64,000 nucleotides of DNA, from positions 416,001-480,000 of the forward strand of contig CAXWPJ010000010.1 in assembly GCA_963664115.2 (NCBI GenBank), in the 5' to 3' direction. Made by a program: the position numbers and the translations under genes. Below are positions 1 to 64,000 of this stretch, piece after piece; the first letter of the stretch is position 1; the number at the start of each line of letters is the position of its first letter. This DNA is from Terriglobia bacterium. GTDB lineage: Bacteria; Acidobacteriota; Terriglobia; 20CM-2-55-15. The notes under the pieces were generated by a model. That model made no database searches, was not told where the DNA came from, and worked only from the letters and a program-made list of their open reading frames with translations.

Positions 1-65
1 ATCGGAACCGCGACGATCAAAGCACCGAGAGACAGGGACAGATGGATCACGATCTTCCTCTTCAT
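1..65 (-). CDS. 5' end of a secreted protein, probably DUF6152-like (runs off the window edge)
   Basis: GGAGG RBS, then ATG at 65 reading MKRKIVIHLSLSLGALIVAVP (signal-peptide-like). It lies next to a family member that is paired with DUF6152 elsewhere in this window. Confidence 0.45.
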   Translation of the reverse strand, partial: MKRKIVIHLSLSLGALIVAVP

Positions 66-225
66 GGGTGACCTCCGTCTTGCTTCAAGACTCCCTGCAT
101 CCTAAGGAACTAAGCTGATTGTAAAGACAGCTCCCGCCACGCGGTCAATTCTGAGATCAAGCTGCCCATAAGCCCGCGTTTCTGGTTCCGGCCCCAGGTC
201 CAGGTGAAGGGCCACCTGCAGGTTA

Positions 226-1116
226 CTAGTTGTCGTTCTCGACGCCGCTGGCGGCGTTGCCGAACAACTCGTTATATTGTTGCATCTCTACCGGCGAGCA
301 GTACATCTCCATGACATCGGTATGGGGGTCTGCCAACTTAAACATGATCTTCATGGTCATCCAGGGTTTTGTATAAACCTTGGGGTCGTCAATCGTCTCC
401 GTCCACTCCATGTGGTCGCTATCCACACGGCGGAAAACTTCCTCTACGGTTACCGCGTCGCTGATCGGCCGACCTGTAGAATCGAGCCAGACTCTGTCTT
501 CCGGCATCATCCCCACCGTCTGGACGACCAGTGTGTAATCATCGGTCCACTTGCCAACCGAGTACCCATACCACCGTGGCTCCTTAAATGTTCCGCCCGC
601 CATCACGCCTCCCTCAACTATCTTGGGGAGCTCTCGCCCATCGATCCAGATGTCCCGCGACCTGTTGTCATATTCATACAGGATCGCGATCTTATATGGG
701 TTCTGAAAGATCTGCGTCATCCTGACGTTGTAGTGATTGATGCGCGGGAATCCTAACGGCTCGCACTTATTCCTCGGATCATTACCAAACGCCGGGAGAA
801 CTGCGTCGACGCCCTCCAGTGCCTTATTGCTCCTGTATAATTCCAACCCGTAAGGAGTGTAAGGCAATGCATGTTCCGGCTTCCCGTCGTTTGGCATGGC
901 CTGCACGCCACCGAACTGGATTGCGCCCCCCGGCCCGCTGGCCGGCGTCCAAGTCCCCGAAAGGTCACGACGTGGAGCAGGTCCTGGTTCGGAACTATCA
1001 GCCGCTTCCGGCGGCCGCCGACCCTGGGCGCGCGTATCAGGCGAGAGTGCCAACACTGTGAATGCTGTAAATACCGCAATCAACACAGTCGCCGGAAACA
1101 GAAAAGGCTTTGCCAT
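226..1116 (-). CDS. Secreted hypothetical protein (GxWxxDTLVV / C-x-P-x-G family)
   Basis: 296-aa ORF with signal peptide. Motifs DPRNKCEPLG, GYSVGKWTDDYTLVV and DDPKVYTKPW; paralog of 19107-19859. Confidence 0.8.
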   Translation of the reverse strand: MAKPFLFPATVLIAVFTAFTVLALSPDTRAQGRRPPEAADSSEPGPAPRRDLSGTWTPASGPGGAIQFGGVQAMPNDGKPEHALPYTPYGLELYRSNKALEGVDAVLPAFGNDPRNKCEPLGFPRINHYNVRMTQIFQNPYKIAILYEYDNRSRDIWIDGRELPKIVEGGVMAGGTFKEPRWYGYSVGKWTDDYTLVVQTVGMMPEDRVWLDSTGRPISDAVTVEEVFRRVDSDHMEWTETIDDPKVYTKPWMTMKIMFKLADPHTDVMEMYCSPVEMQQYNELFGNAASGVENDN

Positions 1117-1192
1117 TTGGAAACCCCTCCGACTTCAAGTTAGCCTACATTTTACTTACCCGAAATAAATTTTTAGCCCTCCCTCCGGAAGC

Positions 1193-1459
1193 GTGGAGTA
1201 TACACCCGTTTCGGGCACTGGAATTCTCGTAGCCGTACCGATTCAAACCAGTCCGACGTTTGCAACGAGTAGACTGCGGGAATTGTTTCCACTTGCTCGG
1301 TTACGAGCTATGAATAATGTCGCTAACTACGACATCGAACCTGAAGGTGAGAGATTCATCATGACGACAGAGGACGAGGCAGGGGAGGCATCCTCGAAAC
1401 AAATCAACATCGTCCTGAACTGGTTTGAGGAACTGAAAGAACGGGTGCCGGTGCCATAG
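1193..1459 (+). pseudogene. C-terminal relic of a Ser/Thr protein kinase with a TolB/WD40-like tail
   Basis: Translation ends NYDIEPEGERFIM...QINIVLNWFEELKERVPVP*, the characteristic terminus of acidobacterial kinase-beta-propeller proteins. No kinase domain is present upstream. Confidence 0.75.
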
Positions 1460-1588
1460 TTTTTGAGTTCAAGTCCTGATAAATCGCAGTATGAAAGGAC
1501 GCCCCTAGACTGGGGGTTGTTGAGAGAAGACTCACTCAACAACCTGATCAACGTATACAGCGTTGATCCCAGAAAAGGAGCGTTCGAG

Positions 1589-2653
1589 ATGAAACAAGAC
1601 AAGTATATGGGTATGGATGTGCACCAGGCAACGACGGTGGTTGCGGTGAGAGACGGGAGCGGCAAACTGGTGTTTGAAACGATCGTGGAAACCGAGGCGG
1701 GGAGTATCACACGGCTGCTGGAGGGATTGAGTGGGCCGATGCACGTGGGGTTGGAGGAGACCACGCAAGCGGGCTGGTTATCGGAAGTGATCCGGCCGTG
1801 GGTGAGCGAGGTGGTGGTGTGCGATCCGCGACAGAACAAGTGGATGCAAGAAGGGTCGAAGGGGGATAAGCCGGATGCGCGGAAGCTGGCCGAGCTGTTG
1901 CGGGTGGGACTGTTGCGCTCGGTGTATCACGGCCATGAAGCGACGCGAGAATTGAAGCAACTGGTGCAGGCCTATGACACGTTCCAGTTGGACACGCAAC
2001 GGGTGATGTCGCGGATCAAAGCGATATACCGGGGACGGGGGATCCCGACACCGAAGGACGGAGTCTATCGGCCGAGTCAGCGCGAACAGTGGTTGGAGAA
2101 GCTGACCGAGCCGGGGATGAGGCAGCGCGCCCGATGGTTGTATGCGGAACTGGACCAGGTCCAGTTGCTGCGGAAACAATCCAGAAAAGCGGTGCGAGTG
2201 GAGGGCCGGCACCATGAGGCGGTGAAACTGCTCGAGACCATTCCACAACTGGGACCGGTTCGGGCGGCACAGATCGTCGCCATCGTGGACACGCCGTACC
2301 GATTCCGCACGACACCGCAGTTCTGGAGCTACAGTGGCCTGGGTGTGGTGACCCACATGAGCGCGGAGTATGAGATGCAGAGTGGACGTGTGGTGCGACG
2401 GAGGAAACCGGTGGCCACACGCGGATTGAATGCGAACTGCAACCGGCGATTGAAGTCGGTGTTCTTCTCAGCCGCGGCATCGGGAAAACAAAGCGAGCCG
2501 TATCGGATTTATCTGGAGAGTCTCCAGATGCGTGGGATGCGGGAGGAAATGGCGCGGGTCACTCTGGCCCGTAAGATCGCCGCACTGGTGCTGACGCTTT
2601 GGAAGAAAGGAGAATCGTTCGATCCAAAGAAACTGAGCTGGATGACAACATAA
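1589..2653 (+). CDS. IS110 family transposase/recombinase
   Basis: AGGAG RBS before ATG 1589. DEDD RuvC-like motifs (GMDVH, LEE, DKPDA) and C-terminal IPQLGPV, YSGL and LARKIA motifs. Confidence 0.93.
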   Translation: MKQDKYMGMDVHQATTVVAVRDGSGKLVFETIVETEAGSITRLLEGLSGPMHVGLEETTQAGWLSEVIRPWVSEVVVCDPRQNKWMQEGSKGDKPDARKLAELLRVGLLRSVYHGHEATRELKQLVQAYDTFQLDTQRVMSRIKAIYRGRGIPTPKDGVYRPSQREQWLEKLTEPGMRQRARWLYAELDQVQLLRKQSRKAVRVEGRHHEAVKLLETIPQLGPVRAAQIVAIVDTPYRFRTTPQFWSYSGLGVVTHMSAEYEMQSGRVVRRRKPVATRGLNANCNRRLKSVFFSAAASGKQSEPYRIYLESLQMRGMREEMARVTLARKIAALVLTLWKKGESFDPKKLSWMTT

Positions 2654-2719
2654 GCCGTTTCGATCCGTGACCGGTAGAGCCGTACTGAGTCGTTAGACGG
2701 AGTCGGAACAACTGAGGAT

Positions 2720-2845
2720 CGAGGGTGAGGATCTGCACAAGATGTGGTCCCTGGATACGTCCAGAGGACACTTTTAAATCTCTATCCCCCCTCGCACGAC
2801 CTGAAACAGCGATAGCCTTCGAGGCTCAGATAGATCCATGGTCGG
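2720..2845 (+). ncRNA. Predicted bridge/seek RNA of IS110 element 1 (target loop and donor loop)
   Basis: Two stem-loops. Their internal loops carry ACAAGATG and TAAATC (match the target) and GCGAT and ATAGATC (match the circle junction). True transcript ends are unknown. Confidence 0.75.
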
Positions 2846-3368
2846 CACATGCCGTCCCATATGCTGTTCAGTTTCTGAATCGACCGTCTTAAAGATGTAC
2901 GATTTCGCTCCGGATTGCCGGAACCAGGGCTTCACATAACGGTAGAGGGGCTGGCTGTCACGACAAAAGTGTCCGTCTGGCCGGCCATCGGGGAGCTGTT
3001 TCTCTTGACATCCCCTTTCATAGATCATCTTGTCGGAAGTTGAGAATTGGATTGTGTGGTTTTCGTCGATCCCGAGAGTAGGAAATAGAGACAGTTCTTT
3101 TGTTTTCCTATTGAATAAGACTGGATTCCAGGACTGTGACGGCTCTGAGCCGTTGGTCCAATCCGCCGACCGTCGTCCGGCAGAGCATCAGCGCCGCATA
3201 CCCCAGACACATGCCCCCGCCAATGGTCCATTCCCGGCGAGTTCTGGACAGGTTCAAAACGCTTTCGTTCACGACGTGGAGCCGAAACGTTTGTCAGTCA
3301 AACTTGTCAGAAACTTTCTCGGTGATTGCATTCTGCTTGGACTCGATATTCGAGTGCGCTATTTTTCG

Positions 3369-5753
3369 CTAGCCGCTCAACCATCCCGGCAGAATAGCCT
3401 TGATCTGGTTCCAATAGATCGCGCCGAGAATTACGACAGCGAGCAGGGCGAATAGGGAAACCGCACCGACACGAGTCCAACGAGTTCCTCCGTGGCCGGT
3501 CTGACGTAGGAAGAGGGTGACCAGATCGCGGCGTTCCTTGCGTGCCCCTTCTGGCAAGTGGGGCGTGTGGCTGAAGAGGTATCCGAGCCGCCGCGTCATG
3601 TACATGCGGAAGTTCACCGCCCAGCCGCAGGCCTCCAACAGAGCGCTCATGTCCCGCTTGCGCAGCTTGTTCCAACCCGCAAGGGCACTGAACAGGGCCA
3701 CCACGAGAACCAGGCTCATCAAGGTAATGCCGACCCTCAGAAGGCTGATTTCCGAAAGTGTGCTGATCAGGTAGGCCAGCGATGAACCGATGGCGGCGAA
3801 GGCAATGCCGCCGCCAAGCAGCAGGTCGCGCATGCCAATGCCAGATTGGGGTGGGGCTTGGGCCGATGGCGCCTCGGCAGGCTGCTGGAGCGATTCGCCT
3901 GCTTCCATCTTCGTCGTGACCTCGGTCGTGGCCTTTTCCAGGGATCCCGCCTGGGTGCCTACAAAGGCTTCAACCTTCTCGGATATTAGTTTCTTGGCTT
4001 TCACAAAAGGCGACTTGACCGCTTCGCCCAGGCTGATGGGGTTCTCGATCAAATCCACCACTCGTGCGTCCCACTCATTGCCATCGAGATCATAGAAGAT
4101 ACCGCGCTTGCCAATTTCGATGGCCCCCTGGCCGCCGGAGGTGAGAGCGGCGGCAATCTCGAAACTGGGCCCCAGCCCCTCGGGTACAGTGATCTCGGCG
4201 TACACCAGGTACATCTCGCTGGCCTGGGCGATCTTCTTGTGCTCGGCGCGATTTCGGACCTTTGTCGTGAATGTAAGTTCACGGCCGTCAATGATCAGGT
4301 CGCCCAATTCAAACAGGGCGCGGCGATCCGGGTCGTACATCGCGGAGAAACTTACAAAGTTGTTGGCCAGTTCCAGGAGCCAGCGTTGGTACAGGATGAG
4401 CGTCTCCAGGTCCGTCACCTGCTTCACTTCATCCTTCACCGCTAGATCCTCCAGCAGGAGCTCGAAGAGCCTCTTCTCGGCCGGACCATCTAAATATTCC
4501 CTCAGCGTTGTCTCGCTGATCCGTCCGACGCCATCCGACGGCTTTCCCGCCTGCCACCCTCGGTAGGGCTCGAAAATGGCCTGGACCTGCCCCCAGCCGA
4601 TCCGCGTGAGAGATTGGCGGGAGTTTGGCTGGGCACGGGCAAGGACCCGATTTTGTAATTCGTCCATCTGTTCCCGGTAGTACGGATTGATGGGGCCCCG
4701 CAGATTCAACACACCTTCAGCGTTTGGCGTTTGCAGGGGCGCTCGCGCGAGCTGACTTCTCAGAGCTTCCAGGTCGGAGCCGTCCAGGTTCCAGAGATCG
4801 TGTTCATTCAGGCAGATGCGTTCGGCGGTGCGGGCATCGAGCTGGACCATGTCGCATTGCAAGAAGAACTGTCGGATCTTGGCATCGAACTCCGACGTGA
4901 GCTTCACCGCGGCCGCCGTGTCGCCGCCCCAGGGCAGAATCCCTGCCGCGCCGTCATCTTCGGCGAGCGTCTTCCAGTCCAGGTACGTCCTCGCACGATC
5001 CAGGAATTGGCGCAGGTGATCTTCGTTTATTCCGTCTGCGCCGCTGATGTCCTTGGTACTGCCGACCTGTTTGAGTACGTCCGCTGCCAACTGTGCCGCC
5101 CCGGGATCCGAAACGTGCTCGGGGGGGAGCACCCCGTCGCCGTTGGGAGGCAATTTCCCATATGTATTCTGAAATACGCGGACCTGTTCGAGGCTGATCT
5201 GGTCCATGTTCTTTGCCTTCAACTGGCCCAGGATATGGATCGCGGCTTCCTGGAGCCCCCGGCCCTCCTCGTGGCTGGTATCCAGGTCCGCGAGGCGCAG
5301 GACATCGGAGGACTCAGCCATTCGGTCTCTCGTTGCCATCATATGGAATGTCCAGGTCACTCCCGCCCGCAAATGCTCGGCACGGATTGTCCCGCTGCCA
5401 TCCTGATTCAAGTACTTGAGGAACGCGGGATCGCATTGCAGGCTTTCGATCTGCACACTGGTGGCAGCCCAGCGAGCGGGGTGGAGCTGGTGAATGAAGG
5501 CCAAATCCTCCGCACTCTCGATGCGCAGTTGGTGGATGCCGCCGTAATTTCGAAAGACAATGGGCTTCACAACCCACATTCTACTCTGGAGTGTCCCGGC
5601 CGCGTGGGTGCCACACGTATTTTCGCCGCGATCCGGTTTCCGAAGGTGCGGGTGGCGATTCGTTAGTTTCTTGTCGAAATCCGTTAGATTTCCTTTCTTG
5701 CGATCATGTTCTGAAAATCCGCTCAGGGGCGCGAGCGGCAGAACTGACGTCAA
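3369..5753 (-). CDS. Large uncharacterised protein with C-terminal transmembrane helices
   Basis: 794-aa ORF; the true start is probably near 5579 (MWVVKPIVFRNYGG). It has an EF-hand-like NQDGSGTI motif and about three hydrophobic segments at the C-terminus. Confidence 0.8.
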   Translation of the reverse strand: MTSVLPLAPLSGFSEHDRKKGNLTDFDKKLTNRHPHLRKPDRGENTCGTHAAGTLQSRMWVVKPIVFRNYGGIHQLRIESAEDLAFIHQLHPARWAATSVQIESLQCDPAFLKYLNQDGSGTIRAEHLRAGVTWTFHMMATRDRMAESSDVLRLADLDTSHEEGRGLQEAAIHILGQLKAKNMDQISLEQVRVFQNTYGKLPPNGDGVLPPEHVSDPGAAQLAADVLKQVGSTKDISGADGINEDHLRQFLDRARTYLDWKTLAEDDGAAGILPWGGDTAAAVKLTSEFDAKIRQFFLQCDMVQLDARTAERICLNEHDLWNLDGSDLEALRSQLARAPLQTPNAEGVLNLRGPINPYYREQMDELQNRVLARAQPNSRQSLTRIGWGQVQAIFEPYRGWQAGKPSDGVGRISETTLREYLDGPAEKRLFELLLEDLAVKDEVKQVTDLETLILYQRWLLELANNFVSFSAMYDPDRRALFELGDLIIDGRELTFTTKVRNRAEHKKIAQASEMYLVYAEITVPEGLGPSFEIAAALTSGGQGAIEIGKRGIFYDLDGNEWDARVVDLIENPISLGEAVKSPFVKAKKLISEKVEAFVGTQAGSLEKATTEVTTKMEAGESLQQPAEAPSAQAPPQSGIGMRDLLLGGGIAFAAIGSSLAYLISTLSEISLLRVGITLMSLVLVVALFSALAGWNKLRKRDMSALLEACGWAVNFRMYMTRRLGYLFSHTPHLPEGARKERRDLVTLFLRQTGHGGTRWTRVGAVSLFALLAVVILGAIYWNQIKAILPGWLSG

Positions 5754-5983
5754 TAGTTCGGCTCGATTGGCGTCGCTTTTCTGCTGCGGAGGCCTTGTTC
5801 TGGGCCGTCGTGGACATCATCAACTTAAGCTGTTCGATGGCGTTTTCGGCTCCCTCTGTCGCCTCCGGCGACAGTTTTGCCGGCATCTGGCCATCCATTG
5901 CACTGCAAACCCTGCTGCCGAGTAGAGGAAGCCACTATCGGTCCGTAGGTATCCCCTTGGCCGTATCCGCCGTTTCCGGCATC

Positions 5984-5998
5984 GTGCCCGTGCCCTGA
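5984..5998 (+). pseudogene. Last codons (VPVP*) of a deleted kinase gene
   Basis: GTGCCCGTGCCCTGA ends 12 nt before site B, the same terminus and spacing as at 1459 and 15380. Confidence 0.55.
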
Positions 5999-6119
5999 TC
6001 TTCAAGGTCAAGTCCTGTATCTGGACTCCTCTGTCAAGTAGGCGCAGCTCTCCCGTCAGCTTTCTTCGGCAAAATGCATTCAGCAGGACTGACTAGAAGT
6101 TACGAGGTGAGTAGCTAGT

Positions 6120-7966
6120 CCCTGAACAAGCGTGATTGACGAGGAAATGATAGTGCAATAAGAGCGGAAGTACCCGAAATGCCCCCTCTCCGTGCGAAAA
6201 AAACCTTGAACAGATTCTTCGGAAAAGGAGGCATTTCAGATGAACGATTATACGCGCAAGAACATGAGGAACCGCAAGCGGCGAATCGAACGTCGGCTTG
6301 GGGACCGGCATTGGACGGATCAGGTAGAGCCGATGTTTTCGGCGAGCAACATTCAGTACGAGATGGGAGAGCGGACGCGGGGCACATCGGTTGGTGGTAT
6401 CGGGACGATGCAACTGGTGGCGCGGCGGACCGGGCTGATCGAAGCCATCGACAAGGGCGTGCATGTGTTGAAGCGGCACCTGCCGTATCACGAGTCGGAT
6501 CACGTGCTGAACATCGCCTACAACGCCTTGAGCGGAGGAACGTGCCTGGAAGACATCGAACTGCGGCGCAACGATGCGGTGTATCTGGATGCGCTGGGAG
6601 CGCAACGGATTCCGGATCCGACGACGGCGGGAGACTTCTGCCGGAGATTCGAGGCCGACGACGTGGAGTGTCTGATGGAGGCAACCAATCAAGTCCGGCT
6701 CGGAGTCTGGCGACAGCAACCGGCGGCGTTTTTCGAAGAAGCGGTGTTGGACGCGGACGGGACACTGGCCGAAACCACGGGGGAATGCAAGCAAGGGATG
6801 GACGTGGCCTACGACGGGACGTGGGGATATCACCCGCTGATGATCTCGCTGGCCAACACCGCCGAACCGCTGTATCTGGTCAATCGTAGCGGCAACCGGC
6901 CGTCGCATGAAGGAGCCGCGGTCCGGTTCGACCAAGCCATCGCATTGTGCCGGCATGCGGGGTTTCGCCAGATCCTGCTGCGCGGGGACACGGACTTCAG
7001 CCAGACCCGGCATCTGGACGGATGGGACGACCAGCAGGTGGGTTTCATATTCGGGATTGACGCGATGGCGAACCTGAAGGCCCGGGCCGATGAACTGGAG
7101 CCGCGCCAGTGGAAGCGCCTGGAACGGCCCGCGAAATACGACGTGGCGACCGAACCGCGCCAACGTCCCGACAACGTGAAGGAAGAGATCGTTCGGCAGC
7201 GCGGTTTCGACAATATCCGCTTGCAGGGTGAGGATGTGGCCGAGTTTCGGTATCGACCCGGAGCCTGCGATCGGGACTACCGTGTCGTCGTGGTGCGGAA
7301 GAATCTGTCGGTGGCCAAAGGAGAGCAGGTGTTGTTTGACGACATCCGGTACTTCTTCTACATTACCAACCGTTCGGATCCGGCCGACCAGATTGTGATG
7401 CGTGCCAATCAACGGTGCAATCAGGAGAATCTCATTGAGCAGTTGAAGAACGGCGTTCAGGCGTTGCGGATGCCGGTCGGAGATCAGACCAGCAACTGGG
7501 CCTACATGGTGATCGCGTCACTGGCCTGGACACTGAAAGCGTGGTTTGCATTGCTGCTTCCCGAAACCGGACGTTGGGGCCAAAAATATCAGGCTGAGAA
7601 GCAAACCGTGCTGCGCATGGAGTTCAAAACCTTCTTGAACGCTTTCATGCTTGTGCCGTGCCAACTCGTGCGCACCGGGCGGCGCATTCTGTTCCGGATC
7701 CTGGCCTGGAACCGGTGGTTGCCGGTCTTGTTCCGCGGGGTGGATGTGTTGCGTCAGCCTCTGCGATGTTGACCCGATCATGACTCTGAGCCCGGGCGAT
7801 CGAGGTCCCGGTTTCTGTCAACCGTCCAACACCAGCGAGGCTGAACTGAAACAGATTCAACAGAAACTCGATACCTGGAACAGGCCATCCGGGAACGGGA
7901 TTCTATGCCTCGAATTCTATCGGCGCGAACTGGGCCTCGGCGGACTGGTTATGCGCTTGTTTTGGG
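6120..7966 (+). mobile_element. IS1380 family element, copy 1 (1847 bp)
   Basis: Ends CCCTGAACAAGCG and CGCTTGTTTTGGG; 6-bp TSD GCTAGT on both sides. Confidence 0.95.
6240..7772 (+). CDS. IS1380 family DDE transposase
   Basis: 510 aa with LDADGT, GYHPL, LRGDTDF and RCNQENLIEQLK motifs; five near-identical copies in the window. Confidence 0.93.
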   Translation: MNDYTRKNMRNRKRRIERRLGDRHWTDQVEPMFSASNIQYEMGERTRGTSVGGIGTMQLVARRTGLIEAIDKGVHVLKRHLPYHESDHVLNIAYNALSGGTCLEDIELRRNDAVYLDALGAQRIPDPTTAGDFCRRFEADDVECLMEATNQVRLGVWRQQPAAFFEEAVLDADGTLAETTGECKQGMDVAYDGTWGYHPLMISLANTAEPLYLVNRSGNRPSHEGAAVRFDQAIALCRHAGFRQILLRGDTDFSQTRHLDGWDDQQVGFIFGIDAMANLKARADELEPRQWKRLERPAKYDVATEPRQRPDNVKEEIVRQRGFDNIRLQGEDVAEFRYRPGACDRDYRVVVVRKNLSVAKGEQVLFDDIRYFFYITNRSDPADQIVMRANQRCNQENLIEQLKNGVQALRMPVGDQTSNWAYMVIASLAWTLKAWFALLLPETGRWGQKYQAEKQTVLRMEFKTFLNAFMLVPCQLVRTGRRILFRILAWNRWLPVLFRGVDVLRQPLRC

Positions 7967-7974
7967 GCTAGTCG

Positions 7975-8107
7975 ACTGCACCCGTATCTTCGGCCTCAAA
8001 AGTGGAACTGTATTGTTCCAGGCCATGATGGAAATTTGCGCGCGGGGAGCCAACCGATAAAATAACGGCCTCTAAGGGCCAAAGGACTTGTCGGCGTTGC
8101 CCCGCGC
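7975..8107 (-). ncRNA. Predicted bridge/seek RNA of IS110 element 2
   Basis: On the minus strand the stem GCGCGGGG/CCCCGCGC encloses CAAGTCCT and TTTATC (target match). The next loop holds CCATCAT and AGATA (donor-junction match). Confidence 0.75.
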
Positions 8108-8178
8108 CGGTCTGACCGGTACGCCATCATCTCGAACCTCATCGCAGCTCGCTGAAAAGATATTCCGACTGTTCCGGG

Positions 8179-9213
8179 TCAGGCCGCCTGATACCGGGCC
8201 TGATGGTCACAGTCACGGTTCCAAACCGCCCACACGCGACGCGCCAACTTGTTGGCCAGTGCAACGATTGCCTTGTTGTGTCCGCGGAACTCGTGTTTCT
8301 GGAGACCCCATTGCTGGAGAGGTGTCGGTGTGGCGCCCTCTCGATGGGCACTCCACAACAGGGAACGGCCCCCATGAACCAACAGCATCCGGAGGTAACG
8401 ATCGCCTTGCTTACTGATCCGGCCCATGCGTCGCTGGTTGCCACTGGAATGTTCCCGGGGTGTGAGTCCCAGATAACTGGCAAAATGGCGGGACGTTCGG
8501 AATCGTTTGATGTTTCCAACAAACCCCACCATTGCCGTTGCCGTTAACAGGCCGATGCCGGGAATCGACGTCAGACGCGCGACCTCAGGCATCTGCCGAG
8601 CCAGCGTCTTCAACTCTTGTTCCACCGATCGCATGCGAGATTCCAATTCACGGATCTCGCCACACACCTGGTGAAACATCTCCCGAACGACACTGGGGAT
8701 GACGACATCTGCATCTTCGATCAGCTCCATTACCCCCGGCACCAGATGATCCGCTCCGGTCGGGATCACGTAGCCAAACTCCCGTAACAACCCCCGCACC
8801 GTATTGATCCGTGCGGTTCGGGTTCGCATCCACGCCGAACGGATTCGATGCAATGAGGTCAGTTGCTGTTGGGCCAGGGTTTTGACCGGCACTGGATGAA
8901 TATCGCTGTCACGATAGGCTTCCAACAATCCTTTCACATCCGTACGGTCGGTCTTGTTGCGCCTGACGTAGGGCGTCACATACTGCGGCGAGATCAGAAC
9001 GACCGTGTGTCCCAGTTCCCGGATCTTCCGACCCCAGTAATGGGCGGATCCGCAGGCTTCCATCACCACGGTCGCCAGCTCCTGGTTCGCAAAGAACCCC
9101 AGAAACTTTGCCCGACTTAAACGATAGGTTTTCTCTACATGCCCGGGGCGATCTGAAACACCAATTTGAAAAACATTCTTTGCCAGATCCACTGCTATCG
9201 TTCTATTCTTCAT
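8179..9213 (-). CDS. IS110 family transposase/recombinase
   Basis: MKNRTIAVDLAKNVFQ, MEACG, KTDRTD, SIPGIG, LGLTPREHSSG, GRISKQGD and ALANKLAR motifs. Confidence 0.95.
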   Translation of the reverse strand: MKNRTIAVDLAKNVFQIGVSDRPGHVEKTYRLSRAKFLGFFANQELATVVMEACGSAHYWGRKIRELGHTVVLISPQYVTPYVRRNKTDRTDVKGLLEAYRDSDIHPVPVKTLAQQQLTSLHRIRSAWMRTRTARINTVRGLLREFGYVIPTGADHLVPGVMELIEDADVVIPSVVREMFHQVCGEIRELESRMRSVEQELKTLARQMPEVARLTSIPGIGLLTATAMVGFVGNIKRFRTSRHFASYLGLTPREHSSGNQRRMGRISKQGDRYLRMLLVHGGRSLLWSAHREGATPTPLQQWGLQKHEFRGHNKAIVALANKLARRVWAVWNRDCDHQARYQAA

Positions 9214-9373
9214 CTCGGACTCCTTTTTGTTCACACGTACACGTGTTTCGCCCGCTTTATTGCGAGGCTCAAAATGACTTTGGCACTTCGATGCCGACTC
9301 AGTCATCAAAGAGGAGTCCATACCATCAATAAATCATCTTCTCGGACGTTGAGAAACCCGCTGATTCAAATCA

Positions 9374-9402
9374 TTGCTTCCAACCCACTCGTTCTATAGC
9401 TT
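9374..9402 (+). promoter_or_regulatory. Putative sigma70 promoter between site B and the kinase start
   Basis: TTGCTT-N17-TAGCTT, about 50 nt upstream of ATG 9452. Confidence 0.4.
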
Positions 9403-9451
9403 TCTCGAGCTTTTTCACGTTTAGCAACATCAGAGACAAGGCCCCGAGCGT

Positions 9452-9568
9452 ATGCCCCTCACGTCAGGCACAAAACTCGGTCCGTTTGAGATCCGTGATG
9501 CGATAGGTGCGGGTGGCATGGGCGAAGTCTATCGGGCCACCGATACGCGGCTGGGCCGCACTGTTTAG
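9452..9568 (+). pseudogene. N-terminal relic of a Ser/Thr protein kinase
   Basis: Reads MPLTSGTKLGPFEIRDAIGAGGMGEVYRATDTRLGRTV*, a Hanks-type glycine loop truncated just before the VAIK lysine. Confidence 0.88.
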
Positions 9569-9719
9569 GGCTCTGTATCGGACTGAGAATTATGATAAGA
9601 AGTGTGACATGATGCGGTCTTCGAATCTGGATGTTCACGGTTCTGGGTGTTATCCAGGAATACGCCCGCATTCCTGTTGAGAGATACGACCCGCAACCTG
9701 AACAGCAATGAGCGCTAGT

Positions 9720-11566
9720 CCCAAAACAAGCGCATAACCAGTCCGCCGAGGCCCAGTTCGCGCCGATAGAATTCGAGGCATAGAATCCCGTTCCCGGATG
9801 GCCTGTTCCAGGTATCGAGTTTCTGTTGAATCTGTTTCAGTTCAGCCTCGCTGGTGTTGGACGGTTGACAGAAACCGGGACCTCGATCGCCCGGGCTCAG
9901 AGTCATGATCGGGTCAACATCGCAGAGGCTGACGCAACACATCCACCCCGCGGAACAAGACCGGCAACCACCGGTTCCAGGCCAGGATCCGGAACAGAAT
10001 GCGCCGCCCGGTGCGCACGAGTTGGCACGGCACAAGCATGAAAGCGTTCAAGAAGGTTTTGAACTCCATGCGCAGCACGGTTTGCTTCTCAGCCTGATAT
10101 TTTTGGCCCCAACGTCCGGTTTCGGGAAGCAGCAATGCAAACCACGCTTTCAGTGTCCAGGCCAGTGACGCGATCACCATGTAGGCCCAGTTGCTGGTCT
10201 GATCTCCGACCGGCATCCGCAACGCCTGAACGCCGTTCTTCAACTGCTCAATGAGATTCTCCTGATTGCACCGTTGATTGGCACGCATCACAATCTGGTC
10301 GGCCGGATCCGAACGGTTGGTAATGTAGAAGAAGTACCGGATGTCGTCAAACAACACCTGCTCTCCTTTGGCCACCGACAGATTCTTCCGCACCACGACG
10401 ACACGGTAGTCCCGATCGCAGGCTCCGGGTCGATACCGAAACTCGGCCACATCCTCACCCTGCAAGCGGATATTGTCGAAACCGCGCTGCCGAACGATCT
10501 CTTCCTTCACGTTGTCGGGACGTTGGCGCGGTTCGGTCGCCACGTCGTATTTCGCGGGCCGTTCCAGGCGCTTCCACTGGCGCGGCTCCAGTTCATCGGC
10601 CCGGGCCTTCAGGTTCGCCATCGCGTCAATCCCGAATATGAAACCCACCTGCTGGTCGTCCCATCCGTCCAGATGCCGGGTCTGGCTGAAGTCCGTGTCC
10701 CCGCGCAGCAGGATCTGGCGAAACCCCGCATGCCGGCACAATGCGATGGCTTGGTCGAACCGGACCGCGGCTCCTTCATGCGACGGCCGGTTGCCGCTAC
10801 GATTGACCAGATACAGCGGTTCGGCGGTGTTGGCCAGCGAGATCATCAGCGGGTGATATCCCCACGTCCCGTCGTAGGCCACGTCCATCCCTTGCTTGCA
10901 TTCCCCCGTGGTTTCGGCCAGTGTCCCGTCCGCGTCCAACACCGCTTCTTCGAAAAACGCCGCCGGTTGCTGTCGCCAGACTCCGAGCCGGACTTGATTG
11001 GTTGCCTCCATCAGACACTCCACGTCGTCGGCCTCGAATCTCCGGCAGAAGTCTCCCGCCGTCGTCGGATCCGGAATCCGTTGCGCTCCCAGCGCATCCA
11101 GATACACCGCATCGTTGCGCCGCAGTTCGATGTCTTCCAGGCACGTTCCTCCGCTCAAGGCGTTGTAGGCGATGTTCAGCACGTGATCCGACTCGTGATA
11201 CGGCAGGTGCCGCTTCAACACATGCACGCCCTTGTCGATGGCTTCGATCAGCCCGGTCCGCCGCGCCACCAGTTGCATCGTCCCGATACCACCAACCGAT
11301 GTGCCCCGCGTCCGCTCTCCCATCTCGTACTGAATGTTGCTCGCCGAAAACATCGGCTCTACCTGATCCGTCCAATGCCGGTCCCCAAGCCGACGTTCGA
11401 TTCGCCGCTTGCGGTTCCTCATGTTCTTGCGCGTATAATCGTTCATCTGAAATGCCTCCTTTTCCGAAGAATCTGTTCAAGGTTTTTTTCGCACGGAGAG
11501 GGGGCATTTCGGGTACTTCCGCTCTTATTGCACTATCATTTCCTCGTCAATCACGCTTGTTCAGGG
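9720..11566 (-). mobile_element. IS1380 family element, copy 2
   Basis: Same ends as copy 1; TSD GCTAGT on both sides. Confidence 0.95.
9914..11446 (-). CDS. IS1380 family transposase
   Basis: Protein identical to 6240-7772. Confidence 0.93.
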   Translation of the reverse strand: MNDYTRKNMRNRKRRIERRLGDRHWTDQVEPMFSASNIQYEMGERTRGTSVGGIGTMQLVARRTGLIEAIDKGVHVLKRHLPYHESDHVLNIAYNALSGGTCLEDIELRRNDAVYLDALGAQRIPDPTTAGDFCRRFEADDVECLMEATNQVRLGVWRQQPAAFFEEAVLDADGTLAETTGECKQGMDVAYDGTWGYHPLMISLANTAEPLYLVNRSGNRPSHEGAAVRFDQAIALCRHAGFRQILLRGDTDFSQTRHLDGWDDQQVGFIFGIDAMANLKARADELEPRQWKRLERPAKYDVATEPRQRPDNVKEEIVRQRGFDNIRLQGEDVAEFRYRPGACDRDYRVVVVRKNLSVAKGEQVLFDDIRYFFYITNRSDPADQIVMRANQRCNQENLIEQLKNGVQALRMPVGDQTSNWAYMVIASLAWTLKAWFALLLPETGRWGQKYQAEKQTVLRMEFKTFLNAFMLVPCQLVRTGRRILFRILAWNRWLPVLFRGVDVLRQPLRC

Positions 11567-11591
11567 GCTAGTTTGGAAAGGAGAGAATCCC

Positions 11592-13507
11592 GTGGCGAAA
11601 CCGAAAAAGAGTGGAGTCAACCGTCGTGGTTTCTTGAAAGGTACGGCAATCGGTGCAGCGGCGTTGGTGACGCCGGTGCCGCTCACGCAGGCGCAACAAG
11701 CCGGCCCGCAGCCGGGCACGGCCGCACTGCCCTCTTCCGCGGAGTTGGCGGCCGAGACTGAGCCGCTGCCGCCAGACAGTCAAGTTTTGACCGTGCAGGA
11801 CGCCGGCTCGGATTTCATGGTGGACGTCTTCAAGTCGCTTGGCTTCGAATACATCGCCTCGAATCCCGGTTCGAGTTTCCGAGGTCTTCAGGAGTCATTT
11901 ATCCATTACGGCGGTAACCAGAATCCCGAGTGGCTGACTTGCTGCCATGAAGAGTCATCGGTTGCATTAGCCGACGGCTACTTCCGAGTTTCAGGCAAGC
12001 CAATGATGGTCATGGCGCATGGAACAGTAGGGTTGCAGCACGCGGCGATGACGATCTATAACTCCTTCGTTGCCCGGACCCCCGTTTATATCGTCCTCGG
12101 TAACGCTCTCGACGCCAACACCAGGCGGCCCGGCGTGGAGTGGAATCACAGCGTGCAGGATGCGGCGGCGATGGTTCGCGACTACATCAAGTGGGACGAT
12201 ACGCCGTATTCGCTGCAACACTTTGCCGAGTCGGCTGTGCGGGCCTACAAGATTGCGATGACCGTGCCGATGGCGCCGGTCGTACTGGTGGCCGATGGCG
12301 ACCTGCAGGAGTTCCCGACCGGGGACCGTTCCAGATTGCGTATCCCAAAGCTGACGGTGACGAGGCCGCCCGCGGCCTCTCCCGAAGCATTGGCTGAAGT
12401 GGCCCAATTGCTTGTGGCCGCGGAAGACCCCGTGATCGTTGCCGGCAACGCGGCGCGTACGGAAGAAGGAATGCGACTGATGGTTGAACTGGCTGAGACG
12501 CTTCAGGCGCCGGTGCAAGGGGGTAGCCGCAACATGCCCAATCGGCACTCCTTGAGTGGTGGCGGTGCGCTCGGCAATGCGGACGTGATTCTCGGTCTGC
12601 AGGTGAACGATTTCTGGGGGACGACCCATAGGCTCCGCGATCAGCAGGAACGCTCGTACCGATCAATTACCAAACCCGACGCTAAACTTATTAGCATCTC
12701 CACGAACGATCTGTACACAAAAAGCAACTATCAGGACTTCCAGCGCTACGCTGAGCTGGACATGGCGATTGCTGCCGACGTGGAAGCGACCCTCCCATCG
12801 TTGATCGAGGCCTGCAGGCGGCTCATCACGGGGGATCGCAGGCGTGTCCTCGAGGAGCGCGGCAACAGAATTGCTGCCACAAATGCACAGGCTTTGGCGC
12901 GCGCACGCACGGCAGCGACTCACGGATGGAATGCCAGCCCGATCAGCACCACGCGAATGGCTATGGAGTTGTGGGAAGCAGTTAGAACCAAAGACTGGGC
13001 GCTGGTGCGGGCTGGAAGGAGCACCCAACTGTGGAATATCGATAGGTTCTATCGGACAATAAGCGGCGGGGGCGCAGCTGCTGTTGGCTCCGGCCTTCCG
13101 ACGTCTGTCGGTGCGGCGCTCGCCCACAGGCCATATGGGCGGCTGTGTATCGGCATTCAGAATGACGGAGACATGATGTATGCGCCGGGGCCCTGTGGAC
13201 TGCCGCGCACCACCGCATTCCGCTGTTGCTGGTCATGCATAACAACCGCGCGTATCACCAGGAAGTCATGCACATCCAGCGCATGTCCAACCGTCGGCAG
13301 CGCGGAGTGACGACGGCAACCGACGGCGTTGGGACGAAGATTGAAGATCCCAATATCGATTACGCAACACTTGCCCGAAGCATGGGTCTGTACGGGGAAG
13401 GGCCCATTTCCAATCCCAATGACCTGGGACCGGCGCTACGGCGCGCGGTCGAGCGGGTGGAACAGGGCGAACCGGCACTGGTCGACGTCGTGACTCAACC
13501 CCGATAG
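11592..13507 (+). pseudogene. Thiamine-diphosphate-binding enzyme with twin-arginine signal, frameshifted near 13187-13190
   Basis: NRRGFLK Tat motif, HEES, GDMMY; continues in another frame as HNNRAY...LVDVVTQPR. One G appears to be missing in a G-run, which could be a sequencing error. Confidence 0.8.
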
Positions 13508-13520
13508 GAGGAAAGCGCAG

Positions 13521-13901
13521 ATGTCAGCTGCCATGCGATTCTTGATCATCATGTCCTCCATATTAGTGATGGGCTCGACCCTAAGCGCGCCGACGCTGGC
13601 GCAGGCTCCCGACGTCGCGGTGCCGAGCGGCGACGTCGAAAACGGCAGGCAAATTTACGTCACGTACGGATGCTACCAATGTCACAATTATGCGGCTCAT
13701 GGCGGCAGAGCCGGGCCGCGGCTTGCTCCACGTCCCATAGCCTTTAGGGCGTTCGCTCGTTACGTGCGCACGCCGAGCAATCAGATGCCGCCTTACACCA
13801 CTGAGATCGTCACCGATCAAGAGCTGGCTGATATCTACGCTTTCCTGTTGACTGTGCCACCTCCACCCGCTGTAGACAGCATCCCGATTCTCAACGACTA
13901 G
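13521..13901 (+). CDS. Monoheme cytochrome c
   Basis: Signal peptide, CYQCH and distal MPPY. Confidence 0.9.
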   Translation: MSAAMRFLIIMSSILVMGSTLSAPTLAQAPDVAVPSGDVENGRQIYVTYGCYQCHNYAAHGGRAGPRLAPRPIAFRAFARYVRTPSNQMPPYTTEIVTDQELADIYAFLLTVPPPPAVDSIPILND

Positions 13902-14197
13902 TCACACCCGCACAGCGACGCCGTGATACGCGCCGCTGTGCGTTTCCATTGCTGAAACGTCGACGTTGCCACGGAGTTATTCAAAAGCGGTAACCCCAGG
14001 ACGACCTCGGGACCGGGGCGGCGCTGCTCCAGGCGTTGCTGAAGGGAATCGGGAGTAGTCTTCGCCCAGGCTATCGAGTAAGTTCGGACCATGGTCTTCT
14101 GGAGCTGGCATAGCGAAGTGGATTTCGTCGAGGAAGGCCGTTTTTCGGGGGCTTTCTAGTTACCGCGAAGGCGGTAACACATCCATGTGACCTTTCA

Positions 14198-14226
14198 TTG
14201 ACCCCAAGTCCCCTCCCTCGTATTAT
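14198..14226 (+). promoter_or_regulatory. Putative sigma70 promoter
   Basis: TTGACC-N17-TATTAT upstream of the gene at 14435. Confidence 0.55.
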
Positions 14227-14434
14227 TCAGCCAGATTTTCTAGGTTCTCTTAGCGACACGCAAAAAGCATGGTATCCAGCGCACAGCCAGGCAATTCAAA
14301 GGCAGGATGGCAGAAGTGCTGAAAGCCAAGGACGAAAAACTGGTCGGCGTGATTGAGGGAATCGTTTTCCTAGACATCGACGTTCAAAAATCCTAGCTAT
14401 AGCCCCACAAGCCATAAAACCAGAGGGTAATGCC

Positions 14435-15196
14435 ATGAAGTTTCTTCTGAGTGCCCTAGCCGCCGTCACAGCGGCAGCTAACATTTGCGCATTGGCCCAG
14501 GACTCTGGCGTCGTGCGTGTCCTTAGTTCTAATGGAGTGCGAGTTGTGCTCGAGGAGATGCAGCCGCAGATCGAACAGAGCATAGGACGACGGCTCGCGT
14601 TTGAGTTTAGTACTTCGCGAACTCTGACGGACCGGATCGAGGCAGGCGAAGCATTCGACGTGGCCATACTTACGCCGAGACTCATCGATGAGTTGATCTC
14701 GTTGCAGAAGGTGACGCCAGGGTCGAGCAACGAGTTCGCTCGAGTCGGCATTGGCGTAGGGAGTCGACAGGGAGCGCCTGTCAAGAGCGTCGACACACTG
14801 GAGGACCTCCGACGGACATTTCTAGAGGCGGAATCAGTTGCCTTCGGCTCGGACGGTCAGAGCCGACGAACCAACGAAGCAAGCTTCGAGGCCCTGGGCA
14901 TCGAAGATGAAATGCAGAGCAAGACGACATTGACGGGTCCGGGTGAAGCGCCCGTGCTCGTCGCGGAGGGTGAGATCGAGTTAGTACTGACCCTGGTCAG
15001 CGAGTTGTTACGCGAGCCAGGCGTTCAGCTACTTGGGCCACTGCCTCCTGAGGTCCAGGCATATGTCCACTTTGCCGCGGCCATGAGTGCGGGCGCTGGG
15101 GATCCAAGCACGGCGAGAACGCTTATCAACTTCTTATCGACCCCTGCTTTTGGAGCGGCTCTGGAGAAAAATGGTCTGGAGCCGATGAATCCGTAG
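14435..15196 (+). CDS. ModA-like periplasmic substrate-binding protein (orphan)
   Basis: Signal peptide; RIEAGEAFDVAILT, ARVGIGV, VAEGEIEL and LGPLPPEVQ motifs; no permease nearby. Confidence 0.8.
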   Translation: MKFLLSALAAVTAAANICALAQDSGVVRVLSSNGVRVVLEEMQPQIEQSIGRRLAFEFSTSRTLTDRIEAGEAFDVAILTPRLIDELISLQKVTPGSSNEFARVGIGVGSRQGAPVKSVDTLEDLRRTFLEAESVAFGSDGQSRRTNEASFEALGIEDEMQSKTTLTGPGEAPVLVAEGEIELVLTLVSELLREPGVQLLGPLPPEVQAYVHFAAAMSAGAGDPSTARTLINFLSTPAFGAALEKNGLEPMNP

Positions 15197-15321
15197 CGTT
15201 GAACCCTCCAATGCGAGCAGGATCACATGCCTGCAGGCGGACGTCGAAATTTCGTTGCCGCCCTATCCACCCGTTTTGCGGACAGTCTCCAGTTATCTAT
15301 ACTCTGATTCGACAGACACTT

Positions 15322-15380
15322 AAATCAACGTGGTCTTGATTCGGTTTGAAGAACTGAAGGAACGGGTGCCGACCCCCTGA
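15322..15380 (+). pseudogene. Degenerate C-terminus of a kinase gene
   Basis: INVVLIRFEELKERVPTP*, closely similar at DNA level to 1402-1459. Confidence 0.75.
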
Positions 15381-15392
15381 TTCCCGAGGTCA

Positions 15393-15420
15393 AGTCCTGA
15401 CAAATCATCTTCTCGGACGT
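15393..15420 (+). repeat. dif-like site C (intact)
   Basis: AGTCCTGACAA-ATCATC-TTCTCGGACGT; imperfect inverted arms that extend to TCAA...TTGA. Confidence 0.8.
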
Positions 15421-15538
15421 TGAGAAACCATGTGGCACGTATAAATTCCTGACACCCTCCGATCTCTCAAGTCACGCCACCCGGTTCTTGTGCAAAAAAG
15501 TCAATTGAACTGGTTGTCACCAGGTTACACTCCGAGGA

Positions 15539-15926
15539 ATGGGACGCGGCATCGGCTTCATTTCGTTGATTCTTGCGGCGGCAGTCGGGGCATATCTTTA
15601 CTCAGAGCAGGCCAGTAACGTCACGCCGGGTGGCGGTGGACCGACAGATGCTATTGATGTGACCAGCGTGCGAATGGATCTCATAGGAATCGCCCAAGCC
15701 GAACGCACGTACTTTGCTACGAATGGCAGGTACGCTTCGCTGGATGAACTGCGCGCCAACGGTGACACGCAAATCACCCGCGACAGACGTCCCAACTATA
15801 CGTACTCCGTCGAGACCAGCAACCAGCAACGCAGGCTTCAGGATTATCGCTGACTACTCCGGCCCTGATCCTAATGCGACCAAACGCATCAGCGTTGACG
15901 AAACGCTCACCGTGCGTACTGAGTAG
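15539..15926 (+). pseudogene. Pilin-like hypothetical protein, frameshifted by a 7-bp duplication
   Basis: N-terminal TM helix and AQAERTYFATNGRYASLDEL. ACCAGCA is duplicated at 15815-15828; removing one copy fuses ORFs 15539 and 15714. Confidence 0.7.
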
Positions 15927-15961
15927 ACAGAACCGGCTATTCGGACAACAGTCCATTCTCA

Positions 15962-15989
15962 AGTCCTGAGAAATCATCTTGTCGGACAT
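15962..15989 (+). repeat. dif-like site D (intact)
   Basis: AGTCCTGAGAA-ATCATC-TTGTCGGACAT. Confidence 0.8.
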
Positions 15990-16234
15990 TGAAAATTGGC
16001 AGATTACTGAGGTTTACTTTGTGCAATTTTCTACGATGTCGTTTCGCAGGAATTGAGAATTATTTAGCACCTAACGCCCTCCCTTAGTATTTTTTATAGA
16101 GTTTTTCACAGTTCAATTTGGGACACACTATGTAGCTTCAGCATCTGGTGCGCGCGATTGGCCGTTGCCCGCGTGCGCCGTGCTAAGGCATCCCGCGTCT
16201 CCCGGAAGACGCGGTGTGTGCGATTGTTTCCCAG

Positions 16235-18880
16235 CTAGAAATTAAACCTCGCCGAAAGCGAAATTCGGCGCCCGTCCCGGGCACTCGTCGGCAGACCAAA
16301 GAAGCTTGAAGTCTGGATGCCGTTGAAGCTGTTGTAGTTGACTTTGTTCAGGAGGTTTTCGATCTGGGCGGTCAGCGTCATCCGCAACCCTGTCCGCTGG
16401 CCATAGTAGCCGCCCCCGACCACCGGGCCGGTTGCGGGGCCGGCTTCGCCGACGGCGATTTGATCGGACCGGAGTTGGATGGATTTGGAGAGGTTCATTC
16501 CGACTTCGAAGAAGCTGGGTCCGGTCAGCGAGTTGCGTGGCACGCCTGAGGGCCGGTCGTTGTTGCTCCCGTCCTGGTTGTCGTCCCGCCCGGTCCGCAG
16601 CGTATACGGGCGGCCGCTTTCCCAGTCCAGGCGCGTGTCGGCGTTGATGTTCCAGGGCAGGCGGATGTTGAACGACGAGCTGATCCTATGCCGTGCGCCG
16701 GAACGCCCCCACTCGGAATCGAGGTCGTAGTTGTCGGCGGGCAGCGACCAGCCAAAGCCGTAGGTGTCGGCGTATACGGAGTTGAAGTTGTAGTTGCCGT
16801 TGATGTTGAGAAAGCTCAGACGTTGCCGGCCGCCCAGGAGGATGTTGTGATTTCTGGACGTACCGGTCGATTCCAACTGGCTGACGACGCCCAGCGTCGG
16901 GTCTGGGATGACACAGGTAAGGGCGTCCTGTCCGGGTTGGCAGGAGCGGCGGGTCGATTTCGTGGCGTCGTAGGGAGCGTTGATGTTGCGCGCCCGGTGA
17001 AGACTCCCTCCTCGAACGTAGCGGTACGAGCCGGTCAGGACGAGGCCAGTCGAGAAGGAATGCTCGATGGAGGTTTCCGAGATCCAATTATAGGGTGCGG
17101 CGAGGTCTTCGAAGATCCTGCGGATCGAGGGGGTCTGGTCGTCCAATTCACCTCCCTCGGCCGGGTTCGGGTAGGACGGGTTCTTGATGATGAAGGTGCG
17201 CAGGAACTCGCCGTTCAGCCGCTTGGCGGCGGCGGTTTGATTGACGAAGAACTCGTTGTGGAAGAGTCCCGATCCCCCGCGAACGACGGTGGCCGGCCCG
17301 AGGGAATAGGCGAAGCCGAATGGCGGATCGATATTGTTGTTGTCGTCGAGGTTGGTCTGATTCTGATAACGGACACCGAAGCTCAGCGTCAGGTTGTTCC
17401 GCGCCCGCCAGTCGCTCTGCAGGTAGGTTCCGGTCTCCCACTGGGACACGCCGATCTTCGGTGTGCCCAGCGTCACCTCGTATTGGGACGGGATGCCGGC
17501 CAGGTAGTCATCGAGCGTGTCGAAGGTGAACGTTCCGTTGAAGTTGTTTCGGAAATCGGATACCTCTTCCACATAGACCCCGTCAAACCCGAAGCGCAGG
17601 GACCATCGGTTACCCGTGTACATCGTCAGGTTTCCGAACTCGAAATCGGTGCGGGTGCTTTCCTGGTTGTTGGGTGAACCGCCGGAACGGAACGCGCCGG
17701 TGACATCGACGTGAGGGGCGTCGAGGATGGGAACGTTCCGGCTGGTGACCCGGATATAGCGAAAACGGGCTTCGTTGTTGAACGAGCGCGAGATGATCGC
17801 CGTTTCCCTCACCTGGAAATTGAAATCGTCCCGGTCCGACGTGTGGCTCTGCTCGGGAAGGCCGAAGCCGCCCACGTTGTTGTTTTCTCTTTGGAAGGTT
17901 CCCCACGTAAGGCTCGAGTGGAGCAGGTGGTTGAGCGAAAGCTGGGCCGTGGCCCGCGCCGTGTAACTCTGAGTGTTCGTCGGCTGGGTCACCGCCGTAT
18001 TGACAAGGCCGGTGGGCGTGAATGCCAAAAGGTTTTCGCCGTTCTCCGAGTTTTCGTTCTGAAAGCTGAAGGTCAACGTCAGCCGGTCGCGAAGCACCGG
18101 GCCACTGATGTTTCCGTTGAAATTGCGGCGTTGGTAGGGCGGGCGGCTGTCGGCAAAGGCGTTCCGGGCATCGAGAGATTCGTCGGCGAAATCGAAGGTG
18201 ATATCGCCGTTGTAGCGGCCCGTGCCGCCGCGAGTGATGATTTCGGTCTGTCCACGGGACTGTCCGATGGTTTGAGCGGTGAAGGCATTCTCATTGATCC
18301 GGATTTCCTGGATCTCGTCGCGGTTCGGTAGGCGGCCGCCGCCAAAACCATCGATGACCAGGTCGTCGTTGCGCGGGTTGGCTGTCGTGCCGCTGGCCGG
18401 GCTGCGCAGGTCGTTGAGGTACTCGCGAAGCTCGGCTTCATCTTCGGGTAGGTCACTGTTGAGCTCGGCGATGTCGGAGGCGGAGAGCGATCCCGTCCAG
18501 GCGGCGCGCTGGGCGGGATTCAGGAACTTGATCGCAGCGAGCAGGAGCTGGTCGCCCAGTACGAGGATTTCCCCTTCGATCCCGTCGCGGTTGCCGCCGT
18601 TGGCCTCCAGCATGTCGTTCAAGGCGCGGAGATGAGCCTCGTAGACCGAGCGGACCTGCGTCTCCTGGTCAAACGGTATCGGCGGCGCGCCGGCGGCGGC
18701 CAAAGTTGCCTGAAGCCCCGCGACGCCGTCTTCCAACAAGATACGGCCCGCTTCGATGCGCTCGATGCCGATCTCTGCCTGGGGCTGGTCCCGGACCGGG
18801 GCCGTCTGTGCGGGTCGAGACACGGTAGGAGAAACGGCGACGAGTGTGAGTATGAGGAGCAGAGGAGTCAGCTGAGCCAT
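16235..18880 (-). CDS. TonB-dependent-receptor-like outer-membrane beta-barrel protein
   Basis: 881 aa with signal peptide; LDARNAFA, YLQSDWR, FGVRY and TGRDDNQDG motifs and terminal RFNF. Confidence 0.85.
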   Translation of the reverse strand: MAQLTPLLLILTLVAVSPTVSRPAQTAPVRDQPQAEIGIERIEAGRILLEDGVAGLQATLAAAGAPPIPFDQETQVRSVYEAHLRALNDMLEANGGNRDGIEGEILVLGDQLLLAAIKFLNPAQRAAWTGSLSASDIAELNSDLPEDEAELREYLNDLRSPASGTTANPRNDDLVIDGFGGGRLPNRDEIQEIRINENAFTAQTIGQSRGQTEIITRGGTGRYNGDITFDFADESLDARNAFADSRPPYQRRNFNGNISGPVLRDRLTLTFSFQNENSENGENLLAFTPTGLVNTAVTQPTNTQSYTARATAQLSLNHLLHSSLTWGTFQRENNNVGGFGLPEQSHTSDRDDFNFQVRETAIISRSFNNEARFRYIRVTSRNVPILDAPHVDVTGAFRSGGSPNNQESTRTDFEFGNLTMYTGNRWSLRFGFDGVYVEEVSDFRNNFNGTFTFDTLDDYLAGIPSQYEVTLGTPKIGVSQWETGTYLQSDWRARNNLTLSFGVRYQNQTNLDDNNNIDPPFGFAYSLGPATVVRGGSGLFHNEFFVNQTAAAKRLNGEFLRTFIIKNPSYPNPAEGGELDDQTPSIRRIFEDLAAPYNWISETSIEHSFSTGLVLTGSYRYVRGGSLHRARNINAPYDATKSTRRSCQPGQDALTCVIPDPTLGVVSQLESTGTSRNHNILLGGRQRLSFLNINGNYNFNSVYADTYGFGWSLPADNYDLDSEWGRSGARHRISSSFNIRLPWNINADTRLDWESGRPYTLRTGRDDNQDGSNNDRPSGVPRNSLTGPSFFEVGMNLSKSIQLRSDQIAVGEAGPATGPVVGGGYYGQRTGLRMTLTAQIENLLNKVNYNSFNGIQTSSFFGLPTSARDGRRISLSARFNF

Positions 18881-19106
18881 CCCTTTTCGGGCCCGCGTTT
18901 AAGTTGCGAACGTATGTTTTAGATCGGCCCGAGGTTAGAGAGGGTCCCGCTTGCGATCACGGTGCTTGCCCCGGCGTTCGCTTCGGATGGCGAAAGGCGG
19001 TCAGGTTCGACAAATCGGGATCGGTCGGATCCATCCTCAAACCGTCGGTGCATCCGATGTTGGAGGATAGGTCCGACCGCAGCTTCTGACCTTTCAGGAC
19101 CTAAAG

Positions 19107-19859
19107 TTAAGCCCCGGGAAAGGTCGGTGGATTTTCGTGATCGGCGCCAGGCAACGACAGCATGTGTGGCGCATCCACTTCGTTATCCGCACAACGCGCC
19201 GGCAACAGGCGTGGAAAGTCGACCCGAGCCATGGCCAGCTGATACGTCCAGGGTTTCGTGAAGAACTCCGGGTCTTCCACGGTCACGGTCCAATTAAATG
19301 TGTCCGGTCCGGTCTTGTCGAAACGCTCGACCAGGTGCAATTGCTCACTGTGCATCAGGCCGCCCCGATCCAGCCAGGTCTCGGGTCGCATCCCGAACGT
19401 ATCCAAAACCAGGGTATCGCCCTCCCATCGGCCGGTCGTATGTCCCATCCACGACGGATATTCCAATAGGTCATCGGGATGTTCAGCATCCATGTAGGCG
19501 ATGCGATGGTCAATGTGCTCCATTACAAACGCAACCACATCCTCACCCATCACGATCATGTACGGGTTAGAAGCGGCCATCGCGCGGTTGGGGCCATAGG
19601 GCTGGCAAGTATTTCCGAGGAAGTTTCCATGGTCGACGGCCAGATACCTTTCCTCGCCGTACTCTGTGAGAGAAATCTCCTCTCCTGGAAGCAAAAACTG
19701 GGTGAGGTCGGCGGTGAAATACTGCCAGATGCCATTAAAATCCCTAGCATCAGACTGGGCTTCCGTTGCGTCACCACCTGTCGCGGGCTGTCCCGCGCAA
19801 GAAGCAACGATCAGGACCAGCGCACTCCACATAACTAATTTCAGGGCAGGTTTGCTCAT
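19107..19859 (-). CDS. Lipoprotein, hypothetical (GRWEGDTLV family)
   Basis: Start at MSKPALK with lipobox VASC; CQPYGP, GRWEGDTLVLDT and DPEFFTKPW motifs. Confidence 0.8.
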   Translation of the reverse strand: MSKPALKLVMWSALVLIVASCAGQPATGGDATEAQSDARDFNGIWQYFTADLTQFLLPGEEISLTEYGEERYLAVDHGNFLGNTCQPYGPNRAMAASNPYMIVMGEDVVAFVMEHIDHRIAYMDAEHPDDLLEYPSWMGHTTGRWEGDTLVLDTFGMRPETWLDRGGLMHSEQLHLVERFDKTGPDTFNWTVTVEDPEFFTKPWTYQLAMARVDFPRLLPARCADNEVDAPHMLSLPGADHENPPTFPGA

Positions 19860-20024
19860 CGTGATCCTCCGTTCCGGATACTGACCCAGACCGCCTAGCG
19901 GCCCGGGACTGTTCTCGAAACAACTCCAAGGGATGCCGTCACAGGTGAAAACACAACTCACCTGTGACGAAAACGTGTGGGCGCGAGCCTCGTCGGCTGG
20001 TTCAGGACGTCTCTAGGGAGTACC

Positions 20025-20426
20025 CTAGTTTCTTCCGCTAAAAAGCTGCCGCCCATCTTCCATTGTTACGGATCCAAGGTGCACCCTCGGCGATCCGTTT
20101 CTGGATGGAGCTGCTCCTTCTATCGTGACGACGGATCCGATCGGCAAGACATCCTTTCGCCATCCCCGACGGTAGAGGCTGTTGGGTGTGCCCCCTTCGA
20201 CCGCATAGTTCACGACATTGCCGTTTTCGTCCGTCACATCAATGTAGAAGTGAATGTGGGGATTCATCCATTCCATTTTCGTGACTGTGCCGGTCATGCT
20301 GACCTCAGCATCATCTGCCACGTTATAAACAGTAGCGGCATTGTGGTGGGCGAAAAGAGGGAGGCTCATCAAGACGACTCCCAAACCCAATACCAGAGAA
20401 ATACGTACACTCGACATCGTAAACAC
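20025..20426 (-). CDS. DUF6152-like secreted protein
   Basis: Signal peptide followed by AHH; GTVTKMEWMNPH and EGGTPNSLYRRG. Confidence 0.8.
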   Translation of the reverse strand: MFTMSSVRISLVLGLGVVLMSLPLFAHHNAATVYNVADDAEVSMTGTVTKMEWMNPHIHFYIDVTDENGNVVNYAVEGGTPNSLYRRGWRKDVLPIGSVVTIEGAAPSRNGSPRVHLGSVTMEDGRQLFSGRN

Positions 20427-20576
20427 CTCCTGCTGCGGTCAAGTCCCTAAGTGAATAAGCCAAGATTATTACGTGGCCAATATTAAGTGTCAAGCATCAT
20501 GAGTACGTGATGGGCCGAACAGCACGATGGTGTCTGACGTAACCTGGGCGAGCGACCGCGGGGTTCGCCACCTCGA

Positions 20577-23009
20577 TCAGAACTGAAATCTCATTCCGAC
20601 CTCGATTTGCCGCGGTGAGGTCGCGTTGAAAGACCTTCCGAAGAAGGGAGACCTCAGGACACCGCTGGGTGTTCCCAAGTGCGTCATGTTGAAGGCGTTG
20701 CTGAGATTTGCAAAGACATTCATTCTGGGTCCGGCGCCTGCAGCGCCCGAGGCGTCGCCTCTGAATTCAATGGCTTTCGAGACGTTGAAGCTGACATCGA
20801 AATAATTCGGTCCGAGTTCGCTGTTCTTGACGACCCCTTCAGGCCGGTCGTTACTTACGCCATCGCCGTTGTCATCCCGACCCGTGGTAATCGTATATCG
20901 CCTGCCGCTACGTGCCCCGACGACCGTGGTCAGGTACACGTCGAGCGGCAACCGCGAATTGACGCTCACATTGAACGTATGCGAGGGGTTGTTGGTCCGT
21001 CCCCACTCCTTCCAAACATTGCGGCTATCGACCGGCAAGCTCAGGCCCGTGCTCGGCTGATCGTGGAGTCCGTGGTAATACATATAGTCCGCGGTGACAT
21101 TGAAGACGCTGATACGCTGCCGCATGGTGGCCTTGAAATGCTGATGGGTCGACAGGCCGCCTTCGAGTTGGACAATCTGGCCTTCGTCGGGAAAGGGCCG
21201 GAGGCCCGTTTCAGGAAACGGCGCGTTCAAGTCCCGGACACGCTGGGCTTTGATTCCACGGCTCCTGTCGTAGGCTACCGTGACGAAAATATTATGGGGC
21301 AGGCTCTGCTCCAGTTGCAGTTGTACCACTGCGAAATACGAGTTTCTCAAATCAGGCGCAATCTGGTTGCGGGACGGGGGCCTGATGCTGCCTGATGAGA
21401 ACGGGTCGGGCCAACCCGGGTTGTCGATCTGGATCTCGTACCGCCGTTGTCCATCCAGCTTGCTGTACGTCTTCAAAGTGCGAAAATTCCACGGGTTCGT
21501 GAAGATAGCCCCACCGCCGCGGATAACCGTCGAGTTGCCGATCGCGTATGCAAAACCGATGCGTGGATCCACGTTATTCCGGTCGGAGATGCTGGTTTGC
21601 ACGAAATAACGTATGCCCAGCATCAGCGTGAAGGTCGGCGTGAGCTTGAAATCGTTCTGGGAGAAAAAAACAAGGTGCGTGTCGCTGATGTTAAACGAGG
21701 GTTCGCAGCATTTGATCCGGTACTTCAGCGGTGTTCCGGCCCGGTAGCTTTCCAGATCCGAAAACGTGAATTCGCCAAAGAAATTGTCTTCCGAAACCGA
21801 ATGTTCGCTCCGGTGCCAACCTCGAAATCCGCTTCGCATCGTCAGGTTTTCACCGGCATAGTAAATCAGGTTGTTCAGTTCGTAGTCGTTTCCGTTGATC
21901 AGGTCCCGGTTCTGTGAGCCCCCTCCGGTGAAGGCGTCCTTGACAACAATCCCCAGGGCATTGCTTAGGGGAGTGGTTTCGCTGCGATCTTTCCGCCAGA
22001 TGAAGTGGAGATCGTGCACGGTGCGCTCGGAAAGAATGGAGACTGCGCGAAGATCGACGACATGGTCTTGGGTCTCAGTGTGGGAAGCGCGTTCGGGCAG
22101 GCTGAAATTGCCCACGTTATCGTTCTCGATGTCATGGGTGGCGTACTGGAAACGCATGTGCAGTGAATGTGCGTCCGCAATCTGCAGCACGCCCCGGGTG
22201 TCGTAGGACCGGAACAACACGGGCCGGGTGACGCCGAGCGAAAAAGGCCCGTCCGGTGTTTCGGCCTTGACCGTGCCGACATTTTCCCGTCTGTTGTCCC
22301 TGAGGGCGAAGTTCAATGAGAGGCGATCTTGAATGACGGGACCGCTGATGTCGCCGTTGAGGGTCCGTTCATAGTAGGGCGGTTTATTGACCGCGAAGGG
22401 ATTTCGGGCGTTCAGGGCCTCGTCCTGGAAGGTTGCCGCGAAATTGCCGTGAAAGGCGCCGACACCGCCGCGCTCGATTACTTCGGTTCTCGCGCCGCCT
22501 TCATGCAGGCCCCCGGATCCGTTAGCGGTGGCGGTTTCGACATTAAACGGGTTATTCGTCACGCGGATCTGTTGGATGCGTCCGCTCCCTGCACTCCCAT
22601 CCCCGGAATCCCCCACATAAAATGCCACGTCCTGTTCACTCTGGTAGTTCTCCCAGGCGCGTCTCTGCGCCGGGGTCATGTAAGCAGGAAGCTTGCTATT
22701 CAACGCGTCATACATAAACCGGATGCCGGCCAGGGCCTGATCCTGCTGCTCGCCCTGCGGCGGTCCCTGGCTGAAATCCCAGGTTGCGCCAAACAGGTTT
22801 TCCGCAGCCTGACGCTCCACTTCGATGAGCAGTGCCAACTGCCTTTCCTGATCTGATGTGAGAGGCACCTGCGCATCCGCCAATGCCTCGGTCACCTGGT
22901 CTTTCAGCTCGTCGATGGGATTGCGGGCGGTCAGTTGCCCAAAGGCAGCGGTGGCGAACAAGATACAAATCAAGGCAGGACGCATCACGTTCATGCTAGC
23001 ACGCCCCAT
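20577..23009 (-). CDS. TonB-dependent-receptor-like protein (paralog of 16235-18880)
   Basis: 810 aa; LNARNPFA, FSQNDFK, DPRIGFAY, TGRDDNGDG and terminal RFQF. Confidence 0.85.
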   Translation of the reverse strand: MGRASMNVMRPALICILFATAAFGQLTARNPIDELKDQVTEALADAQVPLTSDQERQLALLIEVERQAAENLFGATWDFSQGPPQGEQQDQALAGIRFMYDALNSKLPAYMTPAQRRAWENYQSEQDVAFYVGDSGDGSAGSGRIQQIRVTNNPFNVETATANGSGGLHEGGARTEVIERGGVGAFHGNFAATFQDEALNARNPFAVNKPPYYERTLNGDISGPVIQDRLSLNFALRDNRRENVGTVKAETPDGPFSLGVTRPVLFRSYDTRGVLQIADAHSLHMRFQYATHDIENDNVGNFSLPERASHTETQDHVVDLRAVSILSERTVHDLHFIWRKDRSETTPLSNALGIVVKDAFTGGGSQNRDLINGNDYELNNLIYYAGENLTMRSGFRGWHRSEHSVSEDNFFGEFTFSDLESYRAGTPLKYRIKCCEPSFNISDTHLVFFSQNDFKLTPTFTLMLGIRYFVQTSISDRNNVDPRIGFAYAIGNSTVIRGGGAIFTNPWNFRTLKTYSKLDGQRRYEIQIDNPGWPDPFSSGSIRPPSRNQIAPDLRNSYFAVVQLQLEQSLPHNIFVTVAYDRSRGIKAQRVRDLNAPFPETGLRPFPDEGQIVQLEGGLSTHQHFKATMRQRISVFNVTADYMYYHGLHDQPSTGLSLPVDSRNVWKEWGRTNNPSHTFNVSVNSRLPLDVYLTTVVGARSGRRYTITTGRDDNGDGVSNDRPEGVVKNSELGPNYFDVSFNVSKAIEFRGDASGAAGAGPRMNVFANLSNAFNMTHLGTPSGVLRSPFFGRSFNATSPRQIEVGMRFQF

Positions 23010-23418
23010 TACGCGGGTCTTGAGAGAAAAGATAGACGCGTCTGGGACTATTTGGATTTCTAAAGTATTGGATTAAAACATATTGCGATCGAATGCAGAT
23101 TCAATCAGAATTCGATCCTGATTCCACCTTTTCAAACCAGTTTAGCAGCCCGTGAACCCTGGGTCTCAAGCAGATACTCCAGGATTGCCTGACGGATTTC
23201 GGGCATCGGTTTCTCCATGCCCTGTTCCTCGACCATTTCACCGATCACCCGGTTCCACTGGGACAGCGTCAATTGAGGCGTCGCATCGTGATCGACGTGT
23301 ACCTTGGAATGGGCTGGACAAATCCGGGTAAATATTACTAGGGGCAGGGGTTATAAGCACGGAAGATGTTGCATCCTGCTGTCGATATCATAGGATTTAT
23401 CAGGATCTGAGAGTTTGA

Positions 23419-23447
23419 TTGCACCTAACTCCCTCCCTGAGTATTCT
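23419..23447 (+). promoter_or_regulatory. Putative sigma70 promoter
   Basis: TTGCAC-N17-TATTCT; nearly identical to 16065-16093. Confidence 0.55.
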
Positions 23448-23570
23448 TTAGCGAGTTGTTGCGTTGGTTTCGCAACACACACAACGATGCAATTCGGCTC
23501 GCAACATTTATTTGTCGCGATGGACAAGCTGGTAGCTTGTGAATCACGAATGCTGATAGGAGGGTTATCG

Positions 23571-24056
23571 ATGCGCGGTCTTTTCTTGTTTGTCGTGGGA
23601 ATTATGGTCGGTCTGGCCGTTCAGTCTGCTGTTGCCCAGAACCAGAACAGCGGAATTGTGGGCCTGAATCATGTCGCACTCAGCGTCCCGGACATTGACG
23701 CTGCTGTGGAGCACTACACCGGGACGATGGGATTTCCTGAGGCGTTTCGGGTCACGGACGAAAACGGACAGGTCAGGCTGGTTTATGTCCAGATCAGTCG
23801 AAACACCTTCGTGGAGCTGCAACCGGCCAACCCGAACAGGCCACCGGGGATAAATCATTTGGGCCTGCACGTCGAGAATATGGGCGCGGCCACTGAGATG
23901 TTCAAACAGCGGGGAGCGAATGTCAGTGAGATTCGTAACAGCGACACCGGAGCCATCCTGTCGAACATCCTCGACCCCAACGGCGTCCGCATCGAGCTCG
24001 CCGAGTTGCCCCCCGAGTCGCTGCACCGGCAGGCGATGGAACGCTGGAATAGGTAA
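23571..24056 (+). CDS. Secreted VOC (glyoxalase-like) family protein
   Basis: GGAGG RBS and signal peptide; LNHVALSV, FVEL, INHLGL and DPNGVRIEL motifs. Confidence 0.85.
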   Translation: MRGLFLFVVGIMVGLAVQSAVAQNQNSGIVGLNHVALSVPDIDAAVEHYTGTMGFPEAFRVTDENGQVRLVYVQISRNTFVELQPANPNRPPGINHLGLHVENMGAATEMFKQRGANVSEIRNSDTGAILSNILDPNGVRIELAELPPESLHRQAMERWNR

Positions 24057-24272
24057 GCGCAAGAGCGGTTGAGCGAGGAATGCAGCGAGACAAGCGGTCT
24101 CTGAAAAAACCAGGGATCGCCTTATCGCGTCGTGCCTGTCCAAGCGACTGGCAGACAGGAAAAAACTCGCCCCGACAGGCGTGCCGTTATAACATGTGCC
24201 TATTCCAGTCTGTAGATCCAAGGGGACCCATGATTCCGGATACGACGGGATGAGGGTTTGGGAGAATCAACG

Positions 24273-24917
24273 ATGCGCCTGATTCCAGTTATTGCAGTTG
24301 TGCTAAGCCTGTTTGTTCAGTGCCCTTCCTTTGCGCAGGGGTGGATTAATTATTCCAATCAGGAAGATTTCTTCACGGTCAATTTCCCGGGTGAACCTGA
24401 AGTGGCTGACATCACCTACGACACGGAGTATTTCATCACCTTACCGGGGCGCGTCTATAGCCACGAGGATAGCGGGAGCCGCTATTCGGTCACCGTCATT
24501 GACTACACGGATGCCGCCCAAAGGCACACAGAGCTAGTGGATAGCTGCCGAGCCCGGGGAGGAGATGGGGACAGTTGCGCTAACCGTTTGGCGACGGATT
24601 TGCAGGGAGCGATCATCTATGCGTCGTGGGACTTTTTGAAGAGAGACGACGCCGACTTAACGCATTTTGTATACACACAGGCGGACCGTGTTGCAGGCCA
24701 TGCCCTGCAGTTCGACAACGCCGATGGAACCCGTACGTACGTGGCTATCCATATGCACGAAGACCGTCTCTATATCCTGGATGGAACCGTGTCCGTGAAT
24801 TCAGTACCGCCGTCCTTGTTCCAGCAATCCATGGGATTCCTTGACGCGGAGGGGAATTCGATTCGATATGATTCCGCCTATACCAACGGATATCCACCAC
24901 CCAGGCGTGCCAGATGA
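24273..24917 (+). CDS. Secreted hypothetical protein
   Basis: Signal peptide MRLIPVIAVV...AQ, FTVNFPGEP motif and one Cys pair. Confidence 0.75.
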   Translation: MRLIPVIAVVLSLFVQCPSFAQGWINYSNQEDFFTVNFPGEPEVADITYDTEYFITLPGRVYSHEDSGSRYSVTVIDYTDAAQRHTELVDSCRARGGDGDSCANRLATDLQGAIIYASWDFLKRDDADLTHFVYTQADRVAGHALQFDNADGTRTYVAIHMHEDRLYILDGTVSVNSVPPSLFQQSMGFLDAEGNSIRYDSAYTNGYPPPRRAR

Positions 24918-24982
24918 CCGCCCGTGGGTGACTCGATATGGAAAATCGTTCAACCGTTTCTTTCGATTCTAGAGAGGTGAGC

Positions 24983-25375
24983 ATGCAGTTCAAATCCTTT
25001 AGCCTGGCTATCATTTGTGTGGTTGCCCTGGCCGTGCCGGTTCTGGCACACCACTCCCACGGCAACTACGACGCATCGACGTGGACCATGTATGAGGGTA
25101 CGGTCAGAGAAGTGCACTTGATCCGTCCGCACTCCTGGATTTACATGGATATCGAGGACGACCGAGGTCAGAGCGTCCTGTGGGCTATGGAGGCCGCCGG
25201 TCCCAACAGAATCCAAGGAAACGGAGTCAACTCCGACGACATCAAACCCGGAGATACGATCCAGGTGCGATGCCATCGCCAGAGGGACGGCGGTCCCGGC
25301 TGTCTCTTAGGGTTTGTCACACCTCTACATGGGGATGCGGCACGTGGCCACGGCGTCGAGATGTTGTGGGACTAG
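24983..25375 (+). CDS. DUF6152-like secreted protein
   Basis: AHHSHGNYD, GTVREVHLIRPHSW and IKPGDTI motifs. Confidence 0.8.
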   Translation: MQFKSFSLAIICVVALAVPVLAHHSHGNYDASTWTMYEGTVREVHLIRPHSWIYMDIEDDRGQSVLWAMEAAGPNRIQGNGVNSDDIKPGDTIQVRCHRQRDGGPGCLLGFVTPLHGDAARGHGVEMLWD

Positions 25376-25387
25376 CAAGGAGGTAAT

Positions 25388-25879
25388 GTGCTTCCAACGC
25401 TACGGGCTCTGGCGGTACTCGGAATTTTAACGACGCTGTCCCCCTTCGCGAATGCCCAGGGTGTAGTGATGCAGCGCAACCTGTCGCTGGAGATGGCAAA
25501 AACGATCGCCGAAGCCACCCTGGCGGAATGCCAATCCCGGGGCTTCAACACGTCCGTGGCCGTTGTAGACCGCGCCGGCCAGCCGATGGTGATGCTGCGT
25601 CCCGAAGCAGCGACGGCGCAAACGTTGGAAATGGCGCGGCGCAAGGCCTATACGGCGCGCATGTTCCGCAGAACGACTCTGGAATTTCAAGCCCGTACCG
25701 AAGACCCCGCCCGGGCCCCCCAACGCCAGATCTTCGACATCCTCGCCCTCGGCGGTGGCGTACCAATCCAGGTGGGCGACGACACGATCGGAGCGGTCGG
25801 CAGTGCGGGGTCCAACCAGGAGACAGACGATGCCTGCGCGAAGGCGGGGGTCGACAGTGTGCGAGACCTTTTGAGATAG
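25388..25879 (+). CDS. GlcG/HbpS family heme-binding protein
   Basis: VAVVDRAG, ARRKAYTA, GGGVPI and IGAVGSAG motifs; signal peptide. Confidence 0.9.
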   Translation: MLPTLRALAVLGILTTLSPFANAQGVVMQRNLSLEMAKTIAEATLAECQSRGFNTSVAVVDRAGQPMVMLRPEAATAQTLEMARRKAYTARMFRRTTLEFQARTEDPARAPQRQIFDILALGGGVPIQVGDDTIGAVGSAGSNQETDDACAKAGVDSVRDLLR

Positions 25880-25907
25880 AGATAGAAGCGCGGACTCCGT
25901 TGTAGGG

Positions 25908-27824
25908 TTGTCCATAATCAAGCGAATTCTGCAGGAGGGAAGTGAAGTGAAGAAGTCCAACAAGAGCAGTGCCAGCAAGAGCAGTGAAGGTGGGGTAGGG
26001 CGACGCAATTTTCTCAAGAACGCCGCCGGCGGTGCCATGGCCGCGGGTGCGGCGGCCTTGGTCGCAAAGCCGGTTGCGTCTGCGGCGGAAGCTGCGGCCC
26101 CCGAGCCATCGCCTGTCGTGCAGGTGAATTCGAACCAGAAGTATGGTTCCGATTTCATGGTGGACGTGCTCAAGTCCCTTGGAGTCGAGTACTGCGCCGC
26201 GAATACTTCCGCCAACTTCCTCGGCCTTCACGAGTCCATCATCAACTACGGTGGGAACCAGGGTCCGGAGTGGTTGACGGCATGCCACGAGGAGCATTCC
26301 GTTGCGATGGCCCAGGGCTACTTCAAGATCGAAGGCAAGCCGATGATGATCCTTGCCGATGCCACAGTAGGGTTGATGCACGCTTCGATGGCGGTCTACA
26401 ACGCATATGCTGATCGGGTCCCGGTTCTCCTTTTTCTGGGCAACAAACTCGATGTTACCGAGCGTGGAGGCTTCACAGGCGGTGCCCACGCCGCTCAGGA
26501 TCCTGCGGGCCTGGTTCGCGACTTCACTAAGTGGGACGACTCTCCGGTCTCACTCCAGCACTTTGCGGAGTCTGCGGTCCGGGCGTATCAGATTGCCATG
26601 ACGCCGCCCCAGGAGCCGGTGGCCATCCTGGTTGAATCGGTACTTGCGGATGCGGTGGCTCCGGAAGGCCTGAGAATTCCCAAATTAACACTCAACGCCC
26701 CACCGGCGGGCGATGCGCCGGCGGTGAAAGAAGCAGCGCGCATGCTGGTGGCCGCGGAAAATCCGCTGATCGTAGCGGGCCGCGTGGCCCGGACCCCCGA
26801 GGGGATCGATCTGCTCGTAGAACTGGCCGATGCCCTGCAGGCGCAGGTCTGGGACCAGCGCCAACGCATGAACTTCCCGACGAACAACCCGCTGTTCACT
26901 CAAAGGGATTCAGGGGCGGATGTAATCCTGGCCCTGGACGTCAGGGACCACTACGCGCTGGGCCACCGTGGAAACGCTAAGACAGACGCTCAAACGATCG
27001 GCATTTCGCCTGTGATTCTGAACCATAAGGCCGTTTATGGAGAGATCGGGCGTTATGCGGAAGCGGACCTGTCGATCCCCGCCGATCCGCAGGCAACCCT
27101 GCCGGCACTGATCGAAGAGGTGAAGCGTTTGACGACGGGTGACCGGAGGCGGGTCTTCGAGGAACGCGGCGCCAGCCACAGGGCGACACACCTTCGGGTG
27201 AAGGAACAGGCGCGCCGCGAAGCTGCGGTCGGATGGAACTCAATTCCCATCAGTACCGCGCGCTTGTCGGCGGAGATGTGGAACGTCATGAAGGACGAAG
27301 ACTGGTCTTTGGTGGGAAAAGATAGCTGGATCAGCTTCTGGCCGACCCGGCTGTGGGACTTTACGAAACCCTATCACTTCATCGGTGAGCAGGGCGCTTC
27401 CGGTATTGGTTATTCCGCGCCGGCCGCCGTCGGAGCTGCCCTGGCCAACAAAAAGTACGGGCGCATCAGCGTCAACATCCAGTGCGACGGCGATCTCAAC
27501 TATGTTTCGAGTGTCCTGTGGACAGCAGTCCATCACCAGATCCCTCTGCTCGAGGTCATGCACAATAACCGCGGATGGCATCAGGAAGTGATGGGTTTGA
27601 CGCGCACATGCGCCAATCGCAATCGAGGCATCGAGAACGCCCACATCGGCACCACGCTCATCGAGCCTCACATTGACTATGCGGGCCTGGCGAGATCCTA
27701 TGGGATGTACGCAGAAGGACCCATCGAAAACGCGAACGATCTCGGCCCCGCGCTCAGGCGCGGCATCCAACGGATAAAGGCCGGCGAGCCGGCGCTGATC
27801 GACGTCGTGACGCAGCCACGCTAG
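25908..27824 (+). CDS. Thiamine-diphosphate-binding enzyme with twin-arginine signal
   Basis: GRRNFLK Tat motif, HEEH catalytic Glu, DGDLNY...HNN ThDP-binding motif; the start is probably GTG near 25947. Confidence 0.9.
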   Translation: MSIIKRILQEGSEVKKSNKSSASKSSEGGVGRRNFLKNAAGGAMAAGAAALVAKPVASAAEAAAPEPSPVVQVNSNQKYGSDFMVDVLKSLGVEYCAANTSANFLGLHESIINYGGNQGPEWLTACHEEHSVAMAQGYFKIEGKPMMILADATVGLMHASMAVYNAYADRVPVLLFLGNKLDVTERGGFTGGAHAAQDPAGLVRDFTKWDDSPVSLQHFAESAVRAYQIAMTPPQEPVAILVESVLADAVAPEGLRIPKLTLNAPPAGDAPAVKEAARMLVAAENPLIVAGRVARTPEGIDLLVELADALQAQVWDQRQRMNFPTNNPLFTQRDSGADVILALDVRDHYALGHRGNAKTDAQTIGISPVILNHKAVYGEIGRYAEADLSIPADPQATLPALIEEVKRLTTGDRRRVFEERGASHRATHLRVKEQARREAAVGWNSIPISTARLSAEMWNVMKDEDWSLVGKDSWISFWPTRLWDFTKPYHFIGEQGASGIGYSAPAAVGAALANKKYGRISVNIQCDGDLNYVSSVLWTAVHHQIPLLEVMHNNRGWHQEVMGLTRTCANRNRGIENAHIGTTLIEPHIDYAGLARSYGMYAEGPIENANDLGPALRRGIQRIKAGEPALIDVVTQPR

Positions 27825-27835
27825 GAGAAGAGAAC

Positions 27836-28204
27836 ATGAAGCGCCTAGGATGGATTTGTTTGCCGTTTGCACTCGCGCTCGTCTCGCTGGGATCGGGCGC
27901 CCAGGCCCAGACCCGTGAGGCCGGCGCCGAGGGTGACGCTGTCGCTGGTAAAGAGCTCTTTCTGAAAAATTACTGCTGGTCCTGCCATGGCTATGCAGGC
28001 GCGGGTGCCGTGACTGGGCCGCGACTTGCCCAAACTCCGTATACATCCGAAGGTTTCACTGCTTTTATAAGGAATCCCGTCCGCATGCCGCCTTACAGAG
28101 CCGAGGTGTTGACGGATTCGGAAGCAGCGGACATCTTCGCTTATATTCGAACGTTTCCCCCGCCACCCCCGCTCGAAGACATTCCGCTGCTCGACCTGGA
28201 CTGA
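27836..28204 (+). CDS. Monoheme cytochrome c
   Basis: Signal peptide, CWSCH and MPPY; paralog of 13521-13901. Confidence 0.9.
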   Translation: MKRLGWICLPFALALVSLGSGAQAQTREAGAEGDAVAGKELFLKNYCWSCHGYAGAGAVTGPRLAQTPYTSEGFTAFIRNPVRMPPYRAEVLTDSEAADIFAYIRTFPPPPPLEDIPLLDLD

Positions 28205-28222
28205 AGGTTCGGGGGCGCTGCG

Positions 28223-29263
28223 ATGGTTCCGATCGTGCACTTCGTGGGCAGCATCCCGCTGCCCGATGCCGAAACCGTGTTTCGCGATCTTTCGGCTGCG
28301 GTCGGCCCGCACCTGGTCCGGCTGCCCGACGGCGAGACGGGTATCCGTAAAAGCTGGATAAAATTTCTTCAAGACGTTCTGGCTGATTCTCGAGCAATAG
28401 AAATCGCCGATGACGTGCCACCGTTTCAGTTCGTGCAGCATGACGGTAAGGTGGTGCGCGAAATCCCGCTGCTCCGGATCATAGCGGGCGAACAACCCAG
28501 AGCGGAGGACTTTGAAACCGGCTACGCAGCCATGGCCATCGAGTCCTGGGGAATGTTCGATCGCCTTCAGAACGACGGTGTCATCCCGGAGGGCGTCAAG
28601 TTTCAGATTTCCATCCCGACGCCCATCGCACCGACCTACAACAATATGGTCCCCGCAGACCGGTCCGCGCTGCTGCCGGAACTTACGAGACACTTCATCG
28701 GTGAGGTCACCATGATCGCCCAGAGCTTGCCGAACGATCGGATCGCGATCCAGTGGGACGTGTGCCAGGAGGTGCTGGCTTGGGAGGGTTACTATCCAGA
28801 AGGATCCATCGATTTCAAGACTGAGACTCTCGGAGTACTCACCGAGATCGGTGATGCCGTGCCCGAGGGAATCGATCTCGGCTACCATCTCTGCTACGGC
28901 AGCCCAGCGGACGAGCACATGGTGCTACCGACCGACAGCGGTATCATGGTCGATATCGCCAACGCCGTAATTCGGCGCGTTAATAGAACCATCGAGTATT
29001 TTCATATGCCGGTGATCCAGAATCGCAGCGACGACGCGTACTTCGAGCCGATGAAACAGTTGAATCTGAAACCGAGGACGGCCCTTTATCTTGGCCTCAT
29101 CCACCGCGAGGATCACCGAGGGAACGCGGCCCGGCTTGCCACCGCCCGCCGTCACACGCGGGTTGATGGCGTCAGTACTGAATGCGGCATGGCGCGCGGC
29201 AACCCGGAGGGGTTTCCGGCCTTGCTGGCGGACCACGCGGACACTGCGAAACTTGAGGTCTGA
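28223..29263 (+). CDS. MetE/UROD-like (cobalamin-independent methionine synthase-like) protein
   Basis: VGSIPL, LPDGETG, IQWDV, GYHLCYG (HxC zinc site) and TECGMAR motifs. Confidence 0.75.
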   Translation: MVPIVHFVGSIPLPDAETVFRDLSAAVGPHLVRLPDGETGIRKSWIKFLQDVLADSRAIEIADDVPPFQFVQHDGKVVREIPLLRIIAGEQPRAEDFETGYAAMAIESWGMFDRLQNDGVIPEGVKFQISIPTPIAPTYNNMVPADRSALLPELTRHFIGEVTMIAQSLPNDRIAIQWDVCQEVLAWEGYYPEGSIDFKTETLGVLTEIGDAVPEGIDLGYHLCYGSPADEHMVLPTDSGIMVDIANAVIRRVNRTIEYFHMPVIQNRSDDAYFEPMKQLNLKPRTALYLGLIHREDHRGNAARLATARRHTRVDGVSTECGMARGNPEGFPALLADHADTAKLEV

Positions 29264-29387
29264 GCTGAGGTCCGAGACAGCGCATATGGAGTACGTGAGA
29301 CTATCCGAACTGAGCGCAGAATCCACAGAAGCAGTGCGGTCATAGACCGCACGACAAGACACGCGGCAAAGCCGCGGGGAGTTATAG

Positions 29388-30266
29388 ATGACGCGAGCCC
29401 GTTTTGTTTTTTTCAATGTTCTTCTGGTTACAGCAATGGTGTTGCTGAGCGTTTCGGTGCTAAAGGCCCAGGGCCAGCCGGATTACGAGACCATAGAGGT
29501 CGCCGACAACGTTTACATCTTCCGCTACGGTGGCAGTCAGTCGATGTTTTTGGTGACTCCTGAGGGCGTCATCGCGACCGATCCGATTAACGCTCAGGCT
29601 TCGCGCGTCTATTTGGAGGAGATCCGGAAGCTTACCTCCGAGCCCGTGCGATACGTAGTCTACAGCCATCATCATCTGGACCACGTCAGCGGCGGCGCGG
29701 TGTTTAAGGAAGCGGGTGCCACTTTTGTTGCACAGAGGCAGGCCAAGGCGGCTCTTCTCAGTCTCGACTCACCGAACGTCGTGATTCCTGACCTTCTCGT
29801 GGACGATCAGTCGGTCCTGACTCTCGGCGGTATGGAGTTGGAGCTTAATTTCGTCGGACGGAATCACAGCGATAACAGCCTGGTCATGCGAGTGCCTGAC
29901 GCCGGGGTCATATTCGCGGTCGATTTCCTTCCGGTTCGGGAACTGCCGTTCCGTAATTTTCCCGATTCCTATCTCCTCGAATATTTCGAATCGATCGACC
30001 GGGTTCTGGCAATGGACTGGGATCGTATGATTGCCGGCCACAGCCGTCAGGGCGGAATCGGAACGAAGGACGATATCCGTGCGCTTAAGGTCTATCTCGA
30101 TGAACTGTTCGCTTTGGTCCGGACGGCGAACGCCGAGGGACAGTGCTTCGACCAGGCGTTCGAGGAAATTCAGCTTCCAAGCGTCGCCACAGACTGGATA
30201 CGCCAGGAGTTTCTGCCCGGCAACATCGAGCGGATGTGTTACTTCTTCAGAAACGGCTATCGGTAG
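29388..30266 (+). CDS. Secreted MBL-fold metallo-hydrolase
   Basis: YSHHHLDH (HxHxDH), NHS, D and AGH motifs; signal peptide. Confidence 0.9.
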   Translation: MTRARFVFFNVLLVTAMVLLSVSVLKAQGQPDYETIEVADNVYIFRYGGSQSMFLVTPEGVIATDPINAQASRVYLEEIRKLTSEPVRYVVYSHHHLDHVSGGAVFKEAGATFVAQRQAKAALLSLDSPNVVIPDLLVDDQSVLTLGGMELELNFVGRNHSDNSLVMRVPDAGVIFAVDFLPVRELPFRNFPDSYLLEYFESIDRVLAMDWDRMIAGHSRQGGIGTKDDIRALKVYLDELFALVRTANAEGQCFDQAFEEIQLPSVATDWIRQEFLPGNIERMCYFFRNGYR

Positions 30267-30361
30267 CTACGAAGTGTGCCTGAATCACTATCGAGGTGAT
30301 TCGGGCGATTTCCGCACGCGTGCCGACGCCGTGGCGAACCGTGGGTGATGGTATCGATTTC

Positions 30362-30553
30362 ATGGCAAGCGAATCTCTCGAGGGTTCTCCTCTGGTGTCC
30401 GATAAATCTTCGGAAGCGGAGTAGGGCGACGCCGGCGTCGACCTGACTCTTGTCCGCTGGATGCTTTCGCTGACTTCCGCCGAACCCTTACAGGTGTTGC
30501 AGGAAAACGTCCGTTCGATCGAGAAGCTCCGTGGCCGATTCGCCAACCGTTGA
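30362..30553 (+). pseudogene. Small hypothetical protein with an internal stop
   Basis: Reads ...AE*GDAGVDLTLVRWMLSLTSAEPLQVLQ, with an in-frame TAG at 30422. It resembles small proteins usually paired with nucleotidyltransferases. Confidence 0.4.
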
Positions 30554-30561
30554 CTGGAATC

Positions 30562-31122
30562 TCAGCCCAACAGTTCGCTGACCTTGAAGCTCACGTTCGG
30601 GAAAGCCAGGACTTGGACCGAATCATCAGGATCCAAAGTGACCTGGGTTTGGTAGGAATGGCTTGAAGGATCCCGGTATACGAGCAGCCGATTTGCCTCA
30701 AGATCCTCTATCCAGACTTCGGTAACATTCGCAGCCGCATAACGATGTAACTTAACGCCGCGGTCGTATGCCAGCGTCGTGTCGGAAATCTCAAGTACCA
30801 GGAGGGCGTCGGACGCTTCGATATTCTTACCCCGACAGGTGTCCTTTCGGGGCCGCAACAGAACAACGTCCGGTTGAGGTTCCGTGTAGTCACTCAGTTG
30901 CAGGGGATTTTGAACGCTGACGACGGCCCGTCCCCGGAACGCCTCGGCGAATACCTGCGTCGCCCCGTTTACACACCCGGCATGCCGGATGCCGATTGGG
31001 CTCATCTGGATGATCTCGCCGTCGATGAGCTCCACCCTATCCTCCGGGGCGAAAATGCCAGCGTCGGCCATCTTGTAATACTCTTCGACGGTAAACAGCT
31101 TCTTAGGTGCTTCGATTCGCAT
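30562..31122 (-). CDS. Uma2 family (PD-(D/E)XK) endonuclease
   Basis: FTVEEYYKM, RVELIDGEII, EPQPD, LEISDTTLAYDRGVK and EVWI motifs. Confidence 0.92.
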   Translation of the reverse strand: MRIEAPKKLFTVEEYYKMADAGIFAPEDRVELIDGEIIQMSPIGIRHAGCVNGATQVFAEAFRGRAVVSVQNPLQLSDYTEPQPDVVLLRPRKDTCRGKNIEASDALLVLEISDTTLAYDRGVKLHRYAAANVTEVWIEDLEANRLLVYRDPSSHSYQTQVTLDPDDSVQVLAFPNVSFKVSELLG

Positions 31123-31279
31123 TTGGGATTTCCTGAGGGCTCAATCACACTCCGGCGCGGTGTGGATCGCATCAATACTCACTTCTGCTCCTGCAATCGA
31201 CCGTCCAGGGTTCGATCTGACGAAACTCTTGTGAAATTGGTGAAGCTTCAGATGGGAAGTCGTTATTTGTTTGGACTAG

Positions 31280-32817
31280 GAGTCTGCGCGGCAGAAGGAC
31301 GGAAATTGGGCGGATAAAGATCGAAGATAGGTCATGGCACGAACCTATCGGACTTATCGCCCAGAACAAACACTGCTGATACCACCGTCGTTGAGAGATT
31401 GGTTGGCCGAAGATCACCTGTCGTACTTCATATCGGACGTGGTGGACGCGATGGATTTGAGCGCGTTCGAACAGCGGTATGGAACCGACGGTCCGGGCAA
31501 TCAGGCGTTTGATCCGCGGATGATGGTGAAGGTGCTGATTTATGGGTACGCGACCGGAGTGTTCTCGTCCAGGAAGATCGCGGCGAAGTTGACCGACGAC
31601 GTGGCGTTCCGGATGTTGGGAGCGGAGAACTTTCCGGCGCACCGAACGATCTCGGATTTTCGCAAACTGCATCTTGAGGAGTTCGGAAACCTGTTTGTGC
31701 AAGTGGTGATGATGGCGCGGGAAGCGGGACTGGTGAAGATGGGAACCGTGGCGGTGGACGGGACCAAGATGCGGGCGAATGCAAGCAAACGCAAAGCGAT
31801 GAGCTATGAACGGATGAAGAAGCAGGAGACCGAATTGGGTGAACAGATTCGGGATCTGTTGAACCGGGCCGAGGCGACCGATGAGGACGAAGACCAGCGA
31901 TACGGCAAGGACCGGCGCGGAGACGAACTGCCCGAGGGGTTGTCGACCCGCAAGAAGCGATTGGCCACGATACAGGCGGCCATGAAGCGGCTCGAAGAAC
32001 GTCAGATGGCCGCGGACAAGGAAGCGGGACGGAACACCAAAGATCACAAACCCGGATGCGGAAAGAAGCCATTCAAACGTCCCATGGGGGAACCTAAACC
32101 TACGGCCCAGGACAACTTCACCGACCCGGAAAGCCGGATCATGAAGACCTCCACCGAAGGGTTCCAGCAATGCTACAACGCGCAAGCGGTGGTGGATTTC
32201 CAGGCCCGGATCATCGTGGCAACAACGGTGACTGACAATGCATCGGATGTGGGGCAGTTGGAACCCACGCTGGATGCGTTGAGCGACAATCTGGGGGAGC
32301 GTCCCGACCGCGTACTGGCCGATGCGGGATATCGATCCGAGTCAAATCTGGGGATGTTGGAACAACGTCAGATTGACGGGTATGTGGCGATGGGTCGCGA
32401 GAAGGATCTCGCCCGTGCCCCACTCCCACCCAAAGACACCGCTGTTGGTCGGATGATGAGAAAGATGAAAACCAAGCGTGGGCGTGACCGCTACCGGGCC
32501 CGAAAGCACATTGGTGAGCCGCCCTTCGGGTGGATCAAGTCGCTGCTCGGATTCCGACAGTTCAGTCTACGCGGTTTGGACAACGTGACCGGGGAGTGGA
32601 ATCTGGTCACTCTGGCGGTGAACTTACGACGGATGAATGGGAAGATCGAATGGGCATAATCCGGAAAACCGCAACCCGGCAGACCCGATACACGGCCAAT
32701 TGGGGGGTGTCCGTACAACTCTGAATTCGTCGTATCGGAAGAATCGGTCGGTTCTCCTCCGAAGACCCTCTCAAATCCCAATCAATCCGAGTTCTTTGCG
32801 CTCTGCCGCGCAGACTC
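31280..32817 (+). mobile_element. IS1182 family element
   Basis: Terminal IRs GAGTCTGCGCGGCAGA and TCTGCCGCGCAGACTC; CTAG duplicated at 31276-31279 and 32818-32821. Confidence 0.92.
31334..32659 (+). CDS. IS1182 family transposase
   Basis: GVFSSRKI, HRTISDFR, VDGTKMRANAS, TDPESRIM, ADAGY and EPPFGWIK motifs. Confidence 0.93.
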   Translation: MARTYRTYRPEQTLLIPPSLRDWLAEDHLSYFISDVVDAMDLSAFEQRYGTDGPGNQAFDPRMMVKVLIYGYATGVFSSRKIAAKLTDDVAFRMLGAENFPAHRTISDFRKLHLEEFGNLFVQVVMMAREAGLVKMGTVAVDGTKMRANASKRKAMSYERMKKQETELGEQIRDLLNRAEATDEDEDQRYGKDRRGDELPEGLSTRKKRLATIQAAMKRLEERQMAADKEAGRNTKDHKPGCGKKPFKRPMGEPKPTAQDNFTDPESRIMKTSTEGFQQCYNAQAVVDFQARIIVATTVTDNASDVGQLEPTLDALSDNLGERPDRVLADAGYRSESNLGMLEQRQIDGYVAMGREKDLARAPLPPKDTAVGRMMRKMKTKRGRDRYRARKHIGEPPFGWIKSLLGFRQFSLRGLDNVTGEWNLVTLAVNLRRMNGKIEWA

Positions 32818-33029
32818 CTAGGCGACGTTTTAATTTACAAAGCGACGGTTTTTTAGGCTGATGGAACCGGCACCGGTCCCATGAAGAATGGACGAGTGGC
32901 AGGCCCTGCCGTCGCTCGCAAGGCATAGAGTTCGGGTTTCCAAGGACAGGAATGGAGGCGGGTGATCACCTTCGAGGTTCTAAGTGACCGCACGGCAGCG
33001 GTCCTTGAAAGGATTCAGGCTCTTATCGC

Positions 33030-33776
33030 TCAACGTCCGTAAGCGAGGCGTTCGATGAGGTAGCGTGGCAGGCCGACCTTTTCCATCTTTTCCTGTGTGA
33101 CTTCGATCGAGTATTCGGCCCGATAAAACTCCAGCCGAAGCTCGTCGCTGTCCCATATCAGGAACGCGCTTCGTGTATCTCCGTCGCGGGGCTGACCGAC
33201 CGAACCGGGATTGATCAAATATTGCATGTCGTTGCGCAGATGTGTGGTGACTGAATCCTGGATATCTTTCTGAAGCTCTTCGACGATGTTGCCCGATCGG
33301 TCGCATGTGTAAACGGCCGGATGGTGGCTGTGTCCGAAGAAAGTGAGATGCATTTCGGTCAGGAGGAAGCTTTCGGCGGCGTGACTTTCCGCCATGATGT
33401 AATCATCTTCATCCGTGACTGCACCATGAACCAGTTGCGCCCGGGCGTCGATTTCGAGAGGGCCAACCGGCAGGGCACGCAGGTACGCATGGTTTTTTTC
33501 AGTCAGGGTGTTGCGCGTCCAGAATGCGGCGGCTTTTGCGTGGGGATTGAAGCCGGTCGGTTCGTCCTGGCCACAGGCGACGCGGTCGTGGTTGCCACGG
33601 ATGGTCACTGCCTGAAGGTCGCTGAGTTTTTCGACGGCTTCGTTCGGCTCAGGGCCGTAGCCGACGATGTCGCCACAGCAGATGACCGAATCGAATCCGG
33701 CTTCGTCGGCGCGCGCGAGACTGGCGTCCATTGCTGCCATGTTCGCGTGAATGTCGCTGAGCAAAAGGCGCCGCAT
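33030..33776 (-). CDS. Metallophosphoesterase family protein
   Basis: SDIHAN, GDIVGYG, RGNHD, HG, GHSH and NPGSVGQPRDG motifs. Confidence 0.93.
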   Translation of the reverse strand: MRRLLLSDIHANMAAMDASLARADEAGFDSVICCGDIVGYGPEPNEAVEKLSDLQAVTIRGNHDRVACGQDEPTGFNPHAKAAAFWTRNTLTEKNHAYLRALPVGPLEIDARAQLVHGAVTDEDDYIMAESHAAESFLLTEMHLTFFGHSHHPAVYTCDRSGNIVEELQKDIQDSVTTHLRNDMQYLINPGSVGQPRDGDTRSAFLIWDSDELRLEFYRAEYSIEVTQEKMEKVGLPRYLIERLAYGR

Positions 33777-33838
33777 TATCGTCTCAATCCGACCTCGTAG
33801 GTGCCGCATCGAGCCCTTCGGGCCCGGCCGTTGCCTGT

Positions 33839-34549
33839 GTGCCTTTGGTGTATGATGTCGCGATGAACCCCAAAGCTGTCATTGCCTTCTGCATTGCCCT
33901 CGCAGGCCTTGCAGCGGGTACCGGGGCACTCTCGGAAATCAACAGTGAGCAGGGGTCCGACGCTCTCCTCTGGGTGATGGTATCACGCTTCGGAATCGTG
34001 GCTGTTTTCGCGGCCCTCGGCATTTACTCTGCCCGGGAGAGCCGGATGAGGGCGTCGATCATACTGACGGCGGATGACCCCCGTGCCGCGTTTCAGGACC
34101 TCCTCAATTACGGCATCCTGCCCGGCTTCATGATCGGTCTCATCAATTACCTTTTCTTTTTTTTCAATCGCTATAGTCCCAGGATTGCCCCCAGGATTCG
34201 AGGTATGGAAGACGTTTACGATGCCTTTCTGGTCTCTCTCGATACGAGCATATTCGAGGAGGTCGTTTATCGTCTGTTCATCATGTCGTGCCTCATGTTT
34301 CTAATCCAGCACTTGTATCAGGGCATCAAATCCGTGTGGCCCGTTGTGGTTTCGGTTCTGCCCCGGGCCATGGCTCTGGTTCTTTCCTCCTTGTTGTTTG
34401 CGGTGGCACATAATGTTTATGGCTTCACCGGGGCTTTCTGCGGTGGCCTGATGTTGGGATTCATATTCATGAAGAGTGGTATCGAGAGCGCGATCGCGGC
34501 GCACTTCGTCGCGAACTTTCTGTTCTTCAGCGTGTCCTACCTGTCTTAA
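33839..34549 (+). CDS. CPBP (Abi/CAAX) intramembrane metalloprotease
   Basis: EEVVYR, FAVAH and AHFVAN motifs; multiple TM segments. Confidence 0.88.
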   Translation: MPLVYDVAMNPKAVIAFCIALAGLAAGTGALSEINSEQGSDALLWVMVSRFGIVAVFAALGIYSARESRMRASIILTADDPRAAFQDLLNYGILPGFMIGLINYLFFFFNRYSPRIAPRIRGMEDVYDAFLVSLDTSIFEEVVYRLFIMSCLMFLIQHLYQGIKSVWPVVVSVLPRAMALVLSSLLFAVAHNVYGFTGAFCGGLMLGFIFMKSGIESAIAAHFVANFLFFSVSYLS

Positions 34550-34594
34550 AAGACGGGGTTGGGCTTAGAGTAAGAGATTTCAAAGGCAACTCTC

Positions 34595-36097
34595 GTGAAA
34601 CGGGGAATACTGAGCATGCAAGCGAAAACATTGGGTGAGCTTCGGTCGGGTCCATACGGAACTTCACCGCACCGGGCTCGCTCCGTCAAGGATGAGATGC
34701 GGGCCAACCTTATTCAAAAACTGGCGACAGGTGAAGCAATATTTCCCGGCGTGTTGGGTTATGAAGACACCGTGGTGCCGCATGTTGTCAACGCGGTGCT
34801 ATCGCGTCACAACATGATCCTGCTGGGCTTGAGGGGACAGGCCAAGAGCCGCATCCTGCGCCAACTCGCCGACCTCCTCGATGCAGAGATTCCGGTTATT
34901 GACGGATGCGAGATCAAGGACCATCCGTTCCGTCCTATTTGCCGGCGTTGCCGGAACCTGGTTGCCAAAATGGGGGACGAAACACCCATTGCCTACATAT
35001 CGCGCGACGAGCGGTATGTCGAAAAACTGGCGACACCTGATGTGACCATCGCCGATATGATCGGAGACATCGATCCCATCAAAGCGGCCAAGAGCGGCGA
35101 ATCGCTTGGCAGTGAGTTGACGATTCACTATGGACTGCTACCGAGGGCGAACCGCGGAATCTTTTCGATTAACGAGCTTCCTGACCTGGCGGGCAAAATT
35201 CAGGTTGGCCTGTTCAACATCATGCAGGAAGGCGACGTTCAGATTAAGGGCTACCCGGTACGTCTTCCGCTGGATGTCGTATTAGTCTTTTCGGCGAATC
35301 CGGAAGACTACACGGCGCGCGGCAAAATCGTTACGCCGCTAAAAGACCGCATCGGTTCTGAAATCAAAACGCACTATCCGGCCCAGATCGAACACGGTGT
35401 GGCGATTACCAAACAGGAAGCCTGGACCGAACGCGACGGTAGCGATGTAAAGGTCCCCGAGTACCTGCGAGAGCTTGTCGAAGGAATCGCGTTCAAGGCG
35501 CGGACGGACCAACGGATCGATAAAGGATCGGGAGTGAGTCAACGGCTGCCGATTTCCTGTTTGGAAAACATGGTCAGCAATGCCGAGCGGCGGCGGATCT
35601 TGCTCGGAGAAGACGAGGCAGTCATACGTATTGTGGACGTTTATGCCGCGCTGCCCGCGATAACAGGCAAGCTCGAGCTCGAGTACGAGGGCGAACTGAA
35701 AGGCGCGGAATCTGTCGCGCGGGATCTGATCCGGCAGGCCGTGCAGGTGGTGTTCCGCAAGCAGTTTCCGAAGAGCGACTTTAAATCCGTGACCGAGTGG
35801 TTCGAGATGGGCGGAACGCTGAAGATGTCCGACATGGAAGCGCTCGCCGATGTCCTGGCCGTTTTGAGCAATGTTGAAGGCCTGATGGATCTGGTCGGTT
35901 CGCTGGGAATTGGAGCCGGCTCGTCCACGGGTGAACGTGTCTCTGCCGCGGAGTTTATTCTTGAAGGACTGTGTTCGCTCGACAAGATCACACGCTCTGA
36001 AGAAAGTATCTACCGCTCTTCCGAACGGAAGTCCGTTGACGACCTGTATCGGGATTACGCCATCGACCCGAAGCGTTTCAAGAAACCATTAAATTGA
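34595..36097 (+). CDS. AAA+ ATPase, magnesium chelatase ChlI-like
   Basis: GLRGQAKS Walker A, INELPDL Walker-B-like motif and ANPEDYT. Confidence 0.9.
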   Translation: MKRGILSMQAKTLGELRSGPYGTSPHRARSVKDEMRANLIQKLATGEAIFPGVLGYEDTVVPHVVNAVLSRHNMILLGLRGQAKSRILRQLADLLDAEIPVIDGCEIKDHPFRPICRRCRNLVAKMGDETPIAYISRDERYVEKLATPDVTIADMIGDIDPIKAAKSGESLGSELTIHYGLLPRANRGIFSINELPDLAGKIQVGLFNIMQEGDVQIKGYPVRLPLDVVLVFSANPEDYTARGKIVTPLKDRIGSEIKTHYPAQIEHGVAITKQEAWTERDGSDVKVPEYLRELVEGIAFKARTDQRIDKGSGVSQRLPISCLENMVSNAERRRILLGEDEAVIRIVDVYAALPAITGKLELEYEGELKGAESVARDLIRQAVQVVFRKQFPKSDFKSVTEWFEMGGTLKMSDMEALADVLAVLSNVEGLMDLVGSLGIGAGSSTGERVSAAEFILEGLCSLDKITRSEESIYRSSERKSVDDLYRDYAIDPKRFKKPLN

Positions 36098-36115
36098 TAC
36101 GCCGATTCGAGACCC

Positions 36116-37360
36116 ATGCCCAAGATCAAGTACACGAAGTACACACCCTTGCTGCTGGACGGATTGAGCATTGAAGACCTGCTCGATTCGCTCTCGGATT
36201 TCCTTTTGCAGAGCGGATACCAGTACGGATTCGAAGATGCCACCCGCCCACGCAATATGGACTCATTGCGTCAGGCCATCATGGAGAAGCTGGTCGAAAC
36301 GGGCCGGATTCCACCAAAGCTGATGGAGGAGTGGATGAACGATCCCAACGAAGGTGAGGGTGGGGAAATGGACAAGATGCTGGACGATCTGATCCGGCGG
36401 ATGGTGGATGGCGGATGGATTCAGCAGCATCTGGAAGGCGACGCTCCACCTCCGCCTCAAGATGGAACCGGGACCGAGGAAGAAGCGCAAGGCGAAGCGC
36501 GTTTTGAAATGACCGACCAGTCGATCGACTTTCTCGGCTTCCGCGCACTGCGCCATCTCCTGGGGTCGTTAGGTAAGAGTAGTTTCGGGCGTCACGAAAC
36601 GGCTCACCTCTCCACGGGCGTCGAAGCGTATCAGTCATCGAAACCCTACGAGTTCGGCGACACCTTGAACCTCGACATCAGTCAAACGCTGTTGAGCGCG
36701 TTGTCGCGTGAGGGTCTGGGTGTGCCGATTAACATCGAGGCGAGCGATCTCCAGGTACACCAGGCCGACTATGAAAGCTCATGCGCTACCGTATTGATGC
36801 TCGATACCAGCCACAGCATGATTCTTTACGGTGAAGACCGATTTACTCCGGCCAAGCGCGTGGCGCTGGCTCTGTCCCATCTCATTCGCACGCAGTATCC
36901 CGGCGATTCGCTGAGGATGGTGTTGTTTCACGATTCGGCTGAAGAGATCCCTTTCAAGAAGCTTGCCCGTGCTGTGGTGGGTCCTTACCACACGAACACA
37001 CGTGAAGGTTTGCGCCTGGCTCGGAAGATTCTGATGTCGGAAAAGAAAGATATGCGCCAGATCATCATGATTACCGATGGCAAACCCTCGGCCATGACGC
37101 TGCCAAACGGACGCATTTACAAGAACGCTTTCGGTTTGGACCCGGTCATTCTTGAAGAGACCTTCAAGGAAGTCGCTATTTGCCGCAAGGCCGGTATCCT
37201 GATCAATACCTTTATGCTCGCAAACGACCGATACCTGGTGGAATTCGTCAAGAAGGTGACGGAAATCGCGCGTGGCAAAGCCTACTTCACCTCAACCGCC
37301 ACGTTGGGTCAGTACCTGCTGATGGATTACCTGAAGAAGAAAGTGGAAACCATACACTAA
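36116..37360 (+). CDS. VWA domain-containing protein (partner of the AAA ATPase)
   Basis: MIDAS motif LDTSHSM, plus HTNT and ITDGKP. Confidence 0.9.
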
Positions 37361-37419
37361 CGTTCCGTCTCCCCCGCCGATCGCATTCGGTTTCCGCCCT
37401 TAACATTTTTCCAGACAAC

Positions 37420-37444
37420 AAAAAGCCCCGCCAAGCGGCGGGGC
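37420..37444 (-). terminator. Intrinsic terminator hairpin (possibly bidirectional)
   Basis: GCCCCGCC-AAGC-GGCGGGGC with an adjacent A-tract at 37420-37424, which is a U-tract on the minus strand. Confidence 0.7.
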
Positions 37445-37873
37445 ACAATAAGTTTTTTCTCTTTACAACTCTTGCTCACCTAACTTGGGTAAGCAGCTTG
37501 TGTGGTTATTTGTAAAAGAAGTGCACGCAAAATTCAAAAGAAAAATAACACTTCCTTTTCAAAACGAAACACGAGAGTTAACGTCTTAACACGCGCGCTG
37601 TGAAACCCGTACCAGTTCAGCGTTACAGCGCGCCGTTCGATGAGTATTGAAAAGGCAGACTCAAAATTTTTTCAAAAAAAATAACGACATGCATTGCGAA
37701 TGCGTTTCAAAGCGATGTGCGCGAAGAAAAACGCAGCAAATTGTTTCTCACCAACTTTGTTTCGAACGAGGCGCGAATGTTCATTAGAAGCGCACCCGCT
37801 CGCGTGAACTTCCCGGCCGTATTTACCGAAGAGAGCTATCCTTATGGAAAGTCCTGTTGATAAACTTTGAGCA

Positions 37874-39334
37874 TTGCCATGGAGCGAAGAACTTCCTCGG
37901 CACCCAGTCCGTAAGAGAGTCTGCAAGAGATCTATGAGTGTGATGAAGAAATTATTAATTGCTGTACTTCTGATTGCTGTTGTTGGCGGTGCAGTGACCA
38001 CCGTCGTCGTCCGGCGAAATCGCGACATTGTGTTGGTTGACACCGAACGTGTGTTCCGTCAGGACCTGGCTCAGTCTATTGTTGCCAACGGTGAAATCCG
38101 GCCTAAGCAGTACGTCAACATCAGCTCGAATGCTTTTGGCCGCATCGTGAGCTTGCCGGTGAGCGAGGGCGACCAGGTGGACACGGCGCAATTTCTGGCG
38201 CAGATCGAATCGGTGCAGACCGAGGCTGAAGTGCAAAGCGCGCAGGCGGGTCTGGACGCAGCGGCTTCCGAACTTGAAGGCATGGAGGCGTCGATCCGAT
38301 CAGGGGAAGCATCCCTGGCCAGCGCCGAAGCGGAGAAGAGAAGAATCGAGGCAGACTTCGCCCGTTCGGAACTGGAATTCGACCGCGCAAAGGAAATGTT
38401 GGAAGAAGGGTTGATTTCGCGCGAGCAATTCGACCGGCAGGAATCGGCGTTCCGTGTGGGGATTGCCCAGGTCGAAGCGGCGGATGCGCGCATCGCCCAG
38501 GCCGATGCCGAATCGGCACGGATGCGGACCCAACGGGACGGATTGACGTTTCGGATGGGACAGCAACGTGCGGCCCTGACCCGGGCCCGCGATGAACTGA
38601 GGAAGACGACGATCACTTCTCCGCTCTCGGGAGTGATCACATACTTGCCGGTCAACGAAGGCGAGATCGCCATTGTTGGTGTTCAGAACCAGCCGGGAAC
38701 AACCCTGATGACTATAGCTGACCTTTCGGTAATCACGGCCGAACTCAGGGTGGATGAAACCGATATCGTGAGTCTCAAACTTGGCCAGAGAACTGAAGTT
38801 CGTGTGGATGCTTTAGGCGACCGCATCCTGGGCGGATACGTTTCCGAGATTGGCAATACCGCGCTTACGGAAGGTGGTGGGGGTGTCGTTTCCACCACGC
38901 CCACTACAGATCAGGCCAAAGACTTTAAAGTCGTCATTACGCTGGATGACCCTCCGGACGAGTTGCGTCCGGGCCTCTCGTGCACGGCAAGCATTGAAAC
39001 CGCCATGGAGTCCAACGTTCTCACGATTCCGATTCAGGCGCTGACCATCCGCGAAATCGATGAAATCGATGTTCCCGATTTTGTGGAAAATCCAGTCGTC
39101 ATACCGTCCAGGCCCGGAGAACCCGCCAAGGTCGAACAGGAAGGCGTATTCGTGGTCAACGGCGAGACCGTAATCTTTGGGCCGGTTCAGACCGGTATTT
39201 TCGGTACCACGGATGTCGAAATAGTGAACGGTCTTGCCGAAGGCGACGAAATTGTTACCGGAAGCTACCGGGTCCTTCGAACACTCGAAGAGGATGCGCG
39301 GGTCAGGGTCGAAGACAACGATGAAAGTTCGTGA
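37874..39334 (+). CDS. MacA/HlyD-like periplasmic adaptor subunit
   Basis: N-terminal [16 protein letters not shown], coiled-coil hairpin, VDETDI and LRPGLS; the start is probably near 37934. Confidence 0.9.
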
Positions 39335-40052
39335 GGCGACGGCTGAAATAATCCGCACCGAAGATCTCTGGAAGACCTACACGATGGGCGTGGACAACGT
39401 GATCCACGCTCTGGCTAGCGTTACACTTCGGATACAAGCTAACGAATACGTCGCGATCATGGGGCCGTCGGGATCGGGCAAGTCTACCTTGATGAATCTG
39501 ATCGGCTGTCTCGACACGCCCAGCCAGGGCCAATACTGGCTGAATGGTAAGCTTGCCAGCGACATGGACGACGACGAACTGGCCCAAATCCGAAACAAGG
39601 AAATCGGTTTCGTTTTTCAGACCTTCAACCTCCTGCCGCGCGCCAGCGCGCTGCACAACGTCGAGTTACCACTCATATACAGCGGCATGTTGACCCGCGA
39701 ACGCCGGGAACGCGCCATGGCAGCGTTGGAAATGGTCGAACTCGAAGACCGGCAAAGCCATCGACCCAGCGAGCTTTCCGGCGGGCAGCGCCAGAGGGTG
39801 GCCATCGCCCGCGCACTGGTCAACCGGCCAACAATTCTTCTGGCGGACGAACCCATCGGTAACCTGGATTCCCAGACCGGCGCCGAAATCATGCAACTGT
39901 TCGCCCGTCTCCACGAAGACGGGAACACGATCATCCTGGTGACCCACGAGCAGAGTGTCGCACGCTCGGCCCACCGCGTTATTCATATCCTCGATGGACG
40001 GATCGACAGGGATGAGCGTGTCACGGATTCAATCCTAAACGTCAGCGATTGA
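39321..40052 (+). CDS. ABC transporter ATP-binding protein (MacB/LolD-like)
   Basis: [22 protein letters not shown] and VTH motifs. Confidence 0.95.
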
Positions 40053-40166
40053 GGCGCATTCTTGCCTTGCGCGGATTTCTGACAATTAAAGACGAGTTTG
40101 TTGTGTGCCTGTTTTACCTTCCCTTGTACGATGTTCGAAGACTGGATGGTGCAATAGAGGACCCCC

Positions 40167-40634
40167 ATGGCTGACTTGGAAACAGGCCCCCTACAGAGCA
40201 GTCCCGACGACGAGAACCTCCGGGACGGGCTTGAGGAATTAGAAGAACTACGCCGGGAGCGGCGAGAATTTTTTACAAAGGTCTTCTTTGGATTTCTTGG
40301 CCTGGTGGCACTCGTCGCACTCGTGGTTTTTTTCCCCACAATAAACCGGCGCGCTGCAGGCGGTCTGAGGGCCGGTCAAGAGGCCATCGTCAGCAGGGCG
40401 TCCGTCGTCGGTGTGGACTTCGAGGCGTGGACCGAAGTGGCGGCTCTTGAGAACAACAATAACCAGATAGCGCTCAACCAGCTGATGGGCACGGGTCGAG
40501 CCTTCATCGTGAACGAAGGGTCGGACGTAGTTATTCTTGAAGTCAGATTCAACAGTGTGATGGTCCGCGCCTTGGACGGTACCAACGCCGGGAAGGAGGG
40601 CTGGCTGCGCTCGGGGAGCCTACGGGCCAACTAG
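40167..40634 (+). CDS. Hypothetical membrane-anchored protein
   Basis: 155 aa with one TM helix and an SH3-like GKEGWL tail; its stop codon lies in the IS target CTAG. Confidence 0.65.
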   Translation: MADLETGPLQSSPDDENLRDGLEELEELRRERREFFTKVFFGFLGLVALVALVVFFPTINRRAAGGLRAGQEAIVSRASVVGVDFEAWTEVAALENNNNQIALNQLMGTGRAFIVNEGSDVVILEVRFNSVMVRALDGTNAGKEGWLRSGSLRAN

Positions 40635-40635
40635 T

Positions 40636-42482
40636 CCCAAAACAAGCGCATAACCAGTCCGCCGAGGCCCAGTTCGCGCCGATAGAATTCGAGGCATAGA
40701 ATCCCGTTCCCGGATGGCCTGTTCCAGGTATCGAGTTTCTGTTGAATCTGTTTCAGTTCAGCCTCGCTGGTGTTGGACGGTTGACAGAAACCGGGACCTC
40801 GATCGCCCGGGCTCAGAGTCATGATCGGGTCAACATCGCAGAGGCTGACGCAACACATCCACCCCGCGGAACAAGACCGGCAACCACCGGTTCCAGGCCA
40901 GGATCCGGAACAGAATGCGCCGCCCGGTGCGCACGAGTTGGCACGGCACAAGCATGAAAGCGTTCAAGAAGGTTTTGAACTCCATGCGCAGCACGGTTTG
41001 CTTCTCAGCCTGATATTTTTGGCCCCAACGTCCGGTTTCGGGAAGCAGCAATGCAAACCACGCTTTCAGTGTCCAGGCCAGTGACGCGATCACCATGTAG
41101 GCCCAGTTGCTGGTCTGATCTCCGACCGGCATCCGCAACGCCTGAACGCCGTTCTTCAACTGCTCAATGAGATTCTCCTGATTGCACCGTTGATTGGCAC
41201 GCATCACAATCTGGTCGGCCGGATCCGAACGGTTGGTAATGTAGAAGAAGTACCGGATGTCGTCAAACAACACCTGCTCTCCTTTGGCCACCGACAGATT
41301 CTTCCGCACCACGACGACACGGTAGTCCCGATCGCAGGCTCCGGGTCGATACCGAAACTCGGCCACATCCTCACCCTGCAAGCGGATATTGTCGAAACCG
41401 CGCTGCCGAACGATCTCTTCCTTCACGTTGTCGGGACGTTGGCGCGGTTCGGTCGCCACGTCGTATTTCGCGGGCCGTTCCAGGCGCTTCCACTGGCGCG
41501 GCTCCAGTTCATCGGCCCGGGCCTTCAGGTTCGCCATCGCGTCAATCCCGAATATGAAACCCACCTGCTGGTCGTCCCATCCGTCCAGATGCCGGGTCTG
41601 GCTGAAGTCCGTGTCCCCGCGCAGCAGGATCTGGCGAAACCCCGCATGCCGGCACAATGCGATGGCTTGGTCGAACCGGACCGCGGCTCCTTCATGCGAC
41701 GGCCGGTTGCCGCTACGATTGACCAGATACAGCGGTTCGGCGGTGTTGGCCAGCGAGATCATCAGCGGGTGATATCCCCACGTCCCGTCGTAGGCCACGT
41801 CCATCCCTTGCTTGCATTCCCCCGTGGTTTCGGCCAGTGTCCCGTCCGCGTCCAACACCGCTTCTTCGAAAAACGCCGCCGGTTGCTGTCGCCAGACTCC
41901 GAGCCGGACTTGATTGGTTGCCTCCATCAGACACTCCACGTCGTCGGCCTCGAATCTCCGGCAGAAGTCTCCCGCCGTCGTCGGATCCGGAATCCGTTGC
42001 GCTCCCAGCGCATCCAGATACACCGCATCGTTGCGCCGCAGTTCGATGTCTTCCAGGCACGTTCCTCCGCTCAAGGCGTTGTAGGCGATGTTCAGCACGT
42101 GATCCGACTCGTGATACGGCAGGTGCCGCTTCAACACATGCACGCCCTTGTCGATGGCTTCGATCAGCCCGGTCCGCCGCGCCACCAGTTGCATCGTCCC
42201 GATACCACCAACCGATGTGCCCCGCGTCCGCTCTCCCATCTCGTACTGAATGTTGCTCGCCGAAAACATCGGCTCTACCTGATCCGTCCAATGCCGGTCC
42301 CCAAGCCGACGTTCGATTCGCCGCTTGCGGTTCCTCATGTTCTTGCGCGTATAATCGTTCATCTGAAATGCCTCCTTTTCCGAAGAATCTGTTCAAGGTT
42401 TTTTTCGCACGGAGAGGGGGCATTTCGGGTACTTCCGCTCTTATTGCACTATCATTTCCTCGTCAATCACGCTTGTTCAGGG
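40636..42482 (-). mobile_element. IS1380 family element, copy 3 (non-matching flanks)
   Basis: Flanks are ACTAGT and TCTAGG. Confidence 0.95.
40830..42362 (-). CDS. IS1380 family transposase
   Basis: Protein identical to copy 1. Confidence 0.93.
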   Translation of the reverse strand: MNDYTRKNMRNRKRRIERRLGDRHWTDQVEPMFSASNIQYEMGERTRGTSVGGIGTMQLVARRTGLIEAIDKGVHVLKRHLPYHESDHVLNIAYNALSGGTCLEDIELRRNDAVYLDALGAQRIPDPTTAGDFCRRFEADDVECLMEATNQVRLGVWRQQPAAFFEEAVLDADGTLAETTGECKQGMDVAYDGTWGYHPLMISLANTAEPLYLVNRSGNRPSHEGAAVRFDQAIALCRHAGFRQILLRGDTDFSQTRHLDGWDDQQVGFIFGIDAMANLKARADELEPRQWKRLERPAKYDVATEPRQRPDNVKEEIVRQRGFDNIRLQGEDVAEFRYRPGACDRDYRVVVVRKNLSVAKGEQVLFDDIRYFFYITNRSDPADQIVMRANQRCNQENLIEQLKNGVQALRMPVGDQTSNWAYMVIASLAWTLKAWFALLLPETGRWGQKYQAEKQTVLRMEFKTFLNAFMLVPCQLVRTGRRILFRILAWNRWLPVLFRGVDVLRQPLRC

Positions 42483-42977
42483 TCTAGGTTGACTCTTCCG
42501 TTGGGCAGATCGTTGTTTTGTTGGGCAAATTGCTCCCGTTAGGCAAAGCCTGTTTATGGCCTCACAACCAGGATTTCCTTTTCCGGACTGGAGTCCCTAA
42601 GTAGGTGCCACAGCGCAACTTAGCAGTGATTTCCGTCCGGCCACGGAGCGTTGACAGAGTACCACGGCATGGTAGAAGGGGCGTAGTTCTCGGCGATGAA
42701 AGCCTGCGCGATGCGACTTCCCGCCTGGTTTCGAGAGAGAGCAGGGCCAGCTGTCGATAATAACGGACAGATTCCTGGACACCGGGGGCATCCTGCTGGC
42801 CTCGGCGAAACTGTGGCTCTTGCGGGACTAGCTTCGAATTCCCGCGCCCCAAGTCATTCTGATTTTCGGGTTATTCACCCGGGCAGCGAACGTCTACGTG
42901 CTCAGCCTCCTTCCCGATTTCCTGATTCGCTTCGTGTTGTAGCTCCTGACGCACAGCGTCGAGCCGGAGTCTCTTCT

Positions 42978-45510
42978 TCAAGGAATTGTTGGAGCCGCAG
43001 TCGGTGCCAGCAGCAACTCCAGCGGTTGGCCGTCCTGCCCCGTGAATCGGAGCGATCCGGACGATGTGCCACCCGGGGTGCCGCTGAAGAGAATGAACTG
43101 GGTCGTCCAGCCGTCGGAATCCACGAAATGGGGGAAGAACAGGCCGGATGTGGTGGGGTCCGCGTTTTCATCCACCGGCGGAGTCGTCGTGACCAGAATG
43201 TCGTCGCGCTGGTTGATCGCCAGTCGAAGGCCGACCGTGGCGATGTCGGGCGCCGTGGAAGCGATCCTGAGGATGCCCGAGAACGGCGTGGCCAACGTGG
43301 GGAAGAATTCGTCGATGAATCGGGACAGGTGGCCTGATGCGGGAATGGTGAGCAACTCGGTGGATCCGGTGGCGGTTCCGTCCAGGTCCGCCAATTCGAG
43401 CAGGACCGTCGTGGGCGCATCCGACGTATTGGTCAGGGCGATGCCGCTCCGGACCGAGTGGGGCTGGCCGGGTGTGCCGCTCGCCTCGATGTAGAGGCGG
43501 AAGGCGGCGCTGGAGGAGGATGCCGAGACACCGGCTTTGGACACGGTCATGCCGTCTTTCTGGAACGCGAAGATACTGACGCCCGACGGCGCGGGCTGGG
43601 CGGGGTCGGGCACCGCGCGGACCGATCCGGCCTCGAGGGGGCCGGCGGGACTGGAAGTCCGGAGGCGTGTTGCACTCCTTGGGGGAATCGAATAGGAGAA
43701 TGTCGATCCGCTCCTCCCATCGTCGAGCGTCAGTGTCGCCGGAGCGGCGGCTTCCGTTTCGCTGCCGGAGCCGAAGAACTGAACGCTGCCGGCGATGGGT
43801 GTGTGGGCGGGGTTGACCAGAATCACCTCGGTCGTCCATCCGCCGCCCGCCGCAAAATGCGGAAAGTAGACCGTGCCGGTGGTGGGGACCGCGAGCGGCG
43901 CGACGGGAAGCGTCGTCATCAGGAACTCGGAGCGCTCATTGACGAACCCGCGTAGCGCAATGACGGCGACCGGGAGGTCGGCGGTGAAGGTGAATGTTCC
44001 AAACATCGCGCTGCCACCATTAAAGGGAGAGCCTCGTCCAGAAATCGTGCGATCTGTTCCCGGGGCCTCAGCGTGAAGGTGCTGTGTCCGAAGTCGCTGC
44101 CTTCGCTGTCGGTGAAGAAGAACGCGATCGTAGCGGCAGTGTCGTTGGAATTGGCCAGGGCGAGGCCGGTTCGGACGGGCCCGTCGGTCTCGGCGAAGAT
44201 CCGTCCCTCGAGAACAGGGGCGGAGGCCGGGACGCCGGCTTCAGAGACGAGAATCCCGTTGAGCCGGGAAGCGAATATGGCCAGTCCGGCAGGCGGGGTC
44301 ATCCCGGCATCGGTCTCCACCTGCCCATATCCAACACGGAGCGCGGGCGATCACGGAGCGCGGGCGATGTGCCATGGGAGGTGAGGGAAATCCCGCCCCG
44401 GTCGGGGACGGAAAACGGAAGCGTCGCGGACGGGACGATCTGATCTCCCGTATAAAAGCCGGAGCCGATGACCACAGTTTGGCCCGCGTAGATCGGGGCA
44501 TCATCCGCAATCATGAAGCTTTCAGCATAGCCAACCTTGGCGGATCCGAGGTCTTCATCCCCTTCTACCGATGGGTCATCCCAGTAGTATTCGACGTAGT
44601 CTCCCCCCGCGAGGGCCGCATCGATAAGTGCCCTTAGGAATTTGAATCCGTTGCGGTCTTGGCGGTCGATCTGGATTTTACCTTGCTGGTCCGGACGGGA
44701 ACCGTGAAACAGCACATAACCATCGGCCGTCATAACGTAGAGGTAGGTGGAACCTTGTCTCCAAGGCCCTGCCTCTCTCCTCAATTCGTTGTTTAATTTC
44801 GCAAAATCCAAGCCGAACTCCGCAAAGCCTTCAACAGTCCATGCAATGGCTCCTTGTACGAAGGCCTTCAGGGTTTCCCGGTCCACCACGTCAGCGGCCG
44901 TGACTGCAGGGGGATCGGGGAATTCGTCAATGATATTCTCCACATCGGATATATCCTGGTAGAAGTCGGCAACCAGTACGAAATATTCTTGAGCCAATGG
45001 AGATGTGTATTTGACGGCGTAGGACACCTTGGGGTTTTCGTCGTTCGGGTCCGACGGATCGTCCCAGGCATACTCGAAAAAGCCTCCGTCTCCCATGCTT
45101 TCGGCTGCAGCGAGCATCGCCTGTACGACTTTGACTCCATTGTCGTCTTCCAGATCCCGCACGTCTGTACCGTCCAATTCCGGATCGTTGCCGTGAAACC
45201 ACAGGATGCCTTCCGGGAGCAGAATATTGAGGTACATATTGCCTGAGTTCCAATCCCCGCCTTCTTCCCGCAATATATCCGTGAGCGCCGCCAGCTGGTT
45301 AATGTCAGTAACGCTCGAAATGTAATCCCGTGCAGACAGTGCAAAGGCTTTCAAGGTTTCCCGGTCCACGACCTCGCTGGCCGTGGTCTGGGTGTCCTGG
45401 GCCACGGCAGACGGCACGGAAAAGACGCTGGCCAGCCCCAGCACAAAACAAAAGATAACCATCAGCCTTATAGTCTTCATTACAGCCTTCCCCTGCTTTA
45501 GCAAGCTCAC
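42978..45510 (-). pseudogene. Secreted double-Cache-domain protein fused to a beta-rich C-terminal region, split into three ORFs
   Basis: Two repeats TAxxVVDRETLKAF...FH...YxWDDPS...KVxYA. Frameshifts at a 17-bp duplication (44335-44368) and near 44030. C-terminal FPHFxxxxGWTT repeats. Confidence 0.7.
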
Positions 45511-45638
45511 ACCGGGTGGTGTGGTTTGAATGTCAGCTCATGTTCGCTCATGGTTCCATTGGAAGCGTAGCCACGGCGACCTTCCTCGGTGCCTCGACAC
45601 CGCGAAGAGGCGCTCCAGCCCTTCGGGCACGCGGTCAA

Positions 45639-46091
45639 TCAACTCGAATTCAGCGCCTCCCGCCCGAACCGCTCGGCGGCCTCCAGGGTCTCGCGCACGT
45701 CGTCCCAGGTCGTGGTGTGGTTGACGATGCACATCCTGAGCGAAAACGTTCCCCGGAGAAGCGTCGATGAAATGAATGCGGGGTCTTCCCAAAAGACGCG
45801 GACGAGCACTTTCCTGTTGATCTCTTCCAGGGATTTCTCGTCGAGGTCGGTGTCGGCGGGATTGATCCGGAAACACACGATTCCCAGCGACGCGGGGATC
45901 AGGAGTTCCAGGATCGGGCTCGCCCGGACGTATTCCTCGGCCTGGGCGGCCAACTCCATCCCTGTCGACACGGCCCGCCGGAACGCGGCCTTCCCGAAAG
46001 TCTGGACCGACATCCAGACTTTCAAGGCCCGAAACGAGCGGCTCAACTGCAGGCTGCGATCAGAGAAGTTGGGGTGGTTCGCACCCCACAC
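45639..46091 (-). pseudogene. C-terminal fragment of a PLP-dependent (group II) decarboxylase
   Basis: LQLSRSFRALKVWM, LGIVCFR and LRMCIVNHTT; the 5' part is missing. Confidence 0.8.
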
Positions 46092-46138
46092 CGTGGTGAA
46101 AGCCCGAGCGCTGCGACTCCCTGCCTGGCCTCACTAGG

Positions 46139-47980
46139 CCCAAAACAAGCGCATAACCAGTCCGCCGAGGCCCAGTTCGCGCCGATAGAATTCGAGGCAT
46201 AGAATCCCGTTCCCGGATGGCCTGTTCCAGGTATCGAGTTTCTGTTGAATCTGTTTCAGTTCAGCCTCGCTGGTGTTGGACGGTTGACAGAAACCGGGAC
46301 CTCGATCGCCCGGGCTCAGAGTCATGATCGGGTCAACATCGCAGAGGCTGACGCAACACATCCACCCCGCGGAACAAGACCGGCAACCACCGGTTCCAGG
46401 CCAGGATCCGGAACAGAATGCGCCGCCCGGTGCGCACGAGTTGGCACGGCACAAGCATGAAAGCGTTCAAGAAGGTTTTGAACTCCATGCGCAGCACGGT
46501 TTGCTTCTCAGCCTGATATTTTTGGCCCCAACGTCCGGTTTCGGGAAGCAGCAATGCAAACCACGCTTTCAGTGTCCAGGCCAGTGACGCGATCACCATG
46601 TAGGCCCAGTTGCTGGTCTGATCTCCGACCGGCATCCGCAACGCCTGAACGCCGTTCTTCAACTGCTCAATGAGATTCTCCTGATTGCACCGTTGATTGG
46701 CACGCATCACAATCTGGTCGGCCGGATCCGAACGGTTGGTAATGTAGAAGAAGTACCGGATGTCGTCAAACAACACCTGCTCTCCTTTGGCCACCGACAG
46801 ATTCTTCCGCACCACGACGACACGGTAGTCCCGATCGCAGGCTCCGGGTCGATACCGAAACTCGGCCACATCCTCACCCTGCAAGCGGATATTGTCGAAA
46901 CCGCGCTGCCGAACGATCTCTTCCTTCACGTTGTCGGGACGTTGGCGCGGTTCGGTCGCCACGTCGTATTTCGCGGGCCGTTCCAGGCGCTTCCACTGGC
47001 GCGGCTCCAGTTCATCGGCCCGGGCCTTCAGGTTCGCCATCGCGTCAATCCCGAATATGAAACCCACCTGCTGGTCGTCCCATCCGTCCAGATGCCGGGT
47101 CTGGCTGAAGTCCGTGTCCCCGCGCAGCAGGATCTGGCGAAACCCCGCATGCCGGCACAATGCGATGGCTTGGTCGAACCGGACCGCGGCTCCTTCATGC
47201 GACGGCCGGTTGCCGCTACGATTGACCAGATACAGCGGTTCGGCGGTGTTGGCCAGCGAGATCATCAGCGGGTGATATCCCCACGTCCCGTCGTAGGCCA
47301 CGTCCATCCCTTGCTTGCATTCCCCCGTGGTTTCGGCCAGTGTCCCGTCCGCGTCCAACACCGCTTCTTCGAAAAACGCCGCCGGTTGCTGTCGCCAGAC
47401 TCCGAGCCGGACTTGATTGGTTGCCTCCATCAGACACTCCACGTCGTCGGCCTCGCCGGCAGAAGTCTCCCGCCGTCGTCGGATCCGGAATCCGTTGCGC
47501 TCCCAGCGCATCCAGATACACCGCATCGTTGCGCCGCAGTTCGATGTCTTCCAGGCACGTTCCTCCGCTCAAGGCGTTGTAGGCGATGTTCAGCACGTGA
47601 TCCGACTCGTGATACGGCAGGTGCCGCTTCAACACATGCACGCCCTTGTCGATGGCTTCGATCAGCCCGGTCCGCCGCGCCACCAGTTGCATCGTCCCGA
47701 TACCACCAACCGATGTGCCCCGCGTCCGCTCTCCCATCTCGTACTGAATGTTGCTCGCCGAAAACATCGGCTCTACCTGATCCGTCCAATGCCGGTCCCC
47801 AAGCCGACGTTCGATTCGCCGCTTGCGGTTCCTCATGTTCTTGCGCGTATAATCGTTCATCTGAAATGCCTCCTTTTCCGAAGAATCTGTTCAAGGTTTT
47901 TTTCGCACGGAGAGGGGGCATTTCGGGTACTTCCGCTCTTATTGCACTATCATTTCCTCGTCAATCACGCTTGTTCAGGG
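46139..47980 (-). mobile_element. IS1380 family element, copy 4 (1842 bp, transposase frameshifted)
   Basis: TSD ACTAGG on both sides; a 5-bp deletion (AATCT) near 47455 splits the transposase. Confidence 0.93.
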
Positions 47981-48045
47981 ACTAGGGAAAGATCAGGGTC
48001 AGATGTCTATAAAAACGGACGAATAAAGAGACGGTCTCGAACCCC

Positions 48046-48407
48046 TTGAGAGGAACTCAAAGTATGCTCGGGGAAACCGTCCTGGAATCGAGCGATATTG
48101 AGACGGTGGCGTCGACCCGCGTGGGCGACACCCGGGGCTACGCTCGCGTCTCGACCAACGACCAGAACCCCGACGCCCAGCCCGACCGACTCATTGAGGC
48201 TGGCGCCATTCGCGTCTACACCGACATCGTCTCGGGCAAGCGCTTCGACCGCCCTGGCCAGGCCGAGCTCATCGACTACGCCCGACCCGGTGACCGTCTG
48301 TGCGTCATTCGCCTCGACCGGCTCGGACGCTCACTCAGGGAACTGCTCGAAACCGTCGACGGCCTCAAGGCCCGCGGCATCCACCTGATCAGCCTTGAGG
48401 AGCGCCT
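48046..48407 (+). pseudogene. Serine resolvase/invertase, truncated by an IS3-family element
   Basis: GYARVSTNDQ, SGKRFDRP and RLDRLGRS; the C-terminal HTH is absent. Confidence 0.85.
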
Positions 48408-49608
48408 TGGACTTCCCCGGGTTTAGTGGACACTTGGTTTAAGCTGCGCTGTGCAGCCGAACATAGTCACTCTCGAATTCCTGTGGGCTGACGTAACCGA
48501 TAAATGAATGCCTGCGTACGCGATTGTAAAACGCTTCGATGTCCTCGAAGATTTCAGTAGTTGCCTGAGAACGTGTACGGAACAGCGACTCGTGAATGAA
48601 CTCGACCTTTAACGTGGCGAAGAAGCTCTCGGCCACGGCATTGTCCCAGCAGTTGCCCTTGCGGCTCATACTACAAGTAATGCCCCGTGCGCGCAGGAGG
48701 CTTTGGTAGTCGTTGGCAGCGTACTGACTGCCTCGGTCGGAGTGATGAATCAGTCCGGGCCCTGGATCACACGCCTCAAGGGCCATGCTCAGGGCACGCA
48801 CTGTCAACGCCTGGTCAATACGCGCACTCATCGCCCAACCCACGACACGCCTCGAGTATAGATCGAGAATGACGCACAGATACAGCCAGCCCTCCAGGGT
48901 CCACACGTACGTAATATCCCCGACCCAAGCCACATTGGGACGTGTGACTGCGAACTGACGGTCGAGGGTTTGGGCGCCACCGGTCGGCGGTGATTGGACT
49001 GGGTCGTGGTGCGAAAGCGCCGTCGTTGCTTGCCCCGCAGGCCATTCTCACGCATCAGCCGCGTCACGCGATGGCGACCCACCTTGTGGCCCTGCGCTGC
49101 CAGCTCACGGTGTATCCGGGGGCTTCCATAGGTTCCACGAGAGGCACGATGCGCCGCCTTGATGTCGAGCGTCACCGCCCGGTCCGATCGTGCACGTGTG
49201 CTTTCGGTGCGGTTGGTCCATCTGTAGAAGCCCGACGTCGATACCTCCAGCATCCGGCAGATCAACACCACCGGAAATTCGGCCTTCTCTGCCCATACGA
49301 ATCGGTATCTCACTGCGATTCCCTGGCAAAGAAGGCCGTTGCTTTGTTTAATATGTCGCGCTCCATCCGCAGTTGCCGATTCTCACGACGAAGTTGCGAT
49401 ATTTCCTCGCGCTCAGCGGTGCTCAAGACCTTGCCGCCGCCGCGCCCCGCATCGGCCTCGCTTCGTGACACCCAATTACGCACCGCTGATTCAGTCAATC
49501 CCAGATCTCGGGCTACTGCTGCGATACCCTTTCCACCGTCACGCACCAGGCAAACAACCTCAGCCTTGTACTCCGGCGTGAACGCTCGTCTTTTTCTCGT
49601 CATGGGAC
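48408..49608 (-). mobile_element. IS3 family element a (orfA 49310-49603; orfB 48439-49313, frameshifted; left end lost)
   Basis: FTPEYKAEVV and LNKATAFFA; WVGDITY, HSDRGSQY and DNAVAESFF; IR TGGACTTCCCCGG at 48408. Confidence 0.88.
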
Positions 49609-51845
49609 TGAACCGCCCCGGGTTTCCCGGAGACTCCATTACTTGAGAAGATGGGAGTCATTATGGGAAGAGCAAGCAGATATGCACCCGAGGTTCGGGA
49701 ACGGAAGATGTCAACAAGTTTGAGACACCTGCATTAGGAATTTAAGCTACCGCCTGCGGTTCAGCAGGCGGATTGATCCAGACCTTGTCCGGCGGACCGG
49801 CGATCTTCCTGCGTGCGTTGACGAAGCGTTCGGGATGGCGTTGCCGTGCACGATCCAGAGCCAGTTGCCGTCGCCGAACGATTCGGTCGGTGCGGCCGTC
49901 GTGCACCGTGGCTGGCGTCAGCCAGTTCAGACCCGAATGGTAGTGGACATTGTTGTACCAGTGGAAGAAATCCCGGCAGAACGCCTTGGCGTCCTGGATC
50001 GAACCGAAACGTTCCGGGAAGTCGGGCCGGTACTTGAGCGTCTTGAACTGCGCTTCCGAGAACGGGTTGTCATCGGACACATACGGCCGGGAGTGGGATT
50101 GGGTCACTCCCAGGTCCGAGAGCAGCAGCGCCACCACCTTCGACTTCATCGACGACCCGCGATCGGCGTGGAGGATCAGTTGATCCCGGTCGATCCGTTG
50201 CTTGAGGCAGCTTTCACGAATCAACTTTTGAGCCAGACTGGCCGATTCGCAATCGGCCACCATCCAGCCCACGACTTGGCGGCTGAAGATATCCAGAATC
50301 ACGTACAGGTAGTAGTAGGTCCACTTCCGTGGGCCCTTCAACTTCGTTATATCCCATGTCCACACTTCATTCGGGCCAGTCGCTCACAGCTCCGGCTTCT
50401 GGTAGACGGGATGACGCCGCTGGTTCCGCCGTTCCCGCACTTCCTGGTTCGCATCCAGGATCCGGTACATCGTGCGTACCGAGCACAGATAGCGGTCTTC
50501 ATCCAGCAACGCCGCACACACCTGGGTAGGCGCTTGGTCCACGAAGCGTTCGCTATGGAGCAAGTCCAGTACCTGCCCACGCTCGGCCTCGCCCAAGGCC
50601 CGGTGCGAGGGGGCACGCGGCCGGGGCGGGGCCGGATCCGCTCCCCGCTGCCGGCGACGATACAGCGACGCGCGGGGCACTCCAAAGGCCCGGCATGCCA
50701 CGGCGGTTCCCAATTCGGTGGAGAACTTCTCGGCCGCTTCCATCAGTCGTTCTCTTACGGGTCCGAACTCTTCAGGGGAATCCCCAGCAGCGAAGCCACT
50801 TTTTTTTGGATTACGATGACCGTTTCGGCCTGCGCCAGCTTGGCCTCCAGCCGTCGGTTCTTGCGTTCCAGCTCGGCAATTCGTTTATCCCGTGCGTCTG
50901 GAGGCTTCCCCTTCCGGCCTCGCTTGGCCGGTCGCAATCCCTCCAGCTCCCCGGCCTCGCGCTGCCGCCGCCACGTGCTCAAGGCCGACGAAAACAACCC
51001 TTCTCGCCGCAGCAACGCCCCCAACTCCCCCGGCTTCGTGCACCGGTCGGCCTCCCGCACGATCCGCCGCTTATACTTGGCACTGAACTGCCGGCGTGTC
51101 GCCTTATCGGCTACCTCCGGGTCCGCTCCAACGCCATTGAACTCCGCCGCTTCGCGCGCAACTCCAGTCGCTCTACGGGCTCCTTCCGTTCCGCGCGATT
51201 CTTCTCGATCTTTTTCTTCTTTGATCACCAACACAGGTTATCTTCCTTCCCGCCCTGCACTCTAATTAACGTTCAAGCAAGTGTCTCACCCATGTTGGCA
51301 CAGAGGGGAACGTGCGGTACGAATGGTGGCCGAGCACCAGGGGGAGTACGCCTCACAGTGGGCGGCAATGGCGTCGATCGCTGCGAAGATCGGTTGTACC
51401 CCAGAAACACTGCGTAAGTGGGTCCGGCAAACAGAGCGTGATATGGGCCAACGTGGGGGCCTGACCAAGGACGAGAAACAACGGCTAAAGGAACTGGAAC
51501 GGGAGAATCGTGAGCTGAAACGAGCGAACGAGATCCTGCGCAAGGCGTCAGCGTTTTTCGCACAGGCGGAACTCGACCGCCGACCCCGGTGATGGCGGAT
51601 TTCATCGAGACGAATCGAGGCCGGTATGGGGTCGAGTCGATCTGCAGTGTGCTGCCGATCGCCCCATCGACGTTCTACGAGCACCAGGCACGGGAAAAGA
51701 ATCCAGATCGATTGCCCGCGCGTGCGAAGCGCGACGCGAAGCTTCGAGTCGAGATCGATCGGGTCTGGAGGGAAAACCGTCAGGTCTATGGCGTCCGCAA
51801 GGTCTGGAAGCAATTGAATCGCGAGAACACAGACGTTGCCCGCGT
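49609..51845 (+). mobile_element. IS3 family element b, interrupted by element c and 3'-truncated
   Basis: Left IR TGAACCGCCCCGGG. orfA MGRASRYAPEVRE (49663) resumes as RAVRMVAEH...[10 protein letters not shown] (to 51592). orfB begins at 51589 and stops near NTDVAR. Confidence 0.85.
49704..51306 (-). mobile_element. IS3-like element c (orfA 50755-51234; orfB 49742-50743, disrupted near 50385)
   Basis: GGAACG is duplicated at 49698-49703 and 51307-51312. Motifs RRQFSAKYK, WTWDITKL, HADRGS and DDNPFSEAQFKTLK. Confidence 0.85.
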
Positions 51846-52714
51846 GGCGCTTGACGCCTCGATCGCGCGCTATATTTTGAGTCCATTTCCGGCCGGATCG
51901 GAGAATCCCGTTGTGGCGCTGATGGCCCTCGATGCGCCCGTGCTTCTCTGGCTCGCGCATGGCTGGTATGCCGCCATGCCCGGTGTCGTGGTGGTGATCG
52001 GTGTGACGCTATTTTCCGGCGTATGGCGGGTTTGGTTCGAGGCGGCTCCAACGAAGAAACAGGGCAAGGGCGGGCTGCCGCCGTGGCCGGTTGCCGCATC
52101 GGACAAGAACCCGGCCATCGTCGTCGGGGAGACGCATCACCCGGTCGAGGCGCGGGAGGTCCCGAACCCGGAGTGGCTCGTGATCCCGGAACGTAATGCC
52201 CTCGTCGAGCTGCTCCCCGCCGACGACCGCATTGTTTCCATTGAGGAACACCTTGGAACTCCGCATTGACCGGAAAAACTGTGTTCGCTTCGAGGCGCGG
52301 GGGATTGACGGCGATTCGGTGACGATCCGCGACCTCGTCAGGCACGCGCTCCGGCATCGGCCCGACCACATTGTTGTCGGCGAGGTCCGGGGCGGCGAGG
52401 CCGCCGATCTCTTACAGGCGCTCAACACCGGGCACGGTGGCAGTCTGACGACGATCCACGCCAACAACGCCGAGTCGGCCCTGTCCCGGCTGGCGACTTG
52501 CGCCATGCAAGGCGAGACGGACTTGCCGTGGGAAGTCACCTGTAGGGGCGTCGTGGACGGGATCTCCATGGTGATTCACATGACGCGGCGCGAGGGAAAG
52601 CGCTACGTCGAAGAAGCCCTCCACGTCGGCGATTACGACGCCGCAAAGCGGCGCTGGCACTACAGGCCCGTTGTCTTCGCCGACCCCCAACTCAAACTGG
52701 CGCAGGTGCGGTGA
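51846..52714 (+). pseudogene. Fused relics of conjugation genes: coupling-protein-like fragment and TrbB/VirB11/CpaF ATPase C-terminus
   Basis: RIVSIEE and ALRHRPDHIVVGEVRGGEA...NTGHGGSLTTIHA, with Walker A missing. The upstream fragment reads VVGETHHP...WLVIPER. Confidence 0.7.
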
Positions 52715-52895
52715 TGTGGAACAACGCTGCCAGGACGATGACACAGATCAGATGGTGGTTCACATGACGCGGCGCGGCGGCGCGGCGCTTTGTGGAAGAG
52801 GCATTATTTGTGCGGAACTACAACACCGACAACAATTCATGGCAGACGGACCCGGTCTGGCCGGTAAAACATGATAAGGATACGGAGGCTTGCTA

Positions 52896-54046
52896 GTGGT
52901 CCCCGTTAAACAGACTGTAACTTATCAAGATTTCGCCGGCCGCGCTGGACTTTAGCAAGGATGTCGGAAGCCGTTGCAGTCCAGATGAAGGGTTTCGGGT
53001 CTTCATTGTGACGAGCGAGGTAGTCCTCCACGGCCTGGATCAACTCGGGGACCGAGCGGAAAACGCCACGCCGGAGTCGTTGCTCGGACAGATCCCGGAA
53101 AAAGCGCTCGACCATGTTGAGCCACGACGCACTGGTTGGCGTGAAGTGCACATGAAAACGCTTGTTACGCTTGAGCCAGTTGACGACTTTCTGATGTTTG
53201 TGAGTCGCATAGTTGTCGCAAATAATGTGGATCTCCTTATCTTTCGGCATGGCGCGTTTGATCTGATTCAGAAACCGGATCCATTCCTGATGGCGATGCT
53301 TTGGCATGCAGGTTCCGATGACCGAACCGTCCAGGATGTTGAGCGCGGCGAAAAGCGTGGTTGTCCCGTTACGTTTGTAATCGTGGGTCATGGTGCCACA
53401 CCGCCCCTTCTTCAGAGGTAACCCGGGTTGCGTGCGGTCCAGGGCCTGCATCTGGCTCTTCTCATCGCAGGACAAGACAATGGCGTTTTCCGGTGGGCTC
53501 AGATACAGACCGACCACATCCTCCAGCTTTTCGGCGAATCGTTTGTCGTTGGATAGTTTGAAGGTTCGTGACAGATGAGGCTTCAGTCCATGGACCCGCC
53601 AGATTTTCCCGACCGTGGACTCGCTCACGCCAACGGCCTTCGCCATCGAGGCCCGACTCCAGTGCGTCGCGTTCGGGGGCTTCTCTTCCAGTGTCTTCTT
53701 GACGATCCGGGCTCGCTTCCGGCGACTGATCGTGGGAATCCGTCCGCTTCGCGGCGCATCCTTTTCGATCCCAGCCAAGCCCTGTTCCACAAAACGATTG
53801 CGCCAGCGGCCCGCTTTCTGGCGCGTGATCTCCAAGCGGGCGGCGATCTCATAATTGTTCCGACCTTCAGCGGCCAGTAATACAATTCGGGATCGTTCCG
53901 CCAACCGGACCGATGTACTCCGGCTTCGACTCAGTCGCTCCAACTCCATCCGCTGCTTGTCATCCAATTCAATGGTCGGTGCTTTCCTCATTCTCTATTG
54001 GACGTTGGAAAGCTATTTTAGTTACATTACTTCGAGCGGGGTACAC
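52896..54046 (-). mobile_element. IS630 family element
   Basis: IRs GTGGTCCCCG and CGGGGTACAC; TA duplication within a CTAG target. Confidence 0.9.
52906..53991 (-). CDS. IS630 family transposase
   Basis: CDEKSQ, YKRNGT, CDNYATHK and SWLNMVERFF motifs. Confidence 0.95.
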   Translation of the reverse strand: MRKAPTIELDDKQRMELERLSRSRSTSVRLAERSRIVLLAAEGRNNYEIAARLEITRQKAGRWRNRFVEQGLAGIEKDAPRSGRIPTISRRKRARIVKKTLEEKPPNATHWSRASMAKAVGVSESTVGKIWRVHGLKPHLSRTFKLSNDKRFAEKLEDVVGLYLSPPENAIVLSCDEKSQMQALDRTQPGLPLKKGRCGTMTHDYKRNGTTTLFAALNILDGSVIGTCMPKHRHQEWIRFLNQIKRAMPKDKEIHIICDNYATHKHQKVVNWLKRNKRFHVHFTPTSASWLNMVERFFRDLSEQRLRRGVFRSVPELIQAVEDYLARHNEDPKPFIWTATASDILAKVQRGRRNLDKLQSV

Positions 54047-54052
54047 TAGGAC

Positions 54053-54982
54053 ATGAACGCTAAATCAAAATCTGCGTTCTCCCCGGTGACGCCTCAGGCA
54101 CGGCACCACTTCACCCGCTTCGATCAGGTCGACCAGCTTATAGGGGCCAGCGAAGCGGACCCGGAAATGGGCTTCATGACGCGGTTGATGGCGCTGTGCT
54201 CCATGCCTCGCACTAACCCCGGCGACCGGCTCCAGTACAAGCGCGTCAACGGCCCTTACACGCTCATCATGTACTCAAGCGGTCAGTACAAGCTCCCATT
54301 CGGCAACATTCCCAGGTTGCTGCTTGCCTGGGTTTGCACCGAAGCGGTCCGGACCCAAAGCCGCGAGCTGGTTCTGGGTCGTTCCCTTTCCAAGTTCATG
54401 CGGACACTAGGAATCAACAGCGATAGCGGCGGCGTTCGCGGCGAGCAAACCAGGCTTCGCAATCAGATGAAGCGGCTCTTTAGTTGCGCCGTTTCGCTGA
54501 TCTACAAAAACGGGGAAGGCGAAGCCGCTGTAAACTCGCCGATCGCAAGGCGCACCGAGTTTTGGTGGAACGAACGCAAACCCGACCACCCGGTGCTGTG
54601 GGAAAGCAAGATTGAGCTTGGCGAGGATTTTTTCAACGAAATCATCCAGCACCCCGTACCGATTGATATGAACACCCTCACAGCGCTCAAACGTTCTTCG
54701 CTCGGCCTCGACCTCTATCTCTGGCTGGTCTACCGCACCTTCGCCCTCCGCGCGCCCCTCCGCCTCACCTGGCGGCACCTCTACCGCCAGTTCGGGGCAG
54801 ACCCGGTTCAAGCGGGCGACAAGAACATCGTGAACGCCTTTCGAACAAAGTGCCTCCGGGAGTTGAAAAAGATCAAACTCGCCTGGCCGGACCTGAACTA
54901 CTCCACCGCTCCGGGCATGCTAATTCTCTCGCCCTCCGCTCCCGCCGTGCCGCCTTCGGATCAGCGGCAGATCGCAAGCTAG
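54053..54982 (+). CDS. repA: Plasmid replication protein, RepA_C-like
   Basis: MGFMTRLMALCSMP, LPFGNIPRLLLAW, RLRNQMKRLF, HPVPID and LDLYLWLVYR motifs. Confidence 0.85.
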   Translation: MNAKSKSAFSPVTPQARHHFTRFDQVDQLIGASEADPEMGFMTRLMALCSMPRTNPGDRLQYKRVNGPYTLIMYSSGQYKLPFGNIPRLLLAWVCTEAVRTQSRELVLGRSLSKFMRTLGINSDSGGVRGEQTRLRNQMKRLFSCAVSLIYKNGEGEAAVNSPIARRTEFWWNERKPDHPVLWESKIELGEDFFNEIIQHPVPIDMNTLTALKRSSLGLDLYLWLVYRTFALRAPLRLTWRHLYRQFGADPVQAGDKNIVNAFRTKCLRELKKIKLAWPDLNYSTAPGMLILSPSAPAVPPSDQRQIAS

Positions 54983-55028
54983 GACGCAAATAACACAGCT
55001 GAGAGCCTCTTACGTTCCCCCTACTAGA

Positions 55029-56875
55029 CCCAAAACAAGCGCATAACCAGTCCGCCGAGGCCCAGTTCGCGCCGATAGAATTCGAGGCATAGAATCCCGT
55101 TCCCGGATGGCCTGTTCCAGGTATCGAGTTTCTGTTGAATCTGTTTCAGTTCAGCCTCGCTGGTGTTGGACGGTTGACAGAAACCGGGACCTCGATCGCC
55201 CGGGCTCAGAGTCATGATCGGGTCAACATCGCAGAGGCTGACGCAACACATCCACCCCGCGGAACAAGACCGGCAACCACCGGTTCCAGGCCAGGATCCG
55301 GAACAGAATGCGCCGCCCGGTGCGCACGAGTTGGCACGGCACAAGCATGAAAGCGTTCAAGAAGGTTTTGAACTCCATGCGCAGCACGGTTTGCTTCTCA
55401 GCCTGATATTTTTGGCCCCAACGTCCGGTTTCGGGAAGCAGCAATGCAAACCACGCTTTCAGTGTCCAGGCCAGTGACGCGATCACCATGTAGGCCCAGT
55501 TGCTGGTCTGATCTCCGACCGGCATCCGCAACGCCTGAACGCCGTTCTTCAACTGCTCAATGAGATTCTCCTGATTGCACCGTTGATTGGCACGCATCAC
55601 AATCTGGTCGGCCGGATCCGAACGGTTGGTAATGTAGAAGAAGTACCGGATGTCGTCAAACAACACCTGCTCTCCTTTGGCCACCGACAGATTCTTCCGC
55701 ACCACGACGACACGGTAGTCCCGATCGCAGACTCCGGGTCGATACCGAAACTCGGCCACATCCTCACCCTGCAAGCGGATATTGTCGAAACCGCGCTGCC
55801 GAACGATCTCTTCCTTCACGTTGTCGGGACGTTGGCGCGGTTCGGTCGCCACGTCGTATTTCGCGGGCCGTTCCAGGCGCTTCCACTGGCGCGGCTCCAG
55901 TTCATCGGCCCGGGCCTTCAGGTTCGCCATCGCGTCAATCCCGAATATGAAACCCACCTGCTGGTCGTCCCATCCGTCCAGATGCCGGGTCTGGCTGAAG
56001 TCCGTGTCCCCGCGCAGCAGGATCTGGCGAAACCCCGCATGCCGGCACAATGCGATGGCTTGGTCGAACCGGACCGCGGCTCCTTCATGCGACGGCCGGT
56101 TGCCGCTACGATTGACCAGATACAGCGGTTCGGCGGTGTTGGCCAGCGAGATCATCAGCGGGTGATATCCCCACGTCCCGTCGTAGGCCACGTCCATCCC
56201 TTGCTTGCATTCCCCCGTGGTTTCGGCCAGTGTCCCGTCCGCGTCCAACACCGCTTCTTCGAAAAACGCCGCCGGTTGCTGTCGCCAGACTCCGAGCCGG
56301 ACTTGATTGGTTGCCTCCATCAGACACTCCACGTCGTCGGCCTCGAATCTCCGGCAGAAGTCTCCCGCCGTCGTCGGATCCGGAATCCGTTGCGCTCCCA
56401 GCGCATCCAGATACACCGCATCGTTGCGCCGCAGTTCGATGTCTTCCAGGCACGTTCCTCCGCTCAAGGCGTTGTAGGCGATGTTCAGCACGTGATCCGG
56501 CTCGTGATACGGCAGGTGCCGCTTCAACACATGCACGCCCTTGTCGATGGCTTCGATCAGCCCGGTCCGCCGCGCCACCAGTTGCATCGTCCCGATACCA
56601 CCAACCGATGTGCCCCGCGTCCGCTCTCCCATCTCGTACTGAATGTTGCTCGCCGAAAACATCGGCTCTACCTGATCCGTCCAATGCCGGTCCCCAAGCC
56701 GACGTTCGATTCGCCGCTTGCGGTTCCTCATGTTCTTGCGCGTATAATCGTTCATCTGAAATGCCTCCTTTTCCGAAGAATCTGTTCAAGGTTTTTTTCG
56801 CACGGAGAGGGGGCATTTCGGGTACTTCCGCTCTTATTGCACTATCATTTCCTCGTCAATCACCCTTGTTCAGGG
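55029..56875 (-). mobile_element. IS1380 family element, copy 5 (non-matching flanks, three substitutions seen)
   Basis: Flanks are ACTAGA and ACTAGT. The protein has YHEP and RPGV variants, and there is one change in the left IR. Confidence 0.95.
55223..56755 (-). CDS. IS1380 family transposase
   Basis: 510 aa, two substitutions relative to copy 1. Confidence 0.93.
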   Translation of the reverse strand: MNDYTRKNMRNRKRRIERRLGDRHWTDQVEPMFSASNIQYEMGERTRGTSVGGIGTMQLVARRTGLIEAIDKGVHVLKRHLPYHEPDHVLNIAYNALSGGTCLEDIELRRNDAVYLDALGAQRIPDPTTAGDFCRRFEADDVECLMEATNQVRLGVWRQQPAAFFEEAVLDADGTLAETTGECKQGMDVAYDGTWGYHPLMISLANTAEPLYLVNRSGNRPSHEGAAVRFDQAIALCRHAGFRQILLRGDTDFSQTRHLDGWDDQQVGFIFGIDAMANLKARADELEPRQWKRLERPAKYDVATEPRQRPDNVKEEIVRQRGFDNIRLQGEDVAEFRYRPGVCDRDYRVVVVRKNLSVAKGEQVLFDDIRYFFYITNRSDPADQIVMRANQRCNQENLIEQLKNGVQALRMPVGDQTSNWAYMVIASLAWTLKAWFALLLPETGRWGQKYQAEKQTVLRMEFKTFLNAFMLVPCQLVRTGRRILFRILAWNRWLPVLFRGVDVLRQPLRC

Positions 56876-56876
56876 A

Positions 56877-57039
56877 CTAGTTGCGGACCAACAGCGAGTT
56901 GAGCAAAACCATCCGCCAATTCATCCGTGTAGCGATTGGCTTGTTCCAACCCCCACTCTTCGAGCGTATAGAGCCAGATGGCTTCAACGTCACGCCTGGC
57001 TTCCGGCGTTAATCGATATTCAGCGGACTTTTTTGGCAT
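56877..57039 (-). pseudogene. parE: ParE/RelE family toxin, 5' half only
   Basis: MPKKSAEYRLTPEARRDVEAIWLYTLEEWGLEQANRY..., cut by IS1380 copy 5. Confidence 0.85.
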
Positions 57040-57289
57040 GTTTGGCGGCCATTTGTTCTTTGAACAGGTCGCCGTCGAACGCCTGTGGTTGCCCGCTTTC
57101 TTCGCCCTTGATCAACTCCCCCCGGATCGCATGAATCTCGAACTGGTTGGCTTGGTCACGGCGGATCAAATCGCGGATATATTCGCTGTCATTGGTGAAG
57201 TCGCCGCCATCGATCTGCGCCTTGATCCATTTATCTTGTTGTTCAGTCACGGTGATGGTCTTGCGCGTAGTCCCCATTTTGGCCTCCAA
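57020..57289 (-). CDS. parD: ParD family (RHH) antitoxin
   Basis: RKTITVTEQQDKWIKAQIDGGDFTNDSEYIRDLIRRD...LIKGEESG; overlaps the parE start. Confidence 0.88.
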   Translation of the reverse strand: MEAKMGTTRKTITVTEQQDKWIKAQIDGGDFTNDSEYIRDLIRRDQANQFEIHAIRGELIKGEESGQPQAFDGDLFKEQMAAKHAKKVR

Positions 57290-58189
57290 CGAGCGTATGA
57301 AAAAATCGTACCATTGATGCAGTATGGATAAAAGGCAGTGCTTCGTCTTCTATCTGAGGTGCATGGGAGAAGGAAGCCCAATGCAGAAAAAACGGGCAGA
57401 GATGGCTCCTAACGGGGAAGCCCTCGCGATCTGGAGCGGTCCTGGCCGACAATCCGCGACCCGTCGCCCCAGGAGCGGCACTACTTCACCTAGGCTGATC
57501 AGGTGCACTAACTGGTTAGTGTCAGCGAAGCGGACGCGAATGACAGCTCCGATGGATAATCCAGAGCACCAGGAGTACCGGGACCCCGGCGCGCCGGAAA
57601 AGAACCAGACAAGATAACGTGAGTGGCAGACGTTCTGAGGCGAGCCAGGTCTGGCGCGAGGTTCGCCGCCACCATCGCTCATGGCTGATCGGCGACAATC
57701 GAAATTGCCAGTCGACATCTATGCCCCGCGGGATGTCGGGGATTCATGGAAGTCCATGAATCCACTCAAATTGGTCAGGCAGTGGAGATACTTCTTTTTT
57801 TACTCCACGTAAGGGAGCGATCCGGCATTATATGATTTTCTGGAGATTGAGGCGGGAATTGGCCATGAACGATAAAGGACATTATCATTCAAATGATATG
57901 GACACTGATCCATCCAAGGATCCGGCGGTCACCAAGAGCACCATCGAGTTCTTCACGGTCAAATATCCGGAACCCGCACACAACCCGTTGCCGTCGACTA
58001 GCATAAGCCCTGCGTCTTGGAAGGGCGGAGCCGCTCGCGGAAGTTTTAGTCGGTCGTCGTTGAGTTGCGTGATAACTGATGGATGGTTCCCGGTTGTGCT
58101 CGATGACACCTGCTACTTCATGCCCTCATGGACCCTTGGGAATCGGATGGACTCGCGGGAATTGGTGTTGCCACCGTCGCGTCCCTCTG

Positions 58190-58516
58190 CTATCGATTTA
58201 GTCTTTCTTCCTCAAGTGGAGCGACCTCGGGCCTACCGTTCTTGGCAAAGAGATCGTTCAGCGCCTCGGCGAGCAAATTCTGAATAGTCGTGTCATACTC
58301 GGCCGCGAGAAGCCGCAACTGCCTTTTCACCTCAGGAGGAAAGTAGCCCGTGACGTTGCTTTTCCCTTCCCTGCCCGGCCTAAAATGAAGTCGCCGAGAT
58401 TCCGTCGTCGCGGCAAGTTCGGCGGGCGGCTCTACCGCCCTCGCGTTGTGCGTCGCGGCCGCTGCTCGCGCACCGCTAAGCATGGCTTGTCGTAAGTCGG
58501 CGGGCCGCTTTGCCAT
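58190..58516 (-). CDS. Ribbon-helix-helix partition partner (ParG-like)
   Basis: REGKSNVTGYFPPEVKRQLRLLAAE...LLAEALNDLFAK; overlaps the parA stop. Confidence 0.8.
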   Translation of the reverse strand: MAKRPADLRQAMLSGARAAAATHNARAVEPPAELAATTESRRLHFRPGREGKSNVTGYFPPEVKRQLRLLAAEYDTTIQNLLAEALNDLFAKNGRPEVAPLEEERLNR

Positions 58517-59162
58517 CGGTTCGTTCTCCTTCCTTAGTTAAAGAGTTTATGAGTTTACTCATAAACTTATAAACACGTTTGGTCTCATCAGCAGCCTTTC
58601 CCCGCGGCTCGTATTCTTGGGCGTTAAGACCAAGCGCCCCGGCGTGGTCGAACGCAGCGCGGTAGCCACAGGCCGTCGGACACACCAAAAGACCCATGGA
58701 TTTAAGAATCTCTGTCGCCTGCTCTCGCTTTGGACCACGCGCGGGCACGCCGTTGAGCACGACGACGACGGGCTTATCACCGGCGAACCGGACGAGTTCA
58801 ACCGTCGTGGCGACCGTCTCGAGGTCATAGATTGCGGGGCGGCAGGGAATGAGAATAAGTTTGGCCGCTTTCGCGGCCGCCATGGCGGCTTGCTCCGCCC
58901 GCGGCGGCGTATCGATCAAAAGCAGATCGGCACTCTGTTCTCTAGCCGCATCGAGAACGTGCCCAAGCCGTGCCGGTTGAGCCGAGACGACCACGGGCGA
59001 AGCGGCCTCACGGCGATCGCCCCAGTTGCTCGCACTCGCCTGCGGGTCAAGGTCGACGATGGCGGCCGTGCCCCCTGCGCGCTCGGCGGCGACGGCCAAG
59101 GATACAGCCAGTGTGGTTTTCCCGGTTCCGCCCTTCTGGGCGATGATGGCGACACTGTCCAT
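58476..59162 (-). CDS. parA: ParA family partition ATPase (type Ib)
   Basis: QKGGTGKTT, DLDPQAS and IDTPP motifs; no N-terminal HTH. Confidence 0.93.
   Translation of the reverse strand: MDSVAIIAQKGGTGKTTLAVSLAVAAERAGGTAAIVDLDPQASASNWGDRREAASPVVVSAQPARLGHVLDAAREQSADLLLIDTPPRAEQAAMAAAKAAKLILIPCRPAIYDLETVATTVELVRFAGDKPVVVVLNGVPARGPKREQATEILKSMGLLVCPTACGYRAAFDHAGALGLNAQEYEPRGKAADETKRVYKFMSKLINSLTKEGERTDGKAARRLTTSHA
58542..58574. promoter_or_regulatory. Palindromic octamer-repeat site (parS/operator-like), copy inside parA 3' end
   Basis: AGAGTTTATGAGTTTACTCATAAACTTATAAAC contains the perfect IR GTTTATGAGT-TT-ACTCATAAAC. Confidence 0.6.
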
Positions 59163-59187
59163 GCGAGGTCACACCTTTACTAGTATT

Positions 59188-59222
59188 AGAGTTTACGAGT
59201 TTACTCATGAACTTATCAACTC
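59188..59222. promoter_or_regulatory. Palindromic octamer-repeat site (parS/operator-like), copy upstream of parA
   Basis: AGAGTTTACGAGTTTACTCATGAACTTATCAACTC. Confidence 0.6.
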
Positions 59223-59377
59223 TTGAAGTAGTGGTCTCTCGAAGTATGCTGCCGTGTCAGAGGCCGGATCAATGGGGAAGGGCAGTGCTTATCTCCAAGG
59301 ATAGCGGCGGTAATGGCCTCCGATGCCTTTATTTGTACGGGTTCGGAAGCAATAGAGGCGCTGTGGAGGTCAACACC

Positions 59378-59555
59378 CAGGGGGTGACAAACAGAACTAG
59401 CCATTTTCAGCTCTCTTTCAACGGTCTTCTCAAGATCGACTTCCAAGGATCGCGGATCACCTCGGACGGTAGTTTGGTTCTCGTCCGGGAGTTGGACGAG
59501 CGCCTGGGGCTGGGGTGAACTCATTGGGGAGCACCTGATGGATCACCGACGACTG
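59378..59555 (+). pseudogene. Fragment of a second IS1380-family transposase
   Basis: FQLSFNGLLKIDFQGSRITSDGSLVLVRELDERLGL. Confidence 0.7.
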
Positions 59556-59559
59556 AACA

Positions 59560-59818
59560 GTCGGCTCCAACGCTTTTCTCAGGTTTCGGCATAGCGAATG
59601 ACCCAACGCACAATCGTGGTGTGCGAAATCGATAAACCCCGCTCACTTTAAATCGCGACCCGATCTCGGTAACTTAGTTTGAAGCGAAAATACCAGCGCA
59701 GGCAGAGCAGAATGATGTCGTCTTCGAACCAACGTCCAGCAAATAGAGGATTCCGTTCAGTTTTGCGATGCGCCATATCCCATTATCGCCAATTCTCTTC
59801 GCTATCTGCACCAGAACC
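59560..59818 (-). pseudogene. IS6 family remnant
   Basis: IR GGTTCTGGTGCAGAT at 59818; FAGRWFEDDIILLCLRWYFRFKLSYRD...HTTIVRWV with a stop codon. Confidence 0.8.
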
Positions 59819-60036
59819 CTTCGAATCTCCCGTTGATCTTGCTTCGTCGATACAGCCTCCTTCTGGTGGAAAACTCCGAATAAGGCTGTCCGAGGTGCAG
59901 GTCACCACTGAACAGTCCCTGAACGCGTTGACGTTGAGGGTGGACCGGATCCTGGGAGCAGACGGCGCGCTGTAGGGGGCGGTCTGTGGACCGCCCAATC
60001 CCCCCGGAGGCAGGCGCTCATCGAGCGCACCCATGC

Positions 60037-60547
60037 TTACTCCAGCACGCCCGACAGATCGTAGGCCGCCACCTGGTTCTCGTTCATGTGCGGCAGGATC
60101 GCCATGCGGTTGGCGGCAACGTAGGCGTGGTCGGCGGTTCCTGGCATGAACTGGGACCAGATCGCTATAGGTCCCGTCGGGGGCCACGCGGATGACCTTC
60201 CCTGCCAGATAGTCCGTGATGATCCATCCCCAGCTGCCGTCGCTCTCGACGCCGTCGATGTTCCCAAACGGTTCGGGTGTGATCAGCGTCTTTTCCGCAG
60301 TTTCCAGATCCAGTGCATAAAGCCGCCCTGGCACTTCTGTCGAGAAGGCTGCCGCCGGCTCGCCCCAGGCGCCCACGATCAGGCGGCCGCCGTCGACGAG
60401 CAGACCATTTGGAAACTCCAGGTCGTCGCCTTCCGCGAAGACCGAGACTTCACCGTCCTCGATTCGGTAGATCCGGTTGGCCATGAAGTCGGAAACATAG
60501 ATCGAACCGCCCTCGCCCGCGGCGACGTCGTTCAGGAACAATGCCAT
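60037..60547 (-). pseudogene. SMP-30/gluconolactonase-like beta-propeller fragment
   Basis: FLNDVAA...IYVSD, PNGL and GNIDGV motifs; N-terminus missing and a frameshift near 60150. Confidence 0.7.
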
Positions 60548-60553
60548 CAGGGT

Positions 60554-61027
60554 CTATTCTGGCGGGGCAGGCAGGGGGGCGTGTTCCGCAATGATGGCTC
60601 TCGCCTGTTTCGTTAGAAGTTCTTTCTCCTTGGGCGTAAAGCGCCTCTCTCCGCTGACCCACTTGCTCATCCGATGGGTTTTGAGTTCGGTGATAAACAT
60701 CTTCTCACCACGCAGTGTGATTGAGATGCCGCCAGCAATCGCAATCGCCTCCTGGCACTCTTTGATGGCGATCATTGGCGGGGTGCGAAAGCGGTTTCTG
60801 AACGCTTCGTCTTCCGCAATGATGGCCCGCGCCTGCGTCGTTAGAAGTTCTTTCTCCTTGGGCGTAAAGCGCCTATCTCCGCTAACCCATTGTTTATCTA
60901 TGACTCTAAGATCGGTGATGAGCATCTGTTCGCCACCCAGTGTCACGGTCATGCCCAGAGTTGTCATGTCCCTGCCACGAGCAATCTGAATTGCCCATCG
61001 GCAATCACTGATGGATCTCTTCGCCAT
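60554..61027 (-). CDS. Hypothetical protein with an internal tandem repeat
   Basis: AAGGAG RBS; two copies of TLxGExMxITxL...WVSGxRRFTPKEKELLTxQARAIIAE. Confidence 0.65.
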   Translation of the reverse strand: MAKRSISDCRWAIQIARGRDMTTLGMTVTLGGEQMLITDLRVIDKQWVSGDRRFTPKEKELLTTQARAIIAEDEAFRNRFRTPPMIAIKECQEAIAIAGGISITLRGEKMFITELKTHRMSKWVSGERRFTPKEKELLTKQARAIIAEHAPLPAPPE

Positions 61028-61853
61028 GCGCTCCTTCCACCTGTAGTTCTTCCCGGCCTCGGCGTCCAGACCGGACTGGCCACCCGCGCCGGTCGCTGAA
61101 ACCCCCGGTTTCCCCCTTATAAGAGCTTCCTCCCGCTTCAGAATCGTCTCTGAGCGGGAATCATCACTTCACTGGGTGCGTCCCCGAGACGCTCAGGCGC
61201 TGTCGCTGACCCTTTCGGTGGGAATGATCCCGCCGCAATAGGTGCAGGTTTGGGCTTGCTCGATCCGCTCCGTGTAAGCCCACTCAGTCGCGAAGTCACT
61301 TCGTGGAGGGTGTCTCAGCACCGGACTGTCGTTCTCGATAACATCCCCGGCTACGCATTCCCGGTGCCGGAGTTCACTCTTGCCTTCAATCGTCCGAACT
61401 ACCACCCCGTCAAGCTGCATAGGCTCCCATTTATCCGTGCCGTATCAGATTACCCCCTCCACAAACTCCTCAGAGGCGGTGACAGGAGAGTTTTCCGTAG
61501 GTGTTCCAGCCACCCGGATCCGCCCCAACGCTACACCCATCATCTTCATCGAGTGCGCGGGCGGGGCCCGCTGCAAAGTCGATTCCCGGTCCTGTATTGT
61601 CCTGAAAGGGGACAACCGGCGCAGCCGGATAGAAACGATGATCGGCCGTTGGGATACCAATGGAAACGAACGGATTTCGTGCGCCGATCCGCACGTGCGT
61701 CGGGACATTTCCCGGGATCGAGCGAAAGACCCCACCTCAGATTGCGCTGTACCGCCCTTTCGCAACCCACCCCATGGCAGAGCCTGCTGAAAGATCCTGC
61801 GCGGTGATCGTTTCTGAAGGCTCGTACCGTCCTCTCGCCGTCACGGGCGTTCA

Positions 61854-62163
61854 CTAAAAAAGGCGACGAGCGTGAACCCGCCACCGGAAGGTGCGGCGCT
61901 TAGCAGGCTTCGTTTTCGCCAGCCGCCGGGGCCGCCTCGGCGTTGCGCTAGGCGATGAGCGTGTGCGCCTGATCGGCGAGCTTGGTGAGGGTGAGCAGGT
62001 TCTTGAAGCCGAAGCTGTGCGTCGTCTTCCACTGGTCGCCGTCACGGTAGATCCGCGAAAAGGTGACGCTGTGCCGGGTGATGCCGCCGACCTCGTTTTC
62101 CCAAACAGTCGCCTTGACGGCTCCGATCCTGAGTTCTGCGACGGGCTTATTGTTGGTAGCCAT
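61854..62163 (-). pseudogene. Small plasmid protein (ssDNA-binding-like fold inferred) with a premature stop
   Basis: AGGAGG RBS; KPVAELRIGAVKATVWEN...VTFSRIYRDGDQWKTTHSF; TAG at 61948-61950. Confidence 0.55.
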
Positions 62164-62975
62164 TGATTGAATCCTCCTGGTTTAAGGGTTTGGAGCGTGT
62201 GTCGCTCACCCGGAACAAGCGCCACCGGCCAAACCCGGCCAGGGGAATCCGTCGCCGGTGCGTGGTGGCGGGGAATCACCGGCCAAAGAGCAGGGGCCGT
62301 GACAGACGCCCACCCGGGCGAGCTACGCGGTCTGGTCTCGGCCCCTGTGCCGGTCCCCGCCGGAGCAAGCCTAGGCTACGGGGAACTGCGAGACAACATT
62401 CCGCACGGTGGATCGCGCGCCCTTCAGGGCGAACGACGGGAAACCGGGGCGATCTCACCAGCCGCTTCCAGGCACAATGAAGTGCCCTAATCGGCGATCC
62501 TGGGACCGTTGGTGCGGACGTACTCTTGGCGATGGCCGGGATGGCTGCGCGGCAGGGAACAGCGCCGCCAGGAGTTGCTGGGTTCCTGCGCCGATTCCTG
62601 GCTCGGTATTATCATCCCTAACCCATCCACGCACGACGGTTGCAATCGGCCTGCGGAGCGGACATCACTCGCGGGCAGATTTGATTCTGCCTCTATGTTC
62701 CTGGAACATTATTCGATCCGGGGGCAGGGAATCATAGCGAGATGGACCTTAAGACGATCGCGCTGGACCCGAGGCCGGCGGTGGCCGAACACAAGGAATT
62801 CAACCTGGGTACCAACGACGGGCTGCGTGAAGAATCGGCCACCACAGACACTGGAAAAGAATATTGGACGGGTACCGTTGCGACGGTGGATTTTTTGGCT
62901 GCTGGGCGGGCCTGAGTGAGGCATTTTGACAATTCGGATCTTGTCCAAATCTAAATGGGCGATGATGGAGATAGG

Positions 62976-63344
62976 ATGATAAACGGAGGAAAAGATCCAG
63001 CCAATCAAGGCTGGGAGATCGAGACTCTGGCGGCCGGATCCGGAAGACATTCCAGGAGAAGAAATGCCGAATACGATAAAGAACTTGCCCAACTTTCGGC
63101 AGAGTAAAAGAAGCTGCTTGAGCAGCAGAAAAAGGAGCGGTATGCACTCAAGAAAAGACTCACTGTGGTCAAGAAACAGCTCCGGGAGGAACAGCGCAAA
63201 CGGAATGAACGCCGAGCGGAACTGCTGGGTCGCTGCATGATGCAGAAATTCAGTTCCGACCGTGAATCAAAAGAAGCCATGCTGCATAATCTCGATACCT
63301 TCTTGTCGAATCCGGAGGACAGGGACCTATTCGGTCTGGTCTAA
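62976..63344 (+). pseudogene. Mobilisation accessory protein (MobS/TraD-like) with an internal stop
   Basis: Coiled coil...EQRKRNERRAELLG...LDTFLSNPEDRDLFGL; in-frame TAA at 63105. Confidence 0.6.
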
Positions 63345-63529
63345 AAACAAACTCCCACTATACGGAAGGCTCGTAAAGCTTCGCCGAATCTTTTCCGATT
63401 CCCGGATCGCCGGTTGTGCGTCGGGAGGGGAGGGGGTGGTAGCCAGTACCATGGACACGATGTGGCACCGAGCGGCAAACCGGTCTGAAGCTCGTGCTGG
63501 CCTTTCGCTGGCATGAGCGCTCAAAAAAA

Positions 63530-63685
63530 AGGCGACTGGGTTTAACCCGCGGCCGAAAGGTGTGGGGCTTAGGCGGCTTCGCCCTCCTCGGCCGCAGCGG
63601 CTTGGGCCGGCTCTGTGTTGCACTCGGCAATGAGCGTGTGCACCTGATCGGCGAGGTTGGCGAGGGTGAGCAGGTTGCTGACTAG
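63530..63685 (-). pseudogene. Degenerate second copy of the 3' half of 61854-62163
   Basis: NLLTLANLADQVHTLIAE versus NLLTLTKLADQAHTLIA, with shared downstream DNA. Confidence 0.6.
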
Positions 63686-63840
63686 GCGTTCCACCGTCGC
63701 GCTGGAGCACGGCGGGTTGGGCCTGCGTGCGAGCTAATAGGATTCCTGTAGGTTCAGATCTTAATTGTCACACCGGTTTGTCCACAGACTCGTCGTTTCT
63801 ACTATTTGTAGTTTTATTATTTGTCTTATTACTTGTAAGA

Positions 63841-64000
63841 GTGTACCTGTAACAGCGGAAAATCGAGAGGGGAGTGTACCCGTAACAGCGGAAAATCGAG
63901 AGGGGAGTGTACCCGTAACAGCGGAAAATCGAGAGGGGAGTGTACCCGTAACAGCGGAAAATCGAGAGGGGAGTGTACCTGTAACAGCGGAAAATCGAGA
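63841..64000. repeat. 33-bp tandem direct repeats (iteron-like), at least 5 copies, truncated by the window edge
   Basis: GTGTACCYGTAACAGCGGAAAATCGAGAGGGGA starts at 63841, 63874, 63907, 63940 and 63973. An AT-rich stretch at ~63800-63840 precedes it. Confidence 0.85.

Follow-up and report, generated by a model that had tools for sequence, protein, structure and literature searches.

We think it probable that the window, by which we mean the whole 64,000-nucleotide stretch of DNA analysed here (positions 1-64000), is part of genome-wide arrays built on a site with two spacer classes, that the modules of these arrays are moved by a 321-aa recombinase, and that a kinase gene was the founding cassette. 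Modules bounded by the sites occur in different places and in different orders across the source genome, an uncultured Terriglobia bacterium (G000; C2, C5 and C9 denote its contigs).

Kinase stubs, sites and cargo in the window

At sites A, B and C, kinase stop codons (1457-1459, 5996-5998 and 15378-15380) lie 12 nt before the 28-bp cores of the sites (starting at 1472, 6011 and 15393), as the original prediction had it, and a kinase N-terminus does follow site B. The tail before site B is real as well, at a length of only about four codons. Sites A and B are not intact, each being split by an IS110-type insertion, and among the three only site C (15390-15423) is whole. The features are:

1193-1459, plus strand: C-terminal stub of a Ser/Thr kinase-PD40 propeller protein, about 77-96 aa, ending FEELKERVPVP and stop
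1469-1485, plus strand: site A, left arm and first half of the spacer
1486-3023, plus strand: IS110 in the spacer of site A, transposase 1592-2653; seven genome copies, inserted in sites
3024-3043, plus strand: site A, spacer and right arm
3369-5753, minus strand: cargo of module A-B, a 794-aa protein with no Pfam match
5984-5998, plus strand: four-codon kinase tail, VPVP and stop, 12 nt before site B
6008-6017, plus strand: site B, outer part of the left arm
6018-9328, minus strand: IS110-family element in the left arm of site B, with subterminal inverted repeats, transposase 8179-9321
6115-7971: IS1380-type element nested in the IS110-family element of site B
9329-9352, plus strand: site B, remaining left arm, spacer ATCATC and right arm
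9353-9451, plus strand: kinase leader from one of the leader families that recur after class-A sites; putative promoter
9452-9568, plus strand: kinase N-terminal stub, 38 aa, MPLTSGTKLGPFEIRDAIGAGGMGEVYRATDTRLGRTV and stop
9715-11571, minus strand: IS1380-type element, with over 70 genomic copies or pieces
11592-13901, plus strand: cargo block 1, a TPP-dependent enzyme (frameshift near 13186) and a cytochrome c
14435-15196, plus strand: cargo block 2, a solute-binding protein (SBP_bac_11)
15322-15380, plus strand: kinase C-terminal stub, INVVLIRFEELKERVPTP and stop
15390-15423, plus strand: site C, intact class A, 14-6-14, spacer ATCATC
15539-15853, plus strand: cargo of module C-D, a 104-aa ORF with no Pfam match
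15959-15992, plus strand: site D, intact class A
16020-16059, minus strand: degenerate inverted class-B site after a short A-B gap, spacer TGTCGT on the plus strand at 16037-16042
16060-16130, plus strand: decayed class-B kinase leader with no kinase behind it

Module B-C had been read as one kinase whose middle was swapped for cargo. It is a mosaic instead: in the sister-species genome G002, block 1 is 99% identical and stands in another context, while block 2, with the tail and site C, is 97% identical, apart from block 1 and within another module. Three further runs yield short-read contigs over 11600-15415 that carry no substitution, and a single extra base appears in one of the runs; this region is therefore not a long-read artefact. 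Because the short-read contigs break at the sites, they are uninformative about rearrangement, and where they join between sites C and D the sequence belongs to other copies of the repeat. An Rfam search of positions 1-17000 gave no match.

The site has two spacer classes that do not mix

Over its copies in G000, the site is a 34-bp palindrome in a 14-6-14 layout, conserved for 3 bp past the 28-bp core on both sides, with an invariant, asymmetric 6-bp spacer. The genome carries 168 full sites (157 after removal of assembly overlaps), and a shuffled genome carries none. Together with partial sites (44 left-only and 70 right-only) they form 49 clusters, and the arrays span about 630 kb, or 13% (about an eighth) of the genome.

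Among the full sites the spacer ATCATC occurs 126 times and ACGACA or ACGACC 20 times. These two classes, A (ATCATC type) and B (ACGA type), each keep their own flanks: a kinase leader lies beside the left arm of 22 of 24 full ACGA-spacer sites and of none of the 128 ATCA-spacer sites. Class A sites stand downstream of kinase stops, with a kinase tail upstream of 80 out of 164, and class B sites stand upstream of the leaders, which may be promoters. The basic unit reads A, 18 bp, inverted B, leader, kinase, 12 nt, A. B-kinase-A and A-18 bp-B alternate, with 14 A-to-B gaps of 15-19 bp and fixed spacings of 12, 18 and 76 nt, and direct A-A units predominate over other arrangements. Modules are multi-gene, their ORFs running with the array in 126 cases and against it in 68 (IS genes counted), and IS110, IS30 and IS91-type elements are inserted at or near sites.

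Kinase genes were site-bounded units that lost their bodies

Genome-wide, 161 kinase-like tails score at least 28, against 21 in a codon shuffle. After 87 of them a left arm was detected in the next 300 nt, the distance being exactly 12 nt in 64 cases and 22 nt in nine; the codon and genome shuffles exclude chance for the 12-nt distance seen in this survey of kinase-like tails. Each of the five full-length NWFEELK-subfamily kinases is flanked on either side by a site, be it whole or damaged, which bears out their description as site-bounded units. A full-length kinase of another subfamily has no site at either end.

Against the five intact genes there are about 130 stubs. The proposed loss of kinase bodies with retention of ends and sites is borne out by these stubs and by two loci, C2:744533 and C2:271515, where an internal deletion joins N- and C-terminal parts directly. 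No two of the 49 N-stub breakpoints agree in both place and sequence, the median N-stub is 116 nt long, and 106 of 132 tails show no homology past about 45 aa. Stubs are far shorter than one random deletion gives, so that repeated erosion or some capture step is needed. A search for a junction motif common to every stub found none; two junction sequences recur (in five and two cases) and may be IS ends.

Two broader proposals of the original prediction fared less well. An ancestral tandem of site plus kinase is right as to the site-bounded unit, and wrong as to the simple tandem, since the two spacer classes stand in inverted orientation. Cassette movement was also offered as a possible source of the large expansions of these kinases in acidobacterial genomes. 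Outside the family, however, none of the 28 best kinase matches has the site or a similar palindrome within 200 nt of its stop, and the site thus leaves the general expansion unexplained; one genome (G085) has 103 kinase C-termini but five sites.

Modules are found in different arrays, with boundaries at sites

That site-bounded modules have moved, as predicted, is seen in near-identical copies that lie in different arrays and whose homology ends at sites. The eight module pairs checked lie in unrelated flanks (43-55% flank identity) with their boundaries at sites; some duplicated modules in G000 are assembly overlaps or strain variants. Of 29 pairs of full A sites that share a flank, 19 share one side only. 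In the comparison with the sister species, of 65 A sites sampled against G002, eight share one flank and none keeps both neighbours. Modules are found in shuffled order, their crossovers falling at sites of the same spacer. Where a pair has one flank in common, the arm on that side is identical in 9 of 18 cases, which is above chance (11-20%) and below the prediction of a clean spacer crossover, so conversion or homologous recombination also acts.

The site counts of relatives are 100 in G002, 59 in G003, 15 in G001 and 4 in G004. In G002, 70 sampled A sites, covering part of its sites, yield no flank-sharing pair where about 3-5 are expected. This is what a frozen array would give, although the contrast is weak.

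A 321-aa Xer-like protein is the likely recombinase

The best candidate for the recombining enzyme is a 321-aa Xer-like tyrosine recombinase, judged by its sequence and gene neighbourhood. Its single-copy gene (C5:52189-53154), with catalytic-type motifs intact, lies between two inverted B sites and two divergent kinase N-stubs. A 60% homologue in another family (G323) lies between inverted sites that share a spacer and have similar inner arms; after it come site, kinase, site, kinase, site, ORF and site, with two spacer classes. Sites, or kinases and a site, also lie near the homologues of G007 and G030, and related sites vary between families together with the homologues. Of the 65 windows flanking 34 homologue loci, 6 hold such a palindrome; the figure is 10 for 1300 shuffled windows and 7 for 1080 random ones. 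By contrast, 28 of the 34 loci have none under a detection rule that recovers 116 of the 168 G000 sites. Our first view of the gene as mere cargo was dropped after homologue loci in other genomes showed sites or kinases.

The gene is broken in G001 and was not found in G002 (97% complete, 2 contigs), G003 or G004. Other enzymes were considered and set aside. The Cre-like enzyme of G002/G003 has its own, different 13-8-13 sites; IS91-associated integrases (301-311 aa) lie at or near sites, but have no close relative among the G003 loci compared; and the nearest of the three serine resolvases of G000 is about 6 kb from a site.

Other explanations

The same cassette system could be run by host XerC/XerD, possibly by XerC alone or with an activator, with the 321-aa gene as just cargo. 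We regard this as unlikely, while noting that both genes are present in G000 (products above NCBIfam cut-offs), that XerC and XerD are the sole tyrosine recombinases common to G000-G004 among those compared, that one site arm is XerC-like (8/11 to the XerC arm of host dif, with a variant at 10/11 to that of Solibacter), that inverted sites, spacer classes and fusion modules follow the grammar of pdif sites (PMC13141974), and that a need for activation would account for tolerance of 160 sites. The other arm, however, matches the host XerD arm at only 5/11, even though the XerD arm is kept in the relatives' dif; conservation runs 3 bp beyond the core on both sides; and related sites differ between families along with the 321-aa homologues. 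Nor is the site, with 168 full copies, the single terminus site of the chromosome: host dif is separate and single at C2:108118-108145, at the GC-skew switch and with a canonical XerD arm, and a separate single dif with a conserved XerD arm exists in all five relatives searched. Identity with dif had been suspected from one strict match each in G007 and G017; those matches adjoin kinase stubs, and dif is separate. More doubtful still is a spread of palindromes that happened once, followed by reshuffling through homologous recombination and gene conversion between near-identical 34-40-bp repeats and kinase tails with no dedicated enzyme active. It would fit the inner arms that are often not co-inherited with their module, the absence of the candidate enzyme among site-rich relatives where it was sought, and the up to about 60 bp of homology that tails add beside the site. 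It sits poorly with the exclusive pairing of spacers and flanks and the fixed spacings, with single modules duplicated into distant arrays with both ends at sites, and with the recurrence of recombinase, site and kinase in G323; it also leaves the origin of the site unexplained.

VCre/VloxP and SCre/SloxP comprise lox sites near their own Cre-like gene on a phage-plasmid (PMC3082901). The 34 bp of our site can likewise be read as 13-8-13, with 22 of the 26 arm bases the same as in VloxP (11/13 and 11/13); with an array-arm matrix, VloxP is the top match on plasmid p0908 at 41.1, the next unrelated place scoring 19.4. It is nevertheless quite improbable that these are lox-type sites served in trans by a VCre-like recombinase from a plasmid or phage missing from the bin. 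Here the sites number in the hundreds, a VCre-like gene was found in none of G000, G001 and G004, the Cre-like gene of G002/G003 has different sites, viral contigs searched for the site pattern gave no match, as did a plasmid search with the site region, and a constitutive Cre-type enzyme would be expected to scramble a genome with 160 sites. Fourteen metagenome contigs, all short, carry the site, and none carries a recombinase gene. We give very little credence to a RAYT transposase having placed REP/REPIN-like repeats at gene ends, for all that short palindromes by the hundred, inverted doublets, their targeting by IS110 and IS30, and one Y1_Tnp gene 300 bp from a solitary site recall such repeats. 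That gene has no site on its other side and a second G000 copy lies about 2.9 kb away; moreover, the sites follow one gene family only, their spacer is invariant and asymmetric, and homology breaks are exact.

Comparison with known cassette systems

The closest known system is that of the Acinetobacter dif modules, which comprise pdif sites and C, D and fused CD modules, with chromosomal islands of up to 22 sites (PMC13141974, PMC12907356); no published account of a system like the present one was found. These modules are defined by genes between inverted sites, alternating types, and fusion modules between direct sites (PMC13141974). The present arrays share the asymmetric palindromes with a 6-bp spacer, the spacer classes, the genes between inverted sites, the directly bounded fusion modules, the shuffling and the targeting of sites by IS elements. 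They differ in lacking an XerD arm while keeping the 11-6-11 core and one XerC-like arm of chromosomal dif, in their conserved 14-bp rather than 11-bp arms, in about 160 intact chromosomal sites, far above those 22, with one dominant spacer and mostly direct fusion modules, in module ends drawn from one kinase family, and in having their own candidate recombinase.

Sedentary chromosomal integrons are similar in their large accessory-gene arrays bounded by repeated recombination sites and, in some relatives, in arrays apparently without their own recombinase. Integron attC sites are longer imperfect hairpins with R''/R' boxes, and integron cassettes are mostly single ORFs in one orientation. 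Here, by contrast, the site is a short double-arm palindrome with a conserved span of 34 bp and a fixed 6-bp spacer, the cargo is multi-gene and in both orientations, and about 49 clusters replace one array. The 321-aa protein scores 60.7 bits against the IntI profile TIGR02249 (cut-off 265), and an IntI-like gene at C9:714.6 kb, identified by eye, has no site nearer than 105 kb.

Discussion

We propose that the 321-aa Xer-like recombinase excises, integrates and inverts modules. Recombination would be confined to sites with the same spacer, so that A-to-A pairs could be released as circles able to reinsert at any further A site, and DNA between inverted A sites would be flipped. Kinase cassettes may have been amplified and diversified, their bodies then being lost to deletions and IS insertions while the sites survived. 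Where the inner B site disappeared, adjacent pieces would have been fused into direct A-to-A units, making unrelated genes between a kinase leader or N-stub and a tail mobile. The abundant site would also have served as a landing pad for IS110, IS30 and IS91-type elements.

More tentatively, the arrays might be a third natural cassette platform beside integrons and dif modules, with a dedicated Xer-like recombinase, lox-like sites of two classes, and kinase-chassis ends actively joined to new DNA. If such a platform exists, the cell could make mobile cassettes of ordinary chromosomal genes and scramble 13% of its chromosome, and the arrays would show the birth of new cassettes. For integrons and dif modules it is not yet settled how a cassette comes into being. 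Here the roughly 130 kinase stubs record how a presumed founding cassette lost its interior and how its ends came to bound other genes. The arrays also offer a recombinase and a site that can be tested directly as a pair, the two spacers being apparently orthogonal and the site close in sequence to VloxP, which is used in genome engineering. Shuffling by a Xer-like enzyme would make them an integron-like gene storage built from different parts.

The array site and its basic unit

Scanning the 4.89-Mb assembly of the source genome (G000) with a matrix identified 168 full, 44 left-only, 70 right-only and 1 unclassified array sites in 49 clusters, or 157 full, 44 left-only and 68 right-only sites when one copy of each assembly overlap is removed, versus 0 full, 2 left and 4 right matches in a shuffled genome. 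The conserved span is a 34-bp palindrome (14-6-14), whose spacer defines class A (ATCATC, n = 126) and class B (ACGACA/ACGACC, n = 20). Sites separated by less than 15 kb enclose ~632 kb of DNA, corresponding to 13% of the assembly.

Class B is inverted relative to class A and often follows it after 15-19 bp. A kinase leader lies on the left-arm side of 22/24 full ACGA-spacer sites versus 0/128 full ATCA-spacer sites, and the kinase start codon is mostly 76 nt beyond the class B site. Thus, the basic unit is A - 18 bp - inverted B - leader - kinase - 12 nt - A. A leader class with the start codon 101 nt after A may have lost most of its B site.

Kinase genes and their remnants

The kinases are NWFEELK Ser/Thr kinase-PD40 propellers. 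G000 contains 161 kinase-like C-terminal tails scoring at least 28, against 21 in a shuffle; the tail-to-core distance is exactly 12 nt for 64 tails and 22 nt for 9. A tail lies upstream of 80 of the 164 class A sites with a left arm, and in the congeneric genome G002, by a simpler rule, of 41/65 A sites versus 4/2000 random windows. The original prediction would not have held for intact kinases lacking flanking sites; all five full-length members still present (one with an internal stop) are site-flanked at both ends, some of these sites being damaged or separated by IS elements. A full-length G000 kinase of another subfamily has no site at its ends.

Across 43 tails, the exact peptide FEELKERVPVP is written in 33 DNA spellings, and these tails therefore derive from many diverged kinase copies. 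Homology past ~45 aa is absent in 106/132 strong tails. N-terminal stubs end within 450 nt in 47/49 cases (median 116 nt) at differing breakpoints, with some alignments possibly shortened by sequence divergence, and include two direct N-to-C internal deletions. We propose that erosion leads from a kinase cassette to new cassettes.

Sites, modules and insertions in the window

The three kinase stops, their 12-nt gaps to sites and the kinase start described earlier were all found again in the window. Among its sites A to D, only C and D are intact. On the 3' side of D, a short spacer leads to an inverted site that is degenerate and carries a different spacer, and then to the decayed remains of a kinase leader. 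Mobile elements at or near array sites are as follows.

Window 1486-3023: IS110 splitting site A at the spacer
Window 6018-9328: second IS110-family element with nested IS1380, splitting the left arm of site B
G000 C2:317985-319195: IS30 inserted in a site
G000 C1:92926, C12:569262, C3:2939 and five more: integrase/IS91 elements

The IS elements inserted in sites are of three unrelated types, two from the IS110 family and one IS30, with fixed insertion points within the site, and IS30 enters sites of both spacer classes and both orientations. Elements carrying an integrase and an IS91 transposase have their start in or close to half-sites; for two of them it coincides exactly with the boundary between spacer and arm. 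Several element ends coincide with GTT points, which we take to resemble integron crossover points.

Module B-C, between sites B and C, had been read as one unit of kinase N-terminus, cargo and kinase C-terminus. It proved to be a mosaic: two of its parts, the TPP-enzyme/cytochrome block (99%) and the block comprising the solute-binding protein, tail and site (97%), are found in G002 in different contexts. Three other runs have contigs that span 11600-15415 with zero substitutions, and pieces at full identity are present in one sponge-metagenome run. Relative to the assembly, short-read contigs of one run carry an extra base at 13186, the TPP-gene frameshift, and those of three runs are 7 and 6 bases shorter at 15815 and 16017. 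Positions 3369-5753 encode a 794-aa cargo protein without a Pfam match and with a hydrophobic C-terminal part, and a 33-bp unit is repeated five times head-to-tail at 63839-64000, continuing past the window end.

Cargo of the modules

Array cargo comprises accessory metabolism and secreted proteins, with many transposases. The 18 array loci and their flanks yielded 218 non-redundant ORFs; of the 148 that were scanned, 13 encode DUF6152 proteins and seven metallo-beta-lactamase-fold hydrolases. The orientation of cargo ORFs is mixed (126 versus 68). Genes of core-chromosome type (ribosomal S1-type protein, HemD, aldehyde dehydrogenase, SelO) hint at capture of chromosomal DNA.

Array loci with core-type genes
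L012:3973-5511
L009:13096-15773
L010:15630-17261

Probable movement of modules

Site-bounded modules have very probably moved. In each of the eight module pairs examined, the two copies belong to different arrays and their boundaries are at sites, beyond which the flanks are unrelated. In all, 29 pairs of full A sites have a flank in common at 93% or more. For 19 pairs this holds on a single side, which we count as about 14 independent events; the other 10 pairs match on both sides and represent overlaps or duplicated stretches. Among 65 A sites in 395 kb sampled from G002, eight have one flank in common with a site of G000, and none has two. The shared-side arm is identical in 9/18 one-flank pairs versus 11-20% by chance; this is too few for a clean spacer crossover, so conversion or homologous recombination contributes. 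Homologous recombination alone would be an improbable explanation. Spacer class may restrict excision and integration.

At one site, the upstream flank is that of a C6 site and the downstream flank that of another C6 site in inverted orientation. This recombinant junction combines two arrangements that share the same modules and possibly reflects strain variants.

Sites at the junction
G000 C11:55481: recombinant site
G000 C6:27116 and C6:39774: C6 sites

Candidate enzymes for the site

G000 has 27 tyrosine-recombinase matches. One, a 321-aa Xer-like protein, is enclosed by a pair of inverted B sites and a pair of divergent kinase N-stubs, and we somewhat favor it as the enzyme of the arrays. 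In G323, from another family, inverted same-spacer sites bracket a 60% homologue; next comes the series site-kinase-site-kinase-site-ORF-site, in which the sites are of two spacer classes and an IS30-like gene adjoins one of them. A homologue faces two kinases and a site in G007, and lies beside cargo bracketed by two same-spacer sites in G030. Near homologues at 34 loci, 6/65 flanking windows contain a 14-6-14 palindrome versus 10/1300 shuffled and 7/1080 random windows, with none at 28/34 loci. The protein scores under the XerC, XerD and IntI cut-offs. Among congeneric genomes, its gene was not found in G002, G003 or G004, and the G001 copy is broken; G002 gave 0 flank-sharing pairs among 70 sampled A sites against ~3-5 expected, a weak difference.

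Host XerCD acting on the arrays is unlikely. The array site matches the host dif at 8/11 positions of the XerC arm and 5/11 of the XerD arm. A Cre-like enzyme supplied in trans seems very improbable. Read as 13-8-13, the site matches VloxP, the VCre site of plasmid p0908, at 11/13 positions in each arm, and VloxP is the top match of the array-site matrix on p0908; no VCre-like gene was found in G000.

A Cre-like recombinase of G002 and G003 with 33% identity to VCre is flanked by its own inverted 13-8-13 sites, which share one spacer and differ from the array site; that of G003 is interrupted by a stop.

Cre-like recombinase loci
L103 (G002:C2:483486-487358), also L102 and L104

An integron-integrase-like gene (G000 C9:714590-715873) lies far from every array site.

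Comparison with known systems

The array site is not the host dif, since a separate canonical dif stands alone at C2:108118-108145 on the GC-skew switch. Counterparts exist in 5/5 relatives searched (three in G002); acidobacterial dif sequences were taken from PMC3025954. G004 (C14, C16, C21) has few array sites, mostly with spacer ATCCGG, and one right arm resembles a XerD arm shifted by one base.

Acinetobacter dif modules (PMC13141974, PMC12907356) work alike, including fused directly bounded modules, but the array site fails the XerD-arm test. Integrons are similar in effect, but the arrays fail the IntI, attC and cassette-form tests. Compared with Cre/lox (PMC3082901, PMC4957104), G000 has a lox-like site without a Cre-like gene. 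A literature search, with subscription papers and bioRxiv supplements outside it, found no description of such arrays in Acidobacteriota.

Distribution and the kinase expansion

By a relaxed pattern, genomes of the genus have 151, 100, 59, 15 and 4 sites and those of other genera of the family 0-5, with 14/35 genomes matching. The exact pattern occurs in 10 stretches of the GTDB collection, all Terriglobia MAGs, a count that perhaps omits our own and the closest records, and in 14 metagenome contigs and 0 viral contigs.

The original prediction extended the sites to the kinase expansion across Acidobacteriota, which the counts do not support. Among best kinase matches per genome, a clear site accompanies 4/30 within the family (two further cases are marginal, and another has a half site split by an IS) and 0/28 outside it, by matrix or sequence-free palindrome rule; these counts omit a single locus from an unpublished genome. 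G085 combines 103 kinase C-termini with five sites, and kinase expansion is therefore independent of the site. In G323, kinases of another subfamily form cassettes with a related site.

Together, our results show that the arrays are a real cassette system on the scale of the genome, which we would group with dif modules, with kinase-derived module ends and, likely, a dedicated recombinase. They could conceivably be an active cassette-forming platform, a reading we regard as doubtful.

Follow-up and report, generated by a model that had tools for sequence, protein, structure and literature searches.

The window (the whole 64,000-nucleotide stretch analysed) opens within an array of short, directly repeated sites that begins further left, with sites at C10:406441, C10:410633 and C10:415444. 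Four exact copies, A to D, can be read from the sequence at the positions given by the earlier note. In its 28-bp terms, C (15393-15420) and D (15962-15989) are intact, A (1472-1485 plus 3027-3040) is split by an IS110 element with the triplet ATC on both sides, and B (6011-6017 plus 9329-9349) is split by a second element of the IS110/IS1111 type. Directly 5′ of site A, a Ser/Thr kinase-PD40 gene has left its 3′ stub (1214..1459, plus strand), which ends in WFEELKERVPVP and a stop; nhmmer aligned C10:417214-417457 with positions 2423-2656 of the kinase profile. The left part of site A (1469..1485, plus strand) comprises the left arm and the first half of the spacer; the IS110-family element sits in the spacer center (1486..3023, plus strand; transposase open frame 1463-2653, Pfam PF01548/PF02371, DEDD_Tnp_IS110) and is followed by the right part of the site, spacer and right arm (3024..3043, plus strand). 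Module A-B carries a 794-amino-acid open reading frame that has no Pfam match (3369..5753, minus strand). The left arm of site B is interrupted after its left part (6008..6017, plus strand) by the IS110/IS1111-type element (6018..9328, minus strand; transposase 8179-9321, minus strand), which is itself interrupted by an IS1380-type element (~6106-7972); the right part of the site follows at 9329..9352 (plus strand).

Module B-C begins with the 5′ stub of a Ser/Thr kinase gene (9452..9565, plus strand; MPLTSGTKLGPFEIRDAIGAGGMGEVYRA..., from kinase profile and sequence) and a further IS1380-type element (9715..11571, minus strand), in inverted repeat with 6115-7971. Its cargo (11592..15196, plus strand) encodes a TPP-dependent enzyme, frameshifted in this assembly, a cytochrome c, and an ABC-type solute-binding protein. 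In the congeneric genome G002 and in sequencing run X14, the last of these genes and the flank downstream of it stand ahead of a site whose downstream neighbor is a different one. A kinase 3′ stub (15322..15380, plus strand; kinase profile and sequence) lies 5′ of site C, an intact 34-bp sequence at 15390..15423 (plus strand), with arms of 13 bp around a spacer of 8 bp: TCAAGTCCTGACA AATCATCT TCTCGGACGTTGA. Module C-D (569 bp) holds a 104-amino-acid open reading frame with a hydrophobic N terminus and no Pfam match (15539..15853, plus strand), and site D, likewise intact, reads TCAAGTCCTGAGA AATCATCT TGTCGGACATTGA (15959..15992, plus strand). A degenerate site of a second, inverted class with spacer ACGACA, read by eye and below the profile threshold, lies at 16023..16095 (minus strand); after it, on the plus strand, comes the leader found ahead of kinase genes elsewhere, but here the gene itself has been lost. 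Since a promoter scan of one intact copy of this region gave no consensus promoter, we use the term leader, and a promoter is presumed at most. The kinase stubs at the module ends and the inverted site class had been overlooked by the earlier reader. An Rfam scan of window positions 1-20000 gave no matches, and the window encodes no recombinase, as had been noted before.

To count the sites in the genome of the source bacterium (class Terriglobia; G000), a profile was made from 119 genome copies and applied at a score of at least 10, with the reversed genome as control. There were 179 matches with the full profile and 201 with the arms only, against none and none in the reversed genome, so that the copies are not due to chance. 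They collapse to 184 distinct places in about 45 clusters; the four copies that the earlier note had taken as the system are thus a small part of it. The conserved unit is also longer than the 28 bp (11-6-11) first described: most positions between −2 and 31 carry at least ~1.5 bits of information, and conservation runs 3 bp past each 11-bp arm, giving a 34-bp, 13-8-13 site. The proposed tyrosine-recombinase-type core with an invariant asymmetric spacer stands, the same 8-bp spacer being present in 115 of 142 sites selected on their arms alone. The inverted class with the fixed spacer ACGACA occupies only 24 places; hybrid-looking spacers (ACGATC, ATCACC), each one change from a parent, were left out of the counts. 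The asymmetry of the arms is fixed; in the consensus, the inner arms match each other at 7 of 11 positions. In the intact copies at C5 the inversion reaches 10 of 13, short of the near-perfect lox standard of at most 1 to 2 mismatches in 13.

Kinase remnants accompany the sites. Of 223 fragments detected with the nhmmer profile, 194 lie within 10 kb of a site and 187 are on its strand. Among 81 distinct 3′ stubs, third codon positions vary most (0.79 versus 0.92 and 0.93), which indicates that the stubs derive from many once-functional kinase genes. In other Acidobacteriota, kinase genes are bounded by sites of a related family, and the cassette site differs between genera. Short-pattern matches in nonacidobacterial genomes look like chance, having neither outer arms nor kinase stubs.

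The arrays have a consistent geometry. Direct orientation, claimed for the four copies, holds for 83 of 86 neighboring ATCATC pairs in G000 and for 39 of 42 neighboring pairs in G002. In G000 the sites delimit 105 modules with a median of 2.4 kb, often multigene, which take up at least 321 kb (6.6%) of the genome; where a module holds a single gene, the gene is co-oriented in 28 of 34 cases. Module shuffling, which the earlier note proposed to look for between strains, was observed both within G000 and against G002. Within G000, 16 of 26 sharing site pairs, representing 12 independent junctions, share one flank only, the other ten, shared on both flanks, having been set aside as duplicated assembly segments; between G000 and G002, all 19 junctions share one flank only. 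Whole modules are duplicated from site to site in unrelated neighborhoods, two within G000 (1,289 bp, 99.5% identity; 389 bp, 96.9%) and one between G000 and G002 (1,828 bp, 95%). The junctions fall inside the 34 bp even where the flanks have nothing else in common. Positions outside the site go with their own side (upstream 7-8/8, downstream 9/9), but variable arm positions do not follow their own flank (position 9, 4/8; position 20, 5/9), unlike what a clean spacer crossover predicts; breakpoints occur anywhere within the core and do not map cleanly to the spacer. Of the mechanism first suggested, excision and reintegration of modules as circles, the changes of neighbor at the sites are borne out; circle junctions were not seen in the assembled contigs, which break at the repeat and whose short joints there are uninformative. 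Missing cover of module C-D in runs X11, X12, X14 and X16 was not taken as evidence.

Several IS families insert into the site. All eight left ends and all seven right ends of the site-A IS110 type in the genome lie at the same point of a site, and for the site-B IS110/IS1111 type, 11 of 12 left and 7 of 8 right ends abut a site arm.

The earlier note likened the site to dif, but among known sites the lox type is closest. Besides the 13-8-13 layout, the arms match those of VloxP of the Vibrio plasmid p0908 at 22 of 26 positions, one asymmetric arm position included; the maximum in the reversed-genome control was 20 in 9.8 million positions, and the comparison is post hoc. The matched site is the only 13-8-13 palindrome of at least 12/13 in p0908 and lies 435 bp upstream of a 380-amino-acid recombinase gene. 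A relaxed arm pattern gave four viral matches, all adjoining VCre homologues. VCre itself had no match in G000, and no Cre-type gene accompanied by the cassette site was found. A Cre-like protein of G002 and G003 was rejected as the enzyme because it has sites of its own: its gene, of a widespread family, is flanked by different inverted sites, with no family-1 site in ~100 kb. The only match of the Cre-family profile in G000 (C5:52189-53139, E = 1.4e-10) has two inverted second-class sites flanking it but, among PDB entries, resembles Xer proteins most; for its relatives, 3 of 11 loci include a site in the vicinity, and it was not found in G002, G003, G004, G102 or G143. The idea of one conserved primary site next to a recombinase was also considered and rejected, the ATCCGG copy common to G001 and G004 sitting in an ordinary module. 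Two family-1 patterns had no matches in viral contigs, and a plasmid BLAST search gave matches at E ~6 only.

What was observed is the anatomy of the sites, the geometry of the arrays, reassortment with breakpoints within 34 bp, the kinase stubs, and the site-targeting IS elements. On this basis it is likely that an undescribed natural gene-shuffling system is present. More tentatively, and with a confidence that falls a little short of even, we suggest that these are boundary sites of a chromosome-wide gene-cassette system, lox-type direct arrays with reordered modules, cut and rejoined by a putative tyrosine recombinase of mobile-element origin whose site preference would be Cre-like. The putative recombinase would bind both 13-bp arms and exchange strands in the spacer, which would make any two AATCATCT sites compatible. 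Modules might leave as circles and reintegrate at a different site; alternatively, two crossovers might exchange them for incoming DNA. Because free activity on ~140 compatible sites would scramble the chromosome, the enzyme may be present only transiently or be tightly repressed. The Ser/Thr kinase gene is the likely founder cassette, in the presumed order site-leader-kinase gene-site, and new cassettes may arise when foreign DNA replaces the interior of a kinase cassette.

The same cassette system could instead be recombined by the host XerC and XerD, as a chromosomal direct-repeat variant of dif modules whose degenerate XerD arm needs an activator or a XerC-first route. This is less probable than a Cre-like enzyme and on the whole unlikely. 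In its favor, the three site-rich genomes G000, G002 and G003 have no tyrosine recombinases in common but XerC and XerD (78-92% identity of the orthologues). With no recombinase in the window, the enzyme would act in trans, as the earlier note suggested; XerCD is a possible candidate. The cassette site is not itself the chromosomal dif, which is a separate, single-copy sequence at C2:108118, near the C2 skew maximum. The arms match this dif at 13 of 22 positions, a level reached at 3.5e-4 of genome positions, with 8/11 on the XerC side; the fixed arm asymmetry would suit two different proteins, and low-rate Xer recombination between multiple sites is known in Acinetobacter (PMC11705084, PMC13141974). 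Against it, the XerD-side arm matches at only 5/11, whereas XerD arms of pdif sites closely resemble dif (PMC11705084, Results; PMC13141974, Table 1); the conserved region runs past the 11-bp arms; host dif is conserved as a single copy in 16 of 35 family genomes, yet the cassette site changes between genera; and the clusters have no replichore orientation bias (23 versus 21 of 44 scored, by a rough skew proxy). Action in trans by IS91-family (Y2) tyrosine recombinases, which bioRxiv 542381 groups with IntI, is improbable. Eight such genes are present in G000; for three element ends in G000 and 2 of 2 in G002 the junction lies exactly 2 nt beyond the spacer of a family-1 site, as it does at family-2 spacers for several in G143, G102, G013 and G007, and the family occurs in 10 of 11 genomes rich in kinase ends. 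This co-occurrence is, however, confounded by assembly quality and kinship. In G003, with its 40 sites, no such genes were found (the assembly is in 30 contigs, so that IS copies may be unassembled), and five G001 junctions looked at were not site-like; similar ends inside and outside sites fit a parasite with a short target.

We give a similarly small chance to a protein-binding operator carried along by amplified kinase genes, the shuffling being due to ordinary homologous recombination or to slippage, with short repeats and kinase stubs as the partners. The scatter of breakpoints through the core rather than at the spacer would agree with this, as would the position of the sites at kinase gene ends, with the inverted class directly before the kinase leader, and the sister genera that have tandem kinase arrays and few family-1 sites. 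However, an invariant asymmetric spacer and a second fixed spacer class are what strand exchange, but not an operator, would lead one to expect, many sites are flanked by no kinase stub at all, junctions fall within 34 bp between otherwise unrelated flanks, and a related site occupies the same positions in the sister genera. That the sites are atypical attC sites, which the integron integrase of the genome recombines in the form of single-strand hairpins, is a very improbable and largely refuted explanation. G000, like G001 and G002, encodes an IntI above the TIGR02249 cutoff, and a two-bulge hairpin can be drawn from the site. Yet variable paired positions show no covariation (100 paired versus 101.6 expected, 209 sites) and folding gives no signal (z-scores of −0.2 to −0.6); this lack of hairpin selection argues that the site is not attC. 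As is generally known, attC sites are longer and have core motifs, which are absent from the cassette site. The site nearest to intI (C9:714590-715759) is at C9:911008, ~190 kb away, and IntI was not found in G003. Integron arrays and attC clusters without integrase are similar in having long same-orientation arrays of site-bounded modules with mostly co-oriented genes, and in being targeted by IS1111-type elements, as PMC11187229 describes for attC; unlike them, the cassette arrays have larger, often multigene modules and kinase stubs, and lack hairpin covariation, attC motifs and an intI link.

The cassette system that we tentatively favor is also distinct from pdif modules, as, like its distinctness from attC, the earlier note had held. 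The pdif/xrs modules of Acinetobacter plasmids and the chromosomal dif module islands (PMC11705084, PMC13141974, PMC12907356) are similarly recombinase free and bounded by short tyrosine-recombinase sites, are shuffled between replicons, and have sites targeted by IS elements (bioRxiv 2022.12.17.520857); their sites, however, alternate in orientation and have differing spacers and a dif-like XerD arm, while the cassette sites are direct and share one spacer. With Cre/lox, especially VCre/VloxP of p0908 (PMC3082901, PMC10250229), the cassette sites share the 34-bp 13-8-13 form and an asymmetric spacer. In PMC10250229, known lox sites were looked for, and found singly, no more than 1 kb from the recombinase gene; compared with these, ~180 sites here bound cargo modules over the chromosome, no cognate gene lies alongside, and the arms are less palindromic. 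Many mutually compatible lox-type sites throughout a genome also recall SCRaMbLE. SCRaMbLE employs engineered loxPsym sites in synthetic yeast; the present system is natural, bacterial, limited to accessory-gene islands, and has a direction-fixing asymmetric spacer. It is tempting, at somewhat less than even confidence, to see in Acidobacteriota a third class of bacterial cassette platform in addition to integrons and dif modules. It would be a natural counterpart of SCRaMbLE in which hundreds of compatible lox-type sites were spread by a kinase founder cassette, one Cre-like recombinase excises, reorders and exchanges accessory modules chromosome-wide, site families are lineage specific, and a guild of IS elements evolved to target them.

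If this reading is true, the cassette system lies outside the design of current integron and pdif detectors. The two IS110-family elements that naturally target the site are ready material for studies of RNA-guided targeting, and a dedicated recombinase, if one exists, would be a new site-specific tool. That one chromosome can hold well over 100 compatible direct-repeat recombination sites prompts the question how the enzyme is kept in check. For some Acidobacteriota, the system offers a testable route by which Ser/Thr kinase genes may have been amplified and accessory enzymes gathered.

The four repeated copies that the earlier note had described in the window are all present: A (1472-1485 plus 3027-3040), B (6011-6017 plus 9329-9349), C (15393-15420), and D (15962-15989). 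Sites C and D are unbroken in the window sequence; an IS110 element splits site A at the spacer center, and a second element, of IS110/IS1111 type and with an IS1380-type element inserted in it, splits the left arm of site B. The genome-wide scan that the note had proposed was run with a profile built from 119 close copies and a cutoff score of 10. In the source genome (4.89 Mb in 12 contigs, with the window at C10:416001-480000), the full profile matched 179 places and the arms only 201, with none in the reversed genome. These matches collapse to 184 places, of which 138 have the spacer core ATCATC (main, or family-1, sites), 24 have ACGA.. (second class), and 22 have others; further copies beyond these are also split by insertion sequences. 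The 34 positions of the 13-8-13 site are strongly conserved (consensus TCAAGTCCTGAGA AATCATCT TCTCGGACGTTGA), and 115 of 142 sites selected by arms alone share an identical 8-bp spacer. Second-class sites are inverted and directly precede a kinase leader; their distance from the preceding main site is often 58-59 or 148 bp.

The source genome contains 45 same-orientation site clusters, 7 of them with at least five intact sites, and 83 of the 86 neighboring site pairs <12 kb apart are direct repeats. Between neighboring sites lie 105 modules of 389 to 10428 bp (median 2413 bp, total 321 kb). Among the 106 of 246 module proteins scanned were hydrolases, acetyltransferases, glyoxalases, DUF6152 proteins, oxidoreductases, transporters, and many unknowns. 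Those housekeeping-type module genes that were checked have further copies elsewhere. At C2:330491-332179 and C2:256969-258402, modules hold additional, divergent copies of housekeeping-type genes, encoding a second RpoD (71% to its counterpart) and an S1-domain protein (33% to its counterpart). A reverse transcriptase gene lies within a C11 module (L238:6207-7376).

That shuffling takes place at the sites is well supported and, in our view, very probable; the module rearrangement for which the note had suggested looking was found within the genome, against the congener G002, and in an assembled run. Comparison of 136 sites of the source genome gave 26 pairs with a flank in common; 10 pairs sharing both flanks were put aside as duplicated segments, and 16 share one flank only, 12 of those being independent. 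Modules of 1289 bp (99.5%) and 389 bp (96.9%) each recur site to site in unrelated arrays. Against 63 sites in ~400 kb of G002, 19 pairs have one common flank and none have both; the stretch preceding window site C is among the shared flanks, and a 1828-bp module is common to both genomes at 95%. The order on one 3304-bp contig from run X14 is a site, 594 bases of other sequence, window 14299-15425 (up to and including site C), and finally ~1.5 kb of sequence other than the C-D module. No circles were seen in the material covered, which consisted of assembled contigs only.

Positions directly outside the site track their own flank (7-8/8 and 9/9), which places the exchange inside the 34 bp. 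Variable arm positions do not track the flank (4/8 at position 9 and 5/9 at position 20, in pairs that are partly non-independent). This inner-arm scrambling differs from the expectation for a clean spacer crossover; it could reflect recurrent exchange, conversion among the copies, or homologous recombination. The modules shared by contig C6 (24232-48350) and contig C11 (1-7900 and 54773-58377) have a different junction at a site in each, and the two contigs possibly represent two haplotypes of one population. Four runs lack a frameshift in a TPP-enzyme gene (window 13186), and three lack a duplication of 7 nt in the C-D gene (window ~15818-15831); both may stem from misassembly or from strain variation.

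The sites are linked to genes for Ser/Thr kinases with PD40 repeats. Four are intact in the source genome (877-902 aa), one of which occupies a module exactly (C10:248436-251253), and in the relative G003 two tandem kinase genes lie between sites. A kinase DNA profile detected 223 fragments, 194 of them no more than 10 kb from a site and 187 on the site's strand. Of the fragments, 49 begin at the first codon as 5' stubs 33-800 nt long, and the spacer core lies within 45 bp of 63 of 131 kinase 3' ends. Because 81 distinct 3' stubs vary most at third codon positions, the stubs stem from many formerly functional genes. The founder cassette would have been a kinase cassette, whose interior foreign DNA would replace.

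The strict site pattern is present in 6 of 41 relatives (G000, the source genome, 126; G002, 85; G003, 40; G001, 8; G007, 1; G017, 1; control, 0). With the spacer left out of the pattern, matches occur in 10 of 301 class genomes, nine of them in two genera; eight metagenome stretches contain the site, and no family-1 patterns were found in viral contigs. Named records with a site plus kinase stubs belong to the class Terriglobia. Kinase arrays also occur in sister genera, together with a second, related family of sites. These family-2 sites (outer CAC...GTG; GTCGCC or GTCGGC as the spacer in most) mark the ends of kinase genes (L148-L167, L120-L128, and L261-L270), with 28 matches in 527 kb of sister-genus loci (control, 0) and six in the source genome. 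Among 400 further genomes of the phylum, 5 also have family-2 matches, several of which lie beside kinase genes. Tandem full-length kinase genes with overlapping stop and start codons lie without a site between them at L148, L149, L153, and L155 (G102 and G143), and a long palindromic REP-like repeat separates kinase genes of G013, G021, and G102 (L159, L161, and L149).

Mobile elements target the sites. Left ends of the site-A IS110 element lie at the site spacer center (8/8), those of the site-B element abut an arm (11/12), and other elements also split sites at fixed points. In several genomes, the left end of IS91-family (Y2) elements that have a tyrosine recombinase upstream is joined to a family-1 or family-2-like site, 2 nt beyond its 6-bp spacer (in the source genome at C1:92884, C1:108637, C2:196409, C3:2883, C5:307858, C10:411530, and C12:36312, 159160, 486945, and 570248; also in loci L058, L060, L066, L070, L122, L158, L167, and L282); none of the five G001 copies examined lies at such a site. 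The site-splitting insertions parallel those of IS1111 elements at attC (PMC11187229) and of IS1202 elements at Xer sites (bioRxiv 2022.12.17.520857), and suggest that the targets are long-lived and abundant. Amid IS copies at window 54053-59162, plasmid-type RepA_C and ParA/MipZ genes suggest an integrated plasmid remnant, and a 33-bp tandem repeat of at least five copies (63839-64000) continues past the window end.

The cassette site is not the chromosomal dif, a distinct sequence that occurs once, at C2:108118, close to the skew maximum; one copy of host dif was found in 16 of 35 family genomes. The dif-like reading of the note holds for the XerC-side arm (8/11 to host dif) but not for the XerD-side arm (5/11), and the nearest likeness, in length and sequence, is lox-type; arm matches to dif of at least 13/22 occur at 3.5e-4 of genome positions. 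Nor is the site an attC-type hairpin, in line with the note's contrast to attC sites: positions 9 and 20 are paired in 100 of 209 sites (101.6 expected) and folding z is about -0.2 to -0.6. The distinction from pdif sites also stands: these alternate, with a variable spacer and a kept XerD arm (PMC13141974, PMC11705084, and PMC12907356), whereas family-1 sites are direct with one dominant spacer. In the way they work the arrays resemble integron arrays and dif-module islands, yet they fail the defining tests of both.

A comparison with Vibrio plasmid p0908 was post hoc. Only one 13-8-13 palindrome of this plasmid reaches at least 12/13; it is located 435 bp upstream of a 380-aa recombinase and agrees with the cassette-site arms at 22/26 positions (19-24 for single sites; reversed-genome maximum, 20). 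We take it to be VloxP, from the description in PMC3082901, whose text prints no sequence. Homologues of the cognate recombinase VCre (75-99% identity) adjoin four viral contig sites with the same arms, and a predicted Cre-type target in the PMC10250229 supplement also resembles the right arm. Descriptions of lox systems place a single site close to the recombinase gene, unlike the cassette sites (PMC10250229 and PMC4957104).

The leading candidate for the enzyme is a dedicated or visiting Cre-like recombinase, a reading to which we give a little under an even chance. VCre matches occur in 3 of 35 family genomes, strongly in G002 and G003 only, and none was found in the source genome. The G002 gene (L244:1340-2740; 33% to VCre; own inverted palindromic flanking sites) and its G003 counterpart (L243; one internal stop) come from a large family of >1900 clusters and were rejected as the enzyme, being flanked by their own different sites with no family-1 site nearby. 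The sole Cre-family profile match in the source genome is a 316-aa tyrosine recombinase (C5:52065-53264, L168), which is Xer-like against the PDB; searches of five relatives rich in sites or kinase genes did not find it. It lies between two inverted second-class sites that have the same spacer; outward of each come a kinase leader and a 5' stub, and the locus could be an invertible unit. Since all assemblies are incomplete (92-98%), failure to find a recombinase gene does not show its absence.

Among 27 tyrosine-recombinase matches in the source genome, only XerC and XerD have orthologues in all three site-rich genomes, G000, G002, and G003; action by host XerCD nevertheless seems rather unlikely, given the poor XerD-side arm. 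A family-1 or family-2 site lies near 6 of 18 IS91-associated recombinase loci (C5-family, 3/11; xerC/xerD, 0/11; intI, 0/8; others, 1/22). The IS91-associated recombinases, present in 15 of 35 family genomes, were not found in G003, and we consider them improbable. It is about as improbable that no site-specific enzyme acts, homologous recombination being one explanation for the inner-arm positions. IntI, in 11 of 35 family genomes, is a very remote candidate: it was not found in G003, the source-genome gene (C9:714590-715759, L185) has no family-1 site within ~190 kb, and there is no attC-type hairpin signal.

Kinase paralogues and many short repeats have been reported from Solibacter, and the available part of that account (PMC3174227) does not mention a family-1-type site; no account of such a site-bounded system was found in the full-text literature searched, which took in few subscription journals. 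This genome-wide system of site-bounded, demonstrably shuffled gene modules is real and undescribed, and if a single Cre-like enzyme were shown to act on it, it would be a categorically new cassette-array system.

Follow-up and report, generated by a model that had tools for sequence, protein, structure and literature searches.

Integron attC sites carry R and L boxes and are at least about 55 bp long, and some phages integrate single-stranded DNA at dif. Insertion sequences of the IS1111 group and group IIC introns are both described as being attracted to attC (PMC3001079), and the IS1111-attC group (ISKpn4, ISPa25, ISPst6) is described as entering one end of this cassette recombination site at a fixed position and in a fixed orientation (PMC11187229). 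In its account of IS1111 elements, the same source gives a 7+3 rule for the ends and a guide order in which the complement of the top strand comes first, while a second loop that matches the joined ends is presented as a feature of bridge RNA (PMC11208160). Specialization of IS1111 elements on repeated sites is already known, and the convergence described here adds a new example.

We analyzed a 64,000-nucleotide stretch of DNA from a Terriglobia bacterium (the window), in which two IS1111-type elements occupy two copies, sites A and B, of one 40-bp repeat. Element 2 is like the IS1111-attC group in its transposase, its sub-terminal inverted repeats (IRs), its 7+3 ends, its downstream guide region and its fixed place in one end of the site (PMC11187229). 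However, its target is the 40-bp repeat rather than attC, so that its membership of that group by target was rejected; three lineages use either arm of the repeat with allele-specific guides, and element 1, from a separate and distant clade, inserts in the spacer. Like integron arrays, the repeats stand in the same direction and lie between modules that are co-oriented, mostly hold one gene and turn up again in other neighborhoods, and both IS1111 elements and group II introns insert into them (PMC3001079). Unlike integrons, they have no attC structure and no linked integrase, their arrays are spread over many clusters, their modules end in kinase remnants, and kinase promoters are preceded by a second class of site, in inverted orientation. 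Short symmetric sites with a 6-bp spacer, bounding modules in chromosomal arrays and hosting a site-specialized insertion sequence, are also described for the Acinetobacter pdif modules and their IS1202-family element ISAjo2 (PMC10132070, PMC12907356), but the 40-bp site is dissimilar to the host dif and mainly direct rather than inverted, and its invaders are predicted RNA-guided DEDD elements inside the site, whereas the IS1202 family is described as DDE elements 5 bp beside it. Finally, the predicted RNA-guided use of an abundant intergenic palindrome recalls the REP-targeting elements IS621 and ISPa11 (PMC11208160, PMC11187229), although, unlike REPs, the 40-bp repeat marks the ends of moved modules, keeps a strict orientation and has no hairpin covariation. 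We found no description of the 40-bp site and its arrays in our searches of open-access main texts. We consider it probable that a distant pair of IS110/IS1111-type elements has been tuned through guide RNAs to a 40-bp double-stranded att site belonging to an integron-like cassette system.

Element 1 (1484..3024, + strand; ends set by the IS1111 7+3 rule, with ATC common to both junctions) splits site A into a left half, comprising the left arm with its T allele and the spacer ATC (1467..1485, +), and a right half (3024..3047, +). Its sub-terminal IRs (TATGAAAGG; left copy at 1490-1498 and partner at 3014-3022, +) have the 7+3 spacing and are perfect over only 9 bp, compared to the 11-13 bp that define IS1111. 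The 354-aa DEDD transposase (1589..2653, +) retains D10, E56, D93, D96 and S258, all invariant in alignment with IS1111 enzymes, and has SA in place of the SG motif at the catalytic serine. It scored 122 bits against NCBIfam NF033542, below the cut-off of 140, its best plasmid hits reached 28-29% identity, and it formed a long separate branch in a quick tree built with no IS110-group outgroup. In the non-coding region downstream, guides were found in the IS1111 order: a predicted target loop (2737..2780, +) made of ACAAGATG (2737-2744) and TTAAATC (2774-2780) with a hairpin between, followed by a predicted donor loop (2806..2836, +) that matched the joined ends at 7/8 and 7/7 positions and in which a core change, ATC/AAC, was mirrored in relatives.

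Element 2 (6018..9328, - strand, including a nested IS1380-type element) lies between the outer left arm of site B (6006..6017, +) and the remainder of that site, with the T allele, spacer and right arm (9329..9356, +), giving the junction CCTG|ATAA. Its sub-terminal IRs (6021-6032 and 9310-9321) match at 11/12 positions, and its ends, with IR extensions of 7 and 3 bp and no target duplication, are those of an IS1111 element. The 344-aa DEDD transposase (8179..9213, -) has the conserved SG motif, scored 316.6 bits in the same NCBIfam model, and has ISKpn4, ISPa25, ISPpu24 and ISPa62 (46-48%) as its nearest named relatives; in the quick tree its clade is sister to the IS1111-attC group, falling with ISKpn4, ISPpu24 and ISPa25, and includes three repeat-targeting lineages. 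Matches to the top strand and then the bottom strand of the target follow in the downstream non-coding region, where the predicted target loop (8056..8090, -) consists of CAAGTCCT (8090-8083) and TTTTATC (8062-8056) around a hairpin, and a possible donor loop (7985..8031, -) of CCATCAT and AGATA around another. In the window copy, the IS1380-type element (6115..7971, +), which encodes a 510-aa DDE transposase (6240-7772, +), splits the distal non-coding region. Empty sites reconstructed for element 2 scored as intact repeats.

Both transposases contain PF01548 and PF02371, each with 16 matches genome-wide that all belong to the families of the two elements, yet they share only 23% identity over 293 residues. 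Long branches separate the two families in the tree, a quick version with no IS110-group outgroup, and since they lie so far apart the convergence on the repeat is real. Transposase relatives were found in Acidobacteriota records. The original prediction, which placed two divergent IS1111-type elements in one repeat, in opposite orientation and at different positions (at the spacer ATC of site A and at the left-arm junction of site B), with different proteins, IRs and guides and with independent origins, agrees with these junctions, with the distinct IRs and target loops, and with the tree.

In both elements two short segments flank a hairpin downstream of the transposase, the first complementary to the right-hand target and the second identical to the left-hand target, the order reported for IS1111 elements (PMC11187229). 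The second loop matching the joined ends, as in bridge RNA (PMC11208160), is also located downstream of the transposase here. Folding z-scores of the non-coding regions were weak and not significant (-1.5 for element 1 and -1.0 for element 2), and no Rfam family was found in window positions 1-17000. From the co-variation of guides and targets described below, and from sequence alone, we strongly infer that a guide RNA from each downstream non-coding region steers insertion. Neither RNA nor a circle or excision joint was seen in the contig data among the 15 of 95 joints listed, and the same data yielded no circle joint or empty-site joint for element 1.

We then compared copies and relatives of the elements, which the original prediction had expected to be enriched in the same motif. 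All 7 element 1 copies in the genome split the repeat at the identical base, and for one of them (C11:1091-2640) an intact empty allele with both flanks kept is present at C6:45054. T at site position 14, which is what the element 1 guide predicts, was found in 7/7 targets compared to 34/134 intact sites (P about 7e-5), and the right-arm GT predicted by the guide in 6/7 compared to 35/134 (P 0.002). Among 24 relatives of element 1, inspected by eye, the 23 at 64-70% identity carry different guides and different flanks, and the sole one to keep both guides and target is 96-97% identical, indicating that targeting of the repeat by element 1 is a recent reprogramming. Six class I sites of the host genome (G000) have a spacer three bases short (C2:255649, C2:269345, C2:757872, C2:1000425, C9:1129203 and C12:552667), 5/6 of them with the T allele, the one in which element 1 is found, compared to 25% expected; these short spacers are perhaps footprints of imprecise excision.

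For element 2, exact right ends of its type adjoined the repeat in 11/11 cases (10 in the left arm and 1, a diverged variant, in the right arm), a count that leaves out eight one-mismatch hits, of which six had no BLAST support and two are diverged remnants (C9:77531 and C7:45106) not clearly in the repeat. Left ends adjoined it in 7/8 cases, the eighth being overwritten by another insertion sequence. In the wider family, compared at 40 loci out of 60 matches, 19/40 insertions were in the repeat and 21/40 elsewhere, and the guide matches the repeat at all 18 in-repeat loci where the loop can be read. Guides change in step with targets, allele by allele: TTTTATC accompanies TTTAT, TTTTCTC accompanies TTTCT and ATTTAAC accompanies TTTAA, and one lineage, with the guide CAACGTCC, has moved over to the symmetric position in the right arm. 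L164 is an exception, with a guide for the C allele and an insertion in the T allele. In the host genome element 2 was found in the T allele only; as both elements take only this minority allele, they draw on the same quarter of the sites and compete for it.

Repeat sites make up 0.17% of the genome, and elements 1 and 2 were in the repeat in every scorable copy. As a control, we scored 71 full IS1380-type copies genome-wide, and none (0/71) had the repeat as its empty site. This family is expanded, with five copies in the window (6115-7971, 9715-11571, 40630-42487, 46133-47985 and 55023-56889); the window also ends in a tandem repeat with a 33-bp unit and at least 5 copies (63839-64000). Other mobile families also use the repeat. 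Ends of elements that we take to be IS30-like, from their Pfam pattern, adjoined a half-site in 27/29 cases scored by eye; group II intron-like elements, one bearing a reverse transcriptase and three short, occupy site arms; and IS91-like integrase elements stand inside sites or about 30 bp away. Eight of the IS91-like elements carry a tyrosine recombinase (C1:93280, C1:108241, C2:196805, C12:35916, C12:158764, C12:487341, C12:569831 and C3:3293), and for seven of these the start lies inside a site or no more than about 33 bp from one. Some sites have been struck twice (L192 and L213).

A matrix search of the host genome detected 184 copies of the repeat and none in the reversed-genome null; 152/184 are intact, and the copies are grouped in 44 clusters. 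The repeat has a 17-6-17 organization, exemplified by an intact class I site (15388..15427, +) and by another (15957..15996, +) that closes a 569-bp one-gene module. The original prediction was right that the motif is abundant and that homologs are enriched in it, and its length of 28 bp has to be corrected to about 40 bp. Class I sites, with the spacer ATCATC (141/184), face the same direction as their class I neighbors in 87 cases compared to 2 in the opposite direction, whereas class II sites (spacer ACGACA/C) are inverted relative to class I (35 versus 3) and stand at the head of a Ser/Thr kinase-PD40 gene, before its promoter and start. Some class I sites have an inverted class II partner at a distance of 55-57 or 146 bp, immediately upstream of a kinase start (C2:90842-90899, C2:771523-771584 and others); folded together, the two sites could make a hairpin in which the spacer is mismatched, comparable to that of the phages that integrate single-stranded DNA at dif. 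A sibling site, a 10-4-6-4-10 palindrome with an inner TATA, gave 15 hits (both strands counted) compared to 0 in the null (C5:204738, C2:772415 and C12:576092 in the host genome; also in G004, G007, G021 and G026), after a first pattern had been dropped for giving 54 real and 137 null hits. It is invaded at equivalent positions by relatives of both elements and by IS91-like elements.

A palindromic target of this kind might be recognized as a folded single strand, REP-like or attC-like. The repeat can adopt a bulged hairpin, at about -10.6 kcal/mol as DNA, element 2 is nearest to attC-targeting elements, and an integron integrase is encoded in the genome (C9:714593-715873). However, compensatory pairing at variable positions was absent (55 observed compared to 58.5 expected, with covariation in 0/15 symmetric pairs), which argues against a REP element with a conserved hairpin; at 40 bp and with no AAC box in its consensus, the repeat is too short for attC and lacks its structure; the 16 kb around the integron integrase contain neither a repeat site nor an attC-like match; and REPs do not bound moved modules. 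We consider a folded target highly improbable.

The distribution of the repeat is narrow. It is confined to 8/401 genomes of the class, all in one family: four members of the genus hold 127, 86, 43 and 8 copies, and four of a sister genus hold 1-3 each. Nine metagenome contigs carry it, four of them with kinase remnants, and viral contigs gave 0 matches.

Modules between sites are frequently bordered by pieces of the kinase gene. In the window, a Ser/Thr kinase-PD40 3' remnant (1193..1459, +) ends just 5' of site A, a 5' remnant (9458..9565, +) lies 102 nt past site B, and the module between the two sites (3048..6005) ends in a decayed kinase 3' remnant, its sole cargo being an ORF of 736-794 aa with no Pfam match (3369-5753, -). 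Divergent copies of this ORF occur at higher depth in contigs of several runs. Genome-wide, 53/106 kinase C-terminal hits end within 250 nt of a site (mostly at exactly 11 nt, the stop codons standing 11 nt upstream of many class I sites) and 36/70 N-terminal hits begin close to a site. Kinase copies survive mostly as end remnants on either side of other cargo, such as hydrolases, GNATs, DUF6152 pairs and receptors. The kinase-PD40 family is heavily amplified across much of the bacterial family. In the sister genus, genes of about 890 aa stand in tandem, head to tail, with overlapping stop and start (L073, L074, L077 and L081), and in genus g10 (L075 and L080) REP-like palindromes, not the 40-bp site, lie between tandem kinase genes.

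This association could mean that the repeat has no recombinase of its own and spread with the amplified kinase end, its modules moving by ordinary homologous recombination within the 40-bp repeat and the conserved ends of the kinase gene, while insertion sequence targeting is still RNA-guided. The frequency of kinase ends near sites, the tandem kinase genes without the 40-bp site in relatives and the failure to find a dedicated recombinase all favor it. Nevertheless, we find this explanation unlikely. Unless a protein binds the site, it is difficult to account for its two-fold symmetric arms and fixed directional spacer, for the inverted second spacer class and for a sibling site of like architecture; in addition, many sites and moved modules have no kinase remnants.

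Evidence independent of the insertion sequences points instead to cassette movement. Two duplicated modules have all their ends at sites (C2:264297-265623 = C6:43763-45089 and C10:252482-252898 = C6:39777-40193), such site-to-site duplicates accounting for 3/52 low-copy alignments, and a 675-bp GNAT cassette from a compact seven-site array of G001, in which most modules hold a single gene, was found again at two positions of the host genome. Cargo was co-oriented in 30 cases compared to 7 (37 clear cases). Long homology between site pairs was found on one side only in 18 cases and on both sides in 9. Against such movement, just 1 of the 49 modules of relatives gave a host-genome match with both of its ends at sites. 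Because arrays run in the same direction and modules recur in different neighborhoods within and between genomes, the repeat is likely a recombination site. The original prediction of a functional recombination site gains from the moved cassettes and the orientation bias; its argument from two independent guides holds for abundance only. It also proposed that every insertion would put a site out of action and leave the adjacent module frozen, a putative effect that is plausible; one element copy (C11:41241) has chimeric flanks, indicating that DNA still rearranges at filled sites.

We searched the host genome and its array-rich relatives for a cognate recombinase and found none tied to the repeat. 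No large serine recombinase is present in the host genome, which has three resolvases, and among the tyrosine recombinases (27, 27 and 12 hits in G000, G002 and G003) only XerC and XerD were common to all three at high identity. IS91-like integrases stand beside or inside sites in G000 and G002 and were not found in G003. A solo tyrosine recombinase of the host genome (C5:52060-53270) lies between two outward-facing class II sites and kinase starts; as a candidate cognate enzyme (C5:52192) it was rejected, the query having no match in G002 or G003.

The Xer result raises the possibility that the repeat is a divergent Xer site worked by the host XerCD in chromosomal islands of pdif-like modules, a reading that differs from our preferred one only in the enzyme. 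The repeat contains an 11-6-11 core, with 8/11 positions of its right arm shared with the XerC arm of the host dif, XerC and XerD are the only close recombinases common to the three array-rich genomes, and dif module islands are described in Acinetobacter (PMC12907356). The match to the XerD arm is only 6/11, a poor fit overall, with no XerD-like arm and the inner TAA/TTA not kept. Moreover, the chromosomal dif is a separate, canonical, single-copy site near the GC-skew switch (C2:108120), with counterparts in 17/35 genomes of the family, so that the repeat is not dif itself; in genus g4 its one to three copies stand in kinase or cassette contexts, not as dif. Most repeat sites are direct, compared to the inverted flanking sites described for pdif modules, and the confinement to a few genomes of the class also argues against XerCD, which we regard as quite improbable, somewhat more so than spread with the kinase end.

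Under the preferred reading of RNA-guided elements on a cassette site, each element would make a guide RNA from its downstream non-coding region, independently tuned to the repeat, and both would occupy the same repeat because each guide is likely tuned to it. The elements would excise as circles and re-insert at places where each of the two guide segments can pair with one target strand; element 1 would enter across the first spacer bases and element 2 in the left arm, from the opposite strand. A tyrosine-type recombinase acting in trans would exchange strands within the 6-bp spacer, such that modules could be cut out and re-inserted between same-direction sites. Several mobile families would converge on these sites as safe landing places because the sites are many and intergenic. 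A broader version, a genome-wide cassette system of about 180 17-6-17 sites in one acidobacterial genus, with a recombinase that is neither IntI nor XerCD, kinase-born modules and at least 4 IS110 lineages reprogramming their guides, is one that we put forward tentatively, leaning slightly against it. Within the reading of a new cassette system, we are similarly a little short of persuaded that the loci may record an arms race of guide versus target on a drifting site.

Together, these results suggest that the convergence of the two elements brings to light an integron-like cassette platform that fits neither the integron nor the pdif model. Identifying its enzyme would add a third gene-cassette mechanism. 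The loci also offer, in two bridge/seekRNA clades that are far apart, single-base guide/target pairs made by nature, among them one core change and one move from arm to arm, so that the mismatch and core rules of IS1111-type recombinases become directly testable, and the guides of IS110 elements could be used as probes for unannotated recombination sites.

Follow-up and report, generated by a model that had tools for sequence, protein, structure and literature searches.

Introduction

The closest described relatives of the locus analysed here are insertion sequences of the IS1111 group, exemplified by ISEc11, ISKpn4 and ISPa11 (PMC11187229, PMC11208160). The available sections of these reports describe a DEDD recombinase gene followed by a long non-coding region, subterminal inverted repeats lying 7 and 3 bp inside the ends, a junction promoter, a single target position and orientation, natural reprogramming and, in the seekRNA, a top-strand guide that comes first (PMC11187229). 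The inverted repeats span 7–17 bp and are usually 11–13 bp long, many of the RNAs have multi-loop donor regions and bridge RNAs have been predicted in 93% of the catalogued members (PMC11208160, as excerpted); an RNA of this kind is therefore no surprise in itself. IS621 and ISCro4 (PMC11208158; PDB entries 8wt6 and 9t56) follow the same two-loop RNA logic with a 2 nt core but, in the descriptions available, carry the RNA in the left end, use a CT core and have the opposite guide order.

Two further groups bear on the target. IS1111-attC elements (ISKpn4, ISPst6) target repeated recombination sites, those of integron cassettes (cited in PMC11187229), and the IS1202/ISAjo2/ISAba32 'pdif hunters' seek dif-like sites that bound mobile modules, as in the dif modules of Acinetobacter (PMC10132070; 10.1101/2022.12.17.520857). 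As summarized in these sources, the pdif hunters have a TnsB-modelled transposase, insert outside the site, 5 bp away from it, and produce a 5 bp duplication; the Acinetobacter modules have inverted site pairs and a canonical XerD arm.

Here, we describe an IS1111-type element in a 64 000-nucleotide stretch of DNA from a Terriglobia bacterium (the window, meaning this whole stretch). The element shares with ISEc11, ISKpn4 and ISPa11 the type of recombinase and gene layout, the repeat spacing, the guide order, the single target position and orientation, natural reprogramming and, as a prediction, the junction promoter. It differs from them, as they are described in those sections, in a divergent recombinase clade (GL-V----SA/SS) that scores below the NF033542 cut-off, a short, perfect inverted repeat of 8–9 bp, a TC/AC core, a conserved helix over the 5′ donor guide and a new target class. 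The fold, the two-loop logic, the core length and the distance of the catalytic Ser from the preceding GL are as in IS621 and ISCro4, at about 20% identity. In common with the attC group, it appears to be an RNA-guided IS1111 parasite of gene-array recombination sites; unlike them, it inserts inside the conserved 6 bp spacer of a fixed 11-6-11 palindrome. Compared with the pdif hunters and the Acinetobacter modules, insertion here splits the spacer, neighbouring sites are mostly direct (77/95) and the XerD-like arm is poor. Searches of the openly licensed literature gave no paper on IS110 or IS1111 elements at dif-like sites, on a helix masking a donor guide or on such a repeat system.

Our main conclusion, held with high confidence, is that the segment forms the structured and conserved right end of an IS1111-type element that is intact and present in seven copies, and that it very likely encodes a bridge RNA; the target loop of this RNA likely pairs with both strands of an 11-6-11 palindrome repeated in the genome, which would guide the DEDD recombinase to the TC of the palindrome's spacer.

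Materials and methods

Relatives of the element were collected as 106 loci; 94 of these had a parsable RNA (12 were dropped) and were collapsed to 71 unique target loops. Metagenome relatives were the best 80 of 305. The right flanks of L083, L090, L096 and L097, in which the end was unrecognizable and apparently interrupted, were left out. Tests by position used only the clade of 60% or higher identity; L100, which carries a deletion, was excluded from the left-guide test and L085 from the right-guide test. The recombinase alignment comprised 60 of 120 proteins. To estimate how often the motifs arise by chance, the right non-coding end was subjected to 3000 dinucleotide shuffles.

Results and discussion

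Element, ends and recombinase

The coordinates of all features are given in Table 1. Seven copies of the element are present in the genome and their proteins are 100% identical; one orphan left end brings the count to eight left and seven right ends. All seven copies share one insertion point and one orientation within the palindromic repeat. The region around the C11 copy is duplicated on C6 without the element (C6:45032), and there the flanks join exactly and retain one core. A single target, one orientation and no extra bases on insertion were thus found in 7/7 copies and in the exact empty allele. The junctions read TAAATC/GCAGTATG on the left and CATAGATC/ATCTTGT on the right.

Table 1. 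Features of the element, its RNA segment, its target repeat and associated modules. Positions are those of the window unless prefixed by C.
Feature	Position	Strand	Basis or remark
IS1111-type element	1484..3024	+	1541 bp counting one core copy; 7 genome copies
Left 11 bp repeat arm AGTCCTGATAA	1472..1482	+	Last bases are the left target
Core TC, left copy	1484..1485	+	Same 2 nt on both sides in 52/54 elements
-10 box CAGTAT, predicted circle-junction promoter	1487-1492	+	Sequence
Left subterminal inverted repeat ATGAAAGG	1491..1498	+	7 bp inside end; sequence
DEDD recombinase, 354 aa	1589..2653	+	D10, E57, D93, D96, S258 invariant in 60 homologs
Predicted full bridge RNA	2704..2878	+	Closed by 2705-2709/2871-2875 helix; ends inferred from conservation
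Target-binding loop	2720..2794	+	Outer stem 2720-2732/2784-2794; inner hairpin 2747-2769
Right target guide ACAAGATG	2737..2744	+	Pairs with top strand: core C plus ATCTTGT
Left target guide TTAAATC	2774..2780	+	Covariation and repeat variants
Motif TAAATC	2775-2780	+	Sequence
Motif TCCCCCCTC	2785-2793	+	Sequence
Donor-binding loop	2798..2843	+	GACC/GGTC stem; AGCCT hairpin AGCCTTCGAGGCT 2814-2826
Putative right (5′) donor guide ACAGCGAT	2806..2813	+	Also pairs with 2863-2871
Left (3′) donor guide ATAGATC	2830..2836	+	Identical to right end plus core
Conserved GCTGTTCAG	2863..2871	+	Complementary to 2801-2810
Outward-facing -35 box TTGACA	3005..3010	+	In 52/54 homologs; 17 bp from left-end -10 in predicted circle
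Right subterminal inverted repeat CCTTTCAT	3014..3021	+	3 bp inside end; sequence
Right core TC, rest of spacer (ATC), right 11 bp arm TTGTCGGAAGT, TGAGAA	3025..3046	+	Sequence
Duplicated module	C2:264317-265606 = C6:43783-45072		Exact site borders
Duplicated module	C6:39793-40182 = C10:252493-252882		Exact site borders
Duplicated module	C12:516517-517232 = C2:319212-319952		Exact site borders
Tyrosine recombinase + IS91 elements	C1:92965, C1:108556, C2:196490, C12:36231, C12:159079, C12:487026

The non-coding DNA measures about 370 bp 3′ of the recombinase gene and about 105 bp 5′ of it. The subterminal inverted repeats are perfect over 8–9 bp, which lies inside the range given for IS1111 elements and under the usual length, and have the 7 + 3 bp spacing of the IS1111 rule. 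Joining of the ends in a circle is predicted to create a TTGACA-17-CAGTAT promoter, the -35 box of which is kept in 52/54 homologues; a linear promoter scan of 1400–3100 gave no sense promoter.

Both Pfam domains of such recombinases, PF01548 (N-terminal DEDD RuvC) and PF02371 (C-terminal Tnp), scored above their cut-offs. The predicted structure (pLDDT 76.5) matches the fold of IS621 and ISCro4 (Foldseek E value 2e-14; PDB entries 8wt6 and 9t56), and S258 aligns with the ISCro4 serine. The five catalytic residues are present in 60/60 aligned homologues, and with seven identical proteins the recombinase appears to be intact, as the original prediction had it. The Tnp motif deviates from the consensus GL-P----SG, with V for P and S/A for G. 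The match to NCBIfam NF033542 (IS110 RNA-guided transposase; residues 6–342) reached 122.3 bits, below the cut-off of 140, and the protein is therefore not filed under this family. The clade is divergent in sequence and large, with 5804 hits among 8000 scored candidates; a single-protein scan gave two loci in genome contigs and one in the viral set.

Several other elements were observed. Five near-identical DDE_Tnp_1_4 elements lie in the window (6115–7972, 9715–11571, 40630–42487, 46133–47985 and 55023–56889). One of these copies breaks the right end of a second IS110 element, described below, and other DDE_Tnp_1_4 elements break copies of the present element at CCTAG. A candidate orphan RNA or truncated relative lies at G000 C12:531100-531500, where a right end has a complete AC-core bridge-RNA-like segment but no more than a trace of transposase upstream. 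Locus L152 of G402 is a 97% identical fragment of the present element, with TCAAGATG as its altered right guide; after it, a further IS1111-like end lies within the same repeat arm. A 33 bp tandem repeat of at least five copies (63839–64000) runs past the end of the window.

Core dinucleotide

The same two nucleotides stand on both sides of the element in 52/54 elements (AC in 45, TC in six and GC in one), which matches the 2 nt core of IS621 in the available text of PMC11208158. The base 5′ of the core is common to target and donor in only 24/54 elements and the base 3′ of it in 22/54; the core is therefore taken to be TC, the match at A1483 being coincidental, and the ATC core of the original prediction does not hold. 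G precedes the core in the target of the TC-core metagenome relatives L063, L072, L073, L083, L101 and L105. TC occupies positions 2 and 3 of the ATCATC spacer, and all seven copies are inserted there, in agreement with the claim that the element enters the 6 bp spacer.

Right-end RNA segment

The nine motifs named in the original prediction lie 66–190 nt past the stop codon of the recombinase gene and a sequence check found each at its claimed position. Taken singly, the motifs occurred in the shuffles with frequencies of 0.006 (the 8 nt right target guide), 0.042, 0.022 and 0.138, and both target guides together in 0/3000. The single-sequence fold is only modestly better than that of shuffled sequences (z = −1.57); the case therefore rests on comparison with relatives. 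Across 58 homologues, 95.8% of the cells in the stems are paired and 15/37 pairs show two-sided changes; 0/500 shuffles gave such support and slid controls reached 35–54%. The inner hairpin is paired in only 82% of the cells, owing to imperfect alignment. The helix 2705-2709/2871-2875 encloses both loops, so the RNA is predicted to be about 175 nt long, exceeding the interval proposed originally. Rfam gave no match for the RNA segment.

Two folds of nearly equal energy were obtained: one at −53.5 kcal mol−1 with the donor loop open and one at −56.5 kcal mol−1 with 2806–2810 paired to 2863–2867. The second loop of the original prediction is thus supported in the homologues through its open-fold stems, but represents one of two near-equal folds. 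The check proposed with that prediction, folding and covariation with homologous elements, yielded stems with compensatory changes and three guides that covary with the flanks, in support of a bridge or seek-type RNA in the right end.

Target guides and choice of site

The right guide was compared with the reverse complement of the right flank of its own element and scored 6.20/7, against 3.77 when flanks were permuted (n = 64; register free); the left guide matched its left flank with 4.24/5 against 2.13 (n = 54; register free). Neither value was reached in 5000 permutations (0/5000 each). By position, agreement for the right guide was 0.78–0.88 at RT1–7 versus 0.27–0.48, with a drop at RT8–9 (n = 50); for the left guide it was 0.98/0.98/0.95/0.72/0.57 at LT1–5 versus 0.26–0.36, with a drop at LT6 (n = 40). 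When similar guides were collapsed, the scores were 5.73 versus 2.37 (right, 11 clusters) and 4.55 versus 1.40 (left, 20 clusters), again with 0/5000. The top-strand match precedes the bottom-strand guide, which is the order in IS1111 seekRNAs according to the excerpted PMC11187229. Relatives from the same genus with 64–70% identity have other guides and are inserted at other dispersed sequences. These comparisons uphold the view that the target loop is probably programmed against the repeat, and that the guides have been reprogrammed naturally in relatives, where they change with the site.

Coincidence might be suspected from motifs of only 6–8 nt, a 7/8 donor match that arises in 14% of shuffles and a fold z value of only −1.57. 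Covariation over 54–64 elements with 0/5000 permutations refutes chance matching for three of the four guides, and we give this explanation of the matches a negligible probability.

The choice among repeats within the genome is consistent with the same guides. TAAATC is present in 7/7 occupied repeats and in 33/167 empty ones, CATCTTGT in 6/7 and 31/167, and both together in 6/7 and 4/167; when only canonical sites are counted, both guide-matching halves occur in 6/7 versus 4/121 (p = 2.6e-7). Upstream sequence is common to some of the occupied sites, which makes these p values optimistic. TTAAATC, a rare variant, is enriched in occupied repeats (3/7 versus 3/167 empty), from which we extend the left guide by one base: the TAAATC guide of the original prediction is present and covaries, but is one base too short. 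Within this genome, insertions are shown to lie preferentially in the uncommon repeat variants to which the guides match. The exact guide-defined 13-mer has seven matches genome-wide, all in whole or half repeats; with the 13-mer confined to the repeat, the guides are enough to account for the pattern of insertion.

Alternatively, a host protein bound to the repeat, or the palindromic structure of the repeat, could be the main cue for insertion, and the guides would then fix the register only. A second IS1111 element and tyrosine-recombinase/IS91-type elements do insert in or beside the same repeat, for the IS1202 family, which finds dif sites, the available text mentions no RNA guide (PMC10132070), and an added structure requirement is reported for ISPpu10 in the accessible part of 10.64898/2026.03.19.712850. 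Recognition of that kind sits poorly with insertions that pick the few guide-matching variants, with the restriction of the 13-mer to the repeat and with close relatives that have other guides and use unrelated dispersed sites. We regard it as improbable and retain guide pairing as the likely means of target choice.

Donor loop

The ATAGATC segment is identical to the right end plus core in 63/64 elements, including 15/15 with variant (non-majority) ends, and its covariation with the right end agrees with its assignment as a probable donor guide. For the 5′ donor guide the outcome was mixed. The proposed motif is present, but in both the TC and AC clades it carries a mismatch to the left end, and it pairs better with a downstream RNA segment; because of this constant mismatch and the compensated pairing with 2863–2871, it is not regarded as established. 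The helix 2801-2810/2863-2871 (downstream consensus GCTKWTCAG) is paired in 97.9% of cells, 14 of which have two-sided changes, at two pairs. By cells, 0/500 shuffles equalled this (slid controls 30–61%), and by the pairs-with-change measure 245/500 did; the two-sided changes follow the TC/AC clade split and thus represent few events. A complement of the 5′ donor segment lies just downstream in 57/68 elements, compared with controls further downstream. The covariation of the 5′ donor guide is better explained by this predicted RNA–RNA helix. The pairing of GCTGTTCAG is putatively a guide-masking helix, a multi-loop closure or a pseudoknot, and may be a known IS1111 feature, as multi-loop donor regions are noted in the excerpted PMC11208160. 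We infer that the helix over the 5′ donor guide could act as a switch.

A different division of labour would follow if only the target loop, as a short seekRNA (about 2718–2796), and the 3′ donor guide were at work, with the 5′ donor segment locked in the helix and the left end recognized mainly by the protein through the subterminal repeats. The near-universal pairing of the helix, the 3 kcal mol−1 advantage of the masked fold, the frequent downstream complement and the invariable mismatch would fit, as would the short target-only RNAs that dominate or suffice in other elements (PMC11187229; 10.1101/2025.10.25.684509, in the sections available). The small number of changes, tied to the TC/AC split, tells against it, as do the GACC/GGTC stem of the open loop, which is also conserved with compensations, the multi-loop donor regions already noted for IS1111 RNAs (PMC11208160, as excerpted) and the prospect that protein binding could open the helix. 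We consider such a short RNA possible, if rather unlikely; it would change the donor half of the model and not the target half. The two-loop bridge RNA is kept as the preferred reading.

RNA coverage and state of the element

Parts of 2654–2986 were covered in 4/4 metatranscriptome runs (one study, contigs) at a depth of about 2–4 with few differences, and deeper RNA pieces at 2780–2847 come from a relative. This coverage is a hint only, as contigs give neither strand nor ends and may contain DNA. The 5′ part of the recombinase gene was without cover in the RNA contigs, which is not read as absence. In RNA runs X2 and X3, a contig joins 2777 back to 2576 (202 nt), a join that was not listed in the DNA runs; 2576–2777 may represent an RNA, processed or circular, whose end lies in the left target guide; alternatively, the join may be an artefact of reverse transcription.

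The sparse RNA coverage could also mean that the RNA is a true bridge RNA but that this copy has recently been silenced and is a relic. Four DNA runs listed no circle junction, although these are contigs, which drop rare forms, and the result is not read as absence; one copy of the element is interrupted and one left end has been orphaned by another insertion sequence. Silencing is at odds with seven identical proteins that retain all five catalytic residues, with the few nucleotide differences among the copies and with the exact empty/filled pair, and we judge it to be quite improbable.

Target repeat and gene modules

The repeat has the form TCAAGTCCTGANAA-ATCATC-TTSTCGGACNTTGAGAA, with two inverted 11 bp arms around a 6 bp spacer, and occurs in 167 empty, clustered copies, of which 131 have the spacer ATCATC; the reversed-genome control gave zero copies. 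Within the window, 37 bp copies of this repeat lie at 15390–15426 and 15959–15995 and a half-site at 9330–9355. Three of four other genomes of the genus have 85, 40 and 8 copies and two family members have one each; the repeat was not found in 300 other genomes of the phylum that were searched. Among these genomes the repeat is genus-restricted.

The target had been called a dif-like site. Its 11-6-11 geometry fits that name, but the poor XerD-like arm does not, and the likely true dif of the host lies elsewhere. One good dif candidate, present as a single copy, was found at about G000 C2 108118–108145 (−), near a GC-skew turn and about 40 kb from xerD (C2:150455-151351); XerC is encoded at C9:863231-864193. 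The repeat agrees with the host dif at 8/11 positions of the C arm and at only 5–6/11 of the D arm, and is therefore not filed as dif. Over the 22 arm positions the agreement is mostly 11–13, against 9–10 for random 49-mers. An integron integrase was observed at C9:714590-715759.

Among relatives with a TC core, the metagenome elements L063, L072, L073, L101 and L105 lie in dif-like palindromes or XerD-arm-like sequence, and the mean dif score is 13.2 for six TC elements (this one included) against 10.1 for 43 AC elements. The idea that the whole TC-core sub-clade hunts dif-like sites was rejected: six G401 and two G402 copies lie at dispersed TAYTG/CACTG-TC-AACTT-type sites with no palindromes.

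Neighbouring repeats have the same orientation in 77 of 95 pairs, and the inverse orientation expected of Acinetobacter-type dif modules was thus not the rule here. Site orientation shows only a mild bias relative to GC skew (85 versus 50), which is uninformative. Three different site-to-site segments recur elsewhere in the genome, and on both sides their homology stops at the sites (Table 1); larger duplications that ignore the sites are also present. On this comparison the repeat is likely to be a recombination site bounding mobile gene modules, in which case the element gains many intergenic landing places. It probably borders mobile gene cassettes, and a cassette system that has so far escaped description is possible.

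Other features adjoin the repeat. A second, unrelated IS1111-type element (IS110 element 2, window 8179–9321, −) enters the same repeat from the opposite strand, with its insertion point at AT in the other repeat arm; its right end contains a segment, the presumed guide (8079–8091, −), complementary to the AGGACTTG flank. G000 also carries six identical elements that encode a tyrosine recombinase (293 aa) and an IS91 transposase (394 aa). Five of these start about 20–35 nt beside a whole or degenerate repeat and the sixth starts about 250 nt away from a clear copy. Two related elements (C12:570146 and C3:2990) start inside a repeat. A gene-end remnant ending in WFEELKERVPVP and a stop codon, putatively a kinase-type tail, lies just upstream of 65/167 repeats (in the window at 1401–1459 and 15322–15380). 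A minor spacer class, ACGACA/ACGACC, accounts for 16/167 sites and is often opposite in orientation to its neighbours. Two such sites, inverted relative to each other, flank a 316 aa tyrosine recombinase (C5:52189-53139); this protein was rejected as the enzyme of the repeat since it was not found in G402 and G403, which have 85 and 40 sites.

A broader reading joins these observations, and we offer it tentatively, thinking it less probable than otherwise: an undescribed, genus-restricted, integron-like cassette system would comprise about 170 dif-like sites, mostly in direct arrays, with modules moving from site to site; two unrelated RNA-guided IS1111 elements would have been independently programmed onto its repeat; and the conserved donor-guide-masking helix of the present clade would serve as an on/off switch.

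Proposed mechanism and significance

The ends, the 2 nt core, the compensated stems, the three covarying guides and the preference for certain repeat variants come directly from sequence and comparison, whereas the steps of the mechanism are drawn from work on IS621 and ISEc11. The element would form a circle, the joined ends of which would make the predicted promoter. The bridge RNA would then be made from the right end and bind the recombinase. To the right of the core, ACAAGATG would pair with the top strand; to its left, TTAAATC would pair with the bottom strand. ATAGATC would read the donor; D10, E57, D93 and D96 together with S258 would cut and exchange strands next to TC. Taken together, the element appears to work as an IS1111-group element with a bridge or seek RNA and shows the recombinase, end, insertion-site and target-guide features of one.

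The fresher leads are the repeat and cassette system and the guide-masking helix, more than the RNA itself. As a well validated, divergent and abundant clade with TC/AC cores and mapped guides, these elements are candidates for the programmable-recombinase toolbox. The competing helix over the 5′ donor guide bears on how IS1111 elements read their donor and on why short target-only RNAs work. The guides also lead to a repeat that appears to organize mobile gene modules across the chromosome.
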